DNA of 64,000 bases from Dehalococcoidia bacterium (GTDB taxonomy: Bacteria > Chloroflexota > Dehalococcoidia > UBA2979). The stretch lies in NCBI GenBank assembly GCA_965200555.1, contig OZ241365.1, positions 2,085,458 to 2,149,457 on the forward strand. The letters are read 5' to 3'. The notes below the pieces were generated by a model that worked only from the letters and a program-made list of their open reading frames with translations, made no database searches and was not told the DNA's origin. Within the stretch, counting starts at the first letter, position 1; every line of letters begins with the position of its first letter. A program made the translations under genes and the position numbers. Below, piece after piece: positions 1-64,000 of the stretch.

Positions 1-76
1 CACCGGGCCGGTGGCGCGCGAACTGCGCGACCGCCAGTACATGCGGATCGTCTCGCTCGCGCCGGAGGTGCTGTAG
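1..76 (+). CDS. rplN: 50S ribosomal protein L14, C-terminal fragment (gene begins upstream of window)
   Basis: The frame from nt 2 reads [24 protein letters not shown] then TAG (74-76), the conserved L14 C-terminus. The stop overlaps the GTG of the L24 gene. Order is the canonical L14-L24-L5. Confidence 0.85.
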
Positions 77-393
77 TGGCCGCGAGGGTGCGCCGCAACG
101 ACACCGTCGAGGTGATCAGCGGCAAGGACCGCGGGCGCCGCGGCGAGGTGCGGAGGGTGCTGCGCCGCGCCAACCGCATGGTCGTGAGCGGCCTCAACAT
201 CGTGAAGAAGCACCGCCGCTCCCAGAACCCGGCGATGCCCTCGGACATCATCGACCTCGAGGCGCCGCTGCACGCCTCGAACGTGATGCTGGTCTGCCCC
301 TCCTGCGACGCCGCCGCGCGCGTCGGCTTCCGGCTGCTGGCCGAGGGCCGCAAGACGCGCTACTGCAAGCGCTGCGGCGAGGCGATCGACTGA
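76..393 (+). CDS. rplX: 50S ribosomal protein L24
   Basis: Track ORF of 105 aa with the KOW-type motif [15 protein letters not shown], lying between L14 and L5. The C-terminal part carries CPSC...CKRC. Confidence 0.95.
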
Positions 394-947
394 TGGCGGA
401 ACGCAAACCGCGGCTGCGGCAACGCTACGAGGACGAGCTGCACGGCGCGCTCACGCGCGAGTTCGGCTACCGCAACCCGATGCAGGCCCCCACGCTGCAC
501 AAGATCGCCGTCAACGTCGGCCTCGGCGAGGCGCTCGAGAACGGGCGCGCGATCGAGAGCGCGACGCAGGACCTGCGCGCGATCGCCGGTCAGAAGCCGG
601 TGGTGACGCGGGCGAAGCGCGCGATCTCCAACTTCCGGCTGCGCGAGGGCAACGCGATCGGCCTCCGGCTGACGCTGCGCCGCGACCGCATGTGGGAGTT
701 CTTCGAGCGGCTGGTGCACATCGCGCTGCCGCGCGTGCGCGACTTCCGCGGCGTCCCGCCGAACTCGTTCGACGGGCGCGGCAACTACTCGCTGGGGGTG
801 ACGGAGCAGGTGATCTTCCCCGAGGTGCGCTTCGACAGCATCGACCGCGTGCGCGGCCTCCAGATCAACGTGATCACGACGGCGCGCACGGACGAGGAGG
901 GCAAGCGGCTGCTGGAGCTGCTGGGGATGCCCTTCGCGCGGACGTAG
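393..947 (+). CDS. rplE: 50S ribosomal protein L5
   Basis: Track ORF of 184 aa with an L5-typical N-terminus ([10 protein letters not shown]...[24 protein letters not shown]). The ATG overlaps the L24 stop. Confidence 0.95.
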
Positions 948-964
948 CAGGACGGACGGGACCG

Positions 965-1168
965 ATGGCGCGCAAGTCGCTGATCGCGGCCGCGAACCGC
1001 AGGCCGAAGTACTCCAGCCGCAAGGTCAACCGCTGCCCGGTGGTGTGGCGCAACCGGCCCTGCGGACGCGCGCGGGCGTACATGCGGCGCTTCCGGATGT
1101 GCCGCATCTGCTTCCGCACGCTGGCGAACCAGGGCAAGCTGCCCGGCCTCCGCAAGTCGTCGTGGTAG
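965..1168 (+). CDS. rpsN: 30S ribosomal protein S14, zinc-binding (type Z) form
   Basis: Internal ATG (965) of track ORF 692..1168. The protein reads [24 protein letters not shown]...[35 protein letters not shown] (67 aa). It occupies the L5-S14-S8 position. Confidence 0.9.
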
Positions 1169-1208
1169 GCGGCGCGACGGGCGCCGGAGGGGAAACGGGA
1201 CCGAGCCG

Positions 1209-1607
1209 ATGAGCATGTCCGACCCGCTGGCCGACATGTGCACGCGCATCCGCAACGCGCTGGGCGCGCGCCACGAGTCGGTGCGCGTCCCGGCCTCGAA
1301 GCTGAAGCAGGCGATCGCCGAGGTGCTGCAGGCCGAGGGCTTCATCGCCGGCTACAGCGAGGAGCAGGAGGGCAGCCGCCGCTACCTGCGGCTGCGGCTG
1401 CACTACCTCTCCGGCCAGCAGGCCGCCATCGCCGGCATCCGCCGCATCTCCCGCCCCGGCCTCCGCGTCTACGTCAACCGGCGCGAGATCCCGAGGGTCT
1501 ACGGCGGCCTCGGCGTGGCCGTGATGAGCACCTCCGAGGGCGTGATGACGGGCCGCGACGCCTGGCGCCGCAAGGTCGGCGGCGAGGTCCTGTGCTACGT
1601 CTGGTAG
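1209..1607 (+). CDS. rpsH: 30S ribosomal protein S8
   Basis: Track ORF of 132 aa with SDPLADMCTRIRNA near the N-terminus. Operon position fits. Confidence 0.95.
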   Translation: MSMSDPLADMCTRIRNALGARHESVRVPASKLKQAIAEVLQAEGFIAGYSEEQEGSRRYLRLRLHYLSGQQAAIAGIRRISRPGLRVYVNRREIPRVYGGLGVAVMSTSEGVMTGRDAWRRKVGGEVLCYVW

Positions 1608-1647
1608 GCCCGGCCGCGGGTCCGGCGGCGGAACGGAACGGCTAGCG

Positions 1648-2181
1648 ATGTCGCGCGTGGGCAAGGCTCCCATCCCCGTCCCCGAGGGCGTCGAGGTGGC
1701 CCTCGGCGAGGGCGCGTGCCGCGTGCGCGGGCCGCGCGGCGAGCTCGGGCAGCCGCTGCCCCCCGCCATCGACGTGCGCCTCGAGGACGGCGCGATCGTG
1801 GTGCGGCGCTCCTCGGACGCGCCGCAGCAGCGCGCGCTGCACGGGCTGACGCGCGCGCTGCTCGCGAACATGGTGGAGGGCGTGACCGAGGGCTTCACCC
1901 GCTCGCTCGAGATCGTCGGCACCGGCTACCGCGCCGAACTGCGCGGCGAGAGCCTCGTGCTCAGCGTGGGGTTCTCGCACCAGGTGACGCTCGAACCGAT
2001 CGAGGGCGCGGCGTTCGAGGTGGAGACGCCGACGCTGGTGCACGTCTCGGGCATCGACAAGCAGGTGGTGGGGCAGCAGGCGGCGCTGGTGCGGCGCGTG
2101 CGCCCGCCCGAGCCGTACCGCGGCAAGGGCATCCGCTACCGCGGCGAGCAGGTCCGGCGCAAGGCCGGCAAGCGCGGCTAG
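1648..2181 (+). CDS. rplF: 50S ribosomal protein L6
   Basis: Track ORF of 177 aa starting [17 protein letters not shown]. Operon position fits. Confidence 0.95.
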
Positions 2182-2192
2182 GGGAGCGCGCG

Positions 2193-2558
2193 ATGGCGAG
2201 GGGCGACGACACCCGGCGCGCGGCGCGGCTGCGCCGCCACCGGCGGCTCCGCAAGCGCGTGGCCGGCGACGCCGCGCGGCCGCGGCTGGCCGTGTTCCGC
2301 TCGGCGCGCCACATCTACGCGCAGGTGATCGACGACCGCGCCGGCCGCACGCTCGCGGCGGCCTCGGACCTCGAGGCGGAGCTGCGCGGCGGCGAGGGGA
2401 CGAAGACGGAGCGGGCGCGGGCCGTCGGCGCGCTGGTCGCGAGGCGGGCGCGGGAGGCGGGCTGCCCCTCGGTGGTGTTCGACCGCGGCGGCTTCTCCTA
2501 CGGCGGCCGCGTGCGCGCGCTGGCCGAGGCCGCGCGCGAGGAAGGCCTGGTCTTCTAG
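2193..2558 (+). CDS. rplR: 50S ribosomal protein L18
   Basis: ATG at 2193 inside track ORF 1716..2558. The 121-aa protein contains [12 protein letters not shown]...[19 protein letters not shown]...[28 protein letters not shown]. Confidence 0.93.
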
Positions 2559-3139
2559 TGGTGCAGCAGCGCGGCGGGGAACGGCGCGACCGCGATCGCG
2601 GGGAGCGCGGCAGGGGCCGCCGCGGCGACCGCCGCCGCGACGGCGAGCCCGAGGGCCCCGAGTACATCGAGAAGGTCGTGGAGATCAACCGCGTGGCGAA
2701 GGTCGTGAAGGGCGGACGCCGCTTCTCCTTCACCGCCATCGTCGTCGTCGGCGACGGGCAGGGGCGCGTCGGCTTCGGCATGGGGCGCGCCAACGAGGTG
2801 CCCGAGGCGATCCGCAAGGGCGGCGTGATCGCGCGCCGCTCGATGATCCGCGTGCCGATGCGCGAGGGCACGATCAGCCACGAGCTGCTGGCGCGCTTCA
2901 AGGCCTCGCGGATCGTGATGCGCCCGGCCGCGCCCGGCACCGGCATCATCGCCGGCGGCGCCGTGCGCGCGATCATGGAGGCGGCCGGCGTCACCGACGT
3001 GCTGACCAAGTCGCTCGGCTCCAACAACCCCGTCAACGTGGTGCGCGCCATCGTCGGCGGCCTCACCTCGCTGCGCGACCCGCGGCAGGCCGCGGCCGAG
3101 CGCCGCGCCCTCGCCGGCGCCGCGGCGGCGGCGGAGTAG
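2558..3139 (+). CDS. rpsE: 30S ribosomal protein S5 (Arg/Gly-rich N-terminal extension)
   Basis: Track ORF of 193 aa containing [51 protein letters not shown]. Confidence 0.95.
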
Positions 3140-3149
3140 CGGGGACGGC

Positions 3150-3332
3150 ATGGCGAGGCTCCGCATCACCTGGACCAAGTCCGCCATCGGCTACGCCGAA
3201 CGGCAGAAGCGCACGATCCGCGCGCTCGGCCTCAAGCGCCTGCGCCACAGCGTGGAGCACGACGACACCCCCGCGATCCGCGGCATGGCCGACAAGGTGA
3301 AGCACCTCGTGACGATCGAGGAGGTGCGCTAG
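3150..3332 (+). CDS. rpmD: 50S ribosomal protein L30
   Basis: Track ORF of 60 aa starting MARLRITWTKSAIGYAERQKRTIRALGLKRL. Position S5-L30-L15. Confidence 0.93.
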   Translation: MARLRITWTKSAIGYAERQKRTIRALGLKRLRHSVEHDDTPAIRGMADKVKHLVTIEEVR

Positions 3333-3835
3333 TGGACCAGCACGACCTCGCGCCGCCGCCCGGCGCGAAGCGGCCGCGCAGGCGGCGCGGGCGCGGCGAC
3401 GCGGCCGGGCGCGGCACCTACGCCGGGCGGGGGCTGAAGGGCCAGAAGGCGCGCGGCAAGGTGCGTCCGGGCTTCGAGGGCGGCCAGATCCCGCTGATCC
3501 GGCGGCTGGCGCGCAAGCGCGGCTTCCGCAACCCCTTCCGCGTCGAGTTCCAGGCCGTGAACCTGCGCGACCTCGAAGCGCGCTTCGGGGACGGCGCGAC
3601 GGTGGACGGCGAGGCGCTGGCGGCGCTGCGGCTGATCGACGGCCCGGAGGAGCCGTTCAAGGTGCTCGGCGAGGGCGGGCTGACGCGGGCGCTGACGGTG
3701 CGCGCCCCGCGGCTGTCGGCCTCGGCCAAGGAGGCGATCGCCGCCGCCGGGGGCAGCTTCGAGGAGCTCGCGCCGGCCGCGCGCCGGACGCGCAACCGCG
3801 TGCACCGCCGCCGCGAGGCGGAGGGGTCCGCGTGA
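3332..3835 (+). CDS. rplO: 50S ribosomal protein L15
   Basis: Track ORF of 167 aa containing GRGLKGQKARGKVRPGFEGGQIPLIRRLARKRGF. Confidence 0.95.
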   Translation: MDQHDLAPPPGAKRPRRRRGRGDAAGRGTYAGRGLKGQKARGKVRPGFEGGQIPLIRRLARKRGFRNPFRVEFQAVNLRDLEARFGDGATVDGEALAALRLIDGPEEPFKVLGEGGLTRALTVRAPRLSASAKEAIAAAGGSFEELAPAARRTRNRVHRRREAEGSA

Positions 3836-5172
3836 GCCAGCAGCAGACCGCGCCGCAGCAGCGCCCGCGGCTGCTCCAGGCGGCCGCCGACGCCTTCCGG
3901 CAGCCCGAGGTCCGCCGCAAGATCATGTTCACCCTCGCGATGCTGCTGGTGTTCCGCTTCGTCGCGCACGTGCCCGTGCCCGGCATCAACTCCGACGTGC
4001 TGCAGAGCGTGTTCGACAACAACGCGATCCTCGGCTTCCTCAACATCTTCTCCGGCGGCGCGCTCGAGAACCTCTCGGTCGCCGCGCTCGGCGTCTACCC
4101 GTACATCACGGCCTCGATCGTGATGCAGCTGGCGGTGCCGCTGATGCCGCGCCTGCAGGCGCTCTCGCGCGAGGGCGAGTCCGGGCGGCAGAAGATCCAG
4201 CAGTACACGCACTGGCTGACCGTGCCGCTCGCCGCCTTCCAGGGCTACGCCCAGCTGCTGCTGATCCAGCAGTTCGGCGGCGTCAGCGGCATCTCGCTGA
4301 CCGGCGGCGAAGCCCTCCCGACGCTCGCCACGATCGTCTCGATGGTGGCGGGCACGATGTTCCTCGTGTGGCTCGGCGAGCTGATCTCGGAGGAGGGCAT
4401 CGGCAACGGCATCTCGCTGATCATCTTCAGCGGGATCGTGGCCGGCCTGCCGGGCATCGTCGGGCGCGCGGGGCTGTCGGGCACGGGCGCGACGCTGAGC
4501 GCGATCCTGCTGCTGGCGCTGATCACGCTCGCGGTGGTGGCGCTGATCGTGCTGTTCCAGGAGGCGCAGCGGCGGCTGCCGGTGCAGTACGCGCGGTCGA
4601 CCATCCGCGGAGGGCGGATGTACCGCCAGCAGGGGCAGACGCACATCCCGCTGCGGGTGAACAGCGCCGGCATGATCCCGCTGATCTTCGCCTTCTCGAT
4701 CATGATCTTCCCGCCCGCGTTCGCGCAGTTCGTCGCGCAGACCTCGGACGTGGGCTGGATCGGAGGCGTGGCCGGGTTCTTCGAGAACGCGCTGACGCCG
4801 GCCAACTTCATCTACTGGCTGCTCGTGTTCGTGATGGTGGTGCTGTTCGCCTTCTTCTACACGATGGTCGTGTTCCAGCAGCAGAACCTCGCCGAGAACC
4901 TGCAGCGGCAGGGCGGCTTCATCCCCGGCATCCGGCCGGGGCGGCCGACGCAGGAATACATCTCGCGGGTGCTGATCCGGATCACGTGGGGCGGCGCGAT
5001 CTTCCTCGGCTTCGTGGCGATCCTGCCGTTCTTCGCGACGATGCTGACGAACGTGCAGGCGCTCCAGATCAGCGCCGCCGGGCTGCTGATCGTGGTCGGC
5101 GTCGTGATCGACACGATGCGGCAGCTGGAGGCGCAGATGATGATGCGGAACTACGAAGGGTTCATCGCCTGA
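3832..5172 (+). CDS. secY: Preprotein translocase subunit SecY
   Basis: Track ORF of 446 aa, multi-pass membrane protein (FRFVAHVPVPGIN..., GIGNGISLIIF). Canonical L15-secY-adk position. Confidence 0.95.
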   Translation: MSQQQTAPQQRPRLLQAAADAFRQPEVRRKIMFTLAMLLVFRFVAHVPVPGINSDVLQSVFDNNAILGFLNIFSGGALENLSVAALGVYPYITASIVMQLAVPLMPRLQALSREGESGRQKIQQYTHWLTVPLAAFQGYAQLLLIQQFGGVSGISLTGGEALPTLATIVSMVAGTMFLVWLGELISEEGIGNGISLIIFSGIVAGLPGIVGRAGLSGTGATLSAILLLALITLAVVALIVLFQEAQRRLPVQYARSTIRGGRMYRQQGQTHIPLRVNSAGMIPLIFAFSIMIFPPAFAQFVAQTSDVGWIGGVAGFFENALTPANFIYWLLVFVMVVLFAFFYTMVVFQQQNLAENLQRQGGFIPGIRPGRPTQEYISRVLIRITWGGAIFLGFVAILPFFATMLTNVQALQISAAGLLIVVGVVIDTMRQLEAQMMMRNYEGFIA

Positions 5173-5741
5173 TGAGGCTGGTGCTGCTCGGACTGATCGG
5201 GGCCGGCAAGGGCACGCAGGCCAAACTCCTCGCCGGGCGGCGGGGCCTGCTCCACGTCTCCACCGGCGACATGCTGCGCGAGGCGCTCGCCGCCGGCACG
5301 GAGCTGGGCCGGCGCGCCGAGGCGTACATGTCGCGGGGCGAGCTCGCGCCCGACGAGCTCGTGATCGACATGCTGCTGGAGCGCATCGGCAGGCCGGACG
5401 CGGCGGCGGGCTTCATCCTCGACGGCTTCCCGCGCACGGTCGCGCAGGCCGAGGCGCTCGAGGAGGCGCTGGAGCGCGGCGGGAGCGGCATCGACGCCGT
5501 GCCCTTCATCCGCGTGCCGGAGGAGACGCTGCTCGATCGGATCGCGAAGCGCGCCGGCGTCGAGGGCCGCGCCGACGACGCGCCCGAGGTGGCGCGCCGC
5601 CGCCTGCGCGAGCAGGCCGAGGGCATCGAGGGCGTCGCCGCCTTCTACGGCGGGCGCGGCAGGCTCGCCGACGTCGACGGCGTCGGCGGCGTCGAGGAGG
5701 TCGCCGAACGCCTCGACGCGGCGCTGGCGGCGGCGGGGTAG
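5172..5741 (+). CDS. adk: Adenylate kinase (short form, no zinc lid)
   Basis: ATG at 5172 overlaps the secY TGA (TGATG). The protein starts MRLVLLGLIGAGKGTQAKLL (P-loop) and contains GFILDGFPRTVAQAEAL. It lies inside track ORF 4368..5741. Confidence 0.93.
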   Translation: MRLVLLGLIGAGKGTQAKLLAGRRGLLHVSTGDMLREALAAGTELGRRAEAYMSRGELAPDELVIDMLLERIGRPDAAAGFILDGFPRTVAQAEALEEALERGGSGIDAVPFIRVPEETLLDRIAKRAGVEGRADDAPEVARRRLREQAEGIEGVAAFYGGRGRLADVDGVGGVEEVAERLDAALAAAG

Positions 5742-5782
5742 GCCGGCGGATGCGCTGGCGCGCGGCGAAGGCGTAACATAGA

Positions 5783-6589
5783 TTGACGTCCGTCGAAGTG
5801 AAGTCGCGGGACGAGCTCGCGATCATGCGCGAGGCCGGGAGGCGCAACGCCGAGGTGCGGCGCCTGCTGCTCGATGCGATCGCGCCGGGCGTGACGGGCC
5901 GCGAACTGGACGAGCTGGCGAAGGCGGAGATCGCGAAGCGGGACGCGGAGCCGACGTTCATGGGGTACGCGCCGGGCGGGAAGCCGCCCTACCCGGGCGC
6001 GATCTGCTGCTCGGTGAACGCGCAGCTGGTGCACGGCATCCCCGGCGACCGGCCGTTCGCGGAGGGGGACATCGTCAGCATCGACCTCGGAGTGACCTGG
6101 GGCGGCTACGTGTCGGACGCCGCGTTCACCGTGGCGGTGGGCGAGGCGCCGGAGGAGACGGCGGCGCTGCTGCGCGCGACGGAGGAGGCGCTGCTGGCCG
6201 GCATCGCGCGCGCGCGCGACGGCGCCTTCCTCGGCGACGTCTCGCACGCGATCGGCGCCGTCGGCGAGCGGGGGGGCTACGGCATCGTCCGCGAGTACGG
6301 CGGGCACGGCGTGGGGCGGCGGATGCACGAGCCGCCGCACGTGCCCAACTTCGGGCGGCCCGGCGTCGGGCGGCGGCTGAAGGCGGGCATGGTGCTGGCC
6401 CTCGAGCCGATGTTCGCGCTGGGCGGCGAGGCCACGCGCGAGGAAGCGGACGGCTGGACGGTGAGCATGAGCGACGGCGGCCTCTGCGCCCACTTCGAGG
6501 AGACCGTGGCGGTCACCTCGGGCGAGCCGGAGGTGCTGACCGCGCTCGCGCGGCCCGGCGGGCCGGCCGGAGCGGGAGCGGCCGGCTGA
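5783..6589 (+). CDS. map: Type I methionine aminopeptidase
   Basis: Track ORF of 268 aa with a TTG start. Contains [36 protein letters not shown] and LALEPM. Confidence 0.93.
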
Positions 6590-6840
6590 TGGCGCAGCGC
6601 AAGGAGAAGCAGCGCCAGCAGCCGAAGAAGAAAGAGGTCATTGAGGTCGAGGGCGTGGTGCGGGACGCCAAGCCGAACGCGCAGTTCGACGTCGAGCTGC
6701 CGAACGGCCACCGCGTGCTGGCGCACGTCTCGGGGAAGATGAAGGTGCACTACATCCGCATCCTCCTCGGCGACCGCGTGCTCGTGGAGCTGAGCCCCTA
6801 CGACCTCAGCCGCGGGCGCATCACGTACCGGTTCCGGTAG
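6589..6840 (+). CDS. infA: Translation initiation factor IF-1 (short basic N-terminal extension)
   Basis: Track ORF of 83 aa containing [64 protein letters not shown]. Confidence 0.95.
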
Positions 6841-6864
6841 CGGGGCCGGCGGAACGGAACGGCG

Positions 6865-6978
6865 ATGAAGGTGCGGGCCTCGGTGAAGAAGCGCTGCGAC
6901 CGCTGCCAGATCATCCGGCGGCACGGGCGGCTGCGCGTGATCTGCGTGATCCCGCGCCACCGCCAGCGCCAGGGCTAG
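6865..6978 (+). CDS. rpmJ: 50S ribosomal protein L36
   Basis: Hand translation gives [37 protein letters not shown] then TAG. It is too short for the track. Position infA-rpmJ-rpsM. Confidence 0.92.
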
Positions 6979-7001
6979 CGGACGGAACGAGGAGGCGAAC
7001 G

Positions 7002-7385
7002 ATGGCGCGCGTGGCCGGCGTCGACATCCCCAACGACAAGCGCCTGGAGTTCTCGCTGCCGTACGTCTACGGCATCGGCCGCTCGCGGGCGAAGCTGATC
7101 GCGGAGCAGACCGGCATCCCGCTGGACCGGCGCGTCGGCGACCTCGGCGAGGAGGAGCTGGTGCGGCTGCGCGCCGTCGTCGAGGGCGAGTACGTCGTCG
7201 AGGGCGACCTGCGGCGCGACGTGCGCCAGAACATCCAGCGGCTGATCGAGGTCAACTGCTACCGCGGGTTCCGGCACCGCCGCGGGCTGCCGGTGCGGGG
7301 CCAGCGCACGCGCACCAACGCGCGCACGCGCCGCCCGGCCCGCCGCACCGTCGCCGGCAAGCGGCGCGTGGCGCGGAAGAAGTAG
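7002..7385 (+). CDS. rpsM: 30S ribosomal protein S13
   Basis: Track ORF of 127 aa starting [30 protein letters not shown]. Confidence 0.95.
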
Positions 7386-7399
7386 GGGGCGCGCGCAGC

Positions 7400-7783
7400 A
7401 TGGGAGGCCGGCGCGGCCGCCGCCGCGAACGCAAGTCGATCCCCCGCGGGCGGGTCTACATCCGCTCCACCTTCAACAACACCCTGATCACGATGACCGA
7501 CCCCAACGGCAACGTCGTGGCGTGGGGATCGGGCGGCACCGCCGGATTCCGCGGCTCGCGCAAGAGCACGCCCTACGCGGCCCAGCTGGCCGCCGAGGGC
7601 GCGGCGCAGACGGCGATCGAGAACGGGATGCGCGAGATCGAGGTTCACGTGCGCGGCCCCGGGGCCGGCCGCGAGGCCGCGATCCGCGCCCTGCAGTCGG
7701 CGGGCCTGCGCGTCTCCTCGATCCGCGACACGACGCCGATCCCCCACAACGGCTGCCGGCAGCGCCGCCGGCCGCGGACCTAG
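7400..7783 (+). CDS. rpsK: 30S ribosomal protein S11
   Basis: Track ORF of 127 aa containing [46 protein letters not shown]. Confidence 0.95.
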
Positions 7784-7793
7784 GACGGCGACG

Positions 7794-8402
7794 ATGGCGC
7801 GCTACACCGGACCGAGGGTCAAGAAGGCGCGGCGCTACGGCGCGCCGATCTTCGCCAACGCCGCGGTGCTGCGGGCGCGGCGGCAGGGCCCGCCCGGCCC
7901 CCGCCCCGCGCGCCGCCGCAAGATCTCCGACCGCGGCCTCCAGCTCATGGAGAAGCAGAAGGTGCGCTTCGCCTACGGCCTGATGGAGAAGCAGTTCCGG
8001 CGCTACTACGAGCGCGCCGCCGCCCGCCCGGGCGTGACCGGCGACGAGCTGATGAGCTCGCTCGAACGGCGCCTCGACAACGTGGTCTTCCGCATGGGGT
8101 TCGGCGGGACGCGGGCGCAGGCGCGCCAGCTGGTGACGCACGGCCTGATCGCCGTCAACGGCCGCAAGCTCGACGCCCCCGGCGCCGAGACCGCCGTCGG
8201 CGACCGCGTCGGCTTCACCGACCGCGGCAAGCGCTCGAAGTACGCCGACATCGTCAAGCAGGACATCCAGGGCCGCGAGGTCCCCGGCTGGATCGAGGTC
8301 GACCGCGAGGCGCTCGAGGGGCGCGTGGCCGGCCTGCCGGGCACGGGCGACATCGAGCCGTACTTCAACCCCAGCGCGATCGTCGAGTACTACTCGCGCT
8401 AG
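7794..8402 (+). CDS. rpsD: 30S ribosomal protein S4
   Basis: Track ORF of 202 aa starting MARYTGPRVKKARRYG, with LERRLDNVVFRMGFGGTRAQARQLVTHG (S4 domain). Confidence 0.95.
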   Translation: MARYTGPRVKKARRYGAPIFANAAVLRARRQGPPGPRPARRRKISDRGLQLMEKQKVRFAYGLMEKQFRRYYERAAARPGVTGDELMSSLERRLDNVVFRMGFGGTRAQARQLVTHGLIAVNGRKLDAPGAETAVGDRVGFTDRGKRSKYADIVKQDIQGREVPGWIEVDREALEGRVAGLPGTGDIEPYFNPSAIVEYYSR

Positions 8403-8465
8403 GGCGCGGACGAAGCGAGCCGGCGGCGGCGGCCTTCGCCGCCGCGACACGCAGCGAGGTGAGAT

Positions 8466-9599
8466 TTGGCGGCTGAACTGCAGACTCCGAAGCTCCGGGT
8501 GGAGCAGCAGGAGGCGGACTACGTGAAGCTGGTGATGGAGCCCCTCAACGAGGGCTTCGGCGTCACCGTGGGCAACGCGCTGCGGCGCGTGCTGCTCTCC
8601 TCGCTGCCGGGCGCGGCCATCACCTCCGTCCGCATCGACGGCGTCGACCACGAGTTCTCGACCGTCGAGCACATGCGCGAGGACGTGACCGAGCTGCTGC
8701 TCAACCTCAAGGAGGTGCGGCTGCGCGCCCACGCCGACCGCCCCGCGCGGCTGTTCCTCGAAGCCGCGGGCGAGACCGAGGTGCGCGCCGGCGACGTGCA
8801 GGCCACCGCCGACTACGAGATCGCCAACCCCGCGCTGCACCTCGCCCGCCTCGACAGCCCCGACGCCTCGCTCGTGATCGACCTCAACGTCGAGACCGGC
8901 CGCGGCTACCAGCCCGCCGCCGCCTCCGAGGGCCTGCCGATCGGCGTGATCCCGATCGACGCGCTGTTCACCCCCGTGCGCCGCGTCAACTACCGCGTCG
9001 CCAACACCCGCGTCGGCCAGGACACCAACTTCGACCGCCTCGAACTCGAGGTCTGGACCGACGGCACCATCGACGGCGAGCAGGCGATCTCGCAGGCCGC
9101 CGCGATCCTGCGCGAGCAGCTCCAGCCGCTCGGCGCCCTCGGCGGCGACGAGGGCGCGAGCGAGCGCGAGGCGGCAGCCGCGAGCGCCCCCCCCGGCCAC
9201 GACATGCTGGTCGAGGCGCTCAACCTCTCCAATCGCTCCCTGAACTCCCTCAAGCGCTCCGGTTTCGGCACCGTCGGCGCGATCCTCGAACGCTCCAGCG
9301 ACGAGCTGATGGCGATCCGCAACTTCGGCGAGAAGTCGTACGAGGAGCTGCGCGACCGCCTGCTCGAACGCGGCTTCCCCGCGCCCCGCGGCGACGCCCG
9401 CCGCTCCTCGCGCGAGCCCGCCGCTGCCGCCGTCGCCGCGGCGCCCGCCGCCGCGCCGGCGGCGGAGGCCGCGCCCGCCGGCGCGCCGCCGCCGGCGGAC
9501 GAGGGCGGCGGGCCGGAGGTCGGCGCCCTCGGCGCGGCGCTGATCGAGGCGCTGCGCGAGGCCGGCGAGGACGCGCCGGACCTCGCGGCGGACGAGTAG
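8466..9599 (+). CDS. rpoA: DNA-directed RNA polymerase subunit alpha (Ala/Pro-rich C-terminal tail)
   Basis: Track ORF of 377 aa with a TTG start. It has an N-terminal dimerisation domain and an alpha-CTD (LNLSNRSLNSLKRSGFGTVGAILERS...IRNFGEKSYEEL), followed by a low-complexity tail of about 60 aa. Confidence 0.95.
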   Translation: MAAELQTPKLRVEQQEADYVKLVMEPLNEGFGVTVGNALRRVLLSSLPGAAITSVRIDGVDHEFSTVEHMREDVTELLLNLKEVRLRAHADRPARLFLEAAGETEVRAGDVQATADYEIANPALHLARLDSPDASLVIDLNVETGRGYQPAAASEGLPIGVIPIDALFTPVRRVNYRVANTRVGQDTNFDRLELEVWTDGTIDGEQAISQAAAILREQLQPLGALGGDEGASEREAAAASAPPGHDMLVEALNLSNRSLNSLKRSGFGTVGAILERSSDELMAIRNFGEKSYEELRDRLLERGFPAPRGDARRSSREPAAAAVAAAPAAAPAAEAAPAGAPPPADEGGGPEVGALGAALIEALREAGEDAPDLAADE

Positions 9600-9638
9600 C
9601 GGCGGCGGGCGGCGGAGAACGGAGCGACGGACGAAGCC

Positions 9639-9989
9639 ATGCGCCACAAGGTCGACGGCCGCAAGTTCGACATGCCCACCGCGCAGCGGATGGCGATGCT
9701 CCGCAACCTCACCACCGACGTGCTGCGCCACGGCTCGGTGCGGACGACCGAGGCGCGCGCCAAGGAGGCGCGGCGCTTCGTCGACCGCATGGTCACGCTC
9801 GGCAAGCGCGGCACGCTGCACGCGCGGCGGCAGGCGCTCGCCTTCGTCTACGATCCCGACGTGGTGCACCGCCTCTTCGCCGAGATCGCCCCGCAGTACG
9901 CCCACCGCCCGGGCGGCTACACGCGCGTCCAGAAGCTGGGCCGCCGCCGCGGCGACGGCTCGCGCATGGCGCTGCTGGAACTGGTCTAG
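9639..9989 (+). CDS. rplQ: 50S ribosomal protein L17
   Basis: Track ORF of 116 aa starting [24 protein letters not shown]. It follows rpoA. Confidence 0.95.
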
Positions 9990-9991
9990 CC

Positions 9992-10819
9992 GTGCCGACG
10001 CCGCTGCGCCGCGTCGCCCTGCTCGTCGAGTACGACGGGACGGAGCTGTCCGGCTCGCAGTTCCAGCCGGGCCGCCGCACCGTGCAGGGCGCGCTCGAGG
10101 ACGCGCTCCGCGCCTACGACGGCGCGGCGGACGCGGCGGGGATCCGCGTCGCCCTCGCCGGGCGCACCGACGCCGGCGTCCACGCCCGCGGGCAGGTCGC
10201 CGCCGTCTCGCTCGCGCGCCGCGACGGCCTCGCCACGGTGCGCGCGGCGCTCAACCGCCGCCTGCCCGCCGACGTCGCCGTGCGCGCCGCGGCCGAGGCC
10301 CCCCCGGCGTTCGGCCCGCGCCACGACGCGCGGGCGCGGCGCTACCGCTACCGCATCGCCGACGGCCGCACGCGCTCGCCGCTGACCCGACGCGAACGCT
10401 GGCAGGTCGCGCGCCGCCTCGACGCGCGGGCGATGGCCGCCGCCGCCGCGCTGCTGCCGCGCGGACGCCGCGACTGGTCGGCGTTCGCCGGCCCGCTCGA
10501 CGGCGGACGCTCGCCGCTGCGGACGCTGCTGCGCCTCGAGGTCGCGCGCGAGGCGGACGGCGGCATCGCGATCGCGATGGAGGCGGACGCCTTCCTGCCC
10601 CACCAGGTGCGGCGCACCGCCGGCGCGCTGGAGCGCGTCGGCGCGGGCGCGCTCCCGCCGGCCGCCTTCGCCGCCCTCGCCGGGGGCGGGGCGGGGAGCG
10701 CGGGCCCGGCGGCGCCGCCGCACGGCCTGACGCTGGAGGCGGTGCGCTACGAGGCCGGCCTGCTGGCGTGGGACGGCCCCGCCGAGGCGGACGAGGCGGC
10801 GCGGGAAACGGCGGCCTGA
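9992..10819 (+). CDS. truA: tRNA pseudouridine(38-40) synthase TruA
   Basis: Track ORF of 275 aa containing LLVEYDGTELSGSQFQ and the catalytic motif GRTDAGVHARGQV. Confidence 0.9.
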   Translation: MPTPLRRVALLVEYDGTELSGSQFQPGRRTVQGALEDALRAYDGAADAAGIRVALAGRTDAGVHARGQVAAVSLARRDGLATVRAALNRRLPADVAVRAAAEAPPAFGPRHDARARRYRYRIADGRTRSPLTRRERWQVARRLDARAMAAAAALLPRGRRDWSAFAGPLDGGRSPLRTLLRLEVAREADGGIAIAMEADAFLPHQVRRTAGALERVGAGALPPAAFAALAGGGAGSAGPAAPPHGLTLEAVRYEAGLLAWDGPAEADEAARETAA

Positions 10820-10820
10820 G

Positions 10821-11651
10821 GTGACGGCGAAGACGTACCGGCTGCGCGCGTCGGCGATCGAGCGCCGCTGGCAGGTGCTCGACGCGAGCGGGCGGCCCCT
10901 CGGACGGCTCGCGAGCGAGGCGGCGCGGCTGCTGCTCGGCAAGCACAAGCCGGACTACGAGCCGCACCTCGCGATGGGCGACCACGTGATCGTGGTCAAC
11001 GCGGGCGAGGTCGCGCTGACCGGCGACAAGGCCGCGACGAAGGTCTACTACCGCCACTCCGGCTACCCCGGCAACCTGCGGAAGCGGACGTTCGCGCAGC
11101 AGATGGAGCGCGACCCGCGCAAGGTGATCGAGACGGCGGTGCGCGGGATGCTCCCGCACAACGCGCGCGGGCGCGACCTCTTCCGCCGCCTCCACGTCTA
11201 CGCCGGCCCCGGCCACCCCCACGAGGCGCAGGTCAACGCCGGCACGGGCGCGCGCGCCCGCAAGCGCGCCGCCGCCCTCGCCCGCGCCGAGGCCGCGCCG
11301 CCCATCGAGGCGATCGCGCCCCCCGAGGCCGAACCCGAGCCCGCCGAGGCCATCGAGGCCGAGGCGATGACCGAAGCGCCGGAGGCCGCCGCCGAGACGC
11401 CGATCGCCGAGCCGGAGGCCGAAGCGCCGACCGCCGAGCCGGAGGCCGAAGCGCCGCCCGCCGAGGCGTCCCCCGCGGCGGACGAGGCCGGGGCGCGGCT
11501 GGGCGGCTCGCTGATGCGCTACCGCCGCCCCGAACTCGACGCCGAGGCGGAGCGGCTCGGCATCGCGATCGAGGCGGGCTGGAAGAAGGCGGACGTGGCG
11601 CAGGCGGTCGGCGAATGGTACGAGGCGCACCCGGCGGGCGAGGAAGCGTAG
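10821..11651 (+). CDS. rplM: 50S ribosomal protein L13 with a C-terminal extension of about 130 aa
   Basis: Track ORF of 276 aa. The first ~140 aa are canonical L13 (WQVLDASGRPLGRLASEAARLLLGKHKP...GMLPHN). An Ala/Glu/Pro repeat linker and a terminal helical module follow. Confidence 0.93.
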   Translation: MTAKTYRLRASAIERRWQVLDASGRPLGRLASEAARLLLGKHKPDYEPHLAMGDHVIVVNAGEVALTGDKAATKVYYRHSGYPGNLRKRTFAQQMERDPRKVIETAVRGMLPHNARGRDLFRRLHVYAGPGHPHEAQVNAGTGARARKRAAALARAEAAPPIEAIAPPEAEPEPAEAIEAEAMTEAPEAAAETPIAEPEAEAPTAEPEAEAPPAEASPAADEAGARLGGSLMRYRRPELDAEAERLGIAIEAGWKKADVAQAVGEWYEAHPAGEEA

Positions 11652-11657
11652 GCGACG

Positions 11658-12059
11658 ATGACGACCGACGCGCAGCACTACTACTACGGGCTCGGCCGCC
11701 GCAAGTCGGCGATCGCGCGCGTGCGGCTCTACCCCGGCAACGGCGCGGTGGTCGTCAACGGGCGGCCGCTGGAGGACGTGATCTTCCGCGCCTCGCAGCG
11801 CCAGGACATGCTGCGCCCGCTGCACGCGACGGAGACGGCGGGCCGCTTCAACGTGCAGGCCCGGGTCAAGGGCGGCGGCGTCGCCGGCTGGTCCGGCGCG
11901 CTCCGCCTCGGCATCGCGCGCGCCCTCGTCGCCGCCGACGAGGGCTACCGCCGCCCCCTCCGCCAGCAGGGCCTGCTCACCCGCGACGCGCGCGTCAAGG
12001 AGCGCAAGAAGCCCGGCCTCAAGCGCGCCCGCAAGGCCCCGCAGTTCACCAAGCGCTAG
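11658..12059 (+). CDS. rpsI: 30S ribosomal protein S9
   Basis: Track ORF of 133 aa containing YYGLGRRKSAIARVRL and ending KKPGLKRARKAPQFTKR. Confidence 0.95.
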   Translation: MTTDAQHYYYGLGRRKSAIARVRLYPGNGAVVVNGRPLEDVIFRASQRQDMLRPLHATETAGRFNVQARVKGGGVAGWSGALRLGIARALVAADEGYRRPLRQQGLLTRDARVKERKKPGLKRARKAPQFTKR

Positions 12060-12281
12060 CGCGCACCGGCATCGCGGGCGGCGGGGAAGAAGCACTGCGA
12101 GGGCACGATGCGGCCGGCCCAGCCGCTCCCGCATCGCTGTCGCCGCTGCGCGCGCGCGGGTGCGATCCCGCGAGGGCTGTTGTAGGATCGGCGCGAACGG
12201 GGCGGCCCTCGAAGGCCGCGAGCGGGGGGCGGCGGATATTGTTCACTCTCCTTAGCACCCCCCCCTCGTGGACATAAGTAT

Positions 12282-13988
12282 TGCCTCGGCCTCGCGGCGT
12301 GGCTTATCGCGTGCCTGCTGGGAGCGGCGCTGATCCTCGCGCCGCCCGCGACGGCGCAGTCCACCACCGACTACGACGACGACAACGACGGCCTGATCGA
12401 CGTCCGCACCCTCGCGCAGCTCGACGCGATCCGCCACGACCTCGACGGCAACGGCGACCCCTCGGCGACGGGCGCGACGGCCTACGGCGCGGCCTTCCCC
12501 AACCGCGTCACGGCCTCGAGCGGGCGCATGGGCTGCCCCTCGGGTGCCTGCACCGGCTACGAGCTGCGCGCCGACCTCAGCTTCGACGAGAACGGCGACG
12601 GCCGGATGACGGCCACGGGCGACCCGACGTACTGGAACAGCGGCAACGGCTGGCCGCCGATCGGCAGTCTTTCCAACGGGTATGCCGCCGCGTTCCACGG
12701 CAACGGGCACACCATCAGCTACCTGCGGATCAACCGCTCCGGCACGAACTACGTCGGGTTGTTCAGCCACGTGACCGGTAGCATCGACGGCGTGGGGCTG
12801 CCGCACGCCGACGTCACGGGCCGGAACTACGTAGGCATCGCCGCCGGGGTCGGGTCGGGGACGACCAGCGCGATCAGCAAGGTGTGGACCACGGGGCGGG
12901 TCCAGGGCGCCGATGCCCCGGGCGGAGTGTACGGCTGGGGCAACGCCGCCCTCCGGGCCAGCTGGTCGACGGCGACGGTCAGCGGCGGCAGCTCCTCTTT
13001 CAAGGCGGGCGGGCTGGTCGGATACACTTGGGGCGACATCACCGCCAGCTGGTCGGCCGGCCGGGTCGATTCCACCCACGGCGGAGGCCTGATGGGAACC
13101 GTCGGCAGCGGCGGCACAGTCACCGACAGCTACTGGGACACCGGCACATCCGGCTGGTCCACCAGCGGAGGCGGCACGGGCAAGACCACGCGCGACCTCC
13201 AGCGTCCGACGGGCTACAGCGGCATCTACGCGAACTGGAACCTCAACCTCGACGGCGTGACCGGCGGCGACGACCCGTGGGACTTCGGCACGAGCCGCCA
13301 GTACCCCGCCCTCAAGTTCACGGGCCGCACCACCTGGCGCGGCCCCGCGTGGATCGAGGCCGACCACTGGAACGCGCCCGTCGCGGGCGAACCCCTCGTC
13401 GCTGGCCTCTACTCGAAGACCAGCCGCGCGCTCGTCACGCCCGCCGCCACGATCACGACCTGCGACGGCGTCGCGAACACGAACTCGCGGCAGGCGTGGA
13501 CGTGGGAGCGCTCCGACGACGGGCGCACCAGCTGGACCACCGTCACCTCGACGCGAGGCCCGGCGTGCTCCTACGTCTACGTCCCGTCAAGCACCGACGT
13601 GGGCAAGTACCTGCGCGCCCGCGTCGCGCGCACCTCGGGCGGAAGCGCCTACACCCTCACCACCGCGGCGGTCGTCGCGAGCAGCGCGGCGACGGCGGCG
13701 TTCGCCGGCGGCAACGCCTCGCCGGCGGTGGGGACGGCGGTCACGGTCTCGGCGCTGCCGACGCACAGCGACCGCACGCTATGGCGCTGGCAGCGCTGTA
13801 CGGCCTCGGACGGCACGGGGACGTGCACGCTGCTCGCGCCGGGGACGCCGAGCTGGTCGTACACGCCCGTCGCCGCCGACGCGGGGGGCTACCTGCGCGC
13901 GTTCGTCTACTATTCGTCGGGCGCCTCGACGCCGGTGTGGACGCGCGCGGCGACGGGCTTCACCGGCGCCGTCGCCGCCTCGAACTGA
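12282..13988 (+). CDS. Secreted GLUG-repeat protein, paralog 1 (start codon unresolved)
   Basis: Track ORF 12528..13988 contains GNGHTISYLRINR...VGLFS and repeated GGLVG/GGLMG-type units. It has two C-terminal WxWxR...YxYxP...GxYLRAxV beta modules. In the same frame upstream (from about 12282) it reads a signal-peptide-like CLGLAAWLIACLLGAALILAPPATAQS, then DYDDDNDGLIDVRTLAQLDAIRHDLDGNGDP. That stretch is colinear with the N-terminus of the 30226 paralog. No ATG, GTG or TTG exists in this frame between the stop at 12183 and 12528. Confidence 0.7.
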   Translation, partial: CLGLAAWLIACLLGAALILAPPATAQSTTDYDDDNDGLIDVRTLAQLDAIRHDLDGNGDPSATGATAYGAAFPNRVTASSGRMGCPSGACTGYELRADLSFDENGDGRMTATGDPTYWNSGNGWPPIGSLSNGYAAAFHGNGHTISYLRINRSGTNYVGLFSHVTGSIDGVGLPHADVTGRNYVGIAAGVGSGTTSAISKVWTTGRVQGADAPGGVYGWGNAALRASWSTATVSGGSSSFKAGGLVGYTWGDITASWSAGRVDSTHGGGLMGTVGSGGTVTDSYWDTGTSGWSTSGGGTGKTTRDLQRPTGYSGIYANWNLNLDGVTGGDDPWDFGTSRQYPALKFTGRTTWRGPAWIEADHWNAPVAGEPLVAGLYSKTSRALVTPAATITTCDGVANTNSRQAWTWERSDDGRTSWTTVTSTRGPACSYVYVPSSTDVGKYLRARVARTSGGSAYTLTTAAVVASSAATAAFAGGNASPAVGTAVTVSALPTHSDRTLWRWQRCTASDGTGTCTLLAPGTPSWSYTPVAADAGGYLRAFVYYSSGASTPVWTRAATGFTGAVAASN

Positions 13989-14072
13989 GCGCGGGGCGCG
14001 TTCGCGCGCCGGCGGCGTCCCCGGCGCGCGATCTCCTCGCGGCTCGGACCGCGCGGCGCGCGGTGCGCTAGC

Positions 14073-15116
14073 TGTAGGTCCCAGGGAGGTTGTTGACAGG
14101 CGAGGAGCCTCGCTGCTGCCGTTGCGTGAGCAAACGACGACGGCGGCAGGAGACTCCTCGTGTCCCACCCTAACGCACGGTTGACCCCGAAGGCGCGCCT
14201 CGACCTCGTGCTGGAGGTCGAGGGGGGCTGGACCAGGTCCGAGGCAGCGCGGCGGTTCCGCGTCTCGCGCGCCACGGCCACGAAGTGGGTGCGCCGCTAC
14301 CGCGACGAGGGGGAGGCCGGCCTGCGCGACCGCTGCTCGCGCCCGCGCCGCTCGCCCCGCATCACGGCGCCACCCGAGGCGGAGGCCGTCCTCGGCCTGC
14401 GGCGCGAGCGCGGCTGGGGGCCGCACCGCATCGCCTGGGCGCTGGGCATGGCGCCCTCGACGGCCTACTCGGTCCTGCGGCGGGCCGGTCTCCACCGCCG
14501 CGACCGGATGCACCGCGTCAGCCGCGAGGTCGTGCGCTACGAGCGCGGCAGGCCGGGCGAGCTGCTGCACCTCGACGTCAAGAAGCTCGGGCGCGTCCCG
14601 CCGGGCGGCGGCAAGCGCTTCGCGCCCGGCTTCGCCGAGACCCGCAGCGGCCCGAAGGGCAGGGGCGGAGGCGGCATCGACTGCGTGCACGTCGCCGTGG
14701 ACGACCGCTCCCGCTACGCCTACGCCGAGGCGCTGCCGGACGAGCGCGGCGTCACCACCGCGGCCTTCCTCAAGCGGGCGATCGCCCGCTTCGCCGGCCT
14801 CGGCGTGCGGGTGGAGCGGGTGCTCACCGACAACGGCGGGAACTACCTCAGCGGCGCCTTCCGCGAGACGGCGGCGGCGCACGGGGTGGGGCTGCGGCGG
14901 ACGCGGCCGTACCGGCCGCAGACCAACGGCAAGGCCGAAGCCTTCATCAAGATCCTGCAGGCCGAGTGGGCGTACCGCCGCGCCTACGACTCGAACGCGG
15001 AGCGGCTGGCCGCGCTCCCGGTCTTCCTGAGCGAGTACAATCACGCCCGTCCGCACGGCGGCATCGGCGGGGCCGTCCCCGCCTCCCGCCTGTAAACAAC
15101 GTCCCTGGGACCTACA
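14073..15116 (+). mobile_element. IS481-family insertion sequence, apparently intact
   Basis: The element is 1044 bp. The left inverted repeat is tgtaggtcccagggaggttgttgacagg (14073-14100). The reverse complement of the right one (15089-15116) is tgtaggtcccagggacgttgtttacagg, matching at 26 of 28 positions. It is flanked by the direct repeat GCTAGC (14067-14072 and 15117-15122), consistent with the NCTAGN target duplication known for IS481. Confidence 0.9.
14160..15095 (+). CDS. IS481-family transposase (HTH plus DDE/rve integrase core)
   Basis: Track ORF of 311 aa with an N-terminal HTH (WTRSEAARRFRVSRATATKWVRRYR). The core contains HLDVKKLG...VAVDDRSRYAY...LTDNGGNY...RPYRPQTNGKAEAF...YNHARPHGG. 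Confidence 0.9.
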   Translation: MSHPNARLTPKARLDLVLEVEGGWTRSEAARRFRVSRATATKWVRRYRDEGEAGLRDRCSRPRRSPRITAPPEAEAVLGLRRERGWGPHRIAWALGMAPSTAYSVLRRAGLHRRDRMHRVSREVVRYERGRPGELLHLDVKKLGRVPPGGGKRFAPGFAETRSGPKGRGGGGIDCVHVAVDDRSRYAYAEALPDERGVTTAAFLKRAIARFAGLGVRVERVLTDNGGNYLSGAFRETAAAHGVGLRRTRPYRPQTNGKAEAFIKILQAEWAYRRAYDSNAERLAALPVFLSEYNHARPHGGIGGAVPASRL

Positions 15117-15157
15117 GCTAGCATGGCGGCGACCGCCGACCGCAAGGAGGATTCCTC

Positions 15158-15982
15158 ATGGCCACCGCGACCGCCGCTCCCGCCTCGACCGACGCCGTCG
15201 TGTTCGAGGAGCACGGGCCGATCACCGTGCTCACGCTCAACCGCCCGGAGCGCCTCAACGCCTTCAGCGGCGAGATGAGCGAGACCATCGCGCGCTACGC
15301 GCGCTCGCTGAACGAGGGCGAGTACGACACGCGCTGCGTGATCGTGACCGGCGCGGGCCGCGCCTTCAGCGCGGGCGCCGACGTCGGCGCGGGCCTCGCG
15401 CGGCGCATCCCCGGCGCCGACCCGAACCCCCCGCCGTGGCGTCCCGGCCACCCCGAGAACTACGCGGTGCGCGCCATCCGCGACTGCGACGTGCCCTTCG
15501 TCAGCGCCATCCGCGGCTACTGCGTCGGCATGGGCTGGGGCCTCGCCCTCGCCACCGACCTCCGCGTCGCCGCCGAGGACGCCCGCTTCCAGGTCGCCCA
15601 GCTGCGGCGCGGCATCATGGCCGACTTCGGCCTCGGCCACTTCCTCGCCCAGCAGGCCGGTCACCAGGCCGCGCTCGACCTCATGCTCACCGGCCGCACG
15701 ATCGACGCCCGCCGCGCCCTCGAACTGGGCCTCGTGCTCAAGGTCGTGCCCGGGGACGGCCTGATGGACGCCGCCTTCGAGCTGGCCGGGGAGATCGCGA
15801 ACGGCCCCTCGCTCAGCATCGCCGCGAGCAAGCGCGTGGTGTACATGAACGACAACGACGACCTCCAGCGCGTCACCGACTACACCGCGCTCGCGCTCGG
15901 CCACCTCATGCGCTCCGACGACTTCCGCGAGGGCGTCACCTCGTTCCTCGAGAAGCGCCCGGCGCAGTACCGCGGCCGCTGA
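15158..15982 (+). CDS. Enoyl-CoA hydratase/isomerase (crotonase) family protein
   Basis: Track ORF of 274 aa containing LTLNRPERLNAF and VIVTGAGRAFSAGADV. The RBS is AAGGAGG, 8 nt upstream. The IS is inserted about 40 nt upstream of the start. Confidence 0.85.
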   Translation: MATATAAPASTDAVVFEEHGPITVLTLNRPERLNAFSGEMSETIARYARSLNEGEYDTRCVIVTGAGRAFSAGADVGAGLARRIPGADPNPPPWRPGHPENYAVRAIRDCDVPFVSAIRGYCVGMGWGLALATDLRVAAEDARFQVAQLRRGIMADFGLGHFLAQQAGHQAALDLMLTGRTIDARRALELGLVLKVVPGDGLMDAAFELAGEIANGPSLSIAASKRVVYMNDNDDLQRVTDYTALALGHLMRSDDFREGVTSFLEKRPAQYRGR

Positions 15983-15995
15983 GCCGCCGCCGCCA

Positions 15996-16026
15996 CGCCG
16001 CGAGGCCCGCGCTGGGCCTCGCGGCG
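15996..16026. terminator. GC-rich hairpin between convergent genes (possible bidirectional terminator)
   Basis: cgccgcgaggccc-gcgct-gggcctcgcggcg forms a perfect 13-bp stem with a 5-nt loop, between the crotonase stop and the rnhA stop. There is no U-tract. Confidence 0.45.
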
Positions 16027-16035
16027 GCGAGGGGG

Positions 16036-16509
16036 CTACAGCTCGTCGCGCAGGTAGGCGGTGGCGAGGGCGTCGGCGTACTCGTTCCAGCGAGCGCCGC
16101 CGTGCGCCGCGATCCACTCGATGCGGACGTGCGGGCGCTCGCGCGCGAGCGCCCACGCCCGCCGCACGAGGTCGAGGTTGCTGACCGGCCCCGCCTTGCG
16201 CCGCCAGCCGCGGCGCTCCCAGCCCGCCGCCCACTCGGTCAGCGTCCGCACCACCAGCCGGCTGTCCGAGTAGACGGTCTCGCGCTCCTCCGGGCCGACC
16301 ATTTCGAGGCCGGCGATGATCGCCTCGAACTCCATGCGGTTGTTGGTGGTGTCGGGATCGTCGCCGCGGCGCTCCCCGAGCACGCGGCCCTCGCGCACGC
16401 GCACGGCGCCCCAGCCGCCGGGGCCGGGGTTGCCGAGGCACGAGCCGTCGGTGAACACGCCGCTGTCCGGCCCCGCCCCGTACCTCGCGAGCACCTCGGC
16501 GGTGGTCAT
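16036..16509 (-). CDS. rnhA: Ribonuclease HI
   Basis: C-terminal 157 aa of track ORF 16036..18411, starting at the ATG at 16509. Contains DGSCLGNPGPGGWG, TNNRMEFEA, SDSRLVV and NEYADALA. Confidence 0.9.
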   Translation of the reverse strand: MTTAEVLARYGAGPDSGVFTDGSCLGNPGPGGWGAVRVREGRVLGERRGDDPDTTNNRMEFEAIIAGLEMVGPEERETVYSDSRLVVRTLTEWAAGWERRGWRRKAGPVSNLDLVRRAWALARERPHVRIEWIAAHGGARWNEYADALATAYLRDEL

Positions 16510-16538
16510 GCGTCCGTGGTCGGGCACGGCGGGCGGGC

Positions 16539-18125
16539 CTACTGGGGCACGGCGTTGTAGAGCATGACGGGGTCGCCCTCGAACACGTCGCTTTCGAGGT
16601 TGGCGAGGGCGACGACGGGGCGGTCGGCGATGAGGATGGCGCTGCCGACCCAGCCGTCGGGGATGTGGCTGTTCTCCCACTGGCGCAGCGTCGCCCGCCC
16701 GTCCACGGCCAGCGGCGGCGCGAGCAGCCCGTGGGGGAAGTGCTTCGAGTAGTAGAGCACGCGCAGGCTCGCGCGCGAGCCGTCGAAGCTGAGCACGCGG
16801 AACCACGAGTTCCAGCCGTCGTGGCCGCCCCACGGCCCGAAGTTCTTGTTCAGCACCGGCAGCACCAGCTCGCGCGAGGCCTCCTCGGCGGTGAAGCCGC
16901 GGTAGTCGGCGAGGGCGCCCCCGGCCGACAGCCGCTGCGCCACGATCGCGACCGGCTCCGCCGCCCGCACCCGCACCGATCCGAAGAACACGTCCGGCAG
17001 CGCCGCGTCCTCCGGCAGGCAGCCGCCCGCCCCGTCCAGCCGCTGGTCGCACGTCAGCACCGAGGCCAGCACCAGCTCGTGCTCGATCTCGATCTCGTCG
17101 CCGGCGGCGTCGCGGCCCGCGAACAGCAGCGACACCGCGATCGGCTGCCCTTCCGGTTCGGCGGCGACGAGGCGGAAGCGCGTCGTCCACGTCGTGCGGC
17201 CCTCGCTCGCGTTGCGGTCGACGAGCGGCAGCACGAGGTCGCGGCTGAGCTCGGCGGCGTCGAACGCGCGGTAGGCCGCCAGCCCGGGGCCGCCGCGCTC
17301 GCGCGTGTCCACCAGCAGCGAGGGCTGCTGCGCCCCGGGCGGCGCGCCCTCCGCCGTGGGGCGGGAGCGCACCACCGCCGCGCCGTCGAAGTCCGCCGGC
17401 AGCGTGCGCTCGTCGCGCAGCAGCGTGCCGCTCGGCGGCACGCGCCAGCCGCCGCGGGGACAGCCCTCGGTCGGCTCGCCGGGGTCGAGGATCGGCTCCG
17501 AAGCGCCCTCGGCGTAGTAGGCGATCTCGAAGCAGGCCGGCTGTTCGTCGTCGGCGTTGCGGATCGACAGCCGCGAGACGTGGGACGCCGTGTTCTGCAC
17601 CAGCGGCGCGTACTGCGAGGAGCTGCCCGCGCCGAGCCGCAGCGTGTCGCCGGCGATGCGGAAGGAGCCGTCCTCGAACGCATCGCGCGCGAGCAGCGCC
17701 ACGAACGGCTGGTCCACGGTGATCGTCGCCGAGCCGCGGTAGCCCGCCTCCAGCGGCTCGTAGCCCTGCTGCTCGTAGCCCTGCTGGAAGAACGACCACC
17801 CGAAGCCCGGCGGCACCGCCGTGCAGCCGCCCTCGCGCGGGCAGCGATCCTGCGCCACCTCGCCGCCGCCGAGGTCGAAGAACCTGATCTCGACGGTCGC
17901 CGCCCGCTGGCCCACGTTCTGGATCCGCAGCCACGAGTTCTCCTCGCCGAGGTCCAGCGGCTCCGCCGCCCCCGGCGCCGCGCCCGCGCCTGCCGCCACC
18001 GCCGCCGCCAGCGCCATCGCGGCGAGGCCCGCACCCCGCCGCGCGCGGCCCCGCGAGGCCGCCGCGAGGCGCGCGGCGCGGTCCGCGAGGAGATCGAGGA
18101 GCCGACGGAGCGCGGCAGACGGCAT
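16539..18125 (-). CDS. Secreted hypothetical protein with four internal beta-rich repeats
   Basis: Track ORF 16539..18191. The preferred start is MPSAALRR at 18125, followed by an RR-containing Ala-rich signal-like region. Repeat openings are SWLRIQNVG..VEIRFF, SRLSIRNAD..FEIAYY, TTRFRLVAA..VSLLF and NSWFRVLSF..LRVLYY. Confidence 0.6.
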   Translation of the reverse strand: MPSAALRRLLDLLADRAARLAAASRGRARRGAGLAAMALAAAVAAGAGAAPGAAEPLDLGEENSWLRIQNVGQRAATVEIRFFDLGGGEVAQDRCPREGGCTAVPPGFGWSFFQQGYEQQGYEPLEAGYRGSATITVDQPFVALLARDAFEDGSFRIAGDTLRLGAGSSSQYAPLVQNTASHVSRLSIRNADDEQPACFEIAYYAEGASEPILDPGEPTEGCPRGGWRVPPSGTLLRDERTLPADFDGAAVVRSRPTAEGAPPGAQQPSLLVDTRERGGPGLAAYRAFDAAELSRDLVLPLVDRNASEGRTTWTTRFRLVAAEPEGQPIAVSLLFAGRDAAGDEIEIEHELVLASVLTCDQRLDGAGGCLPEDAALPDVFFGSVRVRAAEPVAIVAQRLSAGGALADYRGFTAEEASRELVLPVLNKNFGPWGGHDGWNSWFRVLSFDGSRASLRVLYYSKHFPHGLLAPPLAVDGRATLRQWENSHIPDGWVGSAILIADRPVVALANLESDVFEGDPVMLYNAVPQ

Positions 18126-18237
18126 CGGGGCGCGTCGCGCCTTCCCCACCCCGCCCCCCGCATGATACGGGCAGCCTCGACGCTGCCTCAACGCGGGTGC
18201 TACGATCGGGCGGCCGGCGCGGCCCGCCGCGCCGCCT

Positions 18238-18314
18238 CGGGGTGTAGCTCAGCCTGGCAGAGCGCGTCGTTCGGGACGACGAGGTCCGCAGTTCAAATCT
18301 GCGCACCCCGACCA
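18238..18314 (+). tRNA. tRNA-Pro (anticodon CGG), CCA encoded
   Basis: Hand-folded cloverleaf. Acceptor cggggtg/caccccg, D stem gctc/gagc, anticodon stem cgtcg/cgacg with loop ttCGGga, T stem cgcag/ctgcg with loop ttcaaat, discriminator A, then CCA. Total 77 nt. Confidence 0.9.
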
Positions 18315-18364
18315 TCGCCACCCCCTCCCCGATCCGCGCCGCGAGGCCCGCGAGGACGCCGCCG

Positions 18365-19084
18365 ATGCCCCCGCCCGCCGCCTCCGGCCCCCGCCCCCGC
18401 ATCCTCGTCACGCGCGCCGAGGAGGTCGCCGGCGAGCGCTGGGAGGACTACGCCGACCGCCTCGCCGAGGCCGGCGCCGAGGCCGTCGCCCTCGACCAGG
18501 CCGACTGGGAGCGCGACCCCTCGCCGCCCCCCTGCGACGGGCTGCTCGTCACCGCCGGCATCGACGTCGACCCCGCACGCTACGGCGAGGAGCGCCACCC
18601 GCGCGTGACCGAGACCTCGCCCGCCCGCGACGACTTCGAGACCGCGCTGCTCGCCGACGCCCTCGCCCGCGACCTGCCCGTGCTCGCCGTCTGCCGCGGC
18701 CACCAGCTGTTCAACGTCGCCGCCGGCGGCTCGCTCCACCAGCACCTCGAGGAGCGCGAGCCGCACCGCGCCCGCCGCGGCGAGGACGGCGCCGTCGACT
18801 CCGGCTGGCACGACGTCGAGGTCGTCGCCGGCAGCCTGCTCGCCTCGGTCTTCGGCGAGGGGCCGCTGCGCGTCAACTCGCGCCACCACCAGGCCGTCAC
18901 GACCGGGCGCGTCGCGCCCGGCCTCGCCGTCGCCGCGACCGCGCCCGACGGCGTCGTCGAGGCCCTCGAACGCCGCGACCGGCGCTGGGCGCTGTCGGTG
19001 CAGTGGCACCCCGAACGCGCCGAGGCCGCCGCCGCCCAGCGCCCCCTCTTCGCCGCCTTCGTCGCCGCCTGCCGCCCCGCCTGA
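18365..19084 (+). CDS. Class I glutamine amidotransferase / gamma-glutamyl-GABA hydrolase-like (peptidase C26)
   Basis: Track ORF of 239 aa with the catalytic-triad context LAVCRGHQL, plus NSRHHQAV and VQWHPE. Confidence 0.8.
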   Translation: MPPPAASGPRPRILVTRAEEVAGERWEDYADRLAEAGAEAVALDQADWERDPSPPPCDGLLVTAGIDVDPARYGEERHPRVTETSPARDDFETALLADALARDLPVLAVCRGHQLFNVAAGGSLHQHLEEREPHRARRGEDGAVDSGWHDVEVVAGSLLASVFGEGPLRVNSRHHQAVTTGRVAPGLAVAATAPDGVVEALERRDRRWALSVQWHPERAEAAAAQRPLFAAFVAACRPA

Positions 19085-19129
19085 CGCCCGCCCCGGCGCA
19101 CCGGGGCGCGCCCCGTCGCGCCCCGTCGT

Positions 19130-21487
19130 ATGCTGCGCGCCATGCCGCTGTCCGAGGCCGACACCCGCGCCAAGCTGATCGACCCCGCCATCCGCGCCAG
19201 CGGCTGGCCCGAGGCGCTGATCGCGCGCGAGGAGACGGCGGGCGAGGTCGCGCTCTGGGGCGAGGGCGCGCACCGCACGCGCGGGCGCATCGACTACGTG
19301 CTGCGCGCGCCCGCCGCCGCCGGCCCGCCGCTGCCCGTCGCGCTGATCGAGGCCAAGCCGGAGAGCCAGCCGCCCCTCGCCGGCCTCGAACAGGCGAAGC
19401 GGTACGGGCGGCTGCACCACGTCCCGTTCGTCTACGCCGCGAACGGCCACGCCTTCGCCGAGCACTGCCTCGACAGCGGCGAGACGCGCGGCCCGCTGCC
19501 GATGGAGGAGTTCCCCGCGCCCGAGGAGCTGCTCGCGCGCTACGAGGCGCTGCGCGGCCTCGACCTCGGCGCGCCCGATGCCGCGCCGCTGCTCGAACCG
19601 CCGGACGAGCGGGCCGACCGCTACTACCAGCGCGCCGCCGTGCGCGCGGTGCTGGAGCGCCTCGCGCGGGGCGAGCGGCGCGCGCTGCTCTCGCTCGCCA
19701 CCGGCAGCGGCAAGACGCGCATCGCCGTCCGCCTGCTGCGCGCCCTCGCCGACAGCGGCCAGCTGCGCCGCGCCCTCTTCGTCTGCGACCGCGACGAGCT
19801 GCGCTCGCAGGCGCTCACCGCCCTCCACGGGGCCTTCGGCGACGACGCGGCCGCCGCCACCGCGCGCGACCCGGCGCGCAACGCCCGCGTCGTCGTCGCC
19901 ACCTACCAGACCCTCGGCGTCGGCGAGGACGGCGAGGGCGGCGGCGACGGCTCGTACCTCGAACGCCACTACCCGCCGGACTGGTTCAGCCACGTCGTGA
20001 TCGACGAGTGCCACCGCTCGGCGTGGGGCAGGTGGAGCGCCGTGCTCACCCGCAACGCCGGGGCCGTCCACGTCGGCCTCACCGCCACCCCGCGCCGCAT
20101 CACCCCCCGCCCCGGCGCCGGCGACAGCGACGGCGACGACGCGATCACCCGCAACAACTACGAGTACTTCGGCGAACCCGCCTACGACTACGGCATCGCG
20201 CAGGGCATGGACGACGGCTACCTCGCCGCCATGCGCCTCGAACGCTCCGACGTGCTCACCGCCGGCCTGCCCGAACGCGAGCACGGCGTCGAGAGCGAGC
20301 GGCTCGAGGGCGGCGACGTCCGCGACGCGCTCACCGGCCGGCCCGCCACCGTCGCCGAGATGCGCGGGCGCTACGCCGCCGGATCGCTCGAACAGGACCT
20401 CATGATCGCCGAGCGCACCGAGGCGCTGTGCGACGACCTCTTCGCCCGCCTCGCCGCGAGCGAGGACGGCCCCGAGCAGAAGACGCTCGTCTTCTGCGCC
20501 TCCGACGACCACGCCGACCGCGTCGCCGCCGCCCTCAACAACCGCTACGCCGCGTGGGCGCGCGGGCGCGGCGCGCGGCAGCCCGCCGAGCCCTACGCCT
20601 TCAAGTGCACCGCCGCCGCCGGCAGCGACCTGCTGGCCACGCTCAAGGCCAACCAGCGCCGCGCCTTCGTCGCCTGCACCGTCGACCTGATCAGCACCGG
20701 CGTCGACGTGCCCTGCCTCCGCCATGTCGTCTTCTTCCGCTACCTCAAGTCGCCCATCGCCTTCCACCAGATGCTCGGCCGCGGCACGCGCATCCACGAG
20801 CCGACCGGCAAGCTCGCCTTCACCGTCCACGACTACACCAACGCCACCCGCCTGCTCGACGCGCCCCTCGCCCAGCGCGCCGAGGCCGGACGCGAGCCGC
20901 CCGAGGAGCCCGGCGAGAAGCGCGAGCTGCGCCGCTTCGAGGTGAGCGGCATCGCGGTGCGCGTGCTGCACGGCGGGACCGACCTCGCCGTGCAGGAGGG
21001 CGGACGCCTGCGCTTCGTCTCCCTCGCCGGGTACCGCGAGCGCCTCGCCGAGCGCCTGCTCGCCGAGGTCCCGGCGCTCGGCGGCTTCCGCGAACGCTGG
21101 ATCGACCCGCCCGCCCGCGAGGCGCTGCTCGCCGCGCTGCCCGACGAGGGCCGCAGCGCCGAGGCCTACCGCGCCGCCGCCGGCCTCGAGGAGTGCGACC
21201 TCTACGACGTGCTGGCTTCCGCCGGCTGGAACGAGACGCCGCGTCCGCGCGTCGATCGCGCCGGCCGCGTCGGCGAGGCCGACCCCGCGCCGCCCGCGAT
21301 CGAGCGCGCCCTCGCCCGCCAGTTCGCCCTCGGCGGCACCGAGGCGCTGGAGAGCGAGCGGCTGGCGCAGGTCGCCGCCGTGAGCGAGGCGGGCGGCCTC
21401 GCCGCCCTCGCCGCGGCGGGCGAGGGCGCGATGCCCGCCCTCAAGCGCCGCCTCCTCGCCACCGACGCCGAGTGGACGCCGCGATGA
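19130..21487 (+). CDS. hsdR: Type I restriction enzyme, R subunit
   Basis: Track ORF of 785 aa. The N-terminus is HsdR_N-like (SEADTRAKLIDPAIRASGW...IDYVL...ALIEAKP). Helicase motifs are SLATGSGKT, VIDECHRS and GLTATPRR. It is followed directly by hsdS and hsdM. Confidence 0.88.
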   Translation: MLRAMPLSEADTRAKLIDPAIRASGWPEALIAREETAGEVALWGEGAHRTRGRIDYVLRAPAAAGPPLPVALIEAKPESQPPLAGLEQAKRYGRLHHVPFVYAANGHAFAEHCLDSGETRGPLPMEEFPAPEELLARYEALRGLDLGAPDAAPLLEPPDERADRYYQRAAVRAVLERLARGERRALLSLATGSGKTRIAVRLLRALADSGQLRRALFVCDRDELRSQALTALHGAFGDDAAAATARDPARNARVVVATYQTLGVGEDGEGGGDGSYLERHYPPDWFSHVVIDECHRSAWGRWSAVLTRNAGAVHVGLTATPRRITPRPGAGDSDGDDAITRNNYEYFGEPAYDYGIAQGMDDGYLAAMRLERSDVLTAGLPEREHGVESERLEGGDVRDALTGRPATVAEMRGRYAAGSLEQDLMIAERTEALCDDLFARLAASEDGPEQKTLVFCASDDHADRVAAALNNRYAAWARGRGARQPAEPYAFKCTAAAGSDLLATLKANQRRAFVACTVDLISTGVDVPCLRHVVFFRYLKSPIAFHQMLGRGTRIHEPTGKLAFTVHDYTNATRLLDAPLAQRAEAGREPPEEPGEKRELRRFEVSGIAVRVLHGGTDLAVQEGGRLRFVSLAGYRERLAERLLAEVPALGGFRERWIDPPAREALLAALPDEGRSAEAYRAAAGLEECDLYDVLASAGWNETPRPRVDRAGRVGEADPAPPAIERALARQFALGGTEALESERLAQVAAVSEAGGLAALAAAGEGAMPALKRRLLATDAEWTPR

Positions 21488-22092
21488 CCTCGCCGCGCCC
21501 GCTCCCCGGCGGCTGGCGCTGGGCCGCGCTGGGCGAGGTCGCCGACGTGATCATGGGACAGTCGCCCCCCAGTTCGACTTACCGTGATCGGCCTGTCGGC
21601 CTGCCGTTCTTTCAGGGCAAGGCCGACTTCGGAGACCTGTATCCGACAGCTCGGGCGTGGTGCGTTGAGCCACGGAAGATCGCCCAACCCGGTGACATCC
21701 TGATCTCGGTTCGCGCTCCCGTAGGCCCCACGAACGTCGCGGATGTGGAGTGCTGCATCGGGCGGGGACTTGCGGCTATCCGGGGCGGTCACGAGGCCGA
21801 TCAAGAATTCCTGCTTGCCGCAATCAGGGCGGCAGAGCAGGAGATCGCCGAGGCAGGTTCGGGCAGTACGTTCGCATCGATCAGCGGGAAACGGCTGCGG
21901 GCGTTCGCTATCCCGCTCCCGCCCATCGAGGAGCAGCGCCGCATCGTCGCCGACCTCGAAGCGCGGATGGAGGCGGCCGGGCGCGCCCGCAGCGCGGCCG
22001 AGGCGCAACTCGCCGCCGTGCTTGCGCTGCCCGCCGTACTGCTCAGGGATGCTTTCACGAGTCGCGCGGATCGCCAGAGGCGCGCTCTTTGA
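21484..22092 (+). CDS. hsdS: Type I R-M specificity subunit, N-terminal half (TRD1 plus conserved helix)
   Basis: The ATG at 21484 overlaps the hsdR stop (ATGA). The protein reads GGWRWAALGEVADVIMGQSPP...PLPPIEEQRRIVADLEARMEAAGRARSAAEAQLAA..LLRDAF. It ends at a TGA inside a palindrome. GC is lower than the surroundings. Confidence 0.8.
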   Translation: MTSPRPLPGGWRWAALGEVADVIMGQSPPSSTYRDRPVGLPFFQGKADFGDLYPTARAWCVEPRKIAQPGDILISVRAPVGPTNVADVECCIGRGLAAIRGGHEADQEFLLAAIRAAEQEIAEAGSGSTFASISGKRLRAFAIPLPPIEEQRRIVADLEARMEAAGRARSAAEAQLAAVLALPAVLLRDAFTSRADRQRRAL

Positions 22093-22118
22093 GCGCGCCT
22101 CTGGCGATCCGCGCGACT
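22060..22118. repeat. Perfect 28-bp-arm palindrome with a TTT loop, interrupting hsdS
   Basis: The left arm agtcgcgcggatcgccagaggcgcgctc (22060-22087) is the exact reverse complement of the right arm (22091-22118). The in-frame stop TGA (22090-22092) spans the loop and right arm. Confidence 0.95.
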
Positions 22119-22134
22119 GGGAGATGTCTGTGTA

Positions 22135-22680
22135 GTGGATCGGCGAGCGATCACTGCCGAGCATCCCCGATACGCAGAGATGCCGTATCTCGGTCTGGAG
22201 CACATTGAATCGGGGACTGGCCGCATTCTGATCAGCGAAGATGAGGCCCGCTACTCGGAATCGATCAGCAACAACTTCCGCTTCACGAGTCGGCATGTGC
22301 TGTACGGCAAGCTAAGACCCTACCTGAACAAGGTCGCGCTGCCGGAGTTCGAAGGCCGCTGCACCACAGAGATCATTCCGCTCCTATCGATCGAAGCCGA
22401 ACGCGAGTGGGTCGCATGGTTCTTGCGCCGCGAGGAAACGGTTGAGTACGCGATGAGGGGCAGGACAGGGTCGCGAATGCCCCGCGCGGACATGTCCGAC
22501 TTGATGCGTCTCCTCATCCCGCTCCCCCCGATCGACGAGCAGCGGCGCATCGTGGCGGACCTCGAAGCGGGGATGGCGGACGCCGAGCGGGCGCGGCGGG
22601 CGGCGGAGGCGCAGCTCGCGGCGGCGGAGGCGCTGCCGTCCGCTATCCTGCGGGGCGCGTTCGCGGGGGAGGCCGCATGA
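22135..22680 (+). CDS. hsdS: Type I R-M specificity subunit, C-terminal half (TRD2 plus conserved helix)
   Basis: Track ORF of 181 aa in the same reading frame as the N-terminal half. It ends PLPPIDEQRRIVADLEAGMADAERARRAAEAQLAAAEALPSAILRGAF. The stop overlaps the hsdM ATG (ATGA). Confidence 0.8.
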   Translation: MDRRAITAEHPRYAEMPYLGLEHIESGTGRILISEDEARYSESISNNFRFTSRHVLYGKLRPYLNKVALPEFEGRCTTEIIPLLSIEAEREWVAWFLRREETVEYAMRGRTGSRMPRADMSDLMRLLIPLPPIDEQRRIVADLEAGMADAERARRAAEAQLAAAEALPSAILRGAFAGEAA

Positions 22681-24191
22681 CCGCCATCGACACGCAGTCG
22701 GCGCTCGACGCGAGGATCAAGACGGTCTGCGACGTGCTGCGGCGCTCCAACTGCGCGGGCGCGCTGCAGTACGTGCCCGAGCTGACGTGGCTGCTGTTCC
22801 TGCGCTTCCTCGACGAGCGCGAGTCGGCGGAGGCCGCGGACCGCTCCGTCCTCGGCACGGCGTTCCGCGAGTCGATCGCCGCGCCCTACCGCTGGCGCGA
22901 CTGGGCGTCGCCGGACGGCGCGAAGCGGCGCGCGCTGCAGGACGGGCCGCCGGGCGGCGTGTTCGCCTTCCTCCGCGACGACCTGCTGCCCCGCCTCCAC
23001 GCGCTCGGCGACGGGGCGGGCGCGACGGCGCGGCAGCGGCTGATCGGCCAGATCGTGTCGGGCGTCGAGCAGACGCGCGTGGACACCGAGCGCAACTTCC
23101 TCGACGTGATCGACCTCGTGGACGGCATCCGCCTCGAGGCGGTGGACGACCGCCACATGTTCGCGCTGTCGCAGGCCTACGAGGGGCTGCTGCTGTCGAT
23201 GGGTGAGAAGAACAACGACGGCGGCCAGTTCTTCACGCCCCGCGAGGTGGTGCGGGCGATGGTGCGGGTCGTCGATCCGCAGCCGGGGGAGACGGTGTTC
23301 GACCCCTGCTGCGGCACCGGCGGCTTCCTCGCGCAGGCCTACGAGTACATGCGCGAGCGGCTGGGCCGCGAGCCGTCGGCGACCGACCTCGCGAAGCTGT
23401 CCGAGGACACCTTCTACGGGCGCGAGAAGGACACCATCGTCTACCCGATCGCGCTCGCCAACCTGCTGCTGCACGGCATCGACCGCCCGCGCGTCTGGCA
23501 CGGCAACACCCTCACGCGGCGCGCGGACTACGGCGCGCTGTTCGACGGCGCGCCGAACCTCTTCGACGTGATCCTCACCAACCCGCCGTTCGGCGGAAAG
23601 GAGGGCGACGACGCCCGCACCCGCTTCGAGTACCGCACCTCCTCGACGCAGGTGCTGTTCCTGCAGGAGGCGATCGACTCGCTGACCGCGGGCGGGCGCG
23701 CCGGCTTCGTGGTGGACGAGGGCCTGCTCTTCCGCACGAGCGAGCGCGCGTTCGTCCAGACCAAGCGCAAGCTGCTGGACGAGTGCGACCTCTGGTGCGT
23801 GGTGAGCCTCGCCCCCGGCGTGTTCACCTCGGCCGGTTCGGGCGTGAAGAGCAACCTGCTGTTCTTCGAGAAGGGCCGCCCGACGGAGCGCGTCTGGTAC
23901 TACGAACTGCTGCCGCAGGGGCGCGAACGCTTCACCAAGACCGCGCCGCTGACCCTCGACCACTTCGCGGAGTTCTTCGAGCTGCTGCCGGAGCGGGCGG
24001 ACTCGGAGCGGTCGTGGAGCGTGGGGCGGGCGGAGATCGAGGAGCGCGGCTACGACCTCAAGGCGGTGAACCCGCACCGCGCCGCCGAGGCCGACGCGCG
24101 CACGCCGGAGCAGCTGCTCGCGGAGATCGAGGAGCACGGGATCGCGCTCGGCGACGCCCTCGCCGGGCTGCGGGGAGCCCTCGGCGGGTAG
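22677..24191 (+). CDS. hsdM: Type I R-M DNA methyltransferase subunit (N6-adenine)
   Basis: Track ORF of 504 aa. It has an HsdM N-domain (LTWLLFLRFLDE), the AdoMet motif VFDPCCGTGGFL and the catalytic motif ILTNPPFGGKEG. Confidence 0.9.
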   Translation: MTAIDTQSALDARIKTVCDVLRRSNCAGALQYVPELTWLLFLRFLDERESAEAADRSVLGTAFRESIAAPYRWRDWASPDGAKRRALQDGPPGGVFAFLRDDLLPRLHALGDGAGATARQRLIGQIVSGVEQTRVDTERNFLDVIDLVDGIRLEAVDDRHMFALSQAYEGLLLSMGEKNNDGGQFFTPREVVRAMVRVVDPQPGETVFDPCCGTGGFLAQAYEYMRERLGREPSATDLAKLSEDTFYGREKDTIVYPIALANLLLHGIDRPRVWHGNTLTRRADYGALFDGAPNLFDVILTNPPFGGKEGDDARTRFEYRTSSTQVLFLQEAIDSLTAGGRAGFVVDEGLLFRTSERAFVQTKRKLLDECDLWCVVSLAPGVFTSAGSGVKSNLLFFEKGRPTERVWYYELLPQGRERFTKTAPLTLDHFAEFFELLPERADSERSWSVGRAEIEERGYDLKAVNPHRAAEADARTPEQLLAEIEEHGIALGDALAGLRGALGG

Positions 24192-24620
24192 CGCGTCCCT
24201 CGCGCGCCTCGGGGCGCGGTCGGCGGCGTCGACGCGCCCGGCCCCGCGCGGCGCTACGGCGATCTCCCGCCGGGCCAGCGCTGGGCCGTCGGCGTCCTGC
24301 GCTCGCCCGACCGGCCCGAGGGCGCGCGCTACGCCGATGCCGATCGCGCGCTCGCCGTGCCCCGCAACCCGGCCGTGCTCAGGGAGCTCTCGGCCCTGCG
24401 GCGCGACTGCGAGAGCGGCGCGATCGGCCTCGCGGCGTGCGCCGGCGGCATCGCCGGCGTCGTCGAGCGGTTCGGACTGCGCCCGGTCGAGGAGTCGCCC
24501 CCGCGGGATCGCGTCGAGCCGGACGACCTCGGCGTGCTCTGCTGGCAGGCCGTGCTGCCCCCGGAGTCCGGCGAGGACGCTTTGGGATGACCGCCCCGAG
24601 GCGCGCGCGCGGCGAGGGCG

Positions 24621-25052
24621 TCAGCCGGTGTTGACGATGACGGCGATGACGGCGGCGGCCGCGCCGAGGATCAGGGCCGCCTGCCCCAGCCCCAGCGCCA
24701 GCAGCCGGTTCGCGAGCTTCGCGTCCAGCTCCTTGCGGACGCCCTCGATGTCCTTCGCGACGTTCTTTTCGACGTCCTCGACATCCTTCTTGACGCTCTC
24801 GACGTCCTTCTTGACGTTCTCGACGTCCTTCTCCACGCGCTCGATGGCGTGGAGCACTTCCTGGAACTTGAGGTCGTTGGCGGTGCTCTGGCGCGCCGCC
24901 TCGGCGATGGAGGCGGCGGCGGCGGCGCGGAAGGAGGCGTAGACCACGGCCTCGGCCTGCGCTTCGTCCATGCCCGTCGCCGTCAGCGCCCGGATCTCGC
25001 GATGGGTGTCGGGGAACGGGAAGCCGAGGTCGAGGCTGTCCGCCTGCGTCAT
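24621..25052 (-). CDS. Tail-anchored coiled-coil protein, paralog A (DUF1640-like architecture)
   Basis: 143 aa from the ATG at 25052, inside track ORF 24621..25661. It has an N-terminal helical module (DTHREIRALTATGMDEAQAEAVVYA), heptads KDVENVK KDVESVK KDVEDVE, and a C-terminal TM (LLALGLGQAALILGAAAAVIAVIV). Confidence 0.75.
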   Translation of the reverse strand: MTQADSLDLGFPFPDTHREIRALTATGMDEAQAEAVVYASFRAAAAASIAEAARQSTANDLKFQEVLHAIERVEKDVENVKKDVESVKKDVEDVEKNVAKDIEGVRKELDAKLANRLLALGLGQAALILGAAAAVIAVIVNTG

Positions 25053-25090
25053 GTCGCGTCGCCTCCGTCCGCGCCCGCTCCCCTCGGGGG

Positions 25091-25133
25091 AGCGCAGGGG
25101 CGGGGACACTAGGCCAACCCCCGCTCCTGCGCT
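25091..25133 (-). promoter_or_regulatory. 5'-terminal stem-loop of the paralog A transcript
   Basis: A 15-bp stem (one G-U pair) with a 12-nt loop, starting 2-3 nt after the predicted start site. An analogous element lies upstream of paralog B. Confidence 0.4.
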
Positions 25134-25141
25134 TGACGGCG

Positions 25142-25171
25142 AACATACGCGCCGACGCGCGGCCCCGTCAA
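25142..25171 (-). promoter_or_regulatory. Putative sigma-70-type promoter of paralog A
   Basis: The minus strand reads TTGACG-18 nt-TATGTT. The same architecture recurs upstream of paralog B and other accessory genes. Confidence 0.45.
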
Positions 25172-25207
25172 GCCGCGCCCGCGCCCCGAGGCGCGCGCGC
25201 CGGGGCG

Positions 25208-25576
25208 TCAGCCGGTGTTGACGATGACGGCGATGATGGCGGCGGCCGCGCCGAGGATCAGGGCGGCCTGCCCCAGCCCCAGCGCCAGCAGCCGGTTCGC
25301 GAGCTTCGCGTCCAGCTCCTTGCGGACGCCCTCGATGTCCTTCGCGACATCCTTCTCCAGGCGCTCGATGGCGCTCAGCACCTGCTGGAACTTGAGGTCC
25401 ACCTCCCGGAACCTGGTGTCCATGGTGGCGCTCAGGCGCGTTTCGGCGGCGTTGGCGGCGCGGATCGAGGCGTAGACGATGGCCTCGGCCTGCGTCTCGT
25501 CCATGCCAGTCGCCGTCAGCGCCCGGATCTCGCGATGGGTGTCGGGGAAGCCGAGGTCGAGGCTGTCCTGCGTCAC
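25208..25576 (-). CDS. Tail-anchored coiled-coil protein, paralog B
   Basis: Track ORF of 122 aa with a GTG start. Its 3' ~140 nt plus ~25 nt of downstream flank are near-identical to paralog A. It has the same N-terminal module and TM anchor but a shorter coil. Confidence 0.75.
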   Translation of the reverse strand: MTQDSLDLGFPDTHREIRALTATGMDETQAEAIVYASIRAANAAETRLSATMDTRFREVDLKFQQVLSAIERLEKDVAKDIEGVRKELDAKLANRLLALGLGQAALILGAAAAIIAVIVNTG

Positions 25577-25632
25577 TGCCGCCCCCTCGCGCCGACGCGC
25601 CCGTGCGCCGGAACTCTGCTATATACGAGGAG

Positions 25633-25686
25633 CGCAGGAGCAGGGGGACCCCTAACCGCACTTAGGCCACTACCCCTGCTCCTGCG
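25633..25686 (-). promoter_or_regulatory. 5'-terminal stem-loop of the paralog B transcript
   Basis: A perfect 14-bp stem (cgcaggagcagggg / cccctgctcctgcg) with a 26-nt loop, starting about 3 nt after the predicted start site. Confidence 0.4.
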
Positions 25687-25695
25687 TACACGGCA

Positions 25696-25725
25696 AGCAT
25701 ACGCACGCCCCCAGCCCCCCGTCAA
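25696..25725 (-). promoter_or_regulatory. Putative promoter of paralog B
   Basis: The minus strand reads TTGACG-18 nt-TATGCT. Confidence 0.45.
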
Positions 25726-25756
25726 CGCGCCGAGGAATCCAACACGCGCCGAGGCG

Positions 25757-25945
25757 TCAGCAGCAGCCAGCGAGGACGGCGAGGGCGTCGAGGAAGTCGG
25801 CGGCGGCGTTGAGGACCTCGGCGGTGGCTTTGAGGAAGTCGGTGGCTGCCCGGAGGACGGCCAAGCTCAACAGCCGCCCAGCGGGACCCCGTAAGCGCCG
25901 CGTTAAACGCGCCCCGGCCTGCTTGAACCTGTTCGCCTGCGTCAT
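25757..25945 (-). CDS. Small hypothetical protein (62 aa), possibly a degenerate member of the coiled-coil family
   Basis: The ATG at 25945 lies inside track ORF 25757..26332. The start region cgcctgcgtcatgtc matches that of paralog A (MTQA...). The rest is helical (ATDFLKATAEVLNAAADFLDALAVLAGCC) with no clear TM. Confidence 0.35.
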   Translation of the reverse strand: MTQANRFKQAGARLTRRLRGPAGRLLSLAVLRAATDFLKATAEVLNAAADFLDALAVLAGCC

Positions 25946-26044
25946 GTCAGCATCGACTCCCGTCCGCGCGGCTCTGTCTCGCGCTGCCCATGGTACACCG
26001 CGTGGCGCCCGTCCGCCAGAAGCCACCCGCCGAGGGCGCACGCA

Positions 26045-26056
26045 CCCCCCCCCCCC
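26045..26056. repeat. C12 homopolymer (G12 on the minus strand) in a divergent intergenic region
   Basis: Counted directly: cgca-cccccccccccc-gctagaccgatagcggcgggggg. The tract can pair with the downstream G-run. Confidence 0.95.
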
Positions 26057-26349
26057 GCTAGACCGATAGCGGCGGGGGGTGTAGAAAGGGCGCGAGGCGG
26101 CTGCGCCGTTAACCCCGCGACGGCGGGCGGCGTTGTCCCCTCTGCGCCGGCTCTCGCCGGCGCGAGCGAACGAAAGGACCGGCTCACCGGCCAGCGGCGT
26201 CGAGCGGCGTTTGCGGCGTCCAGCTCGAGCGGCGGCGCCAGCGCACGCGGTACCGCCGGCCGGCCCAGCCCCACGCGAGGAGGGCCATCGGCTAGCCTTA
26301 CGGCATACGATCACGCGCAACGAAGTTCCCATGAAAGGGGAACGCTATC

Positions 26350-28332
26350 TTGAGCACCGTAACCAAGCTCGGCGTCTACGGCCTCGCCGTCGCCGCCGCG
26401 TTCGCGGTCGCCTTCGCGGTCCTGGTCACGGCCCCCCGCTCCTCCATCGACGCGCACTACCTCGACTCGGGTATGGGTGAGGACATCGTGCCGGTGGCGG
26501 ACGCGAGCGTCGAGGCGTTCACGGACGCGGTCACGGTCGATACCGACGAGACGAACGACATCGCGAAGTTCGGGACCGTCACCTACCGCACCGGGTTGGA
26601 GCTGAGGGGTAGCAACTCGGCCTACATCCGCGTCTTCGACCTGGGGCCCGGCGACGCCGACCCCGACGACGACCACGCCACCGACCCGCCCGCGGGCACG
26701 ACCTCGACGCTGTTCCGGTTCAGCGTGCTGGACGCCAGCGACGCGGACGCGACGTTCAAGGTGGGCGGCGGCACGTCGCTGAACTGCAGCGACAACAAGG
26801 CCTGCGACCTCGACGGCGACGACGACGAAATGACCGTTCAGCTCGAGATCGCGGACGACGCGCCCGCGAACTCGAGCGTTATCGTGAACGTGCAGAACGT
26901 CAACGATAACACGAACGTGCGTGTCGTGTTCTCGATCGGCGGCACCGCGCTCCGGGCCACCGGGCTCACTCTGTCGCTGCTCGGCAACAGCGAGGACTCG
27001 CGGCCGGCGAAGTCGGACGGCACCGACGCGACCGCCGCGATCTTCAAGGTCGAACTGAACGACAACCAGGACCCGCCCCAAGGTTTCGCTGGGGAGACCC
27101 TGAGCATCACGGTCACCGGCGGCGGGTTCACCACCACTGGCTTCGACCCGAACTGCGGCGTGGTCTCGCAGGCCTGCTCGGTGACGAACGACACCGGTGG
27201 CGGCTGGATCCAGGTGCGCGGCACCGGCAACCCCGGCCCCGCCACGCTCACCGTTGTGGCCGCCGGCTTCACCGCGACGAAGATGGTGACCTTCTACGGC
27301 GCCGCCAAGACCATCACGGCCGAGGCCGAGCAGGGCTCGATCGAGGTGGGCGGCAAGGTCTTCATCGTGGTGACCGTGACCGACGGCGCCGACAACGGCA
27401 TCGTGAACCGGCGACCGGAACTCGGTACCGGTGACGACGCCATCAAGGGGCCGAGCACCAACGCCGTCCGCGTGACGGCGGTCCGTACCATGCCCAAGGA
27501 CCCCGCTGGCACGGCGAACGACCTCCCGGCCTGCTCGGCCGGCACGAACTCCAAGGGCAAGTGCGTCATTGAGGTGACGGCGCCGAACCCGGAGGGCACC
27601 GCGAGCGACGCGGCGCGCGGGAACCATGTGGTCACCATCGTGGGCGCGTCCCCGATCGCGAAGGCCGACCAGAAGGTCCAGGTCACGATCGCCGTGGCCG
27701 GCGCGGTCAACGCGGTGACGACGAACGCCCCCACGCGGGTGGACCCGGGCAGCACCACGGAGATCACGGCGACCGTGGTCGACGACGAGGGTGTGCGCGC
27801 GGGAGCGCAGAGCGTCACGGTGACGAAGATCTCCGGCGACGGCGTGCTGCGCGACGGCGGGCCGGCCGTGACCAAGGACGGCCAGCACACGTTCAGCTAC
27901 CGCGCGGCGAGCAACGCCGGCTCGGCGGAGTTCGACGTCGAGGTGCGCGCCACCACCAGCGGCGGTGAGGCGACGGACAGCGGCAAGGTGCTGGCGCGGA
28001 CGAGCTTCACCATCACGGTGGGCGAAGAGGCTCCGCCGGAGCCCGAGACGCCGCCGGCGCCGGAGCGGCCGACGCTGACGCCGCCTCCGTACCCGACGGG
28101 CTTCACGGCCTCGACCTTCAGCGGCGGATCGACCTCCGACCTGCAGGAGGTGCTGCTGAACGTGTACTGCAACAACACGGTCTCGGCCTACGCGACGAGC
28201 CGCGGCGTGCTGGTGCCGTACATCCCGGCGTCGCGGATCGCGGCGGCGAACGCGGCGTTCCTCGGTCTGTTCGCGGACGGGATGGTCCCGGCCGGCACGA
28301 ACGTGATCGTGGGGAACTGCGGGAACCGCTAG
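26350..28332 (+). CDS. Large membrane-anchored or secreted Ig-like-repeat surface protein, paralog 1
   Basis: Track ORF of 660 aa with a TTG start and the RBS AAAGGGGAA. It has an N-terminal TM (LGVYGLAVAAAFAVAFAVLV). Beta-rich modules include ATLTVVAAGFTATKMVTFYG and FIVVTVTDGADNGI. A Pro-rich linker precedes a conserved C-terminal domain ending NVIVGNCGNR. Confidence 0.8.
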   Translation: MSTVTKLGVYGLAVAAAFAVAFAVLVTAPRSSIDAHYLDSGMGEDIVPVADASVEAFTDAVTVDTDETNDIAKFGTVTYRTGLELRGSNSAYIRVFDLGPGDADPDDDHATDPPAGTTSTLFRFSVLDASDADATFKVGGGTSLNCSDNKACDLDGDDDEMTVQLEIADDAPANSSVIVNVQNVNDNTNVRVVFSIGGTALRATGLTLSLLGNSEDSRPAKSDGTDATAAIFKVELNDNQDPPQGFAGETLSITVTGGGFTTTGFDPNCGVVSQACSVTNDTGGGWIQVRGTGNPGPATLTVVAAGFTATKMVTFYGAAKTITAEAEQGSIEVGGKVFIVVTVTDGADNGIVNRRPELGTGDDAIKGPSTNAVRVTAVRTMPKDPAGTANDLPACSAGTNSKGKCVIEVTAPNPEGTASDAARGNHVVTIVGASPIAKADQKVQVTIAVAGAVNAVTTNAPTRVDPGSTTEITATVVDDEGVRAGAQSVTVTKISGDGVLRDGGPAVTKDGQHTFSYRAASNAGSAEFDVEVRATTSGGEATDSGKVLARTSFTITVGEEAPPEPETPPAPERPTLTPPPYPTGFTASTFSGGSTSDLQEVLLNVYCNNTVSAYATSRGVLVPYIPASRIAAANAAFLGLFADGMVPAGTNVIVGNCGNR

Positions 28333-28432
28333 CGGCGGACCGCACGGACGAGGGACGCGCTCCCCGCGCTCCGGCTCCGGCCGGGGCGCGGGGGGCGCCC
28401 CCGCAAGCGGACGCGAGCGAAGGAGACACCGA

Positions 28433-28999
28433 ATGAGGATCGCGAGGGGACGGGTCCTGGCCGGCGTCGCGGCTGCGCTGTTCGCGCTGCTGCTGGCCCC
28501 GGCCCTGACCGGAACGGACGCGGCGCGGGCGCAGACCCCGCCGGCCACCTACTACGGCGCCGGGCTGGACGCGGGCGACGTCGTGACCGTCATGATCGGC
28601 GACGCCTCGTGCGGCACGGCCACGGTCGACGCGAGCGGCCAGTGGAGCGTGGTCGTGCAGGCCGGCGAATGCGGCGGCGCGGCCATCGCCGGCGCGACGG
28701 TGACGTTCATGATCGGCGACGAGGCCGCCGAGCAGACGGCGACCTGGCGGGGCGGCTTCGTGCCGGAGAACACCGCCACCGGCATCACGCTGACCGTCGC
28801 CGAAGGCGCCATGATGGAAGAGGACGGCGACGACGCCGCCGACAGCATGACGCCGGCTCCGGCGGCGCCGGACACCGGCAACGCCGGACTGGCGGCGTCG
28901 GGGAACGGGACGGCCTCGCGGCTGGCGCTGGGCCTGCTCGGCCTGATGGCGCTGGCGGCGACGGCGGGAGCGCGGTTCGCGACGGGCCGCGCGCGCTAG
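28433..28999 (+). CDS. Secreted protein with a C-terminal sorting-signal-like tail
   Basis: Track ORF of 188 aa with the RBS AAGGAGA. The signal peptide ends AARAQT. The C-terminus reads PAAPDTGNAG, then a 13-aa spacer, a hydrophobic helix LALGLLGLMALAATAGA and a basic tail RFATGRAR. Confidence 0.75.
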   Translation: MRIARGRVLAGVAAALFALLLAPALTGTDAARAQTPPATYYGAGLDAGDVVTVMIGDASCGTATVDASGQWSVVVQAGECGGAAIAGATVTFMIGDEAAEQTATWRGGFVPENTATGITLTVAEGAMMEEDGDDAADSMTPAPAAPDTGNAGLAASGNGTASRLALGLLGLMALAATAGARFATGRAR

Positions 29000-29057
29000 C
29001 CCTCGGCGTTTGGGGAGCGCGCCTCGCGGCGCGCCCCCCTCGCGGCGCCGATCGCGG

Positions 29058-29092
29058 CAGCCCCCCGGCTCGCGCCGGGGGGCTGTCTTGTG
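29058..29092 (+). terminator. Intrinsic terminator-like hairpin after the 28433 gene
   Basis: cagccccccgg-ctcgcg-ccggggggctg forms an 11-bp stem and is followed by tcttgtg. Confidence 0.6.
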
Positions 29093-29178
29093 CCCTCGGC
29101 GCGTCGTGCGCCCTCGGTGCGTGGTGGGGGCGTCGGGCGTTGTTGACGGCGGTGGGGGGTGGGGTGTAGGCTTACGCC

Positions 29179-29262
29179 ATCATCTCGCCAGTGTCCGTAC
29201 GCGCACGCTGGCGCTTTTCATCTGCCCCGGTGTCCGTGCGCGCACGCCGGGGCTTTTCATCT
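29179..29262 (+). ncRNA. Candidate small RNA or leader 1 (two terminator-like hairpins)
   Basis: Promoter TTGACG (29143-29148)-18 nt-TAGGCT (29167-29172). Hairpins at 29186-29213 and 29225-29252 each have a 9-bp stem, a 10-nt loop CCGTRCGCGC and a CTTTTCATCT tail. The stems differ by compensatory changes. Confidence 0.3.
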
Positions 29263-29358
29263 GCCCCCGGCATCCAGACGCCGGTACGCTTCTCTTCGCC
29301 GAACTCTTTACCGACGGGGGTTGTTGACGGCGGCTGGGTGTGGGTGTAGGCTTACGCC

Positions 29359-29439
29359 ATCATCTCGCCAGTGTCCGTGCGCGCACACTGGTGTTTCATC
29401 TGCCCCGGTGTCCGTACGCGCACGCCGGGGCTTTTATCT
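29359..29439 (+). ncRNA. Candidate small RNA or leader 2 (paralog of the 29179 element)
   Basis: Promoter TTGACG (29324-29329)-17 nt-TAGGCT (29347-29352), then the same two-hairpin architecture. Further CCCCGGCG/CGCCGGGG hairpins follow before the NYN gene RBS. Confidence 0.3.
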
Positions 29440-29531
29440 GCCCCCGGCATCCACGCCGACGCCGGGAAGCATCAGCCCCGGCGTTCGTTCGCGGACGCCG
29501 GGGCGTTCGTTCAAACGGAGAGGGGTGCCGC

Positions 29532-30128
29532 ATGGCGCGGATGGCCGTCTTTCTCGATGGCGGGTACCTCAGGGGGCTGGGCCGGAGCGATTTCCCGGGC
29601 ATCGCCCTGGACTACACCCGGCTGACCGCCCGCATCAGGGACCGCGTCGCGGGCGACATCACGGAGCCGCTCGACATCCTGCGGACGTACTACTACGACT
29701 GCCCGCCGTTCCAGAGCGAGCATCCCACGGACGAGGAGAGCCGCCGGTACGGGAACTATCGCCGGTTCGCCGACGCCCTGAGCAACCTCCCGAAGTTCGA
29801 GGTGCGTCTGGGCCGGCTGCAGCTGCAGGGCCGCGGTCCGGACGGCAACCCGATCTTCAGGCAGAAGCAGGTGGACCTGCTGCTGGGTCTCGACCTCGCC
29901 CTGCTCAGCGGCAAGAACCAGATCACGCATGTCGCGCTGGTGGCGGGCGACGGCGACTTCGTGCCGGCGGTGCGGGTCGCGAAGCAGGAAGGCGTCACGG
30001 TCTGGCTCTTCCACGGCCCGCGCGCGGGCGTGAGCGGCCCGACCTGCTCCCCGGCGCTGTACCGCGAAGCCGACGCCCGCGCGGAGCTGGACGAGGCGTT
30101 CATGCGATCGGCGGAGCGCGCCTCGTAG
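29532..30128 (+). CDS. NYN-domain (LabA/DUF88-like, PIN-fold) putative ribonuclease
   Basis: ATG at 29532 with the RBS GGAGAGGGG, inside track ORF 29340..30128. Contains AVFLDGGYL, QKQVDLLLGLDLA, LVAGDGDFVPAVRVAKQEGVTVWLF. Confidence 0.8.
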   Translation: MARMAVFLDGGYLRGLGRSDFPGIALDYTRLTARIRDRVAGDITEPLDILRTYYYDCPPFQSEHPTDEESRRYGNYRRFADALSNLPKFEVRLGRLQLQGRGPDGNPIFRQKQVDLLLGLDLALLSGKNQITHVALVAGDGDFVPAVRVAKQEGVTVWLFHGPRAGVSGPTCSPALYREADARAELDEAFMRSAERAS

Positions 30129-30190
30129 CGCCGCCGCGCGCCGCGCGCGGCGCGCCTCGAGGCGCGCCGCGCGACGGGCGGGTGCGCCGT

Positions 30191-30219
30191 TTGACGGAGC
30201 GGCGCGGCGGCGGTAGGTT
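30191..30219 (+). promoter_or_regulatory. Putative promoter of GLUG paralog 2
   Basis: TTGACG-17 nt-TAGGTT, with the -10 element ending 6 nt before the GTG at 30226. The mRNA may therefore be leaderless. Confidence 0.4.
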
Positions 30220-30225
30220 CGCAGC

Positions 30226-32202
30226 GTGGGAGCGGGGGGCGGGATGCTCGCAGGCCTGTGGCGACTGGCGAGGCGGCGATGGCGCGGCGTGGCGGCGCGG
30301 GCGGTGCACTCACTCGCCCTGGCCGCGATGCTGCTCGCGGACGCGCCCCACGCCGGCGCGCAGTCCGCGACCGACTACGACCTCGACGGCGACGGGCTGA
30401 TCGAGGTCTCCACCCTCGCCCAGCTCGACGCCATGCGCCACGACCTCGACGGCGACGGCGACCCCGCCAGCGACGCCTCGGCGGCCTACGCCGCCGCCTT
30501 CCCGAACCGCGACGCCAGCGACGGCGGGCGCATGGGCTGCCCCTCCGGTTCGTGCTCGGGCTACGAGCTCGCCGCCGACCTCGACTTCGACGAGAACGGA
30601 GACGGCGCCGTCACCTCGGCGGACTCCTCGTACTGGAACGGCGGCGCGGGCTGGGACCCGATCGGCGAGGACACCTTCGACCCCTTCGACACCGTCTTCC
30701 TCGGCAACGGCCACACGATCTCGCACCTCTTCGTCAACCGCCCGAACGCAGACGGCGTGGGCCTCTTCGGCACGACCGGCGACCTCGGCTCCCGCATCTC
30801 GGGCGTGGGGCTGCTCTCCGCCGACGTCACCGGCCGCGAGCTGACGGGCGGCCTCGCCGGCGACGGCGGCGGGCCGATCACGGCCAGCTACGTCACCGGC
30901 AAGGTCTCGGGCAGCTACTCCGTCGGCGGCCTCGCGGGCTACTCGATCGGCGACATCACCGCCTGCTGGTCGTCGGCCTCGGTCAGCGCGAGCACGGACA
31001 CCGCCGGCACGCTCCACGTCGCCTACTCGCGCGCGGCGGGCGGGCTCGTGGGCGAGCTGGACAGCGCGGCGGTCTCGGCCTCGTACGCGACGGGATCGGT
31101 CGCGGGCGGGAGCGCGACGGGCGGCCTCGTCGGCAACCTCGTGGCGGGGTCGATCGAGGCCAGCTGGGCGGCGGGCCCCGTCGCGGGCGCGGTCGCGGCC
31201 GCCAGCGGCGGCCTGACCGGCGCCAACGACGTCAACGACGAGGTGTTCGAGGGCGAGACCTACACCGCCAGCTACTGGGACGCCGGCGTGAGCGGCCGCG
31301 GCGCCAGCGGCGGCGGCCTGGGCAAGACCACGCGCGAACTGCAGTCGCCGTCCGGCTACTCCGGCCTCTACGCCGCGTGGAACCTCGACCTCGACGGCGA
31401 CGGGAACAGCGACAGCCCCTGGAACTTCGGCGCGGGCGGCCAGTACCCGGCGCTCGCCTACGGCGGCCTCGACCCGGCGGACCAGCGCACGGCCTGGATC
31501 CGCTCCGGCCACCGCGACGCCCCCGTGGCGGGCGAGCCGGTCGTGGCCGGCCTCGCCGACGCCGCCGCGCGCGCATCGGCCGGCGAGAGCGCGCCGGCCT
31601 CGGCCTGCGGCGCGGCGGGCGTCCCGCGCAAGCGGGCGTGGAAGTGGGAGCGCTCCGGGGACGGCGCGTCTGGCTGGACGGACGTGTCGGCCTCGAACGG
31701 CTCGGCCTGCAGCTACGTCTACGTGCCCTCGTCCGCCGACGCGGGCAAGCGCCTGCGCGCCTCCGTGCCGCTGGCGGCGCGCGGGCGCGCGGTCACGACC
31801 GTCACCGCCGCCGTGCGCGCGCGCAGCGGCGCGGCGGCTGCGGCGGCGCGCTTCGCGGGCGGCCACTCCTCGCCGCGCGCGGGGCGGGCGGTCGCCGCGG
31901 CGAGGCTGCCCGCGCACCGCGACCGCTCGGCGTGGCGCTGGCTGCGCTGCGACGGAGCGGGCGCGACGGCGTCGTGCGCGACGCTGCCCTCGCGCTCGCC
32001 CAGCTGGTCGCACACGCCGACGGCCGCCGACGCCGGCCGCTACCTGCGCGCCTTCGTCTACTACGAGGACGCCTCGACCGGCGTCTGGACCCGCGCCTCC
32101 ACGCCCTCGACCGCCCGCGTCGCCGCCGCCGGCCCCGTCGGCGGCGCCTCCGGCTCCGCCCACCCCTGCGCCCTCGACCCCGCCGCCTGCGGCATCCCCT
32201 GA
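30226..32202 (+). CDS. Secreted GLUG-repeat protein, paralog 2
   Basis: Track ORF of 658 aa. The signal-like N-terminus ends HAGAQS and is followed by DYDLDGDGLIEVSTLAQLDAMRHDLDGDGDP. It contains GNGHTISHLFVNR..VGLFG, GGLAG/GGLVG repeats and two C-terminal WxWxR..YVYVP..LRA modules. It is colinear with the 12282 gene. Confidence 0.85.
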   Translation: MGAGGGMLAGLWRLARRRWRGVAARAVHSLALAAMLLADAPHAGAQSATDYDLDGDGLIEVSTLAQLDAMRHDLDGDGDPASDASAAYAAAFPNRDASDGGRMGCPSGSCSGYELAADLDFDENGDGAVTSADSSYWNGGAGWDPIGEDTFDPFDTVFLGNGHTISHLFVNRPNADGVGLFGTTGDLGSRISGVGLLSADVTGRELTGGLAGDGGGPITASYVTGKVSGSYSVGGLAGYSIGDITACWSSASVSASTDTAGTLHVAYSRAAGGLVGELDSAAVSASYATGSVAGGSATGGLVGNLVAGSIEASWAAGPVAGAVAAASGGLTGANDVNDEVFEGETYTASYWDAGVSGRGASGGGLGKTTRELQSPSGYSGLYAAWNLDLDGDGNSDSPWNFGAGGQYPALAYGGLDPADQRTAWIRSGHRDAPVAGEPVVAGLADAAARASAGESAPASACGAAGVPRKRAWKWERSGDGASGWTDVSASNGSACSYVYVPSSADAGKRLRASVPLAARGRAVTTVTAAVRARSGAAAAAARFAGGHSSPRAGRAVAAARLPAHRDRSAWRWLRCDGAGATASCATLPSRSPSWSHTPTAADAGRYLRAFVYYEDASTGVWTRASTPSTARVAAAGPVGGASGSAHPCALDPAACGIP

Positions 32203-32286
32203 CCGCGCCCCGAGGGGGGCGCCAGCGCGCCGAGGGCTCCCCGCAGCCCGGCGTGCGCGCGCCGTCCTCGAGGGTGGGTGGGCCGC

Positions 32287-32988
32287 CTAACGGAAGGCGG
32301 CGACGATGTCCGGCAGTGCGGAGGCGAGGACGGCGAGGACGCCGCCGGCGGCCCCGCCGATGATCACGAGCCGCCACCGCACGGCGGTGATCTTCGAGTC
32401 GAGCCCGTCGAGCCTGCCCCCCAGCCCGATGTTGACCCCATCGATCTTGATGTCGAGCGCCTCGATCTTCGTGCCGAGGGCGGTGCTGACGCCATCGATC
32501 TTGATGTCGAGGGTTCCGATCCTCGTGTCGAGCGCAGTGATCCGCTCTCCGAGAGCGGTGTTGATGCCGTCGATCTTGGTGTCGAGCGCCTCGATCTTCG
32601 TTTCGAGTGCGGAGATTTTGGTTTCGATGGCCTCGAACTTCGCGTCGAGCGCCTCGAACCTCTTGTCGATGGCCTCGAACTTCGCTTCGAGCACCTCGAA
32701 CTTCGCGTCGATGGCTTCGAACCTGGTGTCGAGGGCGGCGAACTTCGCATCGATGGCCTCGAACTTCGTGTCGAGGGCGGCGAACTTCGCGTCGATATCC
32801 GTTCGCAGCGCGGCGAACTCGCGCGCGTTCTCGCGGCGCAGGTCGTCGAACTTCGCGTCGGAGGCGCGGATCGCGGCGTAGAGCATCGCGACGGCGTGCT
32901 GCTCGGGCACGCCGGCGTCCTGCAGCCGCTGCACCTCCGCGAGGGTGTCGATGCCGGAGGGCTGGGGCTGGATCCGTTCGGTGGTCAT
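32287..32988 (-). CDS. Tail-anchored coiled-coil protein, long paralog (about 20 uninterrupted heptads)
   Basis: Track ORF 32287..33012. The preferred start is ATG 32988 (RBS AAGGGAG), because the upstream ATG lies inside a TATGCT -10-like box. It has an N-terminal helical module (IDTLAEVQRLQDAGVPEQHAVAMLYAAI), heptads FEAIDAK, FAALDTK and so on, and a C-terminal TM (LVIIGGAAGGVLAVLASAL). Confidence 0.8.
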   Translation of the reverse strand: MTTERIQPQPSGIDTLAEVQRLQDAGVPEQHAVAMLYAAIRASDAKFDDLRRENAREFAALRTDIDAKFAALDTKFEAIDAKFAALDTRFEAIDAKFEVLEAKFEAIDKRFEALDAKFEAIETKISALETKIEALDTKIDGINTALGERITALDTRIGTLDIKIDGVSTALGTKIEALDIKIDGVNIGLGGRLDGLDSKITAVRWRLVIIGGAAGGVLAVLASALPDIVAAFR

Positions 32989-33038
32989 GGCCGCTCCCTT
33001 GCCCGGCAGCATACACGCTCGCCGCCCTGCGCGCGGCG

Positions 33039-33067
33039 TTGACGGGGAGCGGGGGCGGGGGTAGCAT
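33039..33067 (+). promoter_or_regulatory. Putative promoter of surface-protein paralog 2
   Basis: TTGACG-17 nt-TAGCAT. It lies back-to-back with the divergent coiled-coil gene promoter. Confidence 0.4.
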
Positions 33068-33110
33068 GTCGGGCGAGTGGCGGGGCAGGTCCCTCCGAGG
33101 GGGGCTGCTC

Positions 33111-35036
33111 GTGAGTCTCGCCGCCCGCATCCTCGTCTCCGGTTTCGTGGTGGCCGCCGCGTTCGCGGTCGCCCTCGCGGTGCTCGCGGCGTCCTCGGGG
33201 CGGGGGGCGATCGGGGCGCAGGCCGTGCCGGTGGCGGACTCGGCGACCGAGGCCTACACCGAGTGGCTGGGACGCCCCGACGACGGGGACGACTCGAACG
33301 ACGTGCCGGACTTCAGCGTGCCCGGGCGGGTGGCGGAGAAGCGGGCGGGCGCCCGCGTGTACCTCGCGGTCACGGACCTGGGGCCGGGCGACGGGCGGGC
33401 CGTCCCGCCGGAGCCGGCGGCGACCTCGACGCTGTTCCGGTTCAGCGTCAACCCCGCGAGCGACGCGAAGGCGATCTTCCCGTGGAGCCGCGTGGACGGC
33501 GGGCGGACGCTGAGCTGCGCCGACAACCGCAACTGCGACCTCGATCCGGCCAACGACCGGATCGTCGTGCGGCTCGACATCGCCGACGACGCGCCGGACG
33601 GCTCGCGCGTGATCGTCGACCTGCGGAACGTCCTCGACCGCCGCACGACGCGGTTCGAGATTCCGGTGATCGGCGACAGGCTGGCGGCGACGGGCATCAA
33701 GGCCGAGCTCGTCGGCGGCAGCTCGGCGTCGCGTCCGGCGGACGGGACGGCGGGCAACGCCGCCCACGAGGCGGTGTTCCGCGTGCTGCTGGAGGACAAC
33801 AAGTCGCCGCCGGCGGGCTTCGCCGGCGAGGAACTGGTGGTCACGACGACGCGGGGCGTGTTCCGCAGCGCGGGCTTCGGGGAGAACTGCGCCTACGCGG
33901 GGGTGGCGCGCTGCACGCTGACGACGGACGCGAACGGCGGCTGGATCCAGCTGCGCGGCGACGGCCAGCCGGGCCCCGCGCGGCTCACCTTCCGCGCCGC
34001 CGGCTACACGGTGACGAAGGACGTGACCTTCTACGGCGAGGCGCACAGCATCGCCGCCGAGGCGGAGCAGTCCTCGGTCGCGGTGGGCGGCTCGGTGTTC
34101 GTGGTGGTGACGGTGACGGACGCGACGGGCAACGGCATCGAGGGGCGCACCCCGACGCTGGACGGCGCGGGCGTCCGCGGGCCGCACTCGCGGGCGGTGA
34201 AGGTGACGGCGACCGACCGCGCGCCGAAGGACGCGCCGGGCGAGGCCAACGACATCCCCGCCTGCCGCGACGGCACGAACGCCGACGGCCGCTGCGTGAT
34301 GCGGGTGACGGCCCCCGACCCGGCAGGCACGGCGAACGACGCGACGCGCGGGACGCACACGATCACCGTCGTCGGCGCGAGCCCGATTCCCGCCGCCGGC
34401 CGCAAGGCCGCAGTGGAGGTGACCGTGGTCGGCCCCGCCGCCCGCGTCTCGGCCGAGGCGCCGGAGCGGGTGGAGCCGGGCGCCAGCACGGACATCGCGG
34501 TGACGGTGGTGGACGACCGCGGCGCGCTGGTCGGCGCGCAGAGCGTCGAGGTCACGCGCGTCGCGGGTAGCGGCAGTCTCGTCGCGGCCGGCCCGTCCGT
34601 GACCCGCGACGGCGTGATCGTCTTCGGCTACCGCGCGCCCGCGCAGGCGGAGACGGCGGCGTTCGACATCGTGGTGCGCGCCCTCGACGCGGACGGGGCG
34701 CCGACGGGCCGCGTGCTGGCGCGGACGCGCATCGTGATTCGCGTGGGGGAGGCGGGTCCGGGGCTGCCGCTGGCCCAGCTGCTGCGTCCGCTGCCGTCGG
34801 GTGCGGGCTTCACGATCACGCTCTACGCCGGCGGGTCGATCGCCGAGCTGCGGGAGACGCTGCTGGCGGCGTGTTCCGACGAGGCGGTCACGGCCTACGC
34901 CTACGGGCCCGGCGGCAGCATCGTGCCGTACGTGCCGAACGCGCTCGTCCCGGCGGTGAACACGCGCTTCGCCGCGCTGTTCCCGTTCGGCCTGCCCGCG
35001 GACACGGGACTCATCGTCGCGCGCTGCGACCGCTGA
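33111..35036 (+). CDS. Large Ig-like-repeat surface protein, paralog 2
   Basis: GTG at 33111 (RBS GAGGGGGG) inside track ORF 32607..35036. The N-terminus VSLAARILVSGFVVAAAFAVALAVLA aligns with the start of paralog 1. It is colinear throughout (STLFRFSV, NCDLD, GGWIQLRG, VTFYGEA.SIAAEAEQ, VVVTVTD) and ends GLIVARCDR. Confidence 0.8.
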   Translation: MSLAARILVSGFVVAAAFAVALAVLAASSGRGAIGAQAVPVADSATEAYTEWLGRPDDGDDSNDVPDFSVPGRVAEKRAGARVYLAVTDLGPGDGRAVPPEPAATSTLFRFSVNPASDAKAIFPWSRVDGGRTLSCADNRNCDLDPANDRIVVRLDIADDAPDGSRVIVDLRNVLDRRTTRFEIPVIGDRLAATGIKAELVGGSSASRPADGTAGNAAHEAVFRVLLEDNKSPPAGFAGEELVVTTTRGVFRSAGFGENCAYAGVARCTLTTDANGGWIQLRGDGQPGPARLTFRAAGYTVTKDVTFYGEAHSIAAEAEQSSVAVGGSVFVVVTVTDATGNGIEGRTPTLDGAGVRGPHSRAVKVTATDRAPKDAPGEANDIPACRDGTNADGRCVMRVTAPDPAGTANDATRGTHTITVVGASPIPAAGRKAAVEVTVVGPAARVSAEAPERVEPGASTDIAVTVVDDRGALVGAQSVEVTRVAGSGSLVAAGPSVTRDGVIVFGYRAPAQAETAAFDIVVRALDADGAPTGRVLARTRIVIRVGEAGPGLPLAQLLRPLPSGAGFTITLYAGGSIAELRETLLAACSDEAVTAYAYGPGGSIVPYVPNALVPAVNTRFAALFPFGLPADTGLIVARCDR

Positions 35037-35040
35037 GGCG

Positions 35041-35068
35041 GGCGCCGCCGTCCCCGGGCGGCGGCGCC
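35041..35068. terminator. GC hairpin between convergent genes
   Basis: ggcgccgcc...ggcggcgcc forms a 9-bp stem between the surface-protein stop and the moaC stop. There is no U-tract. Confidence 0.35.
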
Positions 35069-35601
35069 TACTCCGCGCGGTAGTCGCCGGAGCGGCCGCC
35101 GGACTTCGAGGCGAGGCGGACGGCCTCGATGGTCATGCCGCGTTCGGCGGACTTGCACATGTCGTAGACGGTGAGGGCGGCGACGCCGACGGCGGTGAGC
35201 GCCTCCATCTCCACGCCGGTGCGCGCGGTGGTACGGACGGTCGCCTCGATCTCGACGGCGGCGCGCCCGTCCGCGCCGCCGTCGGCGGGGGCGAGGCGCA
35301 CCTCGACGCCGCTGATCGGGAGCGGGTGGCAGAGCGGGATCAGCTCGTGGGCGCGCTTCGCCGCCATGATGCCGGCGAGGCGCGCCGCCGCCAGCACGTC
35401 GCCCTTCGGCGCCTCGCCCGTCGCGATCAGCGCGAGCGTCGCCGGCGACATCGTCACGCGCCCGCGCGCCGTCGCCTCGCGCCGCGTGGCGGGCTTGTCC
35501 GAGACGTCGACCATGCGCGCGCCGCCGTCCGCGCCGAGGTGGGAGAGGGCGGGAGCGTCCTCGCCGCCGGGGGCGCCTCGGGCCGACGCGCCGCTAGCCA
35601 C
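35068..35601 (-). CDS. moaC: Cyclic pyranopterin monophosphate synthase MoaC
   Basis: GTG at 35601 overlaps the moaA stop (GTGGCTAG). Contains [19 protein letters not shown]...[15 protein letters not shown]...[23 protein letters not shown]. It lies inside track ORF 35068..35877. Confidence 0.88.
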
Positions 35602-36667
35602 CGATGTACGACATCTCGATGCGCGGGGAGGCCTCGGGCAGGCCGGGGGTGGCGGTCGAGCGCAGCTCGGAGTAGCGGTCGTCGCGGACGCGCCAGACGC
35701 CGCGCACGATCGCGGCCAGCTCGCCGTCGCCCGCGCCCCCCCGCAGCGGCGCGCGCAGGTCCGTGCCGAGGGCGGCGAAGAGGCAGGTGTAGAGCGAGCC
35801 GTCGGCGGAGAGCCGCGCGCGCGTGCAGTCGCCGCAGAAGGGGGCCGTGACCGAGGTGATGAAGCCGATCTCGCCACCGCCGTCGAGGTAGCGCCAGCGG
35901 CGGGCGACCTCCCCGCGGTACGAGGGCTCGAGCGGCTCGATCGGCAGCTCCGCGGCCACGCGCGCGGCGAGCTCGGCGGCGGGCACGACGTCGCCGAGCT
36001 CCCAGCCGTTGGTCGCGCCGACGTCCATGTACTCGATGAAGCGCAGGACGTGGCCGCTGCCGCGGAAACGGCGGGCGAGGGCGAGGGCGGTGTGGTCGTT
36101 GACGCCGCGCTTGATCACGGCGTTGACCTTGACGGGGCGCAGGCCCGCCGCCGCCGCCGCCTCGATGCCGTCGAGGACGGCGGCGACGGGCACGCCGGTG
36201 TCGTTCATGGCGCGGAAGACGGCGTCGTCGAGGGTGTCGAGGGAGACGGTGACGCGGTCGAGGCCGGCCTCGGCGAGGGGGCGGGCGAGGCTCGTGAGCA
36301 GCGAGCCGTTGGTGGTCATCGCGATCGCCGCATCGGGCGCGGCCTCGCGCAGGCGGGCGACGAGCGCGGGCAGGTCGGCGCGCAGCGTCGGCTCGCCGCC
36401 GGTCAGCCGCAGCTTGCGGACGCCGAGGCCGGCGAACACCCCGGCGAGGCGCGCGATCTCCTCGAACGTCAGGATCTCCTCGCGCGGCAGGAACGCGAAA
36501 CCGGGGCCGAAGACCTCGCGCGGCATGCAGTAGCGGCAGCGGAAGTTGCAGCGGTCGGTGACGGAGATGCGGAGGTCGCGCAGCGGCCGCCCGAAGGCGT
36601 CGGCCAGCCCGGCTCCGCCCTCGGCGCCGCCGTTCGCGGATGCGCGCGTCGCGTCGGGGTCGCTCAT
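35594..36667 (-). CDS. moaA: GTP 3',8-cyclase MoaA (radical SAM)
   Basis: Track ORF of 357 aa with [18 protein letters not shown] (the CxxxCxxC radical SAM motif) and the C-terminal cluster region [14 protein letters not shown]. Confidence 0.92.
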
Positions 36668-37284
36668 GCCAGCTCCCGCAGCACCTCCAGTATCGCACGC
36701 GCGGCGAGCCCGCGATGGCTGACGGCGTGCTTCTCCTCGCCCAGTTCGGCCATCGTGCGGCCGCCGGGCAGCTCGAAGATCGGGTCGTAGCCGAAGCCCT
36801 CGGCGCCGCGGGGGGCGGCGGCGATGCGGCCCTCGACGGTCGCCTCACGCGCGTACGTCGCGCCGCGCGGGAGCGCGAGGGCGAGCACCGCGCGGAAGCG
36901 CGCGCCGCGGCGCGCGGGCGGCGCGCCCCCGAGCTCGGCGAGCAGCCGCGCGTTGCGCTCGGCGGGGCCCGCCGAGGGGCCGCCGTAGCGCGCCGAGAGC
37001 ACGCCCGGCCGCCCGCCGAGCGCGTCGACCTCGAGGCCGGAGTCGTCGGCGAGGGCGGGCAGGCCGGAGACGGCGGCGTGGCGCACGGCCTTCGCCACGG
37101 CGTTCTCGAGGTAGGAGCGCCCGGTCTCGATCACCCCGGCGCTTCCGGCGCCGGCCTCGGCGGGCGTGAGCAGCCGCCAGCCGCTGCCGGCGAGCAGCGC
37201 GCGGAACTCGGCGGCCTTGCCCGCGTTGCCCGTCGCGAGCACCAGCCGCGGCGCGTTGGCGCCGTCGGCGCCCCCGGCGGTCAC
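36664..37284 (-). CDS. rdgB: dITP/XTP pyrophosphatase (RdgB/HAM1 family)
   Basis: Contains LVLATGNAGKAAEFRALL...GGRPGVLSARY...GFGYDPIF...ELGEEKHAVSHRG. The preferred start is GTG 37284. The longer track ORF to 37440 adds a non-homologous Arg-rich leader and overlaps the next gene. Confidence 0.85.
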   Translation of the reverse strand: MTAGGADGANAPRLVLATGNAGKAAEFRALLAGSGWRLLTPAEAGAGSAGVIETGRSYLENAVAKAVRHAAVSGLPALADDSGLEVDALGGRPGVLSARYGGPSAGPAERNARLLAELGGAPPARRGARFRAVLALALPRGATYAREATVEGRIAAAPRGAEGFGYDPIFELPGGRTMAELGEEKHAVSHRGLAARAILEVLRELA

Positions 37285-37421
37285 GGGGAGCAGGCGCTGC
37301 AGCCGGTCGAGGGTTCGGCCGTGCCCCGCACCCACTCCACGCGCCGCGCCCACGCCACGAGGGCGGCAGGGCCGATCCGTCGCCGTACCGTCACGAACCC
37401 GGGCCGCCGCGCGAAATCTTC

Positions 37422-37709
37422 CTAGTGGGCCTGCGGGCAATGCAGGTCACGGATGATGACCTCCCGGTCGTCGAAACTGTAGAGCACCCAGATCTCAGGC
37501 GTGCCGGCATCCGTGTCCGCTGCCTGGACGTGCGTTCTCCAGCCCGGATGCAGGGCCGCCACGCCTGTGTGGTCCGGCGCTCGCGCCAAGCGCCACTCGA
37601 GAGCCATGTACGCTTCGTCGAAGCGAGCGATCCCTCGCCGGTACTCGTCGTGGACTGCCTGCATCGCGGGAGGGAGAACGACGGTGCGCGCTCGGAAGAA
37701 CCCGACCAC
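37422..37709 (-). CDS. Small protein downstream of the Panacea-domain gene; putative toxin partner (RelE/ParE-like C-terminus)
   Basis: GTG at 37709 lies 2 nt after the upstream stop (an alternative ATG is at 37664). The protein ends TPEIWVLYSFDDREVIIRDLHCPQAH. It lies inside track ORF 37422..38273, in a lower-GC region. Confidence 0.5.
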   Translation of the reverse strand: MVGFFRARTVVLPPAMQAVHDEYRRGIARFDEAYMALEWRLARAPDHTGVAALHPGWRTHVQAADTDAGTPEIWVLYSFDDREVIIRDLHCPQAH

Positions 37710-37711
37710 GG

Positions 37712-38245
37712 CTACCCGCCGGGATTGTAGCGTTCGATGCCCTTGTTCGCCCAAGCGATCACGTCCTGCGTGATCTCGCCGTCGTTCGCGGCCAGCGTAG
37801 CCCAGATCGGGATTTCCTCGCCGGCGTACGCCGCATCCCAGATCGCGTCGTGGGTCATGTCGCTGATCCTGCTCGCCGTGACGCTGCAGACCGCGGCGAC
37901 GACCTCCGACGTCCGCCTCCGCTCCTCGTCGCTGAGCGCATGCGGGTCCGGATCGACCAGCGAGATGAACTTCCTCGTGTCGTACAGGCTGGAGCGTTCC
38001 CGGATGACGATCTTGCCCTCGCGGCGGAGGTCCTCCAGCGCCTCGTCGATCCGGCGGGGAACGGGACCGTACTGGTGCTTCACGTAGGTTTCGCCCGTGA
38101 TCGGCTTCCCGTGCTCCTTGAATGCTCCGACGTCGGTGTACCAGAGCGCCTTGTTCAGGCGCACTGCCCCCAGGCGATCCGGACGGTCCTTGCACTCGTA
38201 CACGATGTAATGCACGAGATCCTTGAACTTCGCGTAGGCGGCCAC
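37712..38245 (-). CDS. Panacea/DUF4065-domain protein (SocA-like antitoxin family)
   Basis: GTG at 38245 with the RBS AGAGAGG, 177 aa. Contains AYAKFKDLVHYIVYEC...LGAVRLNKALWYTDVGAFKEHGKPITGETYVKHQYGPVPRRIDEAL. It lies inside track ORF 37712..38716. Confidence 0.65.
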   Translation of the reverse strand: MAAYAKFKDLVHYIVYECKDRPDRLGAVRLNKALWYTDVGAFKEHGKPITGETYVKHQYGPVPRRIDEALEDLRREGKIVIRERSSLYDTRKFISLVDPDPHALSDEERRRTSEVVAAVCSVTASRISDMTHDAIWDAAYAGEEIPIWATLAANDGEITQDVIAWANKGIERYNPGG

Positions 38246-38432
38246 GCGACACCTCTCTTTGGCCCTGCTGCAATCAGACTGTACCAAATGTGCGATATTT
38301 GACAACCTGCCGCAAGGGGCTGCCGCGGGCAGGCGAGTCCCGCAGGCCGACGGACGGGCATCGCGGGGTATGGTACGGCAAGCCGCCGCGCCGCGACGTG
38401 CCGACGGCGTGGCGGCGCCGGAGACGCCGCAG

Positions 38433-39044
38433 TCACCGGACACAGATGCGGCAGGGCCGAGGCTCCGCGCCGGCCTTGCGCCGCACCCGCGCCACGAGGT
38501 ACTCGCGGTCGGTCGAGCAGACCTTGATGTAGCCCGTCGTGGTGTGGTTGCCGCGCTTCGTGATGTGGTAGCAGATTGCGCTGTGCAGCATGAGGCCGTC
38601 CGAGGGGGCGAAGTGGCGCCCCGCGTTGATGACCCAGCCGTCGCTGTTGCGGCGTACCCAGTCGAGGTAGCCGTCCTCGTCGTCGCGGAACTTTTTGATG
38701 TCCGGTTCGCTCGCATCGCCGGTCATGGTCATCCGTCCTCCTTCGGGTAGCAGGCAGCTGCATTCGGTCGAGGGATCGGCGTCGGCCTCGCGTCGCGCCC
38801 ACTCCACGAGGGCCTCGCGGTTGGTCGAGCAGACCTTAATGCGGTCGCTGGAGGTGTAGGGCACGCCCAGCTCGCTGATGGTGTCGCAGGCCGCGTGGTG
38901 CAGCACGAGGCCGTCCGAACGGGCGAAGTGGCGCCCCACGTTGATCACCCAGCCGTTGTTGCAGTTCCGGCGCACCCAGCCGAGGTAGCCGTCCTCGTCG
39001 TCGCGGAACTTCACGACGGCCGGTTCGCTCGCCTCGCCTGTCAT
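38433..39044 (-). CDS. Hypothetical protein made of two in-frame tandem copies of a ~95-aa Cys/His-containing domain
   Basis: ATG at 39044 (RBS GGAGGA). An internal ATG at 38732 has its own GAAGGAGGA RBS. Both copies begin MTG(E/D)ASEP..KFRDDEDGYL.WVRRN..GWVIN.GRHFA.SDGL.LH...C..I...KVCST.RE. Confidence 0.65.
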   Translation of the reverse strand: MTGEASEPAVVKFRDDEDGYLGWVRRNCNNGWVINVGRHFARSDGLVLHHAACDTISELGVPYTSSDRIKVCSTNREALVEWARREADADPSTECSCLLPEGGRMTMTGDASEPDIKKFRDDEDGYLDWVRRNSDGWVINAGRHFAPSDGLMLHSAICYHITKRGNHTTTGYIKVCSTDREYLVARVRRKAGAEPRPCRICVR

Positions 39045-39045
39045 G

Positions 39046-39273
39046 TCAGCCGTCCTCCATCGAGTCGCGGGAGCCAGAGCCGGCCGAGCGCCGCTGCCGT
39101 GCAACGCCTCTTTCGCCAGCCGGTACCTGGCGTCTCCGAATTCCCGCTCCAGCCTGTCGAGGATGCCGATCGCCTGCTTCTCCAGCGCTTCGCGGGCGGT
39201 AGTCCGCGTCGCTCTTCGTCGCGCCGAGCGTGGCGGCCAGCCGCACCAGCGCGTCGCGCGTCCGCTCGCTCAC
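39046..39273 (-). pseudogene. Possible ribbon-helix-helix gene with a frameshift
   Basis: GTG at 39273 overlaps the upstream TGA (GTGA). The frame reads MSERTRDALVRLAATLGATKSDADY and then degenerates. An alternative frame continues ...REALEKQAIGILDRLEREFGDARYRLAKEAL. The switch occurs at a CCC run. Confidence 0.3.
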
Positions 39274-39902
39274 CAGCTGTACCAATCTTCGCACTCCGCT
39301 TCGCCAATTGGCCGCCAGTGAGCGGCGAGAGGGGTGAGGTTGCGGCCAAGCGGGTTGGGGGTGGCCAGAGGCGACTGCGCCCACGGGATAACCTCATGCT
39401 CCTCGATCATGACGACAGGGGCGGATCCTTCGGTATTGGTTGCGATTGCCCGCGCCCAAGCTTCCGGCGTCGGAGCGTGCGCCCACACAGGGCCAGTCAC
39501 CCCGTAGTCGCCAGGGACCTTGCCGACGCCGGTAGCCGTCCACCTCTGCGCTTGGCGCGTGTCCGGCGCAACCGTGCCGTCGGTGCGGGGTACTCCGAAC
39601 CACGTTCCGATCTGTACCCACTTCTCCAGCGGAGCCCTGCAGATCGCACCGGCGCGTCGCCCTCCGCCAGGCGCTGCCGCGCCAAGCCCCGTCTCCGCGA
39701 TCGGACGCGCCGTTTCCGCCGTGCCCGCTTCTGCCGACGCTCCGACGGCCAGCACCTCGAGATCCGTCACGCGCTGCTCGAGCAACCGGATGCGCTTGTT
39801 CAAGCCCCACTCATCCTCTTGCCGATGCGCTTCGCCCGCGCCCACGCCGGAGAACGCGAACGCCAGCGCGGCCAGCGTGGCGATCCAGTTGAGTCTCATC
39901 AT
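39270..39902 (-). CDS. Secreted hypothetical protein with a short coiled-coil segment
   Basis: ATG at 39902 (RBS GGAGTAGGAAG), 210 aa. The signal peptide is MMRLNWIATLAALAFAFSGVGAGEA. It lies inside track ORF 39270..39986. Confidence 0.6.
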   Translation of the reverse strand: MMRLNWIATLAALAFAFSGVGAGEAHRQEDEWGLNKRIRLLEQRVTDLEVLAVGASAEAGTAETARPIAETGLGAAAPGGGRRAGAICRAPLEKWVQIGTWFGVPRTDGTVAPDTRQAQRWTATGVGKVPGDYGVTGPVWAHAPTPEAWARAIATNTEGSAPVVMIEEHEVIPWAQSPLATPNPLGRNLTPLAAHWRPIGEAECEDWYSW

Positions 39903-40046
39903 CTTCCTACTCCTGCCGCGCCCGACGCCGAAGTGCCGTTCGGCGCAGGGGTGATCCGTGCGCCCTTCGCCGCATTCCGCCTCCACGCGGCCCGATAGGC
40001 ATCGCGATAGGCTTGCCGGAACTGCTCGTCCGACGGCATGGCCGGC

Positions 40047-41144
40047 CTACTCCATGTCCTCCCAGCGGTCGTCGAGGCGGGCGGCGACGGCGGGCATCGT
40101 CGTGTACTCCATCTCGTCGAGGGGGAGGCGGTGCGGCTCGAAGGGGCCGTGCTTGCGGAGGTAGTCGGCGACGCGGTTGGCCTCGGCGCGCGCGTTGTCG
40201 TACGAGGGGTCGTCGAACATGTCGCGCGGGCCGATCAGCTTGCCCTCGGCCAGCTGGAAGCCGAGCGCGACGAGGCGCGGCGGGCCGTCGAAGCGCGTCG
40301 GGTGCGCCTCGTCGACCGAGGTCGGCATCCACGGCCCGTAGTGCGAGCCGCGCATGAAGCCCTCGACCGTCCACGCCGTCGAGAACGGCTCGATCACCTC
40401 GCCGACGGCGGGGAACACGCCCTGGCAGCGCACGATCGCCGTCGGGTCGTCCTTGCCGACGTAGCGCCCGGCGATCAGCGAGAGCTTGTCGGTCGAGGAC
40501 ACGGCGCCGACCTCGCCGCTGTTGCGGCTGCGGACGCGCTTGACGGCGTAGCGCGCGGGCGAGCCGATGAAGACCAGCAGGTCGTACATCTCCTCGGGGC
40601 AGCTGAGCAGGATGCGGCGGTGGTCGCGCACGTCGTGGACCTCGAACTCGAAGCCCGCGTGCAGCGGCTCGGCGATGACGAGGCCGGCGGTGTTGAAGGG
40701 GTCGGCGAACATCTTGAAGAACGGGAGGTTGAAGGAGCCGGCCGAGGTCTTGTCGCCCATGAACACGATCACCGGCTCCGAGGGCCGCTCCTCCAGCTCC
40801 AGCTCGGCGGAGCCGGGGCCGGCGCCGCGGATGTTGCCGGAGAAGGCGTCGACGAGGATGTCCTGGCCCGCGCCGTAGAGCCGCAGCTTCTGGGCGACCT
40901 CGGTGCCGGTCTGGAAGGTGTCCCAGGCGAGGCGGTGGATCGCCTCGTCGTCCTCGCCGCGGTCGTGCGACATCACGAGGAAGAGGTCGTCGCCGCAGGC
41001 GTGCGCCTGCGCGTCGATCAGCAGCCCCGACTGGACGGCCCGCGCCAGCGACTCGCGGCCGGCGCCGAGCAGTTCGGGGTGCATGGCCGAGTGCCCCACG
41101 TAGCCGCCGACGTCCGCCTTGATCACGCTGAGGGTCTGGGGCAT
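40047..41144 (-). CDS. fbp: Bifunctional fructose-1,6-bisphosphate aldolase/phosphatase (class V FBPase)
   Basis: Track ORF of 365 aa with the hallmark N-terminus TLSVIKADVGGYVGHS. The family is typical of archaea and deep-branching or thermophilic bacteria. Confidence 0.85.
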   Translation of the reverse strand: MPQTLSVIKADVGGYVGHSAMHPELLGAGRESLARAVQSGLLIDAQAHACGDDLFLVMSHDRGEDDEAIHRLAWDTFQTGTEVAQKLRLYGAGQDILVDAFSGNIRGAGPGSAELELEERPSEPVIVFMGDKTSAGSFNLPFFKMFADPFNTAGLVIAEPLHAGFEFEVHDVRDHRRILLSCPEEMYDLLVFIGSPARYAVKRVRSRNSGEVGAVSSTDKLSLIAGRYVGKDDPTAIVRCQGVFPAVGEVIEPFSTAWTVEGFMRGSHYGPWMPTSVDEAHPTRFDGPPRLVALGFQLAEGKLIGPRDMFDDPSYDNARAEANRVADYLRKHGPFEPHRLPLDEMEYTTMPAVAARLDDRWEDME

Positions 41145-41240
41145 CGCTTCCTCCGTCGCCGCGCTCGCCCGCCGCCGGGCCTCGCCGCCTCGCGCGCGCC
41201 GCGGGACCGGCCCGCCGCCGCCCCCGATACTACACGAGGG

Positions 41241-41948
41241 CTACGGCGCGCCGTAGCGCCGCCGCAGCCCGTCGCGCGCCGCCTCGGCGAGCGGGACCAC
41301 GGTCCCGCGCAGGCCGGGGGCGAGGCCGCCGCCGCGCCCGGCGAGGAAGGCGTCGAGCGCCGCCGCCGTCTCGAGGCCGCGCGCGCGGGCGTGGGCCTCG
41401 TCGAGCGCGCGGAAGCCCTGCAGCTTGCGCGGGCCCTCGCGCCCGCCCTCGGAGATGTACCAGTCGCGGAAGGCGGCGCCGCAGCCGAGCTTGTGCAGCA
41501 GCGCGCCGAGGGGCGTCGCGACGGGCGGCGTGCGCGCCGCCAGCGCCCGCGCCGTGAGCGCGCGCGCTGGCGAGTCGTACTCGGCCATGAAGTGCCCGCC
41601 CGGCGGCACGAGGCCGGCCAGCGCCCCGAAGATCGCGCGCTCCAGCGCCGGCGTCACCGCCAGCGCGCCCCCGCCCGCGAGGGGCGGCGCGTCCGTCCAG
41701 TCCAGCACCTCGACCCAGTTGAAGCCGGGGAAGCGGCCCGCGTTGTGCAGCCCCGACAGCACCGGCGCCGCCGTGCGCCCCTCCGGCCCGTCGAGGCCGC
41801 AGCGGAAGTAGGTCGAGCCGACCTTGCTGCGCGGCCCCAGCAGCACCTCGAGCGACATGCCGCCGCCGAGGTCCGCGCCGTCGACGGCGGCGAGGGGGTG
41901 GCGCGGCTCCTCGCCCGCCCGCCGCCACGCCTCGCCGCCCCCGCGCAT
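41241..41948 (-). CDS. Hypothetical protein
   Basis: Track ORF of 235 aa. Its first 10 codons and upstream TATACT box are duplicated at the next gene. An alternative start is MSLEVLLG. Confidence 0.5.
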   Translation of the reverse strand: MRGGGEAWRRAGEEPRHPLAAVDGADLGGGMSLEVLLGPRSKVGSTYFRCGLDGPEGRTAAPVLSGLHNAGRFPGFNWVEVLDWTDAPPLAGGGALAVTPALERAIFGALAGLVPPGGHFMAEYDSPARALTARALAARTPPVATPLGALLHKLGCGAAFRDWYISEGGREGPRKLQGFRALDEAHARARGLETAAALDAFLAGRGGGLAPGLRGTVVPLAEAARDGLRRRYGAP

Positions 41949-41976
41949 GGGTGGAGTATAGCGGGCGGCGCGCGGC

Positions 41977-43584
41977 TCACTCGCCGGGCGGCGCGCCGCG
42001 ATCGACGACGCTGAGGATGGCGTTGCCGAAGACGCGGCGCTCGTAGACGACGGTCCCGGGCGCGGGTTCGAGGGCGTGCCGGCGGTAGTGGTTGGTGATC
42101 CAGAAGCGGGCCGTGCCCTCCTCGTGGACGACGCGGCGGCGCTCCGCGGCGGGGAGGATGGCGCGGTTGTGGTAGAGGATGCCGTTGGTCTGCGCGTCCA
42201 CGGTCACGGTCTCGCCGGGGTGGGCGTCGAGCAGCCATTCGAGGGCCTCGCGGTAGGGGTGGCCCCAGTAGTCGAGCTCGTAGCGCGCGGCCAGCGCGCC
42301 GGGCGTCGAGCGGTCGGTGAGGGCGTTGAACCAGACCTGCTGGTGGGGGTGGACGGCGGCCATCGACCAGAGCGCGGCGCCGAGGCCGAGCGCGACCGGC
42401 GCGCAGGCGGCCGCCGCCGCCCGCGGGCGCAGGCGCGTGCGCCCGAGGACGCACGCCAGCCGCTGCAGGCCGGCGGCGGCCAGCAGGCAGAACGGCGCCC
42501 ACAGGAAGAACATCTGCCGCCAGCCGTTGTAGAGCCTCGATTCGAGCACGACGGCGACGGCCACGGGCAGCACGAGGCAGGCGGCGAGCAGCAGCCGGAA
42601 GCGCAGCTCGCCGTTGCGGAGCGCCTCGCGCGGGCGCGCGAGGGCGTCCCCCGCCGTGGCGGCGAGGCCGAAGGCGCCGAGCGCGAGCGCCGCGAGGGGC
42701 GTCGTGATCGCGAACCATGCCGGCACGTACAGCGGCGGCGGGTTGGGGCGGTCGATGACCTCGCCGCGGAACAGCTCCCACTGCGTGTGGGGGAAGGCCG
42801 CCGAGCGCGCGAAGGCGTCCGCGAAGTGGCCTGCGGGGTCGCTCCACAGGTACGGCCACGAGAGGTAGAGCGCGAGCGCGGCGGCCAGCGCGAACAGCCC
42901 TCCGCTGGCTGCGGCGCGCCTGCGCTCGCCCGCCCCGCGCGCGAGCGCGAGGTCGAGCGCGCGCATCGCGAGCACGGCGGCGAAGAGCACGAGGCCGGCC
43001 ATCCGCAGCTGGACGAGCAGGCCCACCGCCGCCCCGAGGAGCGCGAACGCGGCCGGGCCGCCGCCCCGGAACGCGCGGTGCGCGAGCCACAGGCAGACCA
43101 TGAACATGGCGAGGAACGGGATGTCCTTCGGGTTGAAGAAGGAGTGCGCGTAGAGGCGCGGGTGCAGCAGGAACGTCGCCAGCGCCAGCAGCGCGAACAG
43201 CCGGCTCCCCGTCATGCGGCGGACGAGCAGCGCGCAGACGAAGCCGCCCGCGACGAAGACGGCGTGCGTCAGCAGGTGGCGAAGCAGGTACGCCTCGCGG
43301 CTGTCGTCGAGGCCGAGCGCGCGCTCGGCGAAGAGCAGCGCCAGCTCGAACGCGACGCCGTGGCCGCGGTCCCTGTCGTCGAGCAGGGCGGGGTCGCCCC
43401 CGAACACGTAGTCGGCGGTGGCGATCGCGAGGTTGCGCTGGGTCGGCTCGTCCCACGTCACGCCGTAGTCGTCGACGACGGCGGCGCCGGCGATCAGGAA
43501 GAGCGCGCAGGCGAGGAGCGCGGCGTGCTCCCGCAGGAAGCGCGCCGCCGGAGCCGCCCGCCGCCACGCCTCGCCGCCGCGCAT
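41977..43584 (-). CDS. GT-C fold membrane glycosyltransferase (ArnT/PMT, GT39/83-like)
   Basis: Track ORF of 535 aa with about 11 predicted TM helices. The first extracytoplasmic loop carries DDYGVTWDE. The C-terminal domain is soluble. Confidence 0.6.
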   Translation of the reverse strand: MRGGEAWRRAAPAARFLREHAALLACALFLIAGAAVVDDYGVTWDEPTQRNLAIATADYVFGGDPALLDDRDRGHGVAFELALLFAERALGLDDSREAYLLRHLLTHAVFVAGGFVCALLVRRMTGSRLFALLALATFLLHPRLYAHSFFNPKDIPFLAMFMVCLWLAHRAFRGGGPAAFALLGAAVGLLVQLRMAGLVLFAAVLAMRALDLALARGAGERRRAAASGGLFALAAALALYLSWPYLWSDPAGHFADAFARSAAFPHTQWELFRGEVIDRPNPPPLYVPAWFAITTPLAALALGAFGLAATAGDALARPREALRNGELRFRLLLAACLVLPVAVAVVLESRLYNGWRQMFFLWAPFCLLAAAGLQRLACVLGRTRLRPRAAAAACAPVALGLGAALWSMAAVHPHQQVWFNALTDRSTPGALAARYELDYWGHPYREALEWLLDAHPGETVTVDAQTNGILYHNRAILPAAERRRVVHEEGTARFWITNHYRRHALEPAPGTVVYERRVFGNAILSVVDRGAPPGE

Positions 43585-43789
43585 GGGCGGAGTATAGCGG
43601 GCGGCGGACGGCGGCCCCTCGGCGCGCGCTCAGCCGCCCGCGCCGCCCTCGACCGCGCGCGCCCACGCCTCGCGGGCGGCCCCGGCGCGCGCCTCGCGCG
43701 CGGCGTCGGCGGACGCCGCCTCGCCTCCGTGCGGCGCGCCCGGCGGCGAACGGGGCGGCCTCGTGGCTGGCCCGGGCCTCGGCCTGCTG

Positions 43790-43871
43790 GCGCTGGCGGC
43801 GACGGCGGGAGCACGGTTCGTGGCGGGCCGTCCCCGCCTCCCGCCCGTAAACAACCTCCCTGGGGCCTACA
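43790..43871 (+). mobile_element. IS481-family right-end remnant (solo inverted repeat plus degenerate transposase 3' end)
   Basis: cccgtaaacaacctccctggggcctaca (43844-43871) matches the right inverted repeat of the intact IS at 25 of 28 positions. The preceding gggccgtccccgcctcccgcc also matches the transposase 3' end. It is again followed by a CTAG target. Confidence 0.6.
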
Positions 43872-43872
43872 C

Positions 43873-44235
43873 CTAGCGGAAGGCAGCGACGATGTTCGGC
43901 AGTGCGGAGGCGAGGGCGGCGCCTGCGGCCACGCCGGTGCTCACGAGCCGCCACCGCTTGGCGGTGATCTTAGAGTCGAGCCCGTTGAGCCTGCCCCTCA
44001 GCCCGATGTTGACACCATCGATCTTCGAGTCGAGCACCGTGCGGAAGCAGTCGATTTTGATGCCGAGAGCGGTGGTCCGCTCTCCGAGGGCGGTGTTGAA
44101 GCCGTCGATCTTGATGTCGAGCGCCTCGATCTTGGTTTCGAGTGCGGAGATTTTGATGTCGATAGCCTCGAATTTCGCGTCGAGCACCTCGTGGCGCCGC
44201 TTCCTGCGTTCCGGGAAATCGGGACTGTGTTTCAT
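43873..44235 (-). CDS. Coiled-coil tail-anchored family member lacking the N-terminal module (truncated or chimeric paralog)
   Basis: ATG at 44235 with the strong RBS GGAGAGGAGAA, 120 aa. It reads MKHSPDFPERRKRRHEVLDAKFEAIDIKISALETKIEALDIK...SKITAKRWRLVSTGVAAGAALASAL, and its 3' half is near-colinear with the 32287 gene. It lies inside track ORF 43873..44361. Confidence 0.55.
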   Translation of the reverse strand: MKHSPDFPERRKRRHEVLDAKFEAIDIKISALETKIEALDIKIDGFNTALGERTTALGIKIDCFRTVLDSKIDGVNIGLRGRLNGLDSKITAKRWRLVSTGVAAGAALASALPNIVAAFR

Positions 44236-44703
44236 CGTTATGTTCTCCTCTCCGCGTTCTAACGCGCATCCTCGGATCAACATGCTAGGCACTTCGGCTA
44301 GGCAACTGCAACTCGACTCGCCGACCATTAAGTTGCTTCCAAGTCCGGGCAACCGACTCAAAAAAACTTCTCCTTAATCGGACTCCAGCAAGCTCGTAAA
44401 AACGAGAGTCCAGTTTCAATTTCTGCAAGATTGTTTGCAGTTTTTGAGCTGCCCTCTTACTCATGGTTCAGGGACACGCTCGAAAGGGCGAGGCAATGAA
44501 CGCAAGAGAGCACGAATACGCCGCCAACGAGGGCGGATCGCTGGGCTGGCGGTGCACGCGCTGCGGACACGCGGCAACGTGGAGGGCGGAGTTCCCCGGC
44601 CGAGTGCGATCCCGCGTGGCTGCGGGCGGAACGGGACGCCGATCTGGCGCGGATGCCGGGACGCCGTCTGAGCGGTCGCCCCCCCCCGCGCGAGGGGGAC
44701 GCG

Positions 44704-45468
44704 CTACGACTGGCGGGCGCGCAGCGACCAGAGGGCGAGCGCGGTGGTGACGGCGCCGAAGCCGAGCACGGAGGCGAACGCGCCCGCGAGGTTGTCCCAC
44801 TCCCAGCCTTCGAGCACCAGTGCGCGCATCCCCTCCAGCACATAGGTGACGGGGTTGATCGAGGCGAGGAACTCCAGCCAGGGGTCGAAGATCTCCTTCG
44901 GCGCGAAGGCGGGCGAGAGGAAGAGCAGGGGGAAGAACAGCAGGAAGCCGGCCTGCGCCGCCTGCAGGTTGCCCGTCCGCAGCGCGATCGCCACCCCGAT
45001 CCCGGAGTAGGCCGCCCCGAACGCCGCCGCCAGCGCGAGGATCGCGAGGTAGCCGGGGGCCCCCGCCTCCACGCGCGCGCCGAACACCGCCAGCGCCGCG
45101 ACGATGATCGCGGTGAAGACCGCGGCCCGCACGCCGTCGGCCGCCAGCCGCCCGAGCACGATCGCGAGCCTCGGGCTGGGCGTGAGCAGCAGCTTGTCGA
45201 AGTAGCCGCTCTCGATGTCGCGCACGATCGCGACGCCGGAGACGGAGGCGGCCCCGGCCACGCCCTGGATCACCGCCACCGGCAGCTGGAAGCCCGCGTA
45301 GTCGGTGACGCCGAAGGCGGGCCCCGCCACGTTGCTGATCGCGCCCACCGTCACGACGAAGAAGAAGATCGGGATGAAGAGGTTGCCGGCCTCCACGCCC
45401 GGCTGCCGCAGCGTCTCGCGCACCGCCCGCCGGCCGAGCTGCCACGTCCCCACCGCGAGCGCCGTCAC
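44704..45468 (-). CDS. ABC-2 type transporter permease
   Basis: GTG at 45468 overlaps the ATPase stop (GTGA). The protein is 254 aa with about 6 TM helices. It is the C-terminal part of track ORF 44704..47874. Confidence 0.8.
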   Translation of the reverse strand: MTALAVGTWQLGRRAVRETLRQPGVEAGNLFIPIFFFVVTVGAISNVAGPAFGVTDYAGFQLPVAVIQGVAGAASVSGVAIVRDIESGYFDKLLLTPSPRLAIVLGRLAADGVRAAVFTAIIVAALAVFGARVEAGAPGYLAILALAAAFGAAYSGIGVAIALRTGNLQAAQAGFLLFFPLLFLSPAFAPKEIFDPWLEFLASINPVTYVLEGMRALVLEGWEWDNLAGAFASVLGFGAVTTALALWSLRARQS

Positions 45469-46481
45469 GGGGCCGCCCCCTCGCCGCCGCCCGTCGCGGC
45501 GCGCTCCGCCGCGTCGGCGGCCTCCATGCGCCGCCCCGTCGCGCGCAGGAACACGTCGTCGAGCGTCGGCTCGGCGAGCGTCACCTCGCGCACGGCGAGG
45601 CCGGCGTCGTTGGCGATGGTCACGATCGGCGCGATCGCCTGGCTGCCCTCGCGCACGTAGAGCACGATCGCGCCGTCGGTGCGGCGGGCCTCCTCGAGGC
45701 CCGGCAGCTCGCCGGCGCGGGCGAGGGTGCGCGCCGCGGCGTCGTCCGCGCCGTCGCCGTCCTCGACGCGCAGCGTGACCACGTCGGCGCCGATCGTGGA
45801 CTTGAGGCGCGCGGGCGGCCCCTGCGCCACGATCCGCCCCGCGTCGATGATCGCCACCTCGTCCGCCAGCCGGTCGGCCTCCTCGAGGTACTGCGTCGTC
45901 AGGAAGAAGGTCACGCCGTCCTCGCGGTTGAGCCGCTCGACGTAGCGCCACAGCGCGTCGCGGCTGATCGGATCGAGGCCGCTCGTCGGCTCGTCGAGGA
46001 ACACGATCGCCGGGCGGTGCACCAGCGCCGAGGCGAGGTCGAGCCGCCGCCGCATCCCGCCGGAGTAGCCGCCGACGCGGCGGTCGGCGGCGTCCTCGAG
46101 GCCGACGACGGCGAGCAGCTCGGCGGCGCGTTCGGCGACGGCCGCGCGCGGCACGCCCTGCATCCGGCCCTGCAGCGTCAGCAGCTCGCGCCCCGTCTGG
46201 AGGTCGTCGAGGCCGGCCTCCTGCAGCGCCGCGCCGATGCGCCGCCGCACCTCGGCGGGGCGGCGCGTCACGTCGATCCCGTCGACGAAGGCGCGGCCCG
46301 CCGTCGGGCGCAGCAGCGTGGTCAGCACCCGGATCGTCGTCGTCTTGCCGGAGCCGTTCGCGCCGAGGAAGCCGAAGACCTGCCCGCGCGGGATCGCGAG
46401 GTCGATGCCGTCCACGGCGCGCACGCCGGGAAACTCCCGGACGAGGCCTTCCGCGCCGATCGCCGCGTCCGCCGCCGTCAT
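45465..46481 (-). CDS. ABC transporter ATP-binding protein (DrrA-like exporter ATPase)
   Basis: Track ORF of 338 aa with Walker A GANGSGKTT, signature YSGGMRRRL and Walker B IVFLDEPTSGLD. Confidence 0.9.
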   Translation of the reverse strand: MTAADAAIGAEGLVREFPGVRAVDGIDLAIPRGQVFGFLGANGSGKTTTIRVLTTLLRPTAGRAFVDGIDVTRRPAEVRRRIGAALQEAGLDDLQTGRELLTLQGRMQGVPRAAVAERAAELLAVVGLEDAADRRVGGYSGGMRRRLDLASALVHRPAIVFLDEPTSGLDPISRDALWRYVERLNREDGVTFFLTTQYLEEADRLADEVAIIDAGRIVAQGPPARLKSTIGADVVTLRVEDGDGADDAAARTLARAGELPGLEEARRTDGAIVLYVREGSQAIAPIVTIANDAGLAVREVTLAEPTLDDVFLRATGRRMEAADAAERAATGGGEGAAP

Positions 46482-46581
46482 CGCCCGCCCCTCGCGCGCC
46501 GCCGCGCCCTGCGCGGCGCCCGCTCACTATCGCACGCCGCGCCGCCGCTGGCATGATGGCGGCGCGCAAGGGGGCAGGCCG

Positions 46582-47757
46582 ATGCTGATCCGCAACCTCC
46601 GCCTGATCGACGGCGCCGGCGCGGTGCGCGAGGGCGTCGACGTCCGCGTCCGCGACGGGCGCTTCGAGGCCGTCGGCGAACGCCTCGACGGGAACGGCGG
46701 GCCGGAACTCGACGCGGGAGGCGCGACGGCGATCCCCGGGCTGATCGACGCGCACACCCACCTCACGCTCGACGCGACGCCGCGGGCGCTGGACCGCGCG
46801 GCCGAGCTGCCCCACGCCGAGCAGGCCGGCGAGGCGGCGCGGCGGGCGGCGGCGCTGCTCGCGCAGGGGGTGACGACGGCGCGCGACGTGGGCGGGGTGG
46901 CGCCCGTGATCCTCGGGCTGCGCGACGCCGTCGCCTCGGGGGCGGCGGCGGGGCCGCGCATCCTCGCGGCCGGCGCGTGGATCACGACGCCCGGCGGCCA
47001 CGGCTACCTCGTCGGCGCGCTCGCCGAGGGCGAAGACGAGGTGCGGAGCGCCGCGCGCGGGCAGCTCGACGCCGGAGCCGACCTCGTCAAGCTGATGGTG
47101 TCCGGCGGCGTGATCGGCGCCGGACGCGGCCCCGACGCGGAGCAGTACGGCGAGGCCGAGGTCGCCGCCGCCGTCGCCGTCGCGCACGCCGAGGGCAAGC
47201 GCGTCGCCGCCCACGCCCACGCCGCGAACAGCGTCCGCGCAGCCCTGCGCGGCGGCGTCGACACCGTCGAGCACGCCTCGTTCGTCACCGAGGCGCTGCT
47301 CGCGGAGGCGCTGGAGCGCGGCGCGATCTTCGTGCCGACGTTCGCCGTCATCGACGCCGTGACGGGGAGCGGCCTGTTCCGCGGGGAGACGCTGGAGCGC
47401 GCGCGCGAGGTCGCCGCCGTCCACCGCGAGCGCGTCGCCGCCGCCCTCCGCGCGGGCGTCCCGATCGCCGCCGGCACCGACATGGGCAGCCCCTTCACCC
47501 ACCCCGACGCGATCCACCGCGAGATCGCCCTCCTCGCCGGCCTCGGCATGACGAACCACGAGGCGATCCGCGCCGCGACGCAGACCGGCGCACGCGCGCT
47601 CGGCATCGAGGACGAGGCCGGCACGGTCGAGCCGGGCCGCCGCGCCGACCTCGTGGTGCTCGACGGCGACCCGCTGGCCGACATCGCGGCGACGGGGCGC
47701 GTCCGCCACCTCGTGCAGGACGGCGTCCTCCGCATCCGCGACGGCGCCGAGGCGTAG
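46582..47757 (+). CDS. Amidohydrolase-superfamily metallohydrolase
   Basis: ATG at 46582 inside track ORF 46237..47757. Contains IPGLIDAHTHL, KLMVSGGV, RVAAHAH and AAGTDMG. Confidence 0.85.
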   Translation: MLIRNLRLIDGAGAVREGVDVRVRDGRFEAVGERLDGNGGPELDAGGATAIPGLIDAHTHLTLDATPRALDRAAELPHAEQAGEAARRAAALLAQGVTTARDVGGVAPVILGLRDAVASGAAAGPRILAAGAWITTPGGHGYLVGALAEGEDEVRSAARGQLDAGADLVKLMVSGGVIGAGRGPDAEQYGEAEVAAAVAVAHAEGKRVAAHAHAANSVRAALRGGVDTVEHASFVTEALLAEALERGAIFVPTFAVIDAVTGSGLFRGETLERAREVAAVHRERVAAALRAGVPIAAGTDMGSPFTHPDAIHREIALLAGLGMTNHEAIRAATQTGARALGIEDEAGTVEPGRRADLVVLDGDPLADIAATGRVRHLVQDGVLRIRDGAEA

Positions 47758-47852
47758 CGCGCACGCCTCGAGCGGCGGGCTTTGACGGGCCCCGGCGGGG
47801 CGCGCCACACTCGTCCCGCCGCGCGGGCGGCGCGGCGGGACGGACGGCGGCG

Positions 47853-48182
47853 GTGGCCGCGGACGAGGGCGCACCGGCGGCGGGCGAGGGCGAGAGCGCG
47901 GCCCCGCGGACCGGGCCGCGCGGGGACGTGCGCTACTCCTTCGACGAGTCGCTCGCGGGCAAGCCCTGCACGTGCGAGGGCGGCTCCGCCGCCGAGGGCG
48001 CGCAGGTCGGCGGGCGCGCCACCTACGCCGGCGTGCTGACCGGCCGCCGCTTCGAGCAGGGCGACCCGCCCTGGCGCTGGCTGGAGCTGATCGGCCGCAG
48101 CGACGACGACCCCGCCGCCGGGGCCCGCCGGCTCGTGTGGTGCGAGGAGAGCTTCGTCTTCGTCGAGGGCGAGGAGGAGTAG
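47853..48182 (+). CDS. Small hypothetical protein
   Basis: GTG at 47853 in track ORF 46977..48182. The C-terminal ~85 aa are non-repetitive (VRYSFDESLAGKPCTCEGG...WRWLELIGRSDDD...LVWCEESFVFVEGEEE). Confidence 0.35.
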   Translation: MAADEGAPAAGEGESAAPRTGPRGDVRYSFDESLAGKPCTCEGGSAAEGAQVGGRATYAGVLTGRRFEQGDPPWRWLELIGRSDDDPAAGARRLVWCEESFVFVEGEEE

Positions 48183-48254
48183 CCCCTCCCCGCGGGAGCG
48201 GGGCGGCGGGAGGCGCGCCGATGCGCGGCGGAGACGGCGCGAACGCGGGGCCGG

Positions 48255-48965
48255 TTGCCGGATAGCGCGCCCGACGGCGGGGCCGCGCCCGGCGAGGCGC
48301 TGGGCGAGGTCGCCGCGGCGCGGCCGCCCGGCGGCGCCGTCCTCGACCTGCACTGCCACTCCTCGGAGCGCTCGCTCGACAGCGGGGTGCGGGCCGACGC
48401 GCTGGCGGCGGCTGCTGCGGCGCGCGGCCTCGACGGGTTGTGCCTCACCGAGCACAACGCGATCTGGCCCGCCGCCGGGGCGCGCGCGATCGCCGAGCGC
48501 CACGGCGTGGCGGTCATCCCCGGCATGGAGGTCAACACGCAGGTAGGCCACGTGCTGGTGTTCGGCCTCGACCGCTACCGCCCCGCGCTGTCGGACGTCG
48601 GGCGGCTGCGCGAGGCGGTGCTGGCCGAGGGCGGCGCGATGGTGTGGGCGCACCCGATGCGGCAGGGCGACGGACGCCCGCCCGCCTGGCGCGACGTCCC
48701 CCGCCTGTTCGAGGCGATCGAGGTCGTCAACGGCGACCACTCGGACGGCGCCGGCGGCTACTGGGCGGCGCTGGCCTCGGAGCTGGGGGCTGGGCGCACG
48801 GCGGGGTCGGACGCGCACTCGGCGCAGGCGGTGGGCCGCGTCGCGACGGCCTTCCCCGAGCCGGTGGACGGCCTCGAGGCGCTGGTGCGGCTGCTGCGCG
48901 CGCGCCGCTGCGCGCCGCTCGACTTCCGCCCCGGCGGCGCCCACGGCCCCCGCGCCGCGGGGTAG
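48255..48965 (+). CDS. PHP-domain metal-dependent phosphoesterase
   Basis: Track ORF of 236 aa with a TTG start. Contains VLDLHCHSSERSLDS, LCLTEHN, GMEVNT..GHVLVFG and GSDAHS. Confidence 0.8.
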   Translation: MPDSAPDGGAAPGEALGEVAAARPPGGAVLDLHCHSSERSLDSGVRADALAAAAAARGLDGLCLTEHNAIWPAAGARAIAERHGVAVIPGMEVNTQVGHVLVFGLDRYRPALSDVGRLREAVLAEGGAMVWAHPMRQGDGRPPAWRDVPRLFEAIEVVNGDHSDGAGGYWAALASELGAGRTAGSDAHSAQAVGRVATAFPEPVDGLEALVRLLRARRCAPLDFRPGGAHGPRAAG

Positions 48966-48978
48966 CGGCGGGCGTTCG

Positions 48979-49305
48979 TCAGGCGGGGCTGCTCCAGTAC
49001 CGGTAGAGCGCCTCCAGCTCCTCGATCCAGAACGCGTCCGGGTCGGGGATTGCCGCGCGCCCGATCTCTGCGGCCAGCCGGTAGAAGCCGTCCCCGGGCC
49101 TGCCCGTGTCCTGGTTGACGACGACGGCGCTGAGCATCGGGCGGCCCTCACGCGCCTCGGCGCGCGAAATCCCGTCGAGGACGCGGGGGCCGATGCTCAC
49201 GGCACGGAGGTTCGCGATCTGTGCGAGTTCCCCGTACGTCGTGAGGCCCCTGTTGCGGGCGACCTCGATCAGCTTGTCCCGTACGTTCTCGTGGTTGCCC
49301 GCCAT
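48979..49305 (-). CDS. Small hypothetical protein (possible winged-helix fold)
   Basis: Track ORF of 108 aa with the strong RBS AAGGAGG in the 18-nt gap after the halogenase-like gene. GC is locally lower. Confidence 0.6.
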   Translation of the reverse strand: MAGNHENVRDKLIEVARNRGLTTYGELAQIANLRAVSIGPRVLDGISRAEAREGRPMLSAVVVNQDTGRPGDGFYRLAAEIGRAAIPDPDAFWIEELEALYRYWSSPA

Positions 49306-49323
49306 CCGTGCCTCCTTGCCCGC

Positions 49324-50961
49324 TCAGTCCCCGAGGCCGGCGAGGTCCTCGATCGCGCCGTCGACGTAGAGGATAGCGACGGCCGAGGCCATCTGCGCCG
49401 TCAGGCGCGCCGACGCCGCGGCGTCGAGGCCGGCGCCGGCGGCGACGCGGGCGGCGAGGCCGGCGACGGGGGTGCGGCCGTCGGCGGCCTCCAGCAGCCG
49501 CGCGACGGGCTGGCTCAGTTCGACGCCCTCGGGCCGCTGCTCCGAGGTCAGCGCGCGGCCCCAGCGGAACTCGTCGCCGTCCAGCACCGCGCGGCGCACG
49601 ACGCGCGCGCCGGCGGCGAGGCGCGGGACCGCCGAGGCGAGGCGCTGCGGCGAGGCGGCCTCGATGCGCGCGCGGCGGCGGGCGCGCCCGGCCTCGACGG
49701 CGGCCACGCCCTCGGCGAAGCCGGGCGGGGCGTCGCCGCGCGCGATCACGGCGCGCTCGTAGCCGATCGGCGACTGGCCGGCGACCATGCGGACGAAGGC
49801 CTGGCGGGGGCCGGACAGCTCGTCGCCGGAGATGCGGCGCGCCTCCCAGAAGTAGGAGTCGGCGCTGCGGTTGCTGGCGTAGAAGAGCCGCGCCAGCTCG
49901 CGGAAGTTGCGGTACTGGCCGAGGAACAGCGCGCGGTAGGCGTCCGCCGCCGCCTCCTCGATCGCGGGATCGGCCAGCGCCGACCCGGCGAGCGCGGCGG
50001 CCAGCAGCCCGCTCGTCAGCGCGAGGTGCACCCCCGACGAGAACAGCGGATCGACGAAGCAGGCGGCGTCGCCGGCCAGCGCCCAGCCGGGCCCCGCTAC
50101 CTCGCGCGAGGCGTACGACCAGTCGCGCACGACGTGCGGGCCGTCGGCGAGCCGCGCGCCGGCGAGCAGGGCGGCGGTGCGCGGGGCGGCCTCGATGCGG
50201 GCGCGGAAGGCGGCCTCGGCGCCCTGCCCGGCGACGGCGCGCCGTCCGGCCCCGGCGTCGAGCACGGCGCCGACGCTGGCGCGGCCGGTGTGGAGCGGGA
50301 TCGTCCAGCACCAGCCGTGCTCCGAGGACTCGATGAAGATGTTGGTGGCGTCCGGCTCCGGCAGGCGCGCGGCGCCCTCGAAGTAGCCGTAGATCGCGAG
50401 GTTGCGGAAGCGGTCGTCCCACTCGCGCAGGCCCAGCGCGCGGCCCAGCAGCGCCGACTGCCCGCTCGCGTCGACGACCCACGCGGCCTCGACGAAGCCC
50501 TCGCGGCCGTCGTCGCGACGGTAGCGGACGCCGCGCGCGCGCCCCTCCGCGAACTCCGCCCCGGCGGCGCGGCAGCCCTCGCGCACGTCGGCGCCGGAGG
50601 CGCGGGCGTGGCCGAGCAGGATGCGGTCGAACTCGGAGCGGACCACCTGGAAGGCGCTGGGATAGGCGCGGTTGGTCTCGCGGAAGTACCAGCTCCACGG
50701 CTCCGCGTCCGACCCCCACACCATCGTCGCGCCGTGCTTGGGCAGGAAGCCCGCGGCCTCGACCGCAGGCAGCACGCCCAGCGCCTCGAGGATCGGCACG
50801 CTGGCGGGCAGCAGCGACTCGCCGACGTGCTCGCGCGGGAAGCGCTCGCGTTCGAGCAGCACGACGCGGCGGCCCTTGCGCGCGAGCAGCGTCGCGGCGG
50901 CGCTGCCCGCCGGTCCGCCGCCGATCACGACGGCGTCGGCGCGATCCGCGCGTGCGGGCAT
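49324..50961 (-). CDS. FAD-dependent halogenase-like oxidoreductase
   Basis: Track ORF of 545 aa. Motifs seen are GGGPAGSAAA (GxGxxG), FPREHVGESLLP, LPKHGAT, GWCWTIPL (WxWxIP) and FVDPLFSSGVHLA (FxxPxxSxG). Confidence 0.7.
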   Translation of the reverse strand: MPARADRADAVVIGGGPAGSAAATLLARKGRRVVLLERERFPREHVGESLLPASVPILEALGVLPAVEAAGFLPKHGATMVWGSDAEPWSWYFRETNRAYPSAFQVVRSEFDRILLGHARASGADVREGCRAAGAEFAEGRARGVRYRRDDGREGFVEAAWVVDASGQSALLGRALGLREWDDRFRNLAIYGYFEGAARLPEPDATNIFIESSEHGWCWTIPLHTGRASVGAVLDAGAGRRAVAGQGAEAAFRARIEAAPRTAALLAGARLADGPHVVRDWSYASREVAGPGWALAGDAACFVDPLFSSGVHLALTSGLLAAALAGSALADPAIEEAAADAYRALFLGQYRNFRELARLFYASNRSADSYFWEARRISGDELSGPRQAFVRMVAGQSPIGYERAVIARGDAPPGFAEGVAAVEAGRARRRARIEAASPQRLASAVPRLAAGARVVRRAVLDGDEFRWGRALTSEQRPEGVELSQPVARLLEAADGRTPVAGLAARVAAGAGLDAAASARLTAQMASAVAILYVDGAIEDLAGLGD

Positions 50962-50971
50962 CGCCGCCCCG

Positions 50972-51763
50972 CTACCCGCCGCCGGCGTGCTCCGCGACGA
51001 GGCGCGCGAGTTCCCCGGGCCGCTCGAACGCGGCGAAGTGGCCGCACGCCGCGATCGTCGCGAGGCGGGCGTTGGGCAGGGCCTCCGCGTAGAGGCGGGC
51101 GGCGTCGGGCGGCACGATGCGGTCGTCGTCGCCCCAGACCAGCAGCGCCGGCGTCCGCACCTCGCGCAGCAGGTGCGGCAGCTCGCGGCTGTGCATGTAC
51201 GGCTTCCACGACAGGCGCGCGGTCATCTCGCGGCTGAAGTCCCACAGCTCCTTCAGCTCGGGAGCGGGCTCCGCGCCGAACTCCTCCTCGTAGCGCGCCT
51301 CGTCGTGGAAGCCGGCGCGCACGTACTCGTGGTAGTCGACGAGCATCTGGTCGAGGATTTCGCCCTCGGCGGGCTGGATGCCCGCCGCGCCGGCGAGCGT
51401 CAGCGAGGAGAACGCCGCCTGCCGCATCGTCGCCATCTCGGCGGCGATCCAGCCGCCGAAGCCGAGGCCGACGGCGGCGACCGGCCCCGCCCCGCGCCGG
51501 TCGAGCATCTGCAGCAGCAGGATCGCGAGGTCGCGGGGGCTGCGCGCCCACTCGGGGCGGTCGGACTGCCCGTAGCCGGGCAGGTCGGGCGCGGAGACCT
51601 CGAACGAGCGCGCGAGCGCCTCGTGGAACGGCGTCCAGCCGGGGTTGCCGATCGAGTGGTGGAGCAGGAGCAGCGGCGGCCCCTCGCCGCCGCGCAGCTC
51701 GTGGACGCGGCCGCCCGCGACCTCGATCGAGGCCGTGCCGTGGGCCGCGGCGCTCGTCGTCAT
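50972..51763 (-). CDS. Alpha/beta-fold hydrolase-like protein lacking the nucleophile serine
   Basis: Track ORF of 263 aa. It has the HG-type oxyanion region LLLLHHSIG. The nucleophile elbow reads VGLGFGGWIA where GxSxG is expected. The acid and His regions are retained (GDDDRIVP, ACGHFAAFE). Confidence 0.7.
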   Translation of the reverse strand: MTTSAAAHGTASIEVAGGRVHELRGGEGPPLLLLHHSIGNPGWTPFHEALARSFEVSAPDLPGYGQSDRPEWARSPRDLAILLLQMLDRRGAGPVAAVGLGFGGWIAAEMATMRQAAFSSLTLAGAAGIQPAEGEILDQMLVDYHEYVRAGFHDEARYEEEFGAEPAPELKELWDFSREMTARLSWKPYMHSRELPHLLREVRTPALLVWGDDDRIVPPDAARLYAEALPNARLATIAACGHFAAFERPGELARLVAEHAGGG

Positions 51764-51883
51764 GCTCGTCGCCCTCCGGCGCGCGGGCCAGCGCCCGCCC
51801 GCGCCGCATCATAGCAGCGCGCGCGGCCCGCCTCGCGGCGAGGCGCCGAGGGGGGTGGGCGCGCCGAGGGGGCGGGGGCGGCG

Positions 51884-52123
51884 TCAGGCGGTGCGGGCGA
51901 GGCCGGTGCGGGCGTCCTCGTAGCGGCGCTGGAGCCGCGCGGCGAGGCCGGGGCGCAGTCCGAGGCCGAGCAGCGTGTCGAGCACCTCGCCGGGGTAGGG
52001 CCGCGCCTCGGGCGGGGCGGCGCGCACCTGCCCGGTGAAGCCGTCGAAGCGCGCCAGCAGGTCGTCGAGGTCCGAGGCCTCGCGCAGCATGGCGAACAGC
52101 GCCTTGCGCCAGCCGCGGTCCAC
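51884..52123 (-). CDS. Small hypothetical protein
   Basis: Track ORF of 79 aa with non-repetitive helical sequence, on the same strand as the flanking cluster. Confidence 0.4.
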   Translation of the reverse strand: MDRGWRKALFAMLREASDLDDLLARFDGFTGQVRAAPPEARPYPGEVLDTLLGLGLRPGLAARLQRRYEDARTGLARTA

Positions 52124-52198
52124 GCGCCCTCCTCGCCGCTCCGCTGGAGCGCACCCGACGATACCACCCCGCCCCCGGCGCGGCCAAAGGCGGCGGCC

Positions 52199-52965
<767 letters not shown>

Positions 52966-52969
<4 letters not shown>

Positions 52970-54213
52970 CGGCCGTCCGGCCCGCGCCCCGCGTCCCCGC
53001 CGAGGGCGCCCTGGGTGACGAGCAGGGCGAGGAAGAAGCCGGCGAACATGAGCTGCACGCCGCAGATCAGCAGGGCGATCGAGGGGATGGCGACGCGCAT
53101 CCGCAGCTCGATGCCGTCGCCGCCGGTCTGCCCCCACACGAACAGGCTCCAGACGCTGCCCGCCGCGCCCAGCGCGGCCAGCGCGAACCCCGCGGCGAGG
53201 CCGCTCTCCAGCACGCGCCCGCCGCGCAGCAGCCACGCCCCGCGCCGGTCGGGCAGGCCGATGCGTTCGCAGAACACGCCCGCCAGCAGCGAGAACACGA
53301 CGAGCTGCACGCCGCAGACGAGGAACGCCGCGCCGAACAGCATCGTGTAGGAGCCGAGGGGCCCGCCGGCCTCGACGGGGTTGGCGATGGGGGCCAGCAG
53401 CGCCAGCGCGCCGGCCAGCAGCAGCAGGCAGCCGGGGTAGAAGTAGAGCCAGCGCGGGGACAGCATCAGCAGCAGCCGCAAGTGCCGCCAGCCGTCGCGC
53501 CAGACGCGCAGGTGCGAGGCGCGATCGGGGTCGAGCGCGGGGCGCTGGCGCGTCGGCGCCTCGGCGATGCGCGCGCCGCGGCGGGCGGCCTTGACGATCA
53601 TCTCGCTCGCCGCCTCCATGCCCGGGCAGCGCAGTTCGAGGCCGCGCGCGCTCGCCGTGCGGAACCCGCGCAGGCCGCAGTTGAAGTCGCGCACCGGCGA
53701 GCCGTAGAGCACCCGCCCCACCCGCGACAGCACCGCGTTGCCGAGGTAGCGCCAGAGGAAGCCGCCCCCGCCGTGCCGCTCGCCGCCGGCGAAGCGGTTG
53801 CCGAACACGAAGTCGCTGCCGCCGCGCAGCCGCTCCCAGTACGGCTCCAGCGCGCCGAGGTCGTGCTCGCCGTCGCCGTCGCCGAGGATCGCCCACTCGC
53901 CGCGGGCGGCGGCGACGCCCGCGGCGACGGCGTTGCCGTAGCCCGCGCGCGGCTCCGCGACGACGCGCGCTCCGGCCTCGCGCGCCCGCTCCGCCGAGCG
54001 GTCGCTGCTGCCGTTGTCGACCACCAGCACCTCGCCCGCGATCGCGTTGCGGTCGAGGAACCCCCGCGCCTCGTCCACGCAGCTCGCGATCGCCCTCTCC
54101 TCGTTGCGGCAGAGGATGACGATCGTCAGCTCGGGCGGCGGTCCGGGAGCGGGCGGCGGGGCGGCGGCGGGAGCGGTGGCGGCGGGGGCGTCCGGCTGGT
54201 CGGCGTCGCGCAC
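52966..54213 (-). CDS. GT2 glycosyltransferase fused to a C-terminal multi-TM domain
   Basis: Track ORF of 415 aa. Contains IVILCRNEERAI, VVDNGSSDRS and GDGDGEHD, followed by about 4 TM helices. Confidence 0.8.
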
Positions 54214-54349
54214 CGCGTCGTCCCGCTCCCCTGCCTCGAGGCCCCGCGCGCCCAGCGTAGGAGCGCGCGCCGCCCCGCGTCAAAGCGCCGCGCGGCGCCT
54301 CGCGCCGCCGCCCGCTGCCCCGCCGCGCGCGCCGTGCGACAATGCGGCC

Positions 54350-54802
54350 ATGACCTCGACCGGCGGCTACAGCGCCGCCCTCATCGACCACTTCGAGCGG
54401 CCCCGCAACGCGGGCGCGATGGCGGACGCCGACGCCGAGGCGTTCGTCACCAACCCGGTGTGCGGCGACTCGATGCGTATCTTCCTCCGCATCGACGGCG
54501 GACGCATCGCCGCCGCCTCGTTCCTCACCTCGGGCTGCCCGGCCTCGATCGGCACGTCCTCGGCGGCGACCGGGCTGATCGCCGGCCGCACCCTCGACGA
54601 GGCCGCCGCCCTCACGCGCGAGGACTACGCCGCCGCCGTCGGCGGCCTGCCGAAGTCCAAGCTGCACTGCTCCGTCCTCGCCGCCGCCGCCGTGCGCGAG
54701 GCGATCGGGACGTGGCGGCGCGGCGCGGGCGCCCCGGACGGCGGGGGGGCGGACGCCGAGGGGCGGGCGGACGGCGGGGACGGCGCGGGGGCCGCCTCGT
54801 GA
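54350..54802 (+). CDS. IscU/NifU-N-like iron-sulfur cluster scaffold protein
   Basis: ATG at 54350 in track ORF 54014..54802. Contains HFERPRNAG, NPVCGDSM, SGCPAS and KLHCSVLA (three Cys ligands). Confidence 0.8.
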   Translation: MTSTGGYSAALIDHFERPRNAGAMADADAEAFVTNPVCGDSMRIFLRIDGGRIAAASFLTSGCPASIGTSSAATGLIAGRTLDEAAALTREDYAAAVGGLPKSKLHCSVLAAAAVREAIGTWRRGAGAPDGGGADAEGRADGGDGAGAAS

Positions 54803-55488
54803 ACGCCGCCGCGATCGTGCTGGCGGCGGGCGCGTCGCGCCGCATGGGCTCGCCCAAGCCGCTGCTGCCTTGGGGCGACCGCACCCTCCTCGCCTGGGAG
54901 CTGGACGAGCTGCGCCGCTCCTGCGTCGGCGACGTCGTGGTCGTCACCGGCGCGCACGCCGACGCCGTGCGCCGCTCGCTCGGCGAACGGGGCGGCTGCT
55001 GCGTGTTCCACCCGCGCTGGGCGCAGGGCCGCGCCACCTCGCTCGCCGCCGGCGCGAGCGCGTTCTTGGGGATGGCCCGGCCGCGGGCGCCGGGGAGCAC
55101 CGCGGACATCGCGCCCGGCCGCCCCGACGTGATCGTCATCCTGAACGTCGACCAGCCGACGCGCGCGGACATCGTCGACCGCCTCGTCGAGGAGCTGCGC
55201 GGCTCCGGCGCGGAGGCGGCGCAGCCCTCGTTCGGCGGCGAGCGCGGCCACCCCGTCGTCCTCGACGGCGCGCTGCTGGAGGAGCTGGCCGCCGCCAGCG
55301 AGGAGGAGCTGGGGCTGCGCTCGGTGCTGCGCCGCCACCCCCCGCGCCAGCTGCCGATGGACGGCGAGCCGATCGTGCGGCTCGACCTCGACACGCCCGC
55401 CGCGCTCGCCGAGGGCCGCCGCCTCTGCGGCGTCTCCGCGCCCGCCGCCGCCGGCGGCGACGGCCTCGGCGGCGGCCCCGCCGCTTGA
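54799..55488 (+). CDS. MobA/MocA-like molybdenum-cofactor nucleotidyltransferase
   Basis: GTG at 54799 overlaps the upstream TGA (GTGA). Contains AIVLAAGASRRMGSPKPLLPWG and NVDQP. It lies inside track ORF 53482..55488. Confidence 0.75.
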   Translation: MNAAAIVLAAGASRRMGSPKPLLPWGDRTLLAWELDELRRSCVGDVVVVTGAHADAVRRSLGERGGCCVFHPRWAQGRATSLAAGASAFLGMARPRAPGSTADIAPGRPDVIVILNVDQPTRADIVDRLVEELRGSGAEAAQPSFGGERGHPVVLDGALLEELAAASEEELGLRSVLRRHPPRQLPMDGEPIVRLDLDTPAALAEGRRLCGVSAPAAAGGDGLGGGPAA

Positions 55489-56240
55489 CGGCGCGCGCGG
55501 CGCTGCGCCTCGACTGCCTCGGTTCGGGGTTCGCGTTCTCGCACGGGCGCTACTGGAGCGGGTTCCTGCTGGGCGGGCGCGTGCTGCTCGACTGCCCGCC
55601 GCAGACGCTGCCGCACCTCTTCCGCCTCGGCGCGTCCGCGCGCGCGATCGACCTCGTGCTGCTCTCGCACGCGCACTCCGACCACGTCGGCGGCATGGAC
55701 CTCTTCCTGCTCGAGGCGCTGCGCGGGCGCGAGGCGCGCGAGGGGCCGCCGCGCGAGCGCCCGCTCGCCGTCGTCGCGCCGCCCGGCGTCCGCGCGCGGC
55801 TGCGCGAGATCGCCGGCGCCTCGCGCCTGCCGGACGAGGGCGACCCCCGCCTGCGCTGGTTCGAGCAGGAGGGCGGCTCGGCGTTCGCGTGGGCCGGCCT
55901 GCGCGTCGAGTGCGAGGCGATGGAGCACGCTCCCGGCCTCCCGGCGCTCGGCTTCCGCGTGCGCGCTCCCGGCGGCCCCGTCGTCGCCTACAGCGGCGAC
56001 ACGCGCTGGTGCGAGGCGCTGCCGCGCCTCGGCGAGGGCGCGGACCTGCTGATCGCCGAGTGCGGCGGCGACCGCGCGAGCGGCCACCTCGAATGGGACG
56101 ACGTGCGCGCGCTGCGCGAGGCGCTCGATCCCGCGACGCGCCTGCTCGTCACCCACTACGACCCGCTGGCCGTCCCCGGCTGGGCGCGCGCCCTCGCCGG
56201 CGTCGAGCTGGCCGAGGACTTCGCCGCCTACGAGGTCTGA
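55485..56240 (+). CDS. MBL-fold metallo-hydrolase
   Basis: TTG at 55485 overlaps the upstream TGA (TTGA). Contains LLSHAHSDHVGG (HxHxDH). It lies inside track ORF 54870..56240. Confidence 0.8.
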   Translation: MTARAALRLDCLGSGFAFSHGRYWSGFLLGGRVLLDCPPQTLPHLFRLGASARAIDLVLLSHAHSDHVGGMDLFLLEALRGREAREGPPRERPLAVVAPPGVRARLREIAGASRLPDEGDPRLRWFEQEGGSAFAWAGLRVECEAMEHAPGLPALGFRVRAPGGPVVAYSGDTRWCEALPRLGEGADLLIAECGGDRASGHLEWDDVRALREALDPATRLLVTHYDPLAVPGWARALAGVELAEDFAAYEV

Positions 56241-56242
56241 GC

Positions 56243-56567
56243 GGCGGCGGTCCGGGCGGCGCCCGCGGGCGGCGTCGAGCAGCCGCGCGGCGATGCCGCG
56301 CCCGCGCCGGTCGCGCCGCGCGAAGAAGCAGACCACCGCCCACACCCCGGTTCCCGGCGGGTACTCGCCGCCGCCGAGCGAGCGCTCGCGGTAGCTGGCG
56401 CGCGGGGCGACCGAGCACCACGCCACGGGTTCGCCGCCGGGCCAGGGCCGCCAGACCATGCACCAGCAGTGCTTCGGCCCCCCGCGCCCCTCGAACAGCC
56501 GCGCGAGGTCGCCCCAGCGTTCGGGCGTCACCGCCGCGAACTCCAGCGCCGCCTCCGCCTCCGTCAC
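56243..56567 (-). pseudogene. GNAT-like acetyltransferase fragment (apparently 3'-truncated)
   Basis: GTG at 56567. Reads VTPERWGDLARLFEGRGGPKHCWCMVWR...EPVAWCSVAPRASY...VWAVVCFFARRDRRGRGIAARLL. After that, homology-like sequence stops at the MBL gene end, and the frame runs on antisense with no stop. Confidence 0.45.
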
Positions 56568-56661
56568 GTCGCGCCTCCTCGCGCCCCTCGTGCGGCGCGG
56601 CGCGCGCGCGGCGCCGAGGTTAGGGCGCGCGCTCCGGCGCGCCAAGCGTCCACGCGGCGCG

Positions 56662-56690
56662 TTGCCGCCTGCGGGGCGCGCCGCTATCGT
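56662..56690 (+). promoter_or_regulatory. Possible promoter of the six-gene operon
   Basis: TTGCCG-17 nt-TATCGT, about 30 nt upstream of the GGAGGAG RBS of the first gene. Confidence 0.25.
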
Positions 56691-56718
56691 TCCCTGCGGG
56701 CGGGGCCGGAGGAGCATC

Positions 56719-57960
56719 GTGACCGACGGCATCGCCTACCGTTCGCCGGAGCACGCCGATCTGCCGCACGTCGCCAGGTTCTCGGGCGGCCGATCCTCGG
56801 CGGCGCTCACCTTCCTGCTCGCCGAGGCGGGGCTGCTGCGGCCCGAACGCGGCGACGTGGTCCTGTTCGCCAACACCTCGGCCGAGCATCCCGGCACCTA
56901 CGAGTTCGCCCGCGAGTGCAAGCGCCGCCTCGAGCGCGAGCACGGCCTGCCGTTCCTCTGGTACGAGTTCTGCACGGTCGAGGACGCCGCGCGCGGCGCC
57001 TACCTGCGCCGCCCCTCCTACCGGCTGGTGCGCGGCGAACCCGTCGAGGACGACCCGGACGGCTACCGCTCGCGCGGCGAGACGTTCGAAGAGATGCTCT
57101 CCTTCCAGGGGATGCTCCCCAACCCGCACTCGCGCTCCTGCACCGCCAAGCTCAAGCTCTACCCCGCCCACGACCTGCTCGCCGAGTGGCTCGGACCCGG
57201 CGAGGGCCCGCGCCCCGCCGGCCACTACGCGCCCCGCCCCTTCGTCGGCCCCGACGAGGCGCTGACGCAGCACCGCCGCTACGGCGGCGCGCAGGACGGC
57301 GAGGGCTACCGGCTGCGCGTGCGGCGCATGACCGGGGCCCCGCACGCGCGCCCGGCGCAGCGCTGGACCGACTACACCTCCGCCCCCGACGCCCGCCCGT
57401 GGCGCGGCGGACGCCCGCGGGCGGCGGAGATCTGGGGACCGGACGCCGCGGCCTTCGTGACCCTGCTGGGGCTGCGCGCCGACGAGGGCAAGCGCATCGG
57501 GCGCATCGAGTCGCGCTCGCTGCTGGCCGAGGGCAGCGGCGGGCGCGACTGCTCGATCCGCACCCAGCCGCCGGGCGAGCGCCCCTACTTCCCGCTCGCC
57601 CAGTGGGGCTTCGGCGCGGACGAGGTCGGGGCGTTCTGGGATGGCCGCGATTTCGGCCTCGACATGCCCGAGGGCGCGGGCAACTGCGTGTTCTGCTTCA
57701 TGAAGGGCACGGGCGACCTCGCGCGCATGGCGTCGAGGCCCGATCCGGCGCGCGTCGCCGGGGCGCCCTCGGACGTCGCGTGGTGGGCGGACGTCGAGGC
57801 CCGCTACCGCCGCGAGGCGCCCTCGCGCGGGGGCTGCGGCGTCTCCCGCTTCGGCTTCTTCGGCCTGTCCGGCCCCACCTTCGAGCAGGTCGCCGCCGGC
57901 GACGTCCCGCGCCGCGGCCGCTATGCTCACGGCGAGCCCTCCTGCGACTGCACGGACTGA
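56719..57960 (+). CDS. PAPS-reductase/DndC-like PP-loop (adenine nucleotide alpha-hydrolase) protein
   Basis: GTG at 56719 lies 4 nt after a perfect GGAGGAG RBS, giving 413 aa. It has the PP-loop ARFSGGRSSAAL, then VVLFANTSAEHPGTYEF. C-terminal cysteines are GNCVFCFMKG and SCDC. It lies inside track ORF 56458..57960. Confidence 0.7.
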   Translation: MTDGIAYRSPEHADLPHVARFSGGRSSAALTFLLAEAGLLRPERGDVVLFANTSAEHPGTYEFARECKRRLEREHGLPFLWYEFCTVEDAARGAYLRRPSYRLVRGEPVEDDPDGYRSRGETFEEMLSFQGMLPNPHSRSCTAKLKLYPAHDLLAEWLGPGEGPRPAGHYAPRPFVGPDEALTQHRRYGGAQDGEGYRLRVRRMTGAPHARPAQRWTDYTSAPDARPWRGGRPRAAEIWGPDAAAFVTLLGLRADEGKRIGRIESRSLLAEGSGGRDCSIRTQPPGERPYFPLAQWGFGADEVGAFWDGRDFGLDMPEGAGNCVFCFMKGTGDLARMASRPDPARVAGAPSDVAWWADVEARYRREAPSRGGCGVSRFGFFGLSGPTFEQVAAGDVPRRGRYAHGEPSCDCTD

Positions 57961-57966
57961 GGGAGC

Positions 57967-58497
57967 GTGGACGCACGGACATCGGCGTTTCTGGAGGGAA
58001 CGCGCCTGCTGGGCAGCGAGGAGCATTGCCGCCGCGCCGAGATCGCGCTCGACGGGATCGGCGCGGAGTGGGACGCGCACATGGCGACGCCGGAGCTGGG
58101 GCGCCACCTGCCCCACGCCCCGGGCCTCTACATGTTCGTGTGGCGGCCGCCGTTCCGGGCGCGCCTCGGCTCCGGCGGGACGGCGTCGTTCCGGCGCGTG
58201 CTCTACGTCGGGCGGGCGGGAGGGCCGGGCAGCGGCAACACGCTGCGGGGGCGCTACAGGGGGTACACCGCGTTGCTGGCGGACGGAGCGGCGGAGACGG
58301 ACTGGCCGAAGGCGCGCGATCGCAGGCTGGCCGCGCTCTTCCGGCTGCGCCACCTCCGGTACTGGTGCGCGCCCGTGAGCGACGAAACGGCCCTGCCGGA
58401 CATGGAGAAGCGGCTGATCGAACTGTTCGACCCGCCGGGGAACCACGAACGCCCGAAGCCGCAGCTGCAGGTGCTCCGGACCAGGCCGGCGTTCTAG
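57967..58497 (+). CDS. GIY-YIG-like nuclease domain protein
   Basis: Track ORF of 176 aa with the RBS GAGGGAG. Contains PGLYMF (GIY), a long spacer, VLYVGRA (YIG), LRGRYRGY (Arg) and MEKRLIELFDPPGN (Glu...Asn). Confidence 0.6.
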   Translation: MDARTSAFLEGTRLLGSEEHCRRAEIALDGIGAEWDAHMATPELGRHLPHAPGLYMFVWRPPFRARLGSGGTASFRRVLYVGRAGGPGSGNTLRGRYRGYTALLADGAAETDWPKARDRRLAALFRLRHLRYWCAPVSDETALPDMEKRLIELFDPPGNHERPKPQLQVLRTRPAF

Positions 58498-58511
58498 CGC
58501 AAAGGGGACCG

Positions 58512-60104
58512 ATGGCCAACGTCACCCACATTCCGGCGTTCCGCGCGCAGGTCGGCGACTGGACCTACTACATCGGCACGATGACGTACGCGGCGGTGAA
58601 GAACCAGATCAACTTCGCCTACGAGAAGCTGGGGAAGAACCGCGAGCTGGAGATGCTCCTGCAGCGCGGCATCACCAGCCGCACCGAGGTCATCTCCGAG
58701 TACCTGCAGACGAACGGCCAGCGCTTCCTCGGCGCGCTGACCGTGGGCGTCTGGGGCGGCAACCCGGACTTCCAGGAAGTGGGGATGGCCGACCGGAGCG
58801 GGCTGATGGCGGGCATCGACGACGACTGGGGGCTGCTCGTCCTCAACGGCGACGAGACCTACTTCGCCATCGACGGCCAGCACCGGCTCCAGGCCATCAA
58901 GGACGCGGTGGCGCGGAAACCCGAGCTGGGTTCGGAGAAGATCGCCGTGCTGTTCGTGCCGCACTACGACACCGCCGAGGGGCGCGAGCGCACGCGGCGT
59001 CTCTTCACGAGCATCAACCGCAAGGCGCAGCGCACCACCAAAGCCGAGAACATCGCGCTGGACGAGGACGACGGCATCGCCATCGTCACGCGCCGCCTGC
59101 TCGACGAGCACGACCTGCTGGGCCGCGACGGCGTCGTACGCATCTTCTCGCGCCCGCCCGCGGCCGACGGCCGCTTCACCCTCGCCGGCGCGGCCATCCC
59201 GAGGACCGACCCGCGCGCGTGGACGAACATGGGCACGCTCTACGAGATGTTGCGGCCCCGCGACCCCAGCACCGGCCCCGGACGGCGGCGGCCGACCGCG
59301 CTCGGCTTCGGCCTCCACCCCTCGATGTGCGCCCGCCCCGAGGACGCCCTGCGGCCGAGCGGCCCGGTGCTGGACGAGTCGTACGCCACCCTCGCGCGCC
59401 GCCTCGACGATCTGCTGGACGCCTGCGGCGGGCTGCGCGGCGCGCTCGCCGACGCCGCCGCCCACGGCACGGCCCGCGAGCTGCGCGCTCCCGAGGACGG
59501 CGAGGAGCGCGGCCACGCGCTCATGCGCCCGATCGTCCAGCGCCACCTCGCCCAGACGCTCGGCTTCCTCGTCGGCGACCAGCAGCGGCTGACCTGGGAC
59601 GAGGCGCTGGCGCGCCTGCGCGGGCTGGATTGGGAACTCGGCCAGCCGCCGTGGACAGCGGTGTTCAACGAAGGCACGAGGCGCATGATCACGGGGCGCG
59701 ACAACACCACCCTCCTGCGCCTGATGCTCGAGGCGCACCTCGCGCCCGCGAGCAAGCGCCAGATCGCCGACGCCCGCCGCGAGTACAAGGACCTGATCGG
59801 CGCGGACTACCCCGTGTCCGCCGACGCGCTCGCGGCGAGGCTGACGGAGCGGGCAATGACTGAACATAACGGGGGGGGGGGGATAGCGCCGCATGAGGGG
59901 CGGCGGCCTCCAGTTCCTCGAGACGGGACAGCCGCGAGGGTTCACCACGCTCGCGACCTCGGCGTGGGACGGCAAGCCCGAGCCGATCGTGCGCGAGCTG
60001 CTGCAGAACGCCCTCGACGCCGCTCGCGCCTCGGAACGCGGGCGCGCCGAGGTCGTGTTCACCGTCGCCTCCGCGCCGATCGCCGGCCTGCCGGGCATCG
60101 GTGA
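58512..60104 (+). CDS. DGQHR-domain (DndB-like, ParB/Srx fold) protein; 3' end ambiguous because of a G12 tract
   Basis: ATG at 58512 in track ORF 56469..60104. Contains YYIGTMTY, FAIDGQHRLQAI and LFTSINRKAQ. After the G12 tract (59871-59882) the frame becomes an Arg-rich tail overlapping the next gene. One G more or fewer would give a stop at 59883-59895. Confidence 0.7.
   Translation: MANVTHIPAFRAQVGDWTYYIGTMTYAAVKNQINFAYEKLGKNRELEMLLQRGITSRTEVISEYLQTNGQRFLGALTVGVWGGNPDFQEVGMADRSGLMAGIDDDWGLLVLNGDETYFAIDGQHRLQAIKDAVARKPELGSEKIAVLFVPHYDTAEGRERTRRLFTSINRKAQRTTKAENIALDEDDGIAIVTRRLLDEHDLLGRDGVVRIFSRPPAADGRFTLAGAAIPRTDPRAWTNMGTLYEMLRPRDPSTGPGRRRPTALGFGLHPSMCARPEDALRPSGPVLDESYATLARRLDDLLDACGGLRGALADAAAHGTARELRAPEDGEERGHALMRPIVQRHLAQTLGFLVGDQQRLTWDEALARLRGLDWELGQPPWTAVFNEGTRRMITGRDNTTLLRLMLEAHLAPASKRQIADARREYKDLIGADYPVSADALAARLTERAMTEHNGGGGIAPHEGRRPPVPRDGTAARVHHARDLGVGRQARADRARAAAERPRRRSRLGTRARRGRVHRRLRADRRPAGHR
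59871..59882 (+). repeat. G12 homopolymer at the DGQHR/GHKL gene junction
   Basis: Counted directly: aac-gggggggggggg-atagcgccgcATG. Confidence 0.95.
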
Positions 60105-61812
60105 GTACCGCAGTCACTTCGAGGCCGCCGCCGCCGAGCGCGAGCGCGGCGCCCAGGGGCGCGAGGAACGCGACGCGATCGCGCGCATCCGCGCCGTGCT
60201 CGGCGGCGGGAACGCCGCCGTGCTGTTCTGCCGCGACAACGGGCAGGGCCTCGACGGCGACCGGCTGCGGCGCGTGCTCGGCGAGGGCGACAGCGGCAAG
60301 CCGGAGGAGGGCGCCGGCAGCAAGGGACTCGGCCACCTCACCGCGTTCGCCGCCTCGGACCTGCGCTACGTGCTCTACGCCGGCCGCTCGCGCGGGCCGG
60401 ACGGCGCGCTGCGCGACGCCGCGAGCGGCCACGCGATCCTCGCCTCGCGCCGCTCCGAGGGCGGCAACGGCACGGGCGTCGGGGGCGACGGCTTCCTGCT
60501 CCGCTACGGCCAGCGCGGGCTGTTCGACGACAGCGACGCGATGTTCCCCGAGCGCGTCCCCGCGCTGCTCGCCGGCGAGCTGGAGGCGCTCGGCGGCACG
60601 GGCAGCGTCGTCGCCGTCCTCGGCTTCAACGGCTTCCGCGACGAGGCCGGCGACGACCCCGCCGAGGCGATCCGCGAGGCGGCGGCGGCGCACTTCCTCG
60701 CCGCGATCGCGCTCGGCGAGATGACGGTGCGCGTCCGCGACGCCGAGGACCGCGAGACCGCGGTCGAGCGCGGCACGCTGGCCGGGATCCTCGAACGCCA
60801 CAAGGGGCAGACCACGCGGCACGGCGGCGTGCTGCTGCCGGGGGCGCAGGCGTGGCGCGCGTGGCGCGTGTTCGGGGCGGCCTCGGCGCGGGACCTCGAC
60901 TGCGGGCTCGGCGGCGTCCGCATCCGCTTCCGTTCGCTCGACGGCGAGCCGGTGCGCGACTCGCGCGTCCAGCTCTACCGCGACGGCATGTGGATCACGA
61001 ACGACGCGCCCGGCCTCGCGCCCGGCGACTTCGGCGGCAGCCGGCCGTTCGACGCCGTGGTGATGCTGACGCGCGGCGAACTCTACGACCTCGTGCGCGA
61101 CGCCGAGGGGCCGGAGCACCGCGGCCTCGACCGCAACCGCCTCGTCGTCGGGCGGGACGCGAGCCGCTGGCTGCGGCTGCGCGGGCTGCTGCGCGCCGTC
61201 GCCGCGCGGCTGCGCGAGGAGGCGGGCGAGCGCGACGAGGCGTCGGCGTTCGTCCCGCCGGACTTCGCGATGTTCTCCGGCGAGACGATGCGCGCGGCGG
61301 AACCGGTGCGGCGCTACCGCCCGCGCCCGGCGCCGGGGCGGCCGGACGGCGGCACGACGCCGGCGCCGGACGACGAGGGAGCGCCCGGCGAGGACAAGCC
61401 GGGCGGACGCCGCGGCGGCAGGCGCGGCGTGACGCCGAGGCCGGGCCGCGGCGTGCCCGTGCGGGCGTCGGTGGCGCCCCGGCGCGGCGAGGACGGCGAG
61501 TACCGCACGCTGCGCGTCGCGTGGCGGCTGCGCGAGGGCGAGGACGCCGGGCTGGCCGGCGTGCGGCTGCGCGTGCCGTCGGGCTCCGACGAGACCTGCG
61601 AGCAGCCGCTGGCCCCCCGGTGGCTGCCGATGCGCTCCGTCGCGCGCGAGGGCCGCGTCGTCGCGCAGGCGCCCGGGGACGGCGGCGCGGCGGAGCTGGT
61701 CGTGCCCCTCGCCGCCGGCGAGCTCGAGATCGCGCTCGCCGAGCCGATCGCCGACCCCAACGCGATCGAGCTCGACGTCGTGCGCCGCCGGACGGCGGAA
61801 GGCGATGACTGA
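59893..61812 (+). CDS. GHKL-superfamily (Bergerat-fold, Hsp90/MutL/MORC-like) ATPase
   Basis: Track ORF of 639 aa with the N-box VRELLQNALDAA, G1 box CRDNGQGLDG and G2-like GAGSKGLGHL. The C-terminal region is large and unassigned. Confidence 0.7.
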   Translation: MRGGGLQFLETGQPRGFTTLATSAWDGKPEPIVRELLQNALDAARASERGRAEVVFTVASAPIAGLPGIGEYRSHFEAAAAERERGAQGREERDAIARIRAVLGGGNAAVLFCRDNGQGLDGDRLRRVLGEGDSGKPEEGAGSKGLGHLTAFAASDLRYVLYAGRSRGPDGALRDAASGHAILASRRSEGGNGTGVGGDGFLLRYGQRGLFDDSDAMFPERVPALLAGELEALGGTGSVVAVLGFNGFRDEAGDDPAEAIREAAAAHFLAAIALGEMTVRVRDAEDRETAVERGTLAGILERHKGQTTRHGGVLLPGAQAWRAWRVFGAASARDLDCGLGGVRIRFRSLDGEPVRDSRVQLYRDGMWITNDAPGLAPGDFGGSRPFDAVVMLTRGELYDLVRDAEGPEHRGLDRNRLVVGRDASRWLRLRGLLRAVAARLREEAGERDEASAFVPPDFAMFSGETMRAAEPVRRYRPRPAPGRPDGGTTPAPDDEGAPGEDKPGGRRGGRRGVTPRPGRGVPVRASVAPRRGEDGEYRTLRVAWRLREGEDAGLAGVRLRVPSGSDETCEQPLAPRWLPMRSVAREGRVVAQAPGDGGAAELVVPLAAGELEIALAEPIADPNAIELDVVRRRTAEGDD

Positions 61813-62584
61813 CGCCGCCCTGCCGGTGCTGACCGAGGACGGCTCGCGCCTCGACTGGCCGGACGCCGCCTACCGGCCGGAGGTGCGGATCGGCGGCGGC
61901 GCCGCGAGGATCGCGCACCGGCTGGAGGGCGCGCCCACGCTGGAGCGGCTGATCGCCGAGGGCGCGGCCCGCTGGGCGGTGGAGCTGCGCTGCCCGCGGA
62001 CGCTGCTGGCGCGCGTCGAGACCTCGGACGACGCAGGGCACGAGGCCGCGTGGAGCGCGGCGGAGGCGCACGGCGCGGTCTTCGTGATCCCCGGCGTGGT
62101 CGCCGTCCGCCCGCTGCGCCTCGAGGCGCCGGAGCTGGGCGCGCTCTGGCGCGGCGAGCGCCTCGACGTGCCCGCCGGCTGGTGGCTGGCGCGCGGCGTC
62201 ACGCGCCGCGACAGCACGCTGCGCGAGTCGCTGCTGTCGTTCGAGCCGGACGCCGATCTGCCGCCGGGCGCGATGGCGGTGGACCCTCGCTGGGACGAGG
62301 GCCGGCCCCGCTTCGTCGTCCGCCTCGCGCCGGACATTCGCGCCGCCGCGGAGCGCGACCGCAACCTGCAGGTGGCGGGCCTGATCGCCGTCTGCGCCCG
62401 CTTCCACCGCGAGTTCACCCCCGAGGCCGAGGAGGAGCACGCCATCGTTCGCGAGATCCGCGATCGGCTCGAAGAGGCGGGCGTGCCCGCGTGGGACGAC
62501 GAGGGCCAGTGGGACCCCGCGCGCGCGGCGACCGCGATCGAGCGGTTCGCCGCGGGGGAGCCGGACCCCGATCCCGATGCGTGA
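61805..62584 (+). CDS. Hypothetical protein (operon gene 5)
   Basis: Track ORF of 259 aa. The ATG overlaps the GHKL gene end by 8 nt. No motif was recognised. Confidence 0.6.
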   Translation: MTDAALPVLTEDGSRLDWPDAAYRPEVRIGGGAARIAHRLEGAPTLERLIAEGAARWAVELRCPRTLLARVETSDDAGHEAAWSAAEAHGAVFVIPGVVAVRPLRLEAPELGALWRGERLDVPAGWWLARGVTRRDSTLRESLLSFEPDADLPPGAMAVDPRWDEGRPRFVVRLAPDIRAAAERDRNLQVAGLIAVCARFHREFTPEAEEEHAIVREIRDRLEEAGVPAWDDEGQWDPARAATAIERFAAGEPDPDPDA

Positions 62585-63428
62585 GGCGCTGCTGGCGGGC
62601 TGCGCGCGCGCCTTCGACGGGTGGCAGCAGTCGCTCGCGGCGCGCAACAACAAGGACCTGGCGGACGAGGATCGCGCCGCCCTCGAAACGCGCCAGCGGG
62701 CGCTGCTGGCGGCGGTCGCCGACGGGCCGGAGGCGCTGGCGCGCCACCTCCGCGAGCGGCTCGGCCTCGACGCGGCCACCGCGATCGACGCGCCGCCGCT
62801 GCCGCGCGAGGCGCTGACGCCCGGCGAGTTCCGCGACCCGCCGATCGAGCTGGAGCGGGAGCTGGCCGGCGCCTGGGAGGGGCTGGTGGAGCCCGGCCGG
62901 GCGGCGCAGCCGCTGTTCTGGCTGCTGTGCCACGTCGAGTGGATCGGGCAGGGGCGCATCGACGATCTCGAAGCGGCATTGACGCTCGGCGGGCGGAGCG
63001 ACCGCACGACCGATCAGCGCACGCGCAACCTCCTGCGGCGCACGGGCGGACTGCCGCACGTCCGCTACAGCGTCACCGCGTTCTCCGACTGCCCGCTCGC
63101 CCGCGCGTGGTGGGTATGCCGCGTCGCCGCCGAGGCCGCGCGCGCCTCGGAGGGCGCGCTCGGCGCCGAGGAGGCGCACCGGGCGCTGCACGACCGCCGG
63201 CAGGTCTGGGAGACGCTGGCGATGCTCTCGGTACGCCGCGTCACGGCGATCAACCACCCGCGCGCCCGCGCGGCGCTCGTCGCCGCCATCGCCGGGCACG
63301 CGCTCGCCGAGGAGGCGGCGGTGCGGTCCGTCGCCTCGGTGCTCGCGCGCGATGCGCTCACGCGCTCGCCGCAGCACGTCCCGTGGGCGGAGCTGCGCGC
63401 GATCGCGGAGCGCGCCGCGCCCGCCTGA
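62577..63428 (+). CDS. Hypothetical protein (operon gene 6)
   Basis: Track ORF of 283 aa. The ATG overlaps the gene 5 end by 8 nt. The protein is helical and no motif was recognised. Confidence 0.6.
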   Translation: MREALLAGCARAFDGWQQSLAARNNKDLADEDRAALETRQRALLAAVADGPEALARHLRERLGLDAATAIDAPPLPREALTPGEFRDPPIELERELAGAWEGLVEPGRAAQPLFWLLCHVEWIGQGRIDDLEAALTLGGRSDRTTDQRTRNLLRRTGGLPHVRYSVTAFSDCPLARAWWVCRVAAEAARASEGALGAEEAHRALHDRRQVWETLAMLSVRRVTAINHPRARAALVAAIAGHALAEEAAVRSVASVLARDALTRSPQHVPWAELRAIAERAAPA

Positions 63429-63481
63429 CGCGCGCCCGCTCCTCGCGCTTCCGGGGCGAGGGCGCCGCGTCGCGGCCTCCG

Positions 63482-64000
63482 TCACGGCGCGCCCCCCTCG
63501 TGCGGCGCGACGCGCGCGCGGTACGCCTCGAAGTCCGCGTAGAAGGCGGCGGGCGTGAGGCCGAAGGCAGCCTCGAACGCCTCGCGCCAGCTCGCGGCGC
63601 CCGGCAGCGCCTCGTAGTACGCGAAGAGCGCGGGCTCGCCCGCCAGCGCGACGAGCCGCTCGGCTGCGAGGAAGCCGAGGGCGCGCGACTCCCGGTAGCC
63701 CGCCGCCTCCACGTCGGCATAGGTCTCCAGACTGGGCAGCGGCGCCGTAGCCCGCCTCGCCCGGGCGATCTCCCCGCTCCGGATCCGCTCCAGCGTGTCC
63801 ACGCCCGTGGCGGCGCGATAAGCGTGAAGGGTGTAGTCGGAGATGCCCTGTACCAGCCACTCCGGACCGCGAGGACCGTGGCCTTCGGGAACATCGGGGA
63901 GCGACCCCCACGGTGCGAGGCGCTCAAGCACGTGGGAGAAGTAGGGACGCTCGTACGCGTCCGCGTTGAGTGGACGGATCGCAGGTAGCGACCGCAACGA
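63482..64000 (-). CDS. Hypothetical protein, probably partial (may start beyond the window end)
   Basis: Track ORF 63482..63997, convergent with the operon. The sequence is non-repetitive (ERIRSGEIARAR...FAYYEALPGAASWREAFEAAFGLTPAAFYADFEAY). Confidence 0.5.
   Translation of the reverse strand, partial: SLRSLPAIRPLNADAYERPYFSHVLERLAPWGSLPDVPEGHGPRGPEWLVQGISDYTLHAYRAATGVDTLERIRSGEIARARRATAPLPSLETYADVEAAGYRESRALGFLAAERLVALAGEPALFAYYEALPGAASWREAFEAAFGLTPAAFYADFEAYRARVAPHEGGAP

Follow-up and report, generated by a model that had tools for sequence, protein, structure and literature searches.

The locus described here comprises six co-directional, tightly coupled genes (g1 to g6) at positions 56719-63428 on the forward strand of the 64,000-nucleotide stretch of DNA that was analysed (the window), and it is made up of two modules, the first a cassette of four genes (g1, g4, g5 and g6) and the second a g2-g3 pair lying between g1 and g4. 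In the most likely reading, to which a probability of roughly 0.55 is assigned, the two modules work jointly in a defence system based on DNA modification. A Shine-Dalgarno-like GGAGGAG, read directly in the sequence at 56708..56714, lies 4 nt upstream of the g1 GTG start at 56719, which is consistent with the N-termini of 30 homologues; g4 and g5 overlap by 8 nt, as do g5 and g6. The same six-gene order is found again in three other contigs (L082, L083 and L169), and thus the arrangement is not due to chance. The initial annotation of this DNA had reported six tightly coupled same-strand genes, among them DndC/SspD-like PP-loop, GIY-YIG, DGQHR/DndB-like and GHKL proteins; all of its coordinates and motifs were found in the sequence, and all four domain calls hold. 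It had also cited a type I restriction-modification locus as defence context, and those genes are indeed there, but at a distance of ~33 kb they provide weak context.

Gene g1 (56719..57960, forward strand, like all features below) encodes a 413-aa PP-loop (PAPS-reductase-like) enzyme of the SspD/DndC type. Alignment of the g1 family with SspD by hhalign gives a probability of 98.9 % and an E-value of 2.6e-17 over 174 columns, a span that takes in the PP-loop and the RxCTxKLK, RADE and CxFCF motifs, and the PADLOC SspD model matches g1 itself at 5.1e-9. The FSGGRSSA PP-loop and C-terminal cysteines remarked upon at the outset are present and conserved: in 31 homologues FSGGRSS (including PP-loop residues S22, G23, G24, S26 and S27), CVFC and the terminal CDC are invariant columns, the conserved cysteines being C141, C278, C323, C326, C409 and C411, and an invariant cysteine pair ends both the g1 and the SspD families. 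Two large insertions are present, and the protein exceeds SspD in length by 135 aa. It falls below the gathering score of Pfam PF01507 PAPS_reduct (17 vs 22.5 bits, over residues 18-71 only), its profile has no match among PDB sequences, and among PADLOC models it has no DndC match and a marginal one to BrxP (0.0051). Judged by these alignments, g1 is a true SspD homologue; kinship with QueC or TilS was considered and rejected, as the specific relative is SspD, whose motifs and cysteines g1 shares.

The remaining cassette genes begin with g4 (59893..61812), a 639-aa GHKL (Bergerat-fold) ATPase. The ELLQNALDA and DNGQG strings originally read as GHKL motifs are invariant, as is the GxxGxG that follows: in 22 homologues the N box (R34, E35, L37, Q38, N39, D42, A43), G1 box (D115, N116, G117, G119) and G2 box (G142, G145, G147) do not vary, and the protein also has a conserved middle region and a C-terminal region with an SGSDETC motif. 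PADLOC PDC-M33A matches at 9e-13 over residues 32-419; the sacsin N-terminal domain matches at 1e-4 (22.7 bits, under its cut-off of 50), HATPase_c scores 14.5 bits (under 26.4), and the best PDB sequence matches are Hsp90 (0.087) and MORC3 (0.29).

Downstream, g5 (61805..62584) encodes 259 aa arranged as a beta-rich N-terminal part, a helical C-terminal part and an acidic tail, and g6 (62577..63428) encodes an all-alpha protein of 283 aa. Both are modeled well by AlphaFold (g5: pLDDT 94.7, pTM 0.79; g6: pLDDT 95.2, pTM 0.92). Searched against the PDB, the g5 model finds only weak FN3-like matches (query-normalised TM no higher than 0.27), and that of g6 has no neighbour in PDB or BFVD; on the evidence of the models, both appear to be proteins of new fold. 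The PADLOC PDC-M33B model is matched by 42 of 54 g5 family members (best 6e-7; 0.064 for g5 of the window). Among 47 g6 family members, seven match Pfam DUF6339 (best 0.0023) and one matches PDC-M33C, at 0.014; g6 of the window has no match of its own among PADLOC models, and hhalign links it only weakly (11 % probability) to a DUF6339 sequence; g6 is a possible remote DUF6339 or PDC-M33C relative. Natural g5-g6 fusions occur (P0241, P0250-P0252, P0392), and on this basis a g5-g6 complex is predicted.

The first member of the optional pair, g2 (57967..58497), is a small GIY-YIG-type nuclease-like protein of 176 aa that is recognized through its family. In an alignment of 33 homologues no variation is seen at Y55, Y80, G82, R96 or E147 and almost none at N159, and the GIY-to-YIG spacer of 25 aa (Y55 to Y80) is kept throughout; the catalytic spacing and unusually long spacer first proposed (~24 aa) are thus borne out by the family. 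Pfam PF20815 GIY_YIG_2 is matched by 24 of the 33 members (best 9e-5) and Eco29kI by four, two members scanned singly fall under the 22.4-bit GIY-YIG cut-off, and g2 of the window has no profile match in the Pfam and PADLOC searches.

Its partner g3 starts with ATG at 58512 and contains IDGQHR; it is a DGQHR (ParB/DndB-like) protein from a large family (45-60 % identity over the full length). TIGR03187 DGQHR scores 79.8 bits (cut-off 58.85) and Pfam DndB 100.4 bits (1.4e-28; cut-off 29.1), the latter covering model positions 1-181 of 338 and g3 residues 7-202, the N-terminal part only; the DndB equivalog TIGR03233 DNA_S_dndB scores 64.6 bits, far under its cut-off of 328. DndB proper is a transcriptional regulator that represses the dnd genes (PMC4507180), and by analogy g3 could therefore have a regulatory role.

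The 3' end of g3 is abnormal in the window. The junction with g4 had been placed at a G tract at 59893, and both the tract (a 12-G homopolymer at 59871..59882, 10 nt before the g4 ATG) and the g4 start are there, but as sequenced g3 passes through the tract, reading on to 60104 and overlapping g4, to give 530 aa; relatives have 429-460 aa. The g3 gene as called in L082, L083 and L169 runs to the g4 start or slightly into it, and in the L082 and L169 sequences its stop overlaps the g4 ATG (ATGA). In L082, a 98 %-identical relative from which the window differs by 2 nt here, the tract is 11 G long and the A after it is missing, which restores the g3 stop as the ATGA overlap. Given the loss of the normal g3 stop, the g2-g3 pair of the window may be outside its native state.

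The modular composition of the locus emerges from comparison with other genomes. In a survey of 80 genome loci holding the cassette, apparently mostly metagenome-assembled genomes of sponge symbionts from several phyla, g1-g4-g5-g6 are contiguous in 73, and not one of the 80 has g2 or g3. Each of the five loci that lack g1 and have sequenced flanks carries a DUF6339-SspD fusion instead, which brings the loci where g4-g5-g6 occur with an SspD-type enzyme to 78 of the 80. L169 (six genes) and L170 (four genes) have the same flanks, and what separates them is a clean indel of 1,815 bp that holds g2-g3 and falls precisely between the stop of g1 and the ATG of g4. Taking g3 as anchor instead gives 48 metagenome loci in which 2 kb or more of the upstream sequence is available: g2 is directly upstream of g3 in 42 of them, SspD is present in 40, and 34 have SspD-g2-g3 as a contiguous run on the same strand; g4, g5 and g6 are missing from all 80 g3-anchored loci. 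In the Methylobacterium locus L084 the genes upstream of the pair are SspB, SspC and SspD (E-values from 1e-107 down to 0). The usual home of the g2-g3 pair is thus the 3' end of sspABCD operons, directly after sspD. The proposal that the six genes are co-conserved and move as one unit fails on these counts. The general idea of a modification arm joined to a nuclease arm stands, but not with the membership first given to the arms (PP-loop with DndB-like, nuclease with GHKL): conservation groups the PP-loop enzyme with the GHKL protein, g5 and g6, and GIY-YIG with DGQHR.

Other genes also recur beside the cassette. In about a quarter of the 80 loci an SspE-like or BrxU-like (HEC-05-like) gene is at or beside it: full-length SspE homologues adjoin it in six, and a same-strand ~640-aa DUF262 protein resembling BrxU/HEC-05 is found in 17. 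In L028 SspE lies between the PP-loop gene and g4 (PADLOC SspE 6e-229), as it does by coordinates in L029, which is the slot held by g2-g3 in the window. A more canonical PDC-M33A gene (9e-30) adjoins the cassette in six loci, and SspA-like genes are found in only two of the 80. No obvious effector gene lies near the cassette in about three quarters of the loci, and the core itself has no recognizable nuclease, methylase, nickase (SspB/DUF4007), DNA-binding domain or cysteine desulfurase.

The locus resembles several known systems; as originally stated, it is distinct from dnd, ssp, BREX type 4, Qat and Mza. It shares with SspABCD-SspE and SspABCD-SspFGH an SspD homologue that matches in motifs and cysteine pattern, the habitual position of g2-g3 3' of sspD, and SspE at or beside the cassette in the six loci above. 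Unlike Ssp, it has a GHKL ATPase and two novel proteins where SspB (DUF4007 nickase) and SspC (BrxC-like P-loop ATPase) would be: neither has a PADLOC match among the six window proteins, tblastn over the 80 cassette loci finds no SspC and one partial SspB-like match (L053), and by PADLOC models g2 and g3 of the window are not SspE, SspF, SspG or SspH. With DndABCDE and BREX type 4 (BrxP/BrxC/BrxZ/BrxL) it has in common a PAPS-reductase-domain sulfur-insertion enzyme plus an ATPase in a defence context (PMC12914056), and g3 has the DGQHR domain of DndB. However, the ATPase here is of GHKL type and theirs are P-loop, and DndD, DndE, BrxC, PglZ (BrxZ) and BrxL have no PADLOC match among the six window proteins. 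The description of the system as undescribed needs qualification in that g4, g5 and (weakly) g6 appear from profile matches to be distant relatives of the PADLOC candidate PDC-M33 A, B and C, in the same gene order, although the relationship is very distant and the SspD-type PP-loop gene that accompanies the cassette is not among the three PDC-M33 models. PDC systems are candidates found by guilt-by-embedding (bioRxiv 10.1101/2024.01.29.577857). The g2-g3 pair, a nuclease with a ParB-superfamily protein, appears to follow the same logic as SspE, GmrSD and BrxU, split in two genes; in those single polypeptides the ParB-like clade is DUF262 rather than DGQHR and the nuclease is HNH/DUF1524 rather than GIY-YIG.

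A working mechanism can be proposed in which the cassette is a new Ssp-like DNA backbone-modification machine, with the GHKL ATPase and two novel proteins in place of SspB and SspC, coupled here to an Ssp-type GIY-YIG/ParB-like effector. By homology with DndC, SspD and BrxP, g1 would activate the DNA backbone phosphate with ATP and insert sulfur from a housekeeping cysteine desulfurase, the product presumably being a phosphorothioate. In all established phosphorothioation systems the PAPS-reductase-domain enzyme has an NTPase partner, IscS or SufS is often borrowed, and many Ssp and Dnd systems need no dedicated desulfurase (PMC12914056). The trio of g4, g5 and g6, regarded as a divergent PDC-M33 in which g5 and g6 would act as a complex, would replace the P-loop ATPase/nickase (DndD/DndE, SspB/SspC, BrxC), with g4 helping to find, clamp or present the DNA target. 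The g2-g3 pair would be a two-protein analogue of SspE, a nickase that senses phosphorothioate (PMC9646914), in which the ParB-like subunit g3 senses the state of modification and g2, the GIY-YIG subunit, cuts or nicks invading DNA; a link to modification sensing is suggested by the SspE and BrxU-like genes found at or beside the cassette.

Other explanations must be weighed against this one. That the locus is a single integrated restriction-modification-like system in which all six genes are obligatory, with PP-loop and DndB-like proteins as modification arm and GIY-YIG and GHKL proteins as effector arm, would agree with the translational coupling in the window and with the recurrence of the six-gene order in three contigs. 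It is nevertheless very unlikely, in view of the absence of g2 and g3 from every one of the 80 genome loci with the other four genes, their clean presence or absence between syntenic relatives, and their occurrence elsewhere with sspBCD and never with g4-g6; in addition, identity between the window and L083 is 43 % for g2 and 53 % for g3 vs 81 % for g1 and 78 % for g4. Another proposal concerns the four-gene core, which might serve in defence or conflict without modifying DNA, its PP-loop enzyme adenylating or thiolating a protein, nucleotide or RNA and its GHKL ATPase serving as sensor or chaperone. PP-loop enzymes of other defence systems use non-DNA substrates, and QueC-like ones occur in Qat and type IV CBASS; moreover, nuclease, methylase, nickase and DNA-binding domains are all missing from the core, an adjacent effector is lacking at most cassette loci, and the closest profile matches of g4 are chaperone-like (sacsin N-terminal domain, Hsp90). 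This proposal is unlikely, however, because the specific relative of g1 is SspD and not QueC or TilS, and because genes tied to modified DNA (SspE, BrxU-like and the Ssp-type GIY-YIG/DGQHR pair) recur at or beside the cassette.

Doubt can also be directed at the effector role of g2-g3 alone, which might be a DndB-type regulator pair that tunes the modification level, as the Pfam DndB match of g3 and the repression of dnd genes by DndB (PMC4507180) would allow, or a selfish GIY-YIG homing cassette that targets sspD-like 3' ends, in keeping with its landing site directly 3' of an SspD-type gene. Against either role stand the low equivalog score and N-terminal restriction of the DndB match, the full catalytic set of g2 kept over deep divergence, and the co-orientation and coupling of the pair with its neighbours together with fully ameliorated GC3 (0.94-0.96). 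Free-standing GIY-YIG genes are often mobile, which counts for homing; we consider a non-effector pair quite unlikely all the same.

A broader interpretation is offered tentatively. The core may be a fifth, mechanistically distinct backbone-modification system that makes a phosphorothioate or related sulfur mark, in which a GHKL ATPase and two new-fold proteins choose the target where Dnd, Ssp, Tdp and BREX type 4 use P-loop ATPases, and which has moved by horizontal transfer between sponge symbionts belonging to several phyla; the GIY-YIG and DGQHR pair would be a widespread, unnamed restriction partner. If this is true, the pair would explain part of the ~84 % of sspBCD loci that are without SspE or SspFGH (PMC8092258).

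The operon comprises six consecutive plus-strand genes at 56719–63428 of the chromosomal window (~75% GC, with a ribosomal-protein/SecY/RpoA operon at its start, 76–12059), and direct reading of the sequence reproduced the layout of the initial annotation exactly, apart from the end of the third gene. The first gene, g1 (56719–57960; 413 aa), has a GTG start preceded by GGAGGAG at 56708–56714, and is followed by g2 (57967–58497; 176 aa), g3 (from 58512), g4 (59893–61812; 639 aa), g5 (61805–62584; 259 aa) and g6 (62577–63428; 283 aa), with 8-nt overlaps at the g4/g5 and g5/g6 junctions. g3 had been taken to end at a G tract, but as sequenced it continues to 60104 (530 aa). The tract is a 12-G homopolymer (59871–59882) located 10 nt 5' of the g4 start codon; in the six-gene relative L082, whose g4 is 98% identical, there are 11 G and the next A is missing, so that the g3 stop codon overlaps the start of g4 as ATGA, and this difference decides whether g3 ends there or extends 72 codons into g4 as it does in the window. 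The ATGA overlap is also present in the sequence of L169, another six-gene relative, and the called g3 of both L169 and a third, L083, terminates at, or barely within, the g4 start. The difference between the window and L082 could be genuine variation in length or a fault of the assembly. An apparent break in g2 of L082 is a scaffold gap of Ns, which rules out a frameshift at that position. Scanning for promoters and terminators gave no informative signal in DNA of such high GC content.

Two other features of the window were noted. An IscU/NifU-like Fe-S scaffold gene, recognized by sequence only, lies ~2 kb upstream of g1 (54340–54720, plus strand); it is probably unrelated housekeeping, since other loci do not keep it beside the cassette formed by g1, g4, g5 and g6. 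The type I restriction-modification locus that had been cited as a sign of defence-gene clustering is present, as HsdR-like and HsdM-like ORFs (19130–21487 and 22677–24191, judged on their N-terminal sequences only); as evidence of a defence island it is weak, because ~33 kb separate it from the operon.

The domain assignments originally made for the first four genes (PP-loop, GIY-YIG, DGQHR and GHKL, in order) all stand when profiles and conserved motifs are considered together. g1 scores below threshold against Pfam PAPS_reduct (17 bits) and at 5e-9 against PADLOC SspD; profile–profile alignment of 31 g1 homologues with 27 SspD proteins gives 98.9% probability (E 2.6e-17) and spans the PP-loop, R-x-C-T-x-K-L-K, RADE and C-x-F-C-F motifs. 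A C-terminal Cys pair is invariant in both families (C409/C411 of g1, in the terminal CDCTD; C273/C276 of SspD). Compared with SspD, g1 carries two large insertions; its family profile matched no PDB sequence. The g2 protein of the window has no profile-library match of its own; in its family 24 of 33 members match Pfam GIY_YIG_2 and 4 of 33 match Eco29kI, with Y55, Y80, G82, R96 and E147 invariant, N159 nearly so, and a conserved GIY-to-YIG spacer of 25 aa. g3 lies above the cut-off of the DGQHR domain model (79.8 bits versus 58.85), matches Pfam DndB across positions 1–181 of the 338 in the model, and falls far below the cut-off of the DndB equivalog (64.6 bits versus 328). In g4 the N, G1 and G2 boxes are all invariant in the homologue alignment; matches to sacsin, Hsp90 and MORC are weak, the family profile found only Hsp90 and MORC3 among PDB sequences, both sub-threshold, and the sole solid match is PADLOC PDC-M33A (9e-13, residues 32–419).

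Comparison with other genomes makes it very probable that two modules are combined in the locus. Scanning a single genome per species identified 124 g4 relatives, and in the best 80 of these 124 loci g5 adjoins g4 in 78, g6 does so in 76, and g1 is directly upstream of g4 in 73; neither g2 nor g3 occurs in any of the 80 (tblastn, E ≤ 1e-5). The g2–g3 pair and the cassette are found together in L082, L083 and L169, in which g4 is 98%, 75% and 53% identical to that of the window, respectively. L169 and the four-gene relative L170 have downstream genes in common and share 91% nucleotide identity over g1 and 82% from g4 onwards, and the difference between them is an exact 1,815-bp segment that carries g2–g3 and separates the g1 stop from the g4 ATG. 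When the window is compared with L083, identity is 81% for g1 and 78% for g4, but 43% for g2 and 53% for g3, which implies that the pair has either been swapped between loci or evolves much faster. A recent foreign insertion of g2–g3 was rejected, because their GC3 (0.94–0.96) is the same as that of the adjoining genes.

The g3 homologues form a large family whose usual context is not the cassette. In Methylobacterium sp. AMS5 (L084) the order is SspA, SspB-SspC-SspD, g2-like, g3-like, the Ssp proteins being confirmed by PADLOC. g4, g5 and g6 are all missing from the 80 loci anchored on g3. Of the g3-anchored metagenome loci, 48 have enough upstream sequence (at least 2 kb): a g2 homologue immediately precedes g3 in 42 of these 48, 40 contain SspD, and 34 have SspD, g2 and g3 in an uninterrupted row on a single strand. 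The pair that follows sspD in many sspABCD operons, in soil and freshwater metagenomes as well as in AMS5, consists of a GIY-YIG-like protein of ~190 aa and a DGQHR protein of ~430–460 aa (L084:7401–9347; L086:2999–4869; L088–L164, for example L096:7216–9086), and in Rhodococcus loci SspD and SspC lie near such a pair on the opposite strand. The pair matches none of the PADLOC SspE/F/G/H models, and no paper was found that names it or that describes it as an Ssp partner; it may represent an unrecognised Ssp partner module.

Within the cassette, the SspD-type PP-loop enzyme is a near-universal partner of the GHKL trio (g4-g5-g6). Where g1 is missing and flanks are available, all five loci (L028, L029, L033, L064, L065) carry in its place a 543-aa fusion of DUF6339 (PDC-M33C-like) and an SspD-like PP-loop protein (L028:5344–6975); the remaining two are L076, which begins at a contig edge, and L081, a second copy of which the first, L057, is complete. 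The Acidimicrobiales genome concerned (OY282367.1) has two trios, L057 and L081, and a PP-loop gene with one copy only. Genes for modified-DNA sensors are repeatedly attached at or beside the cassette: full-length SspE homologues occur in 6/80 loci, and 17/80 have a same-strand gene for a ~640-aa BrxU/HEC-05-like DUF262 protein, giving a union of 22/80. The order in L028 (and, by coordinates, L029) is fusion PP-loop gene, bona fide SspE, then g4-g5-g6. No SspC-like gene is present in the 80 loci, SspB is represented by one partial match, and a cysteine desulfurase gene occurs in two only. A further GHKL gene, of a more canonical PDC-M33A-like type (PADLOC 9e-30), adjoins the cassette at L041:4216–6210, as well as in L013, L033, L053, L064 and L065, which suggests tandem or paired PDC-M33-type systems.

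Mean column identity in the family alignments is 60% for g1, 52% for g4, 38% for g5 and 35% for g6. Structures predicted for g5 and g6, using alignments from the representative-protein search, amount to two confidently predicted folds without structural neighbour: g5 (pLDDT 94.7) combines a beta-rich N-terminal part with a helical C-terminal one and gave only weak FN3-like Foldseek matches in the PDB, none convincing; g6 (pLDDT 95.2, pTM 0.92) is all-alpha and has no neighbour in the PDB or among BFVD viral models; and neither family profile matched PDB sequences. g5 has a conserved E-x-R-C-P motif, but its candidacy as a PD-(D/E)xK nuclease was dropped because Foldseek gave no meaningful neighbour. 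A homologue search with concatenated g5+g6 returned only 9 proteins, including natural fusions, both full-length and with g5 partly deleted, which argues that g5 and g6 form a complex; the fusion P0241 as query retrieved 451 representative proteins (E ≤ 1e-3) among 1.84 billion. In P0242–P0248 (e.g. P0246, 408 aa) the N-terminal half of g5 is joined in frame to g6, the C-terminal helical half being deleted. PADLOC PDC-M33B is matched by 42/54 g5-family members, and Pfam DUF6339, the family behind PDC-M33C, by 7/47 g6-family members; by these profile matches the trio is a divergent form of PDC-M33, in which the g6–DUF6339 link is weak (11% probability when the g6 profile was aligned by hhalign to a single DUF6339 sequence). 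PDC-M33 itself belongs to a set of 145 phage defence candidates proposed through guilt-by-embedding (bioRxiv 10.1101/2024.01.29.577857).

The locus does not belong to Ssp, Dnd or BREX type 4, since the partners that define these systems were looked for and are absent; Ssp would be the nearest in mode of action, and PDC-M33 is the system nearest to the trio. With a probability only slightly better than even (about 0.55), we infer an Ssp-like core cassette with a split SspE-like pair. g1 would use ATP to insert sulfur into the backbone of DNA, like DndC, SspD and BrxP, and its sulfur might be supplied by a housekeeping desulfurase; known phosphorothioation systems often borrow one (PMC12914056). 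g4, g5 and g6 would stand in for the P-loop ATPase and nickase, selecting and presenting the site, and g3 with g2 would be a split analogue of SspE, a ParB-like phosphorothioate-sensing NTPase joined to a nickase (PMC9646914). The existence of DUF6339–SspD fusions, taken with the weak link of g6 to DUF6339, suggests that g6-like proteins may dock the PP-loop enzyme. No paper was found describing an SspD-type enzyme combined with a GHKL ATPase, or the pair as an Ssp partner; the locus is nonetheless more ordinary than the undescribed six-gene system originally proposed. No papers were found for PDC-M33, DUF6339, Poriferisodalis or GHKL with PAPS reductase, and a reappraisal of Dnd (PMC10853773) does not cover the present system.

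The 80 cassette hosts belong to Gemmatimonadota/Longimicrobiales, Chloroflexota (Dehalococcoidia, Tepidiformaceae), Acidimicrobiia (including Ca. Poriferisodalis, Ca. Spongiisociaceae and Ca. Hopanoidivorans cymbastelae), Thermoanaerobaculia, Bryobacterales, Opitutales, Rhodobacteraceae and Gammaproteobacteria. Several host taxon names refer explicitly to sponges, and many MAG labels resemble those of sponge-microbiome projects; the hosts thus appear to be mostly sponge-symbiont MAGs of several phyla, from which we infer an apparent restriction of the cassette to sponge symbionts. Such restriction would agree with a report that defence genes, those for phosphorothioation included, are enriched in sponge metagenomes (PMC5099237). 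The cassette is absent from 2.9 million viral contigs. Its distribution over several phyla of apparent sponge symbionts suggests habitat-wide horizontal transfer, and would point to defence-gene sharing across the habitat within a phage-rich filter-feeding host.

SspE and SspFGH are both reported to be missing from approximately 84% of sspBCD loci (PMC8092258), and the GIY-YIG/DGQHR pair is a candidate restriction partner for loci that apparently lack one. Current searches for phosphorothioation systems demand a PAPS-reductase domain together with a P-loop NTPase (PMC12914056) and would therefore miss the cassette. If the core makes phosphorothioate, SspD-type enzymes could be targeted by a GHKL clamp and not only by a P-loop ATPase, and the definition used in mining for phosphorothioation systems would have to be widened, possibly to include a new class.
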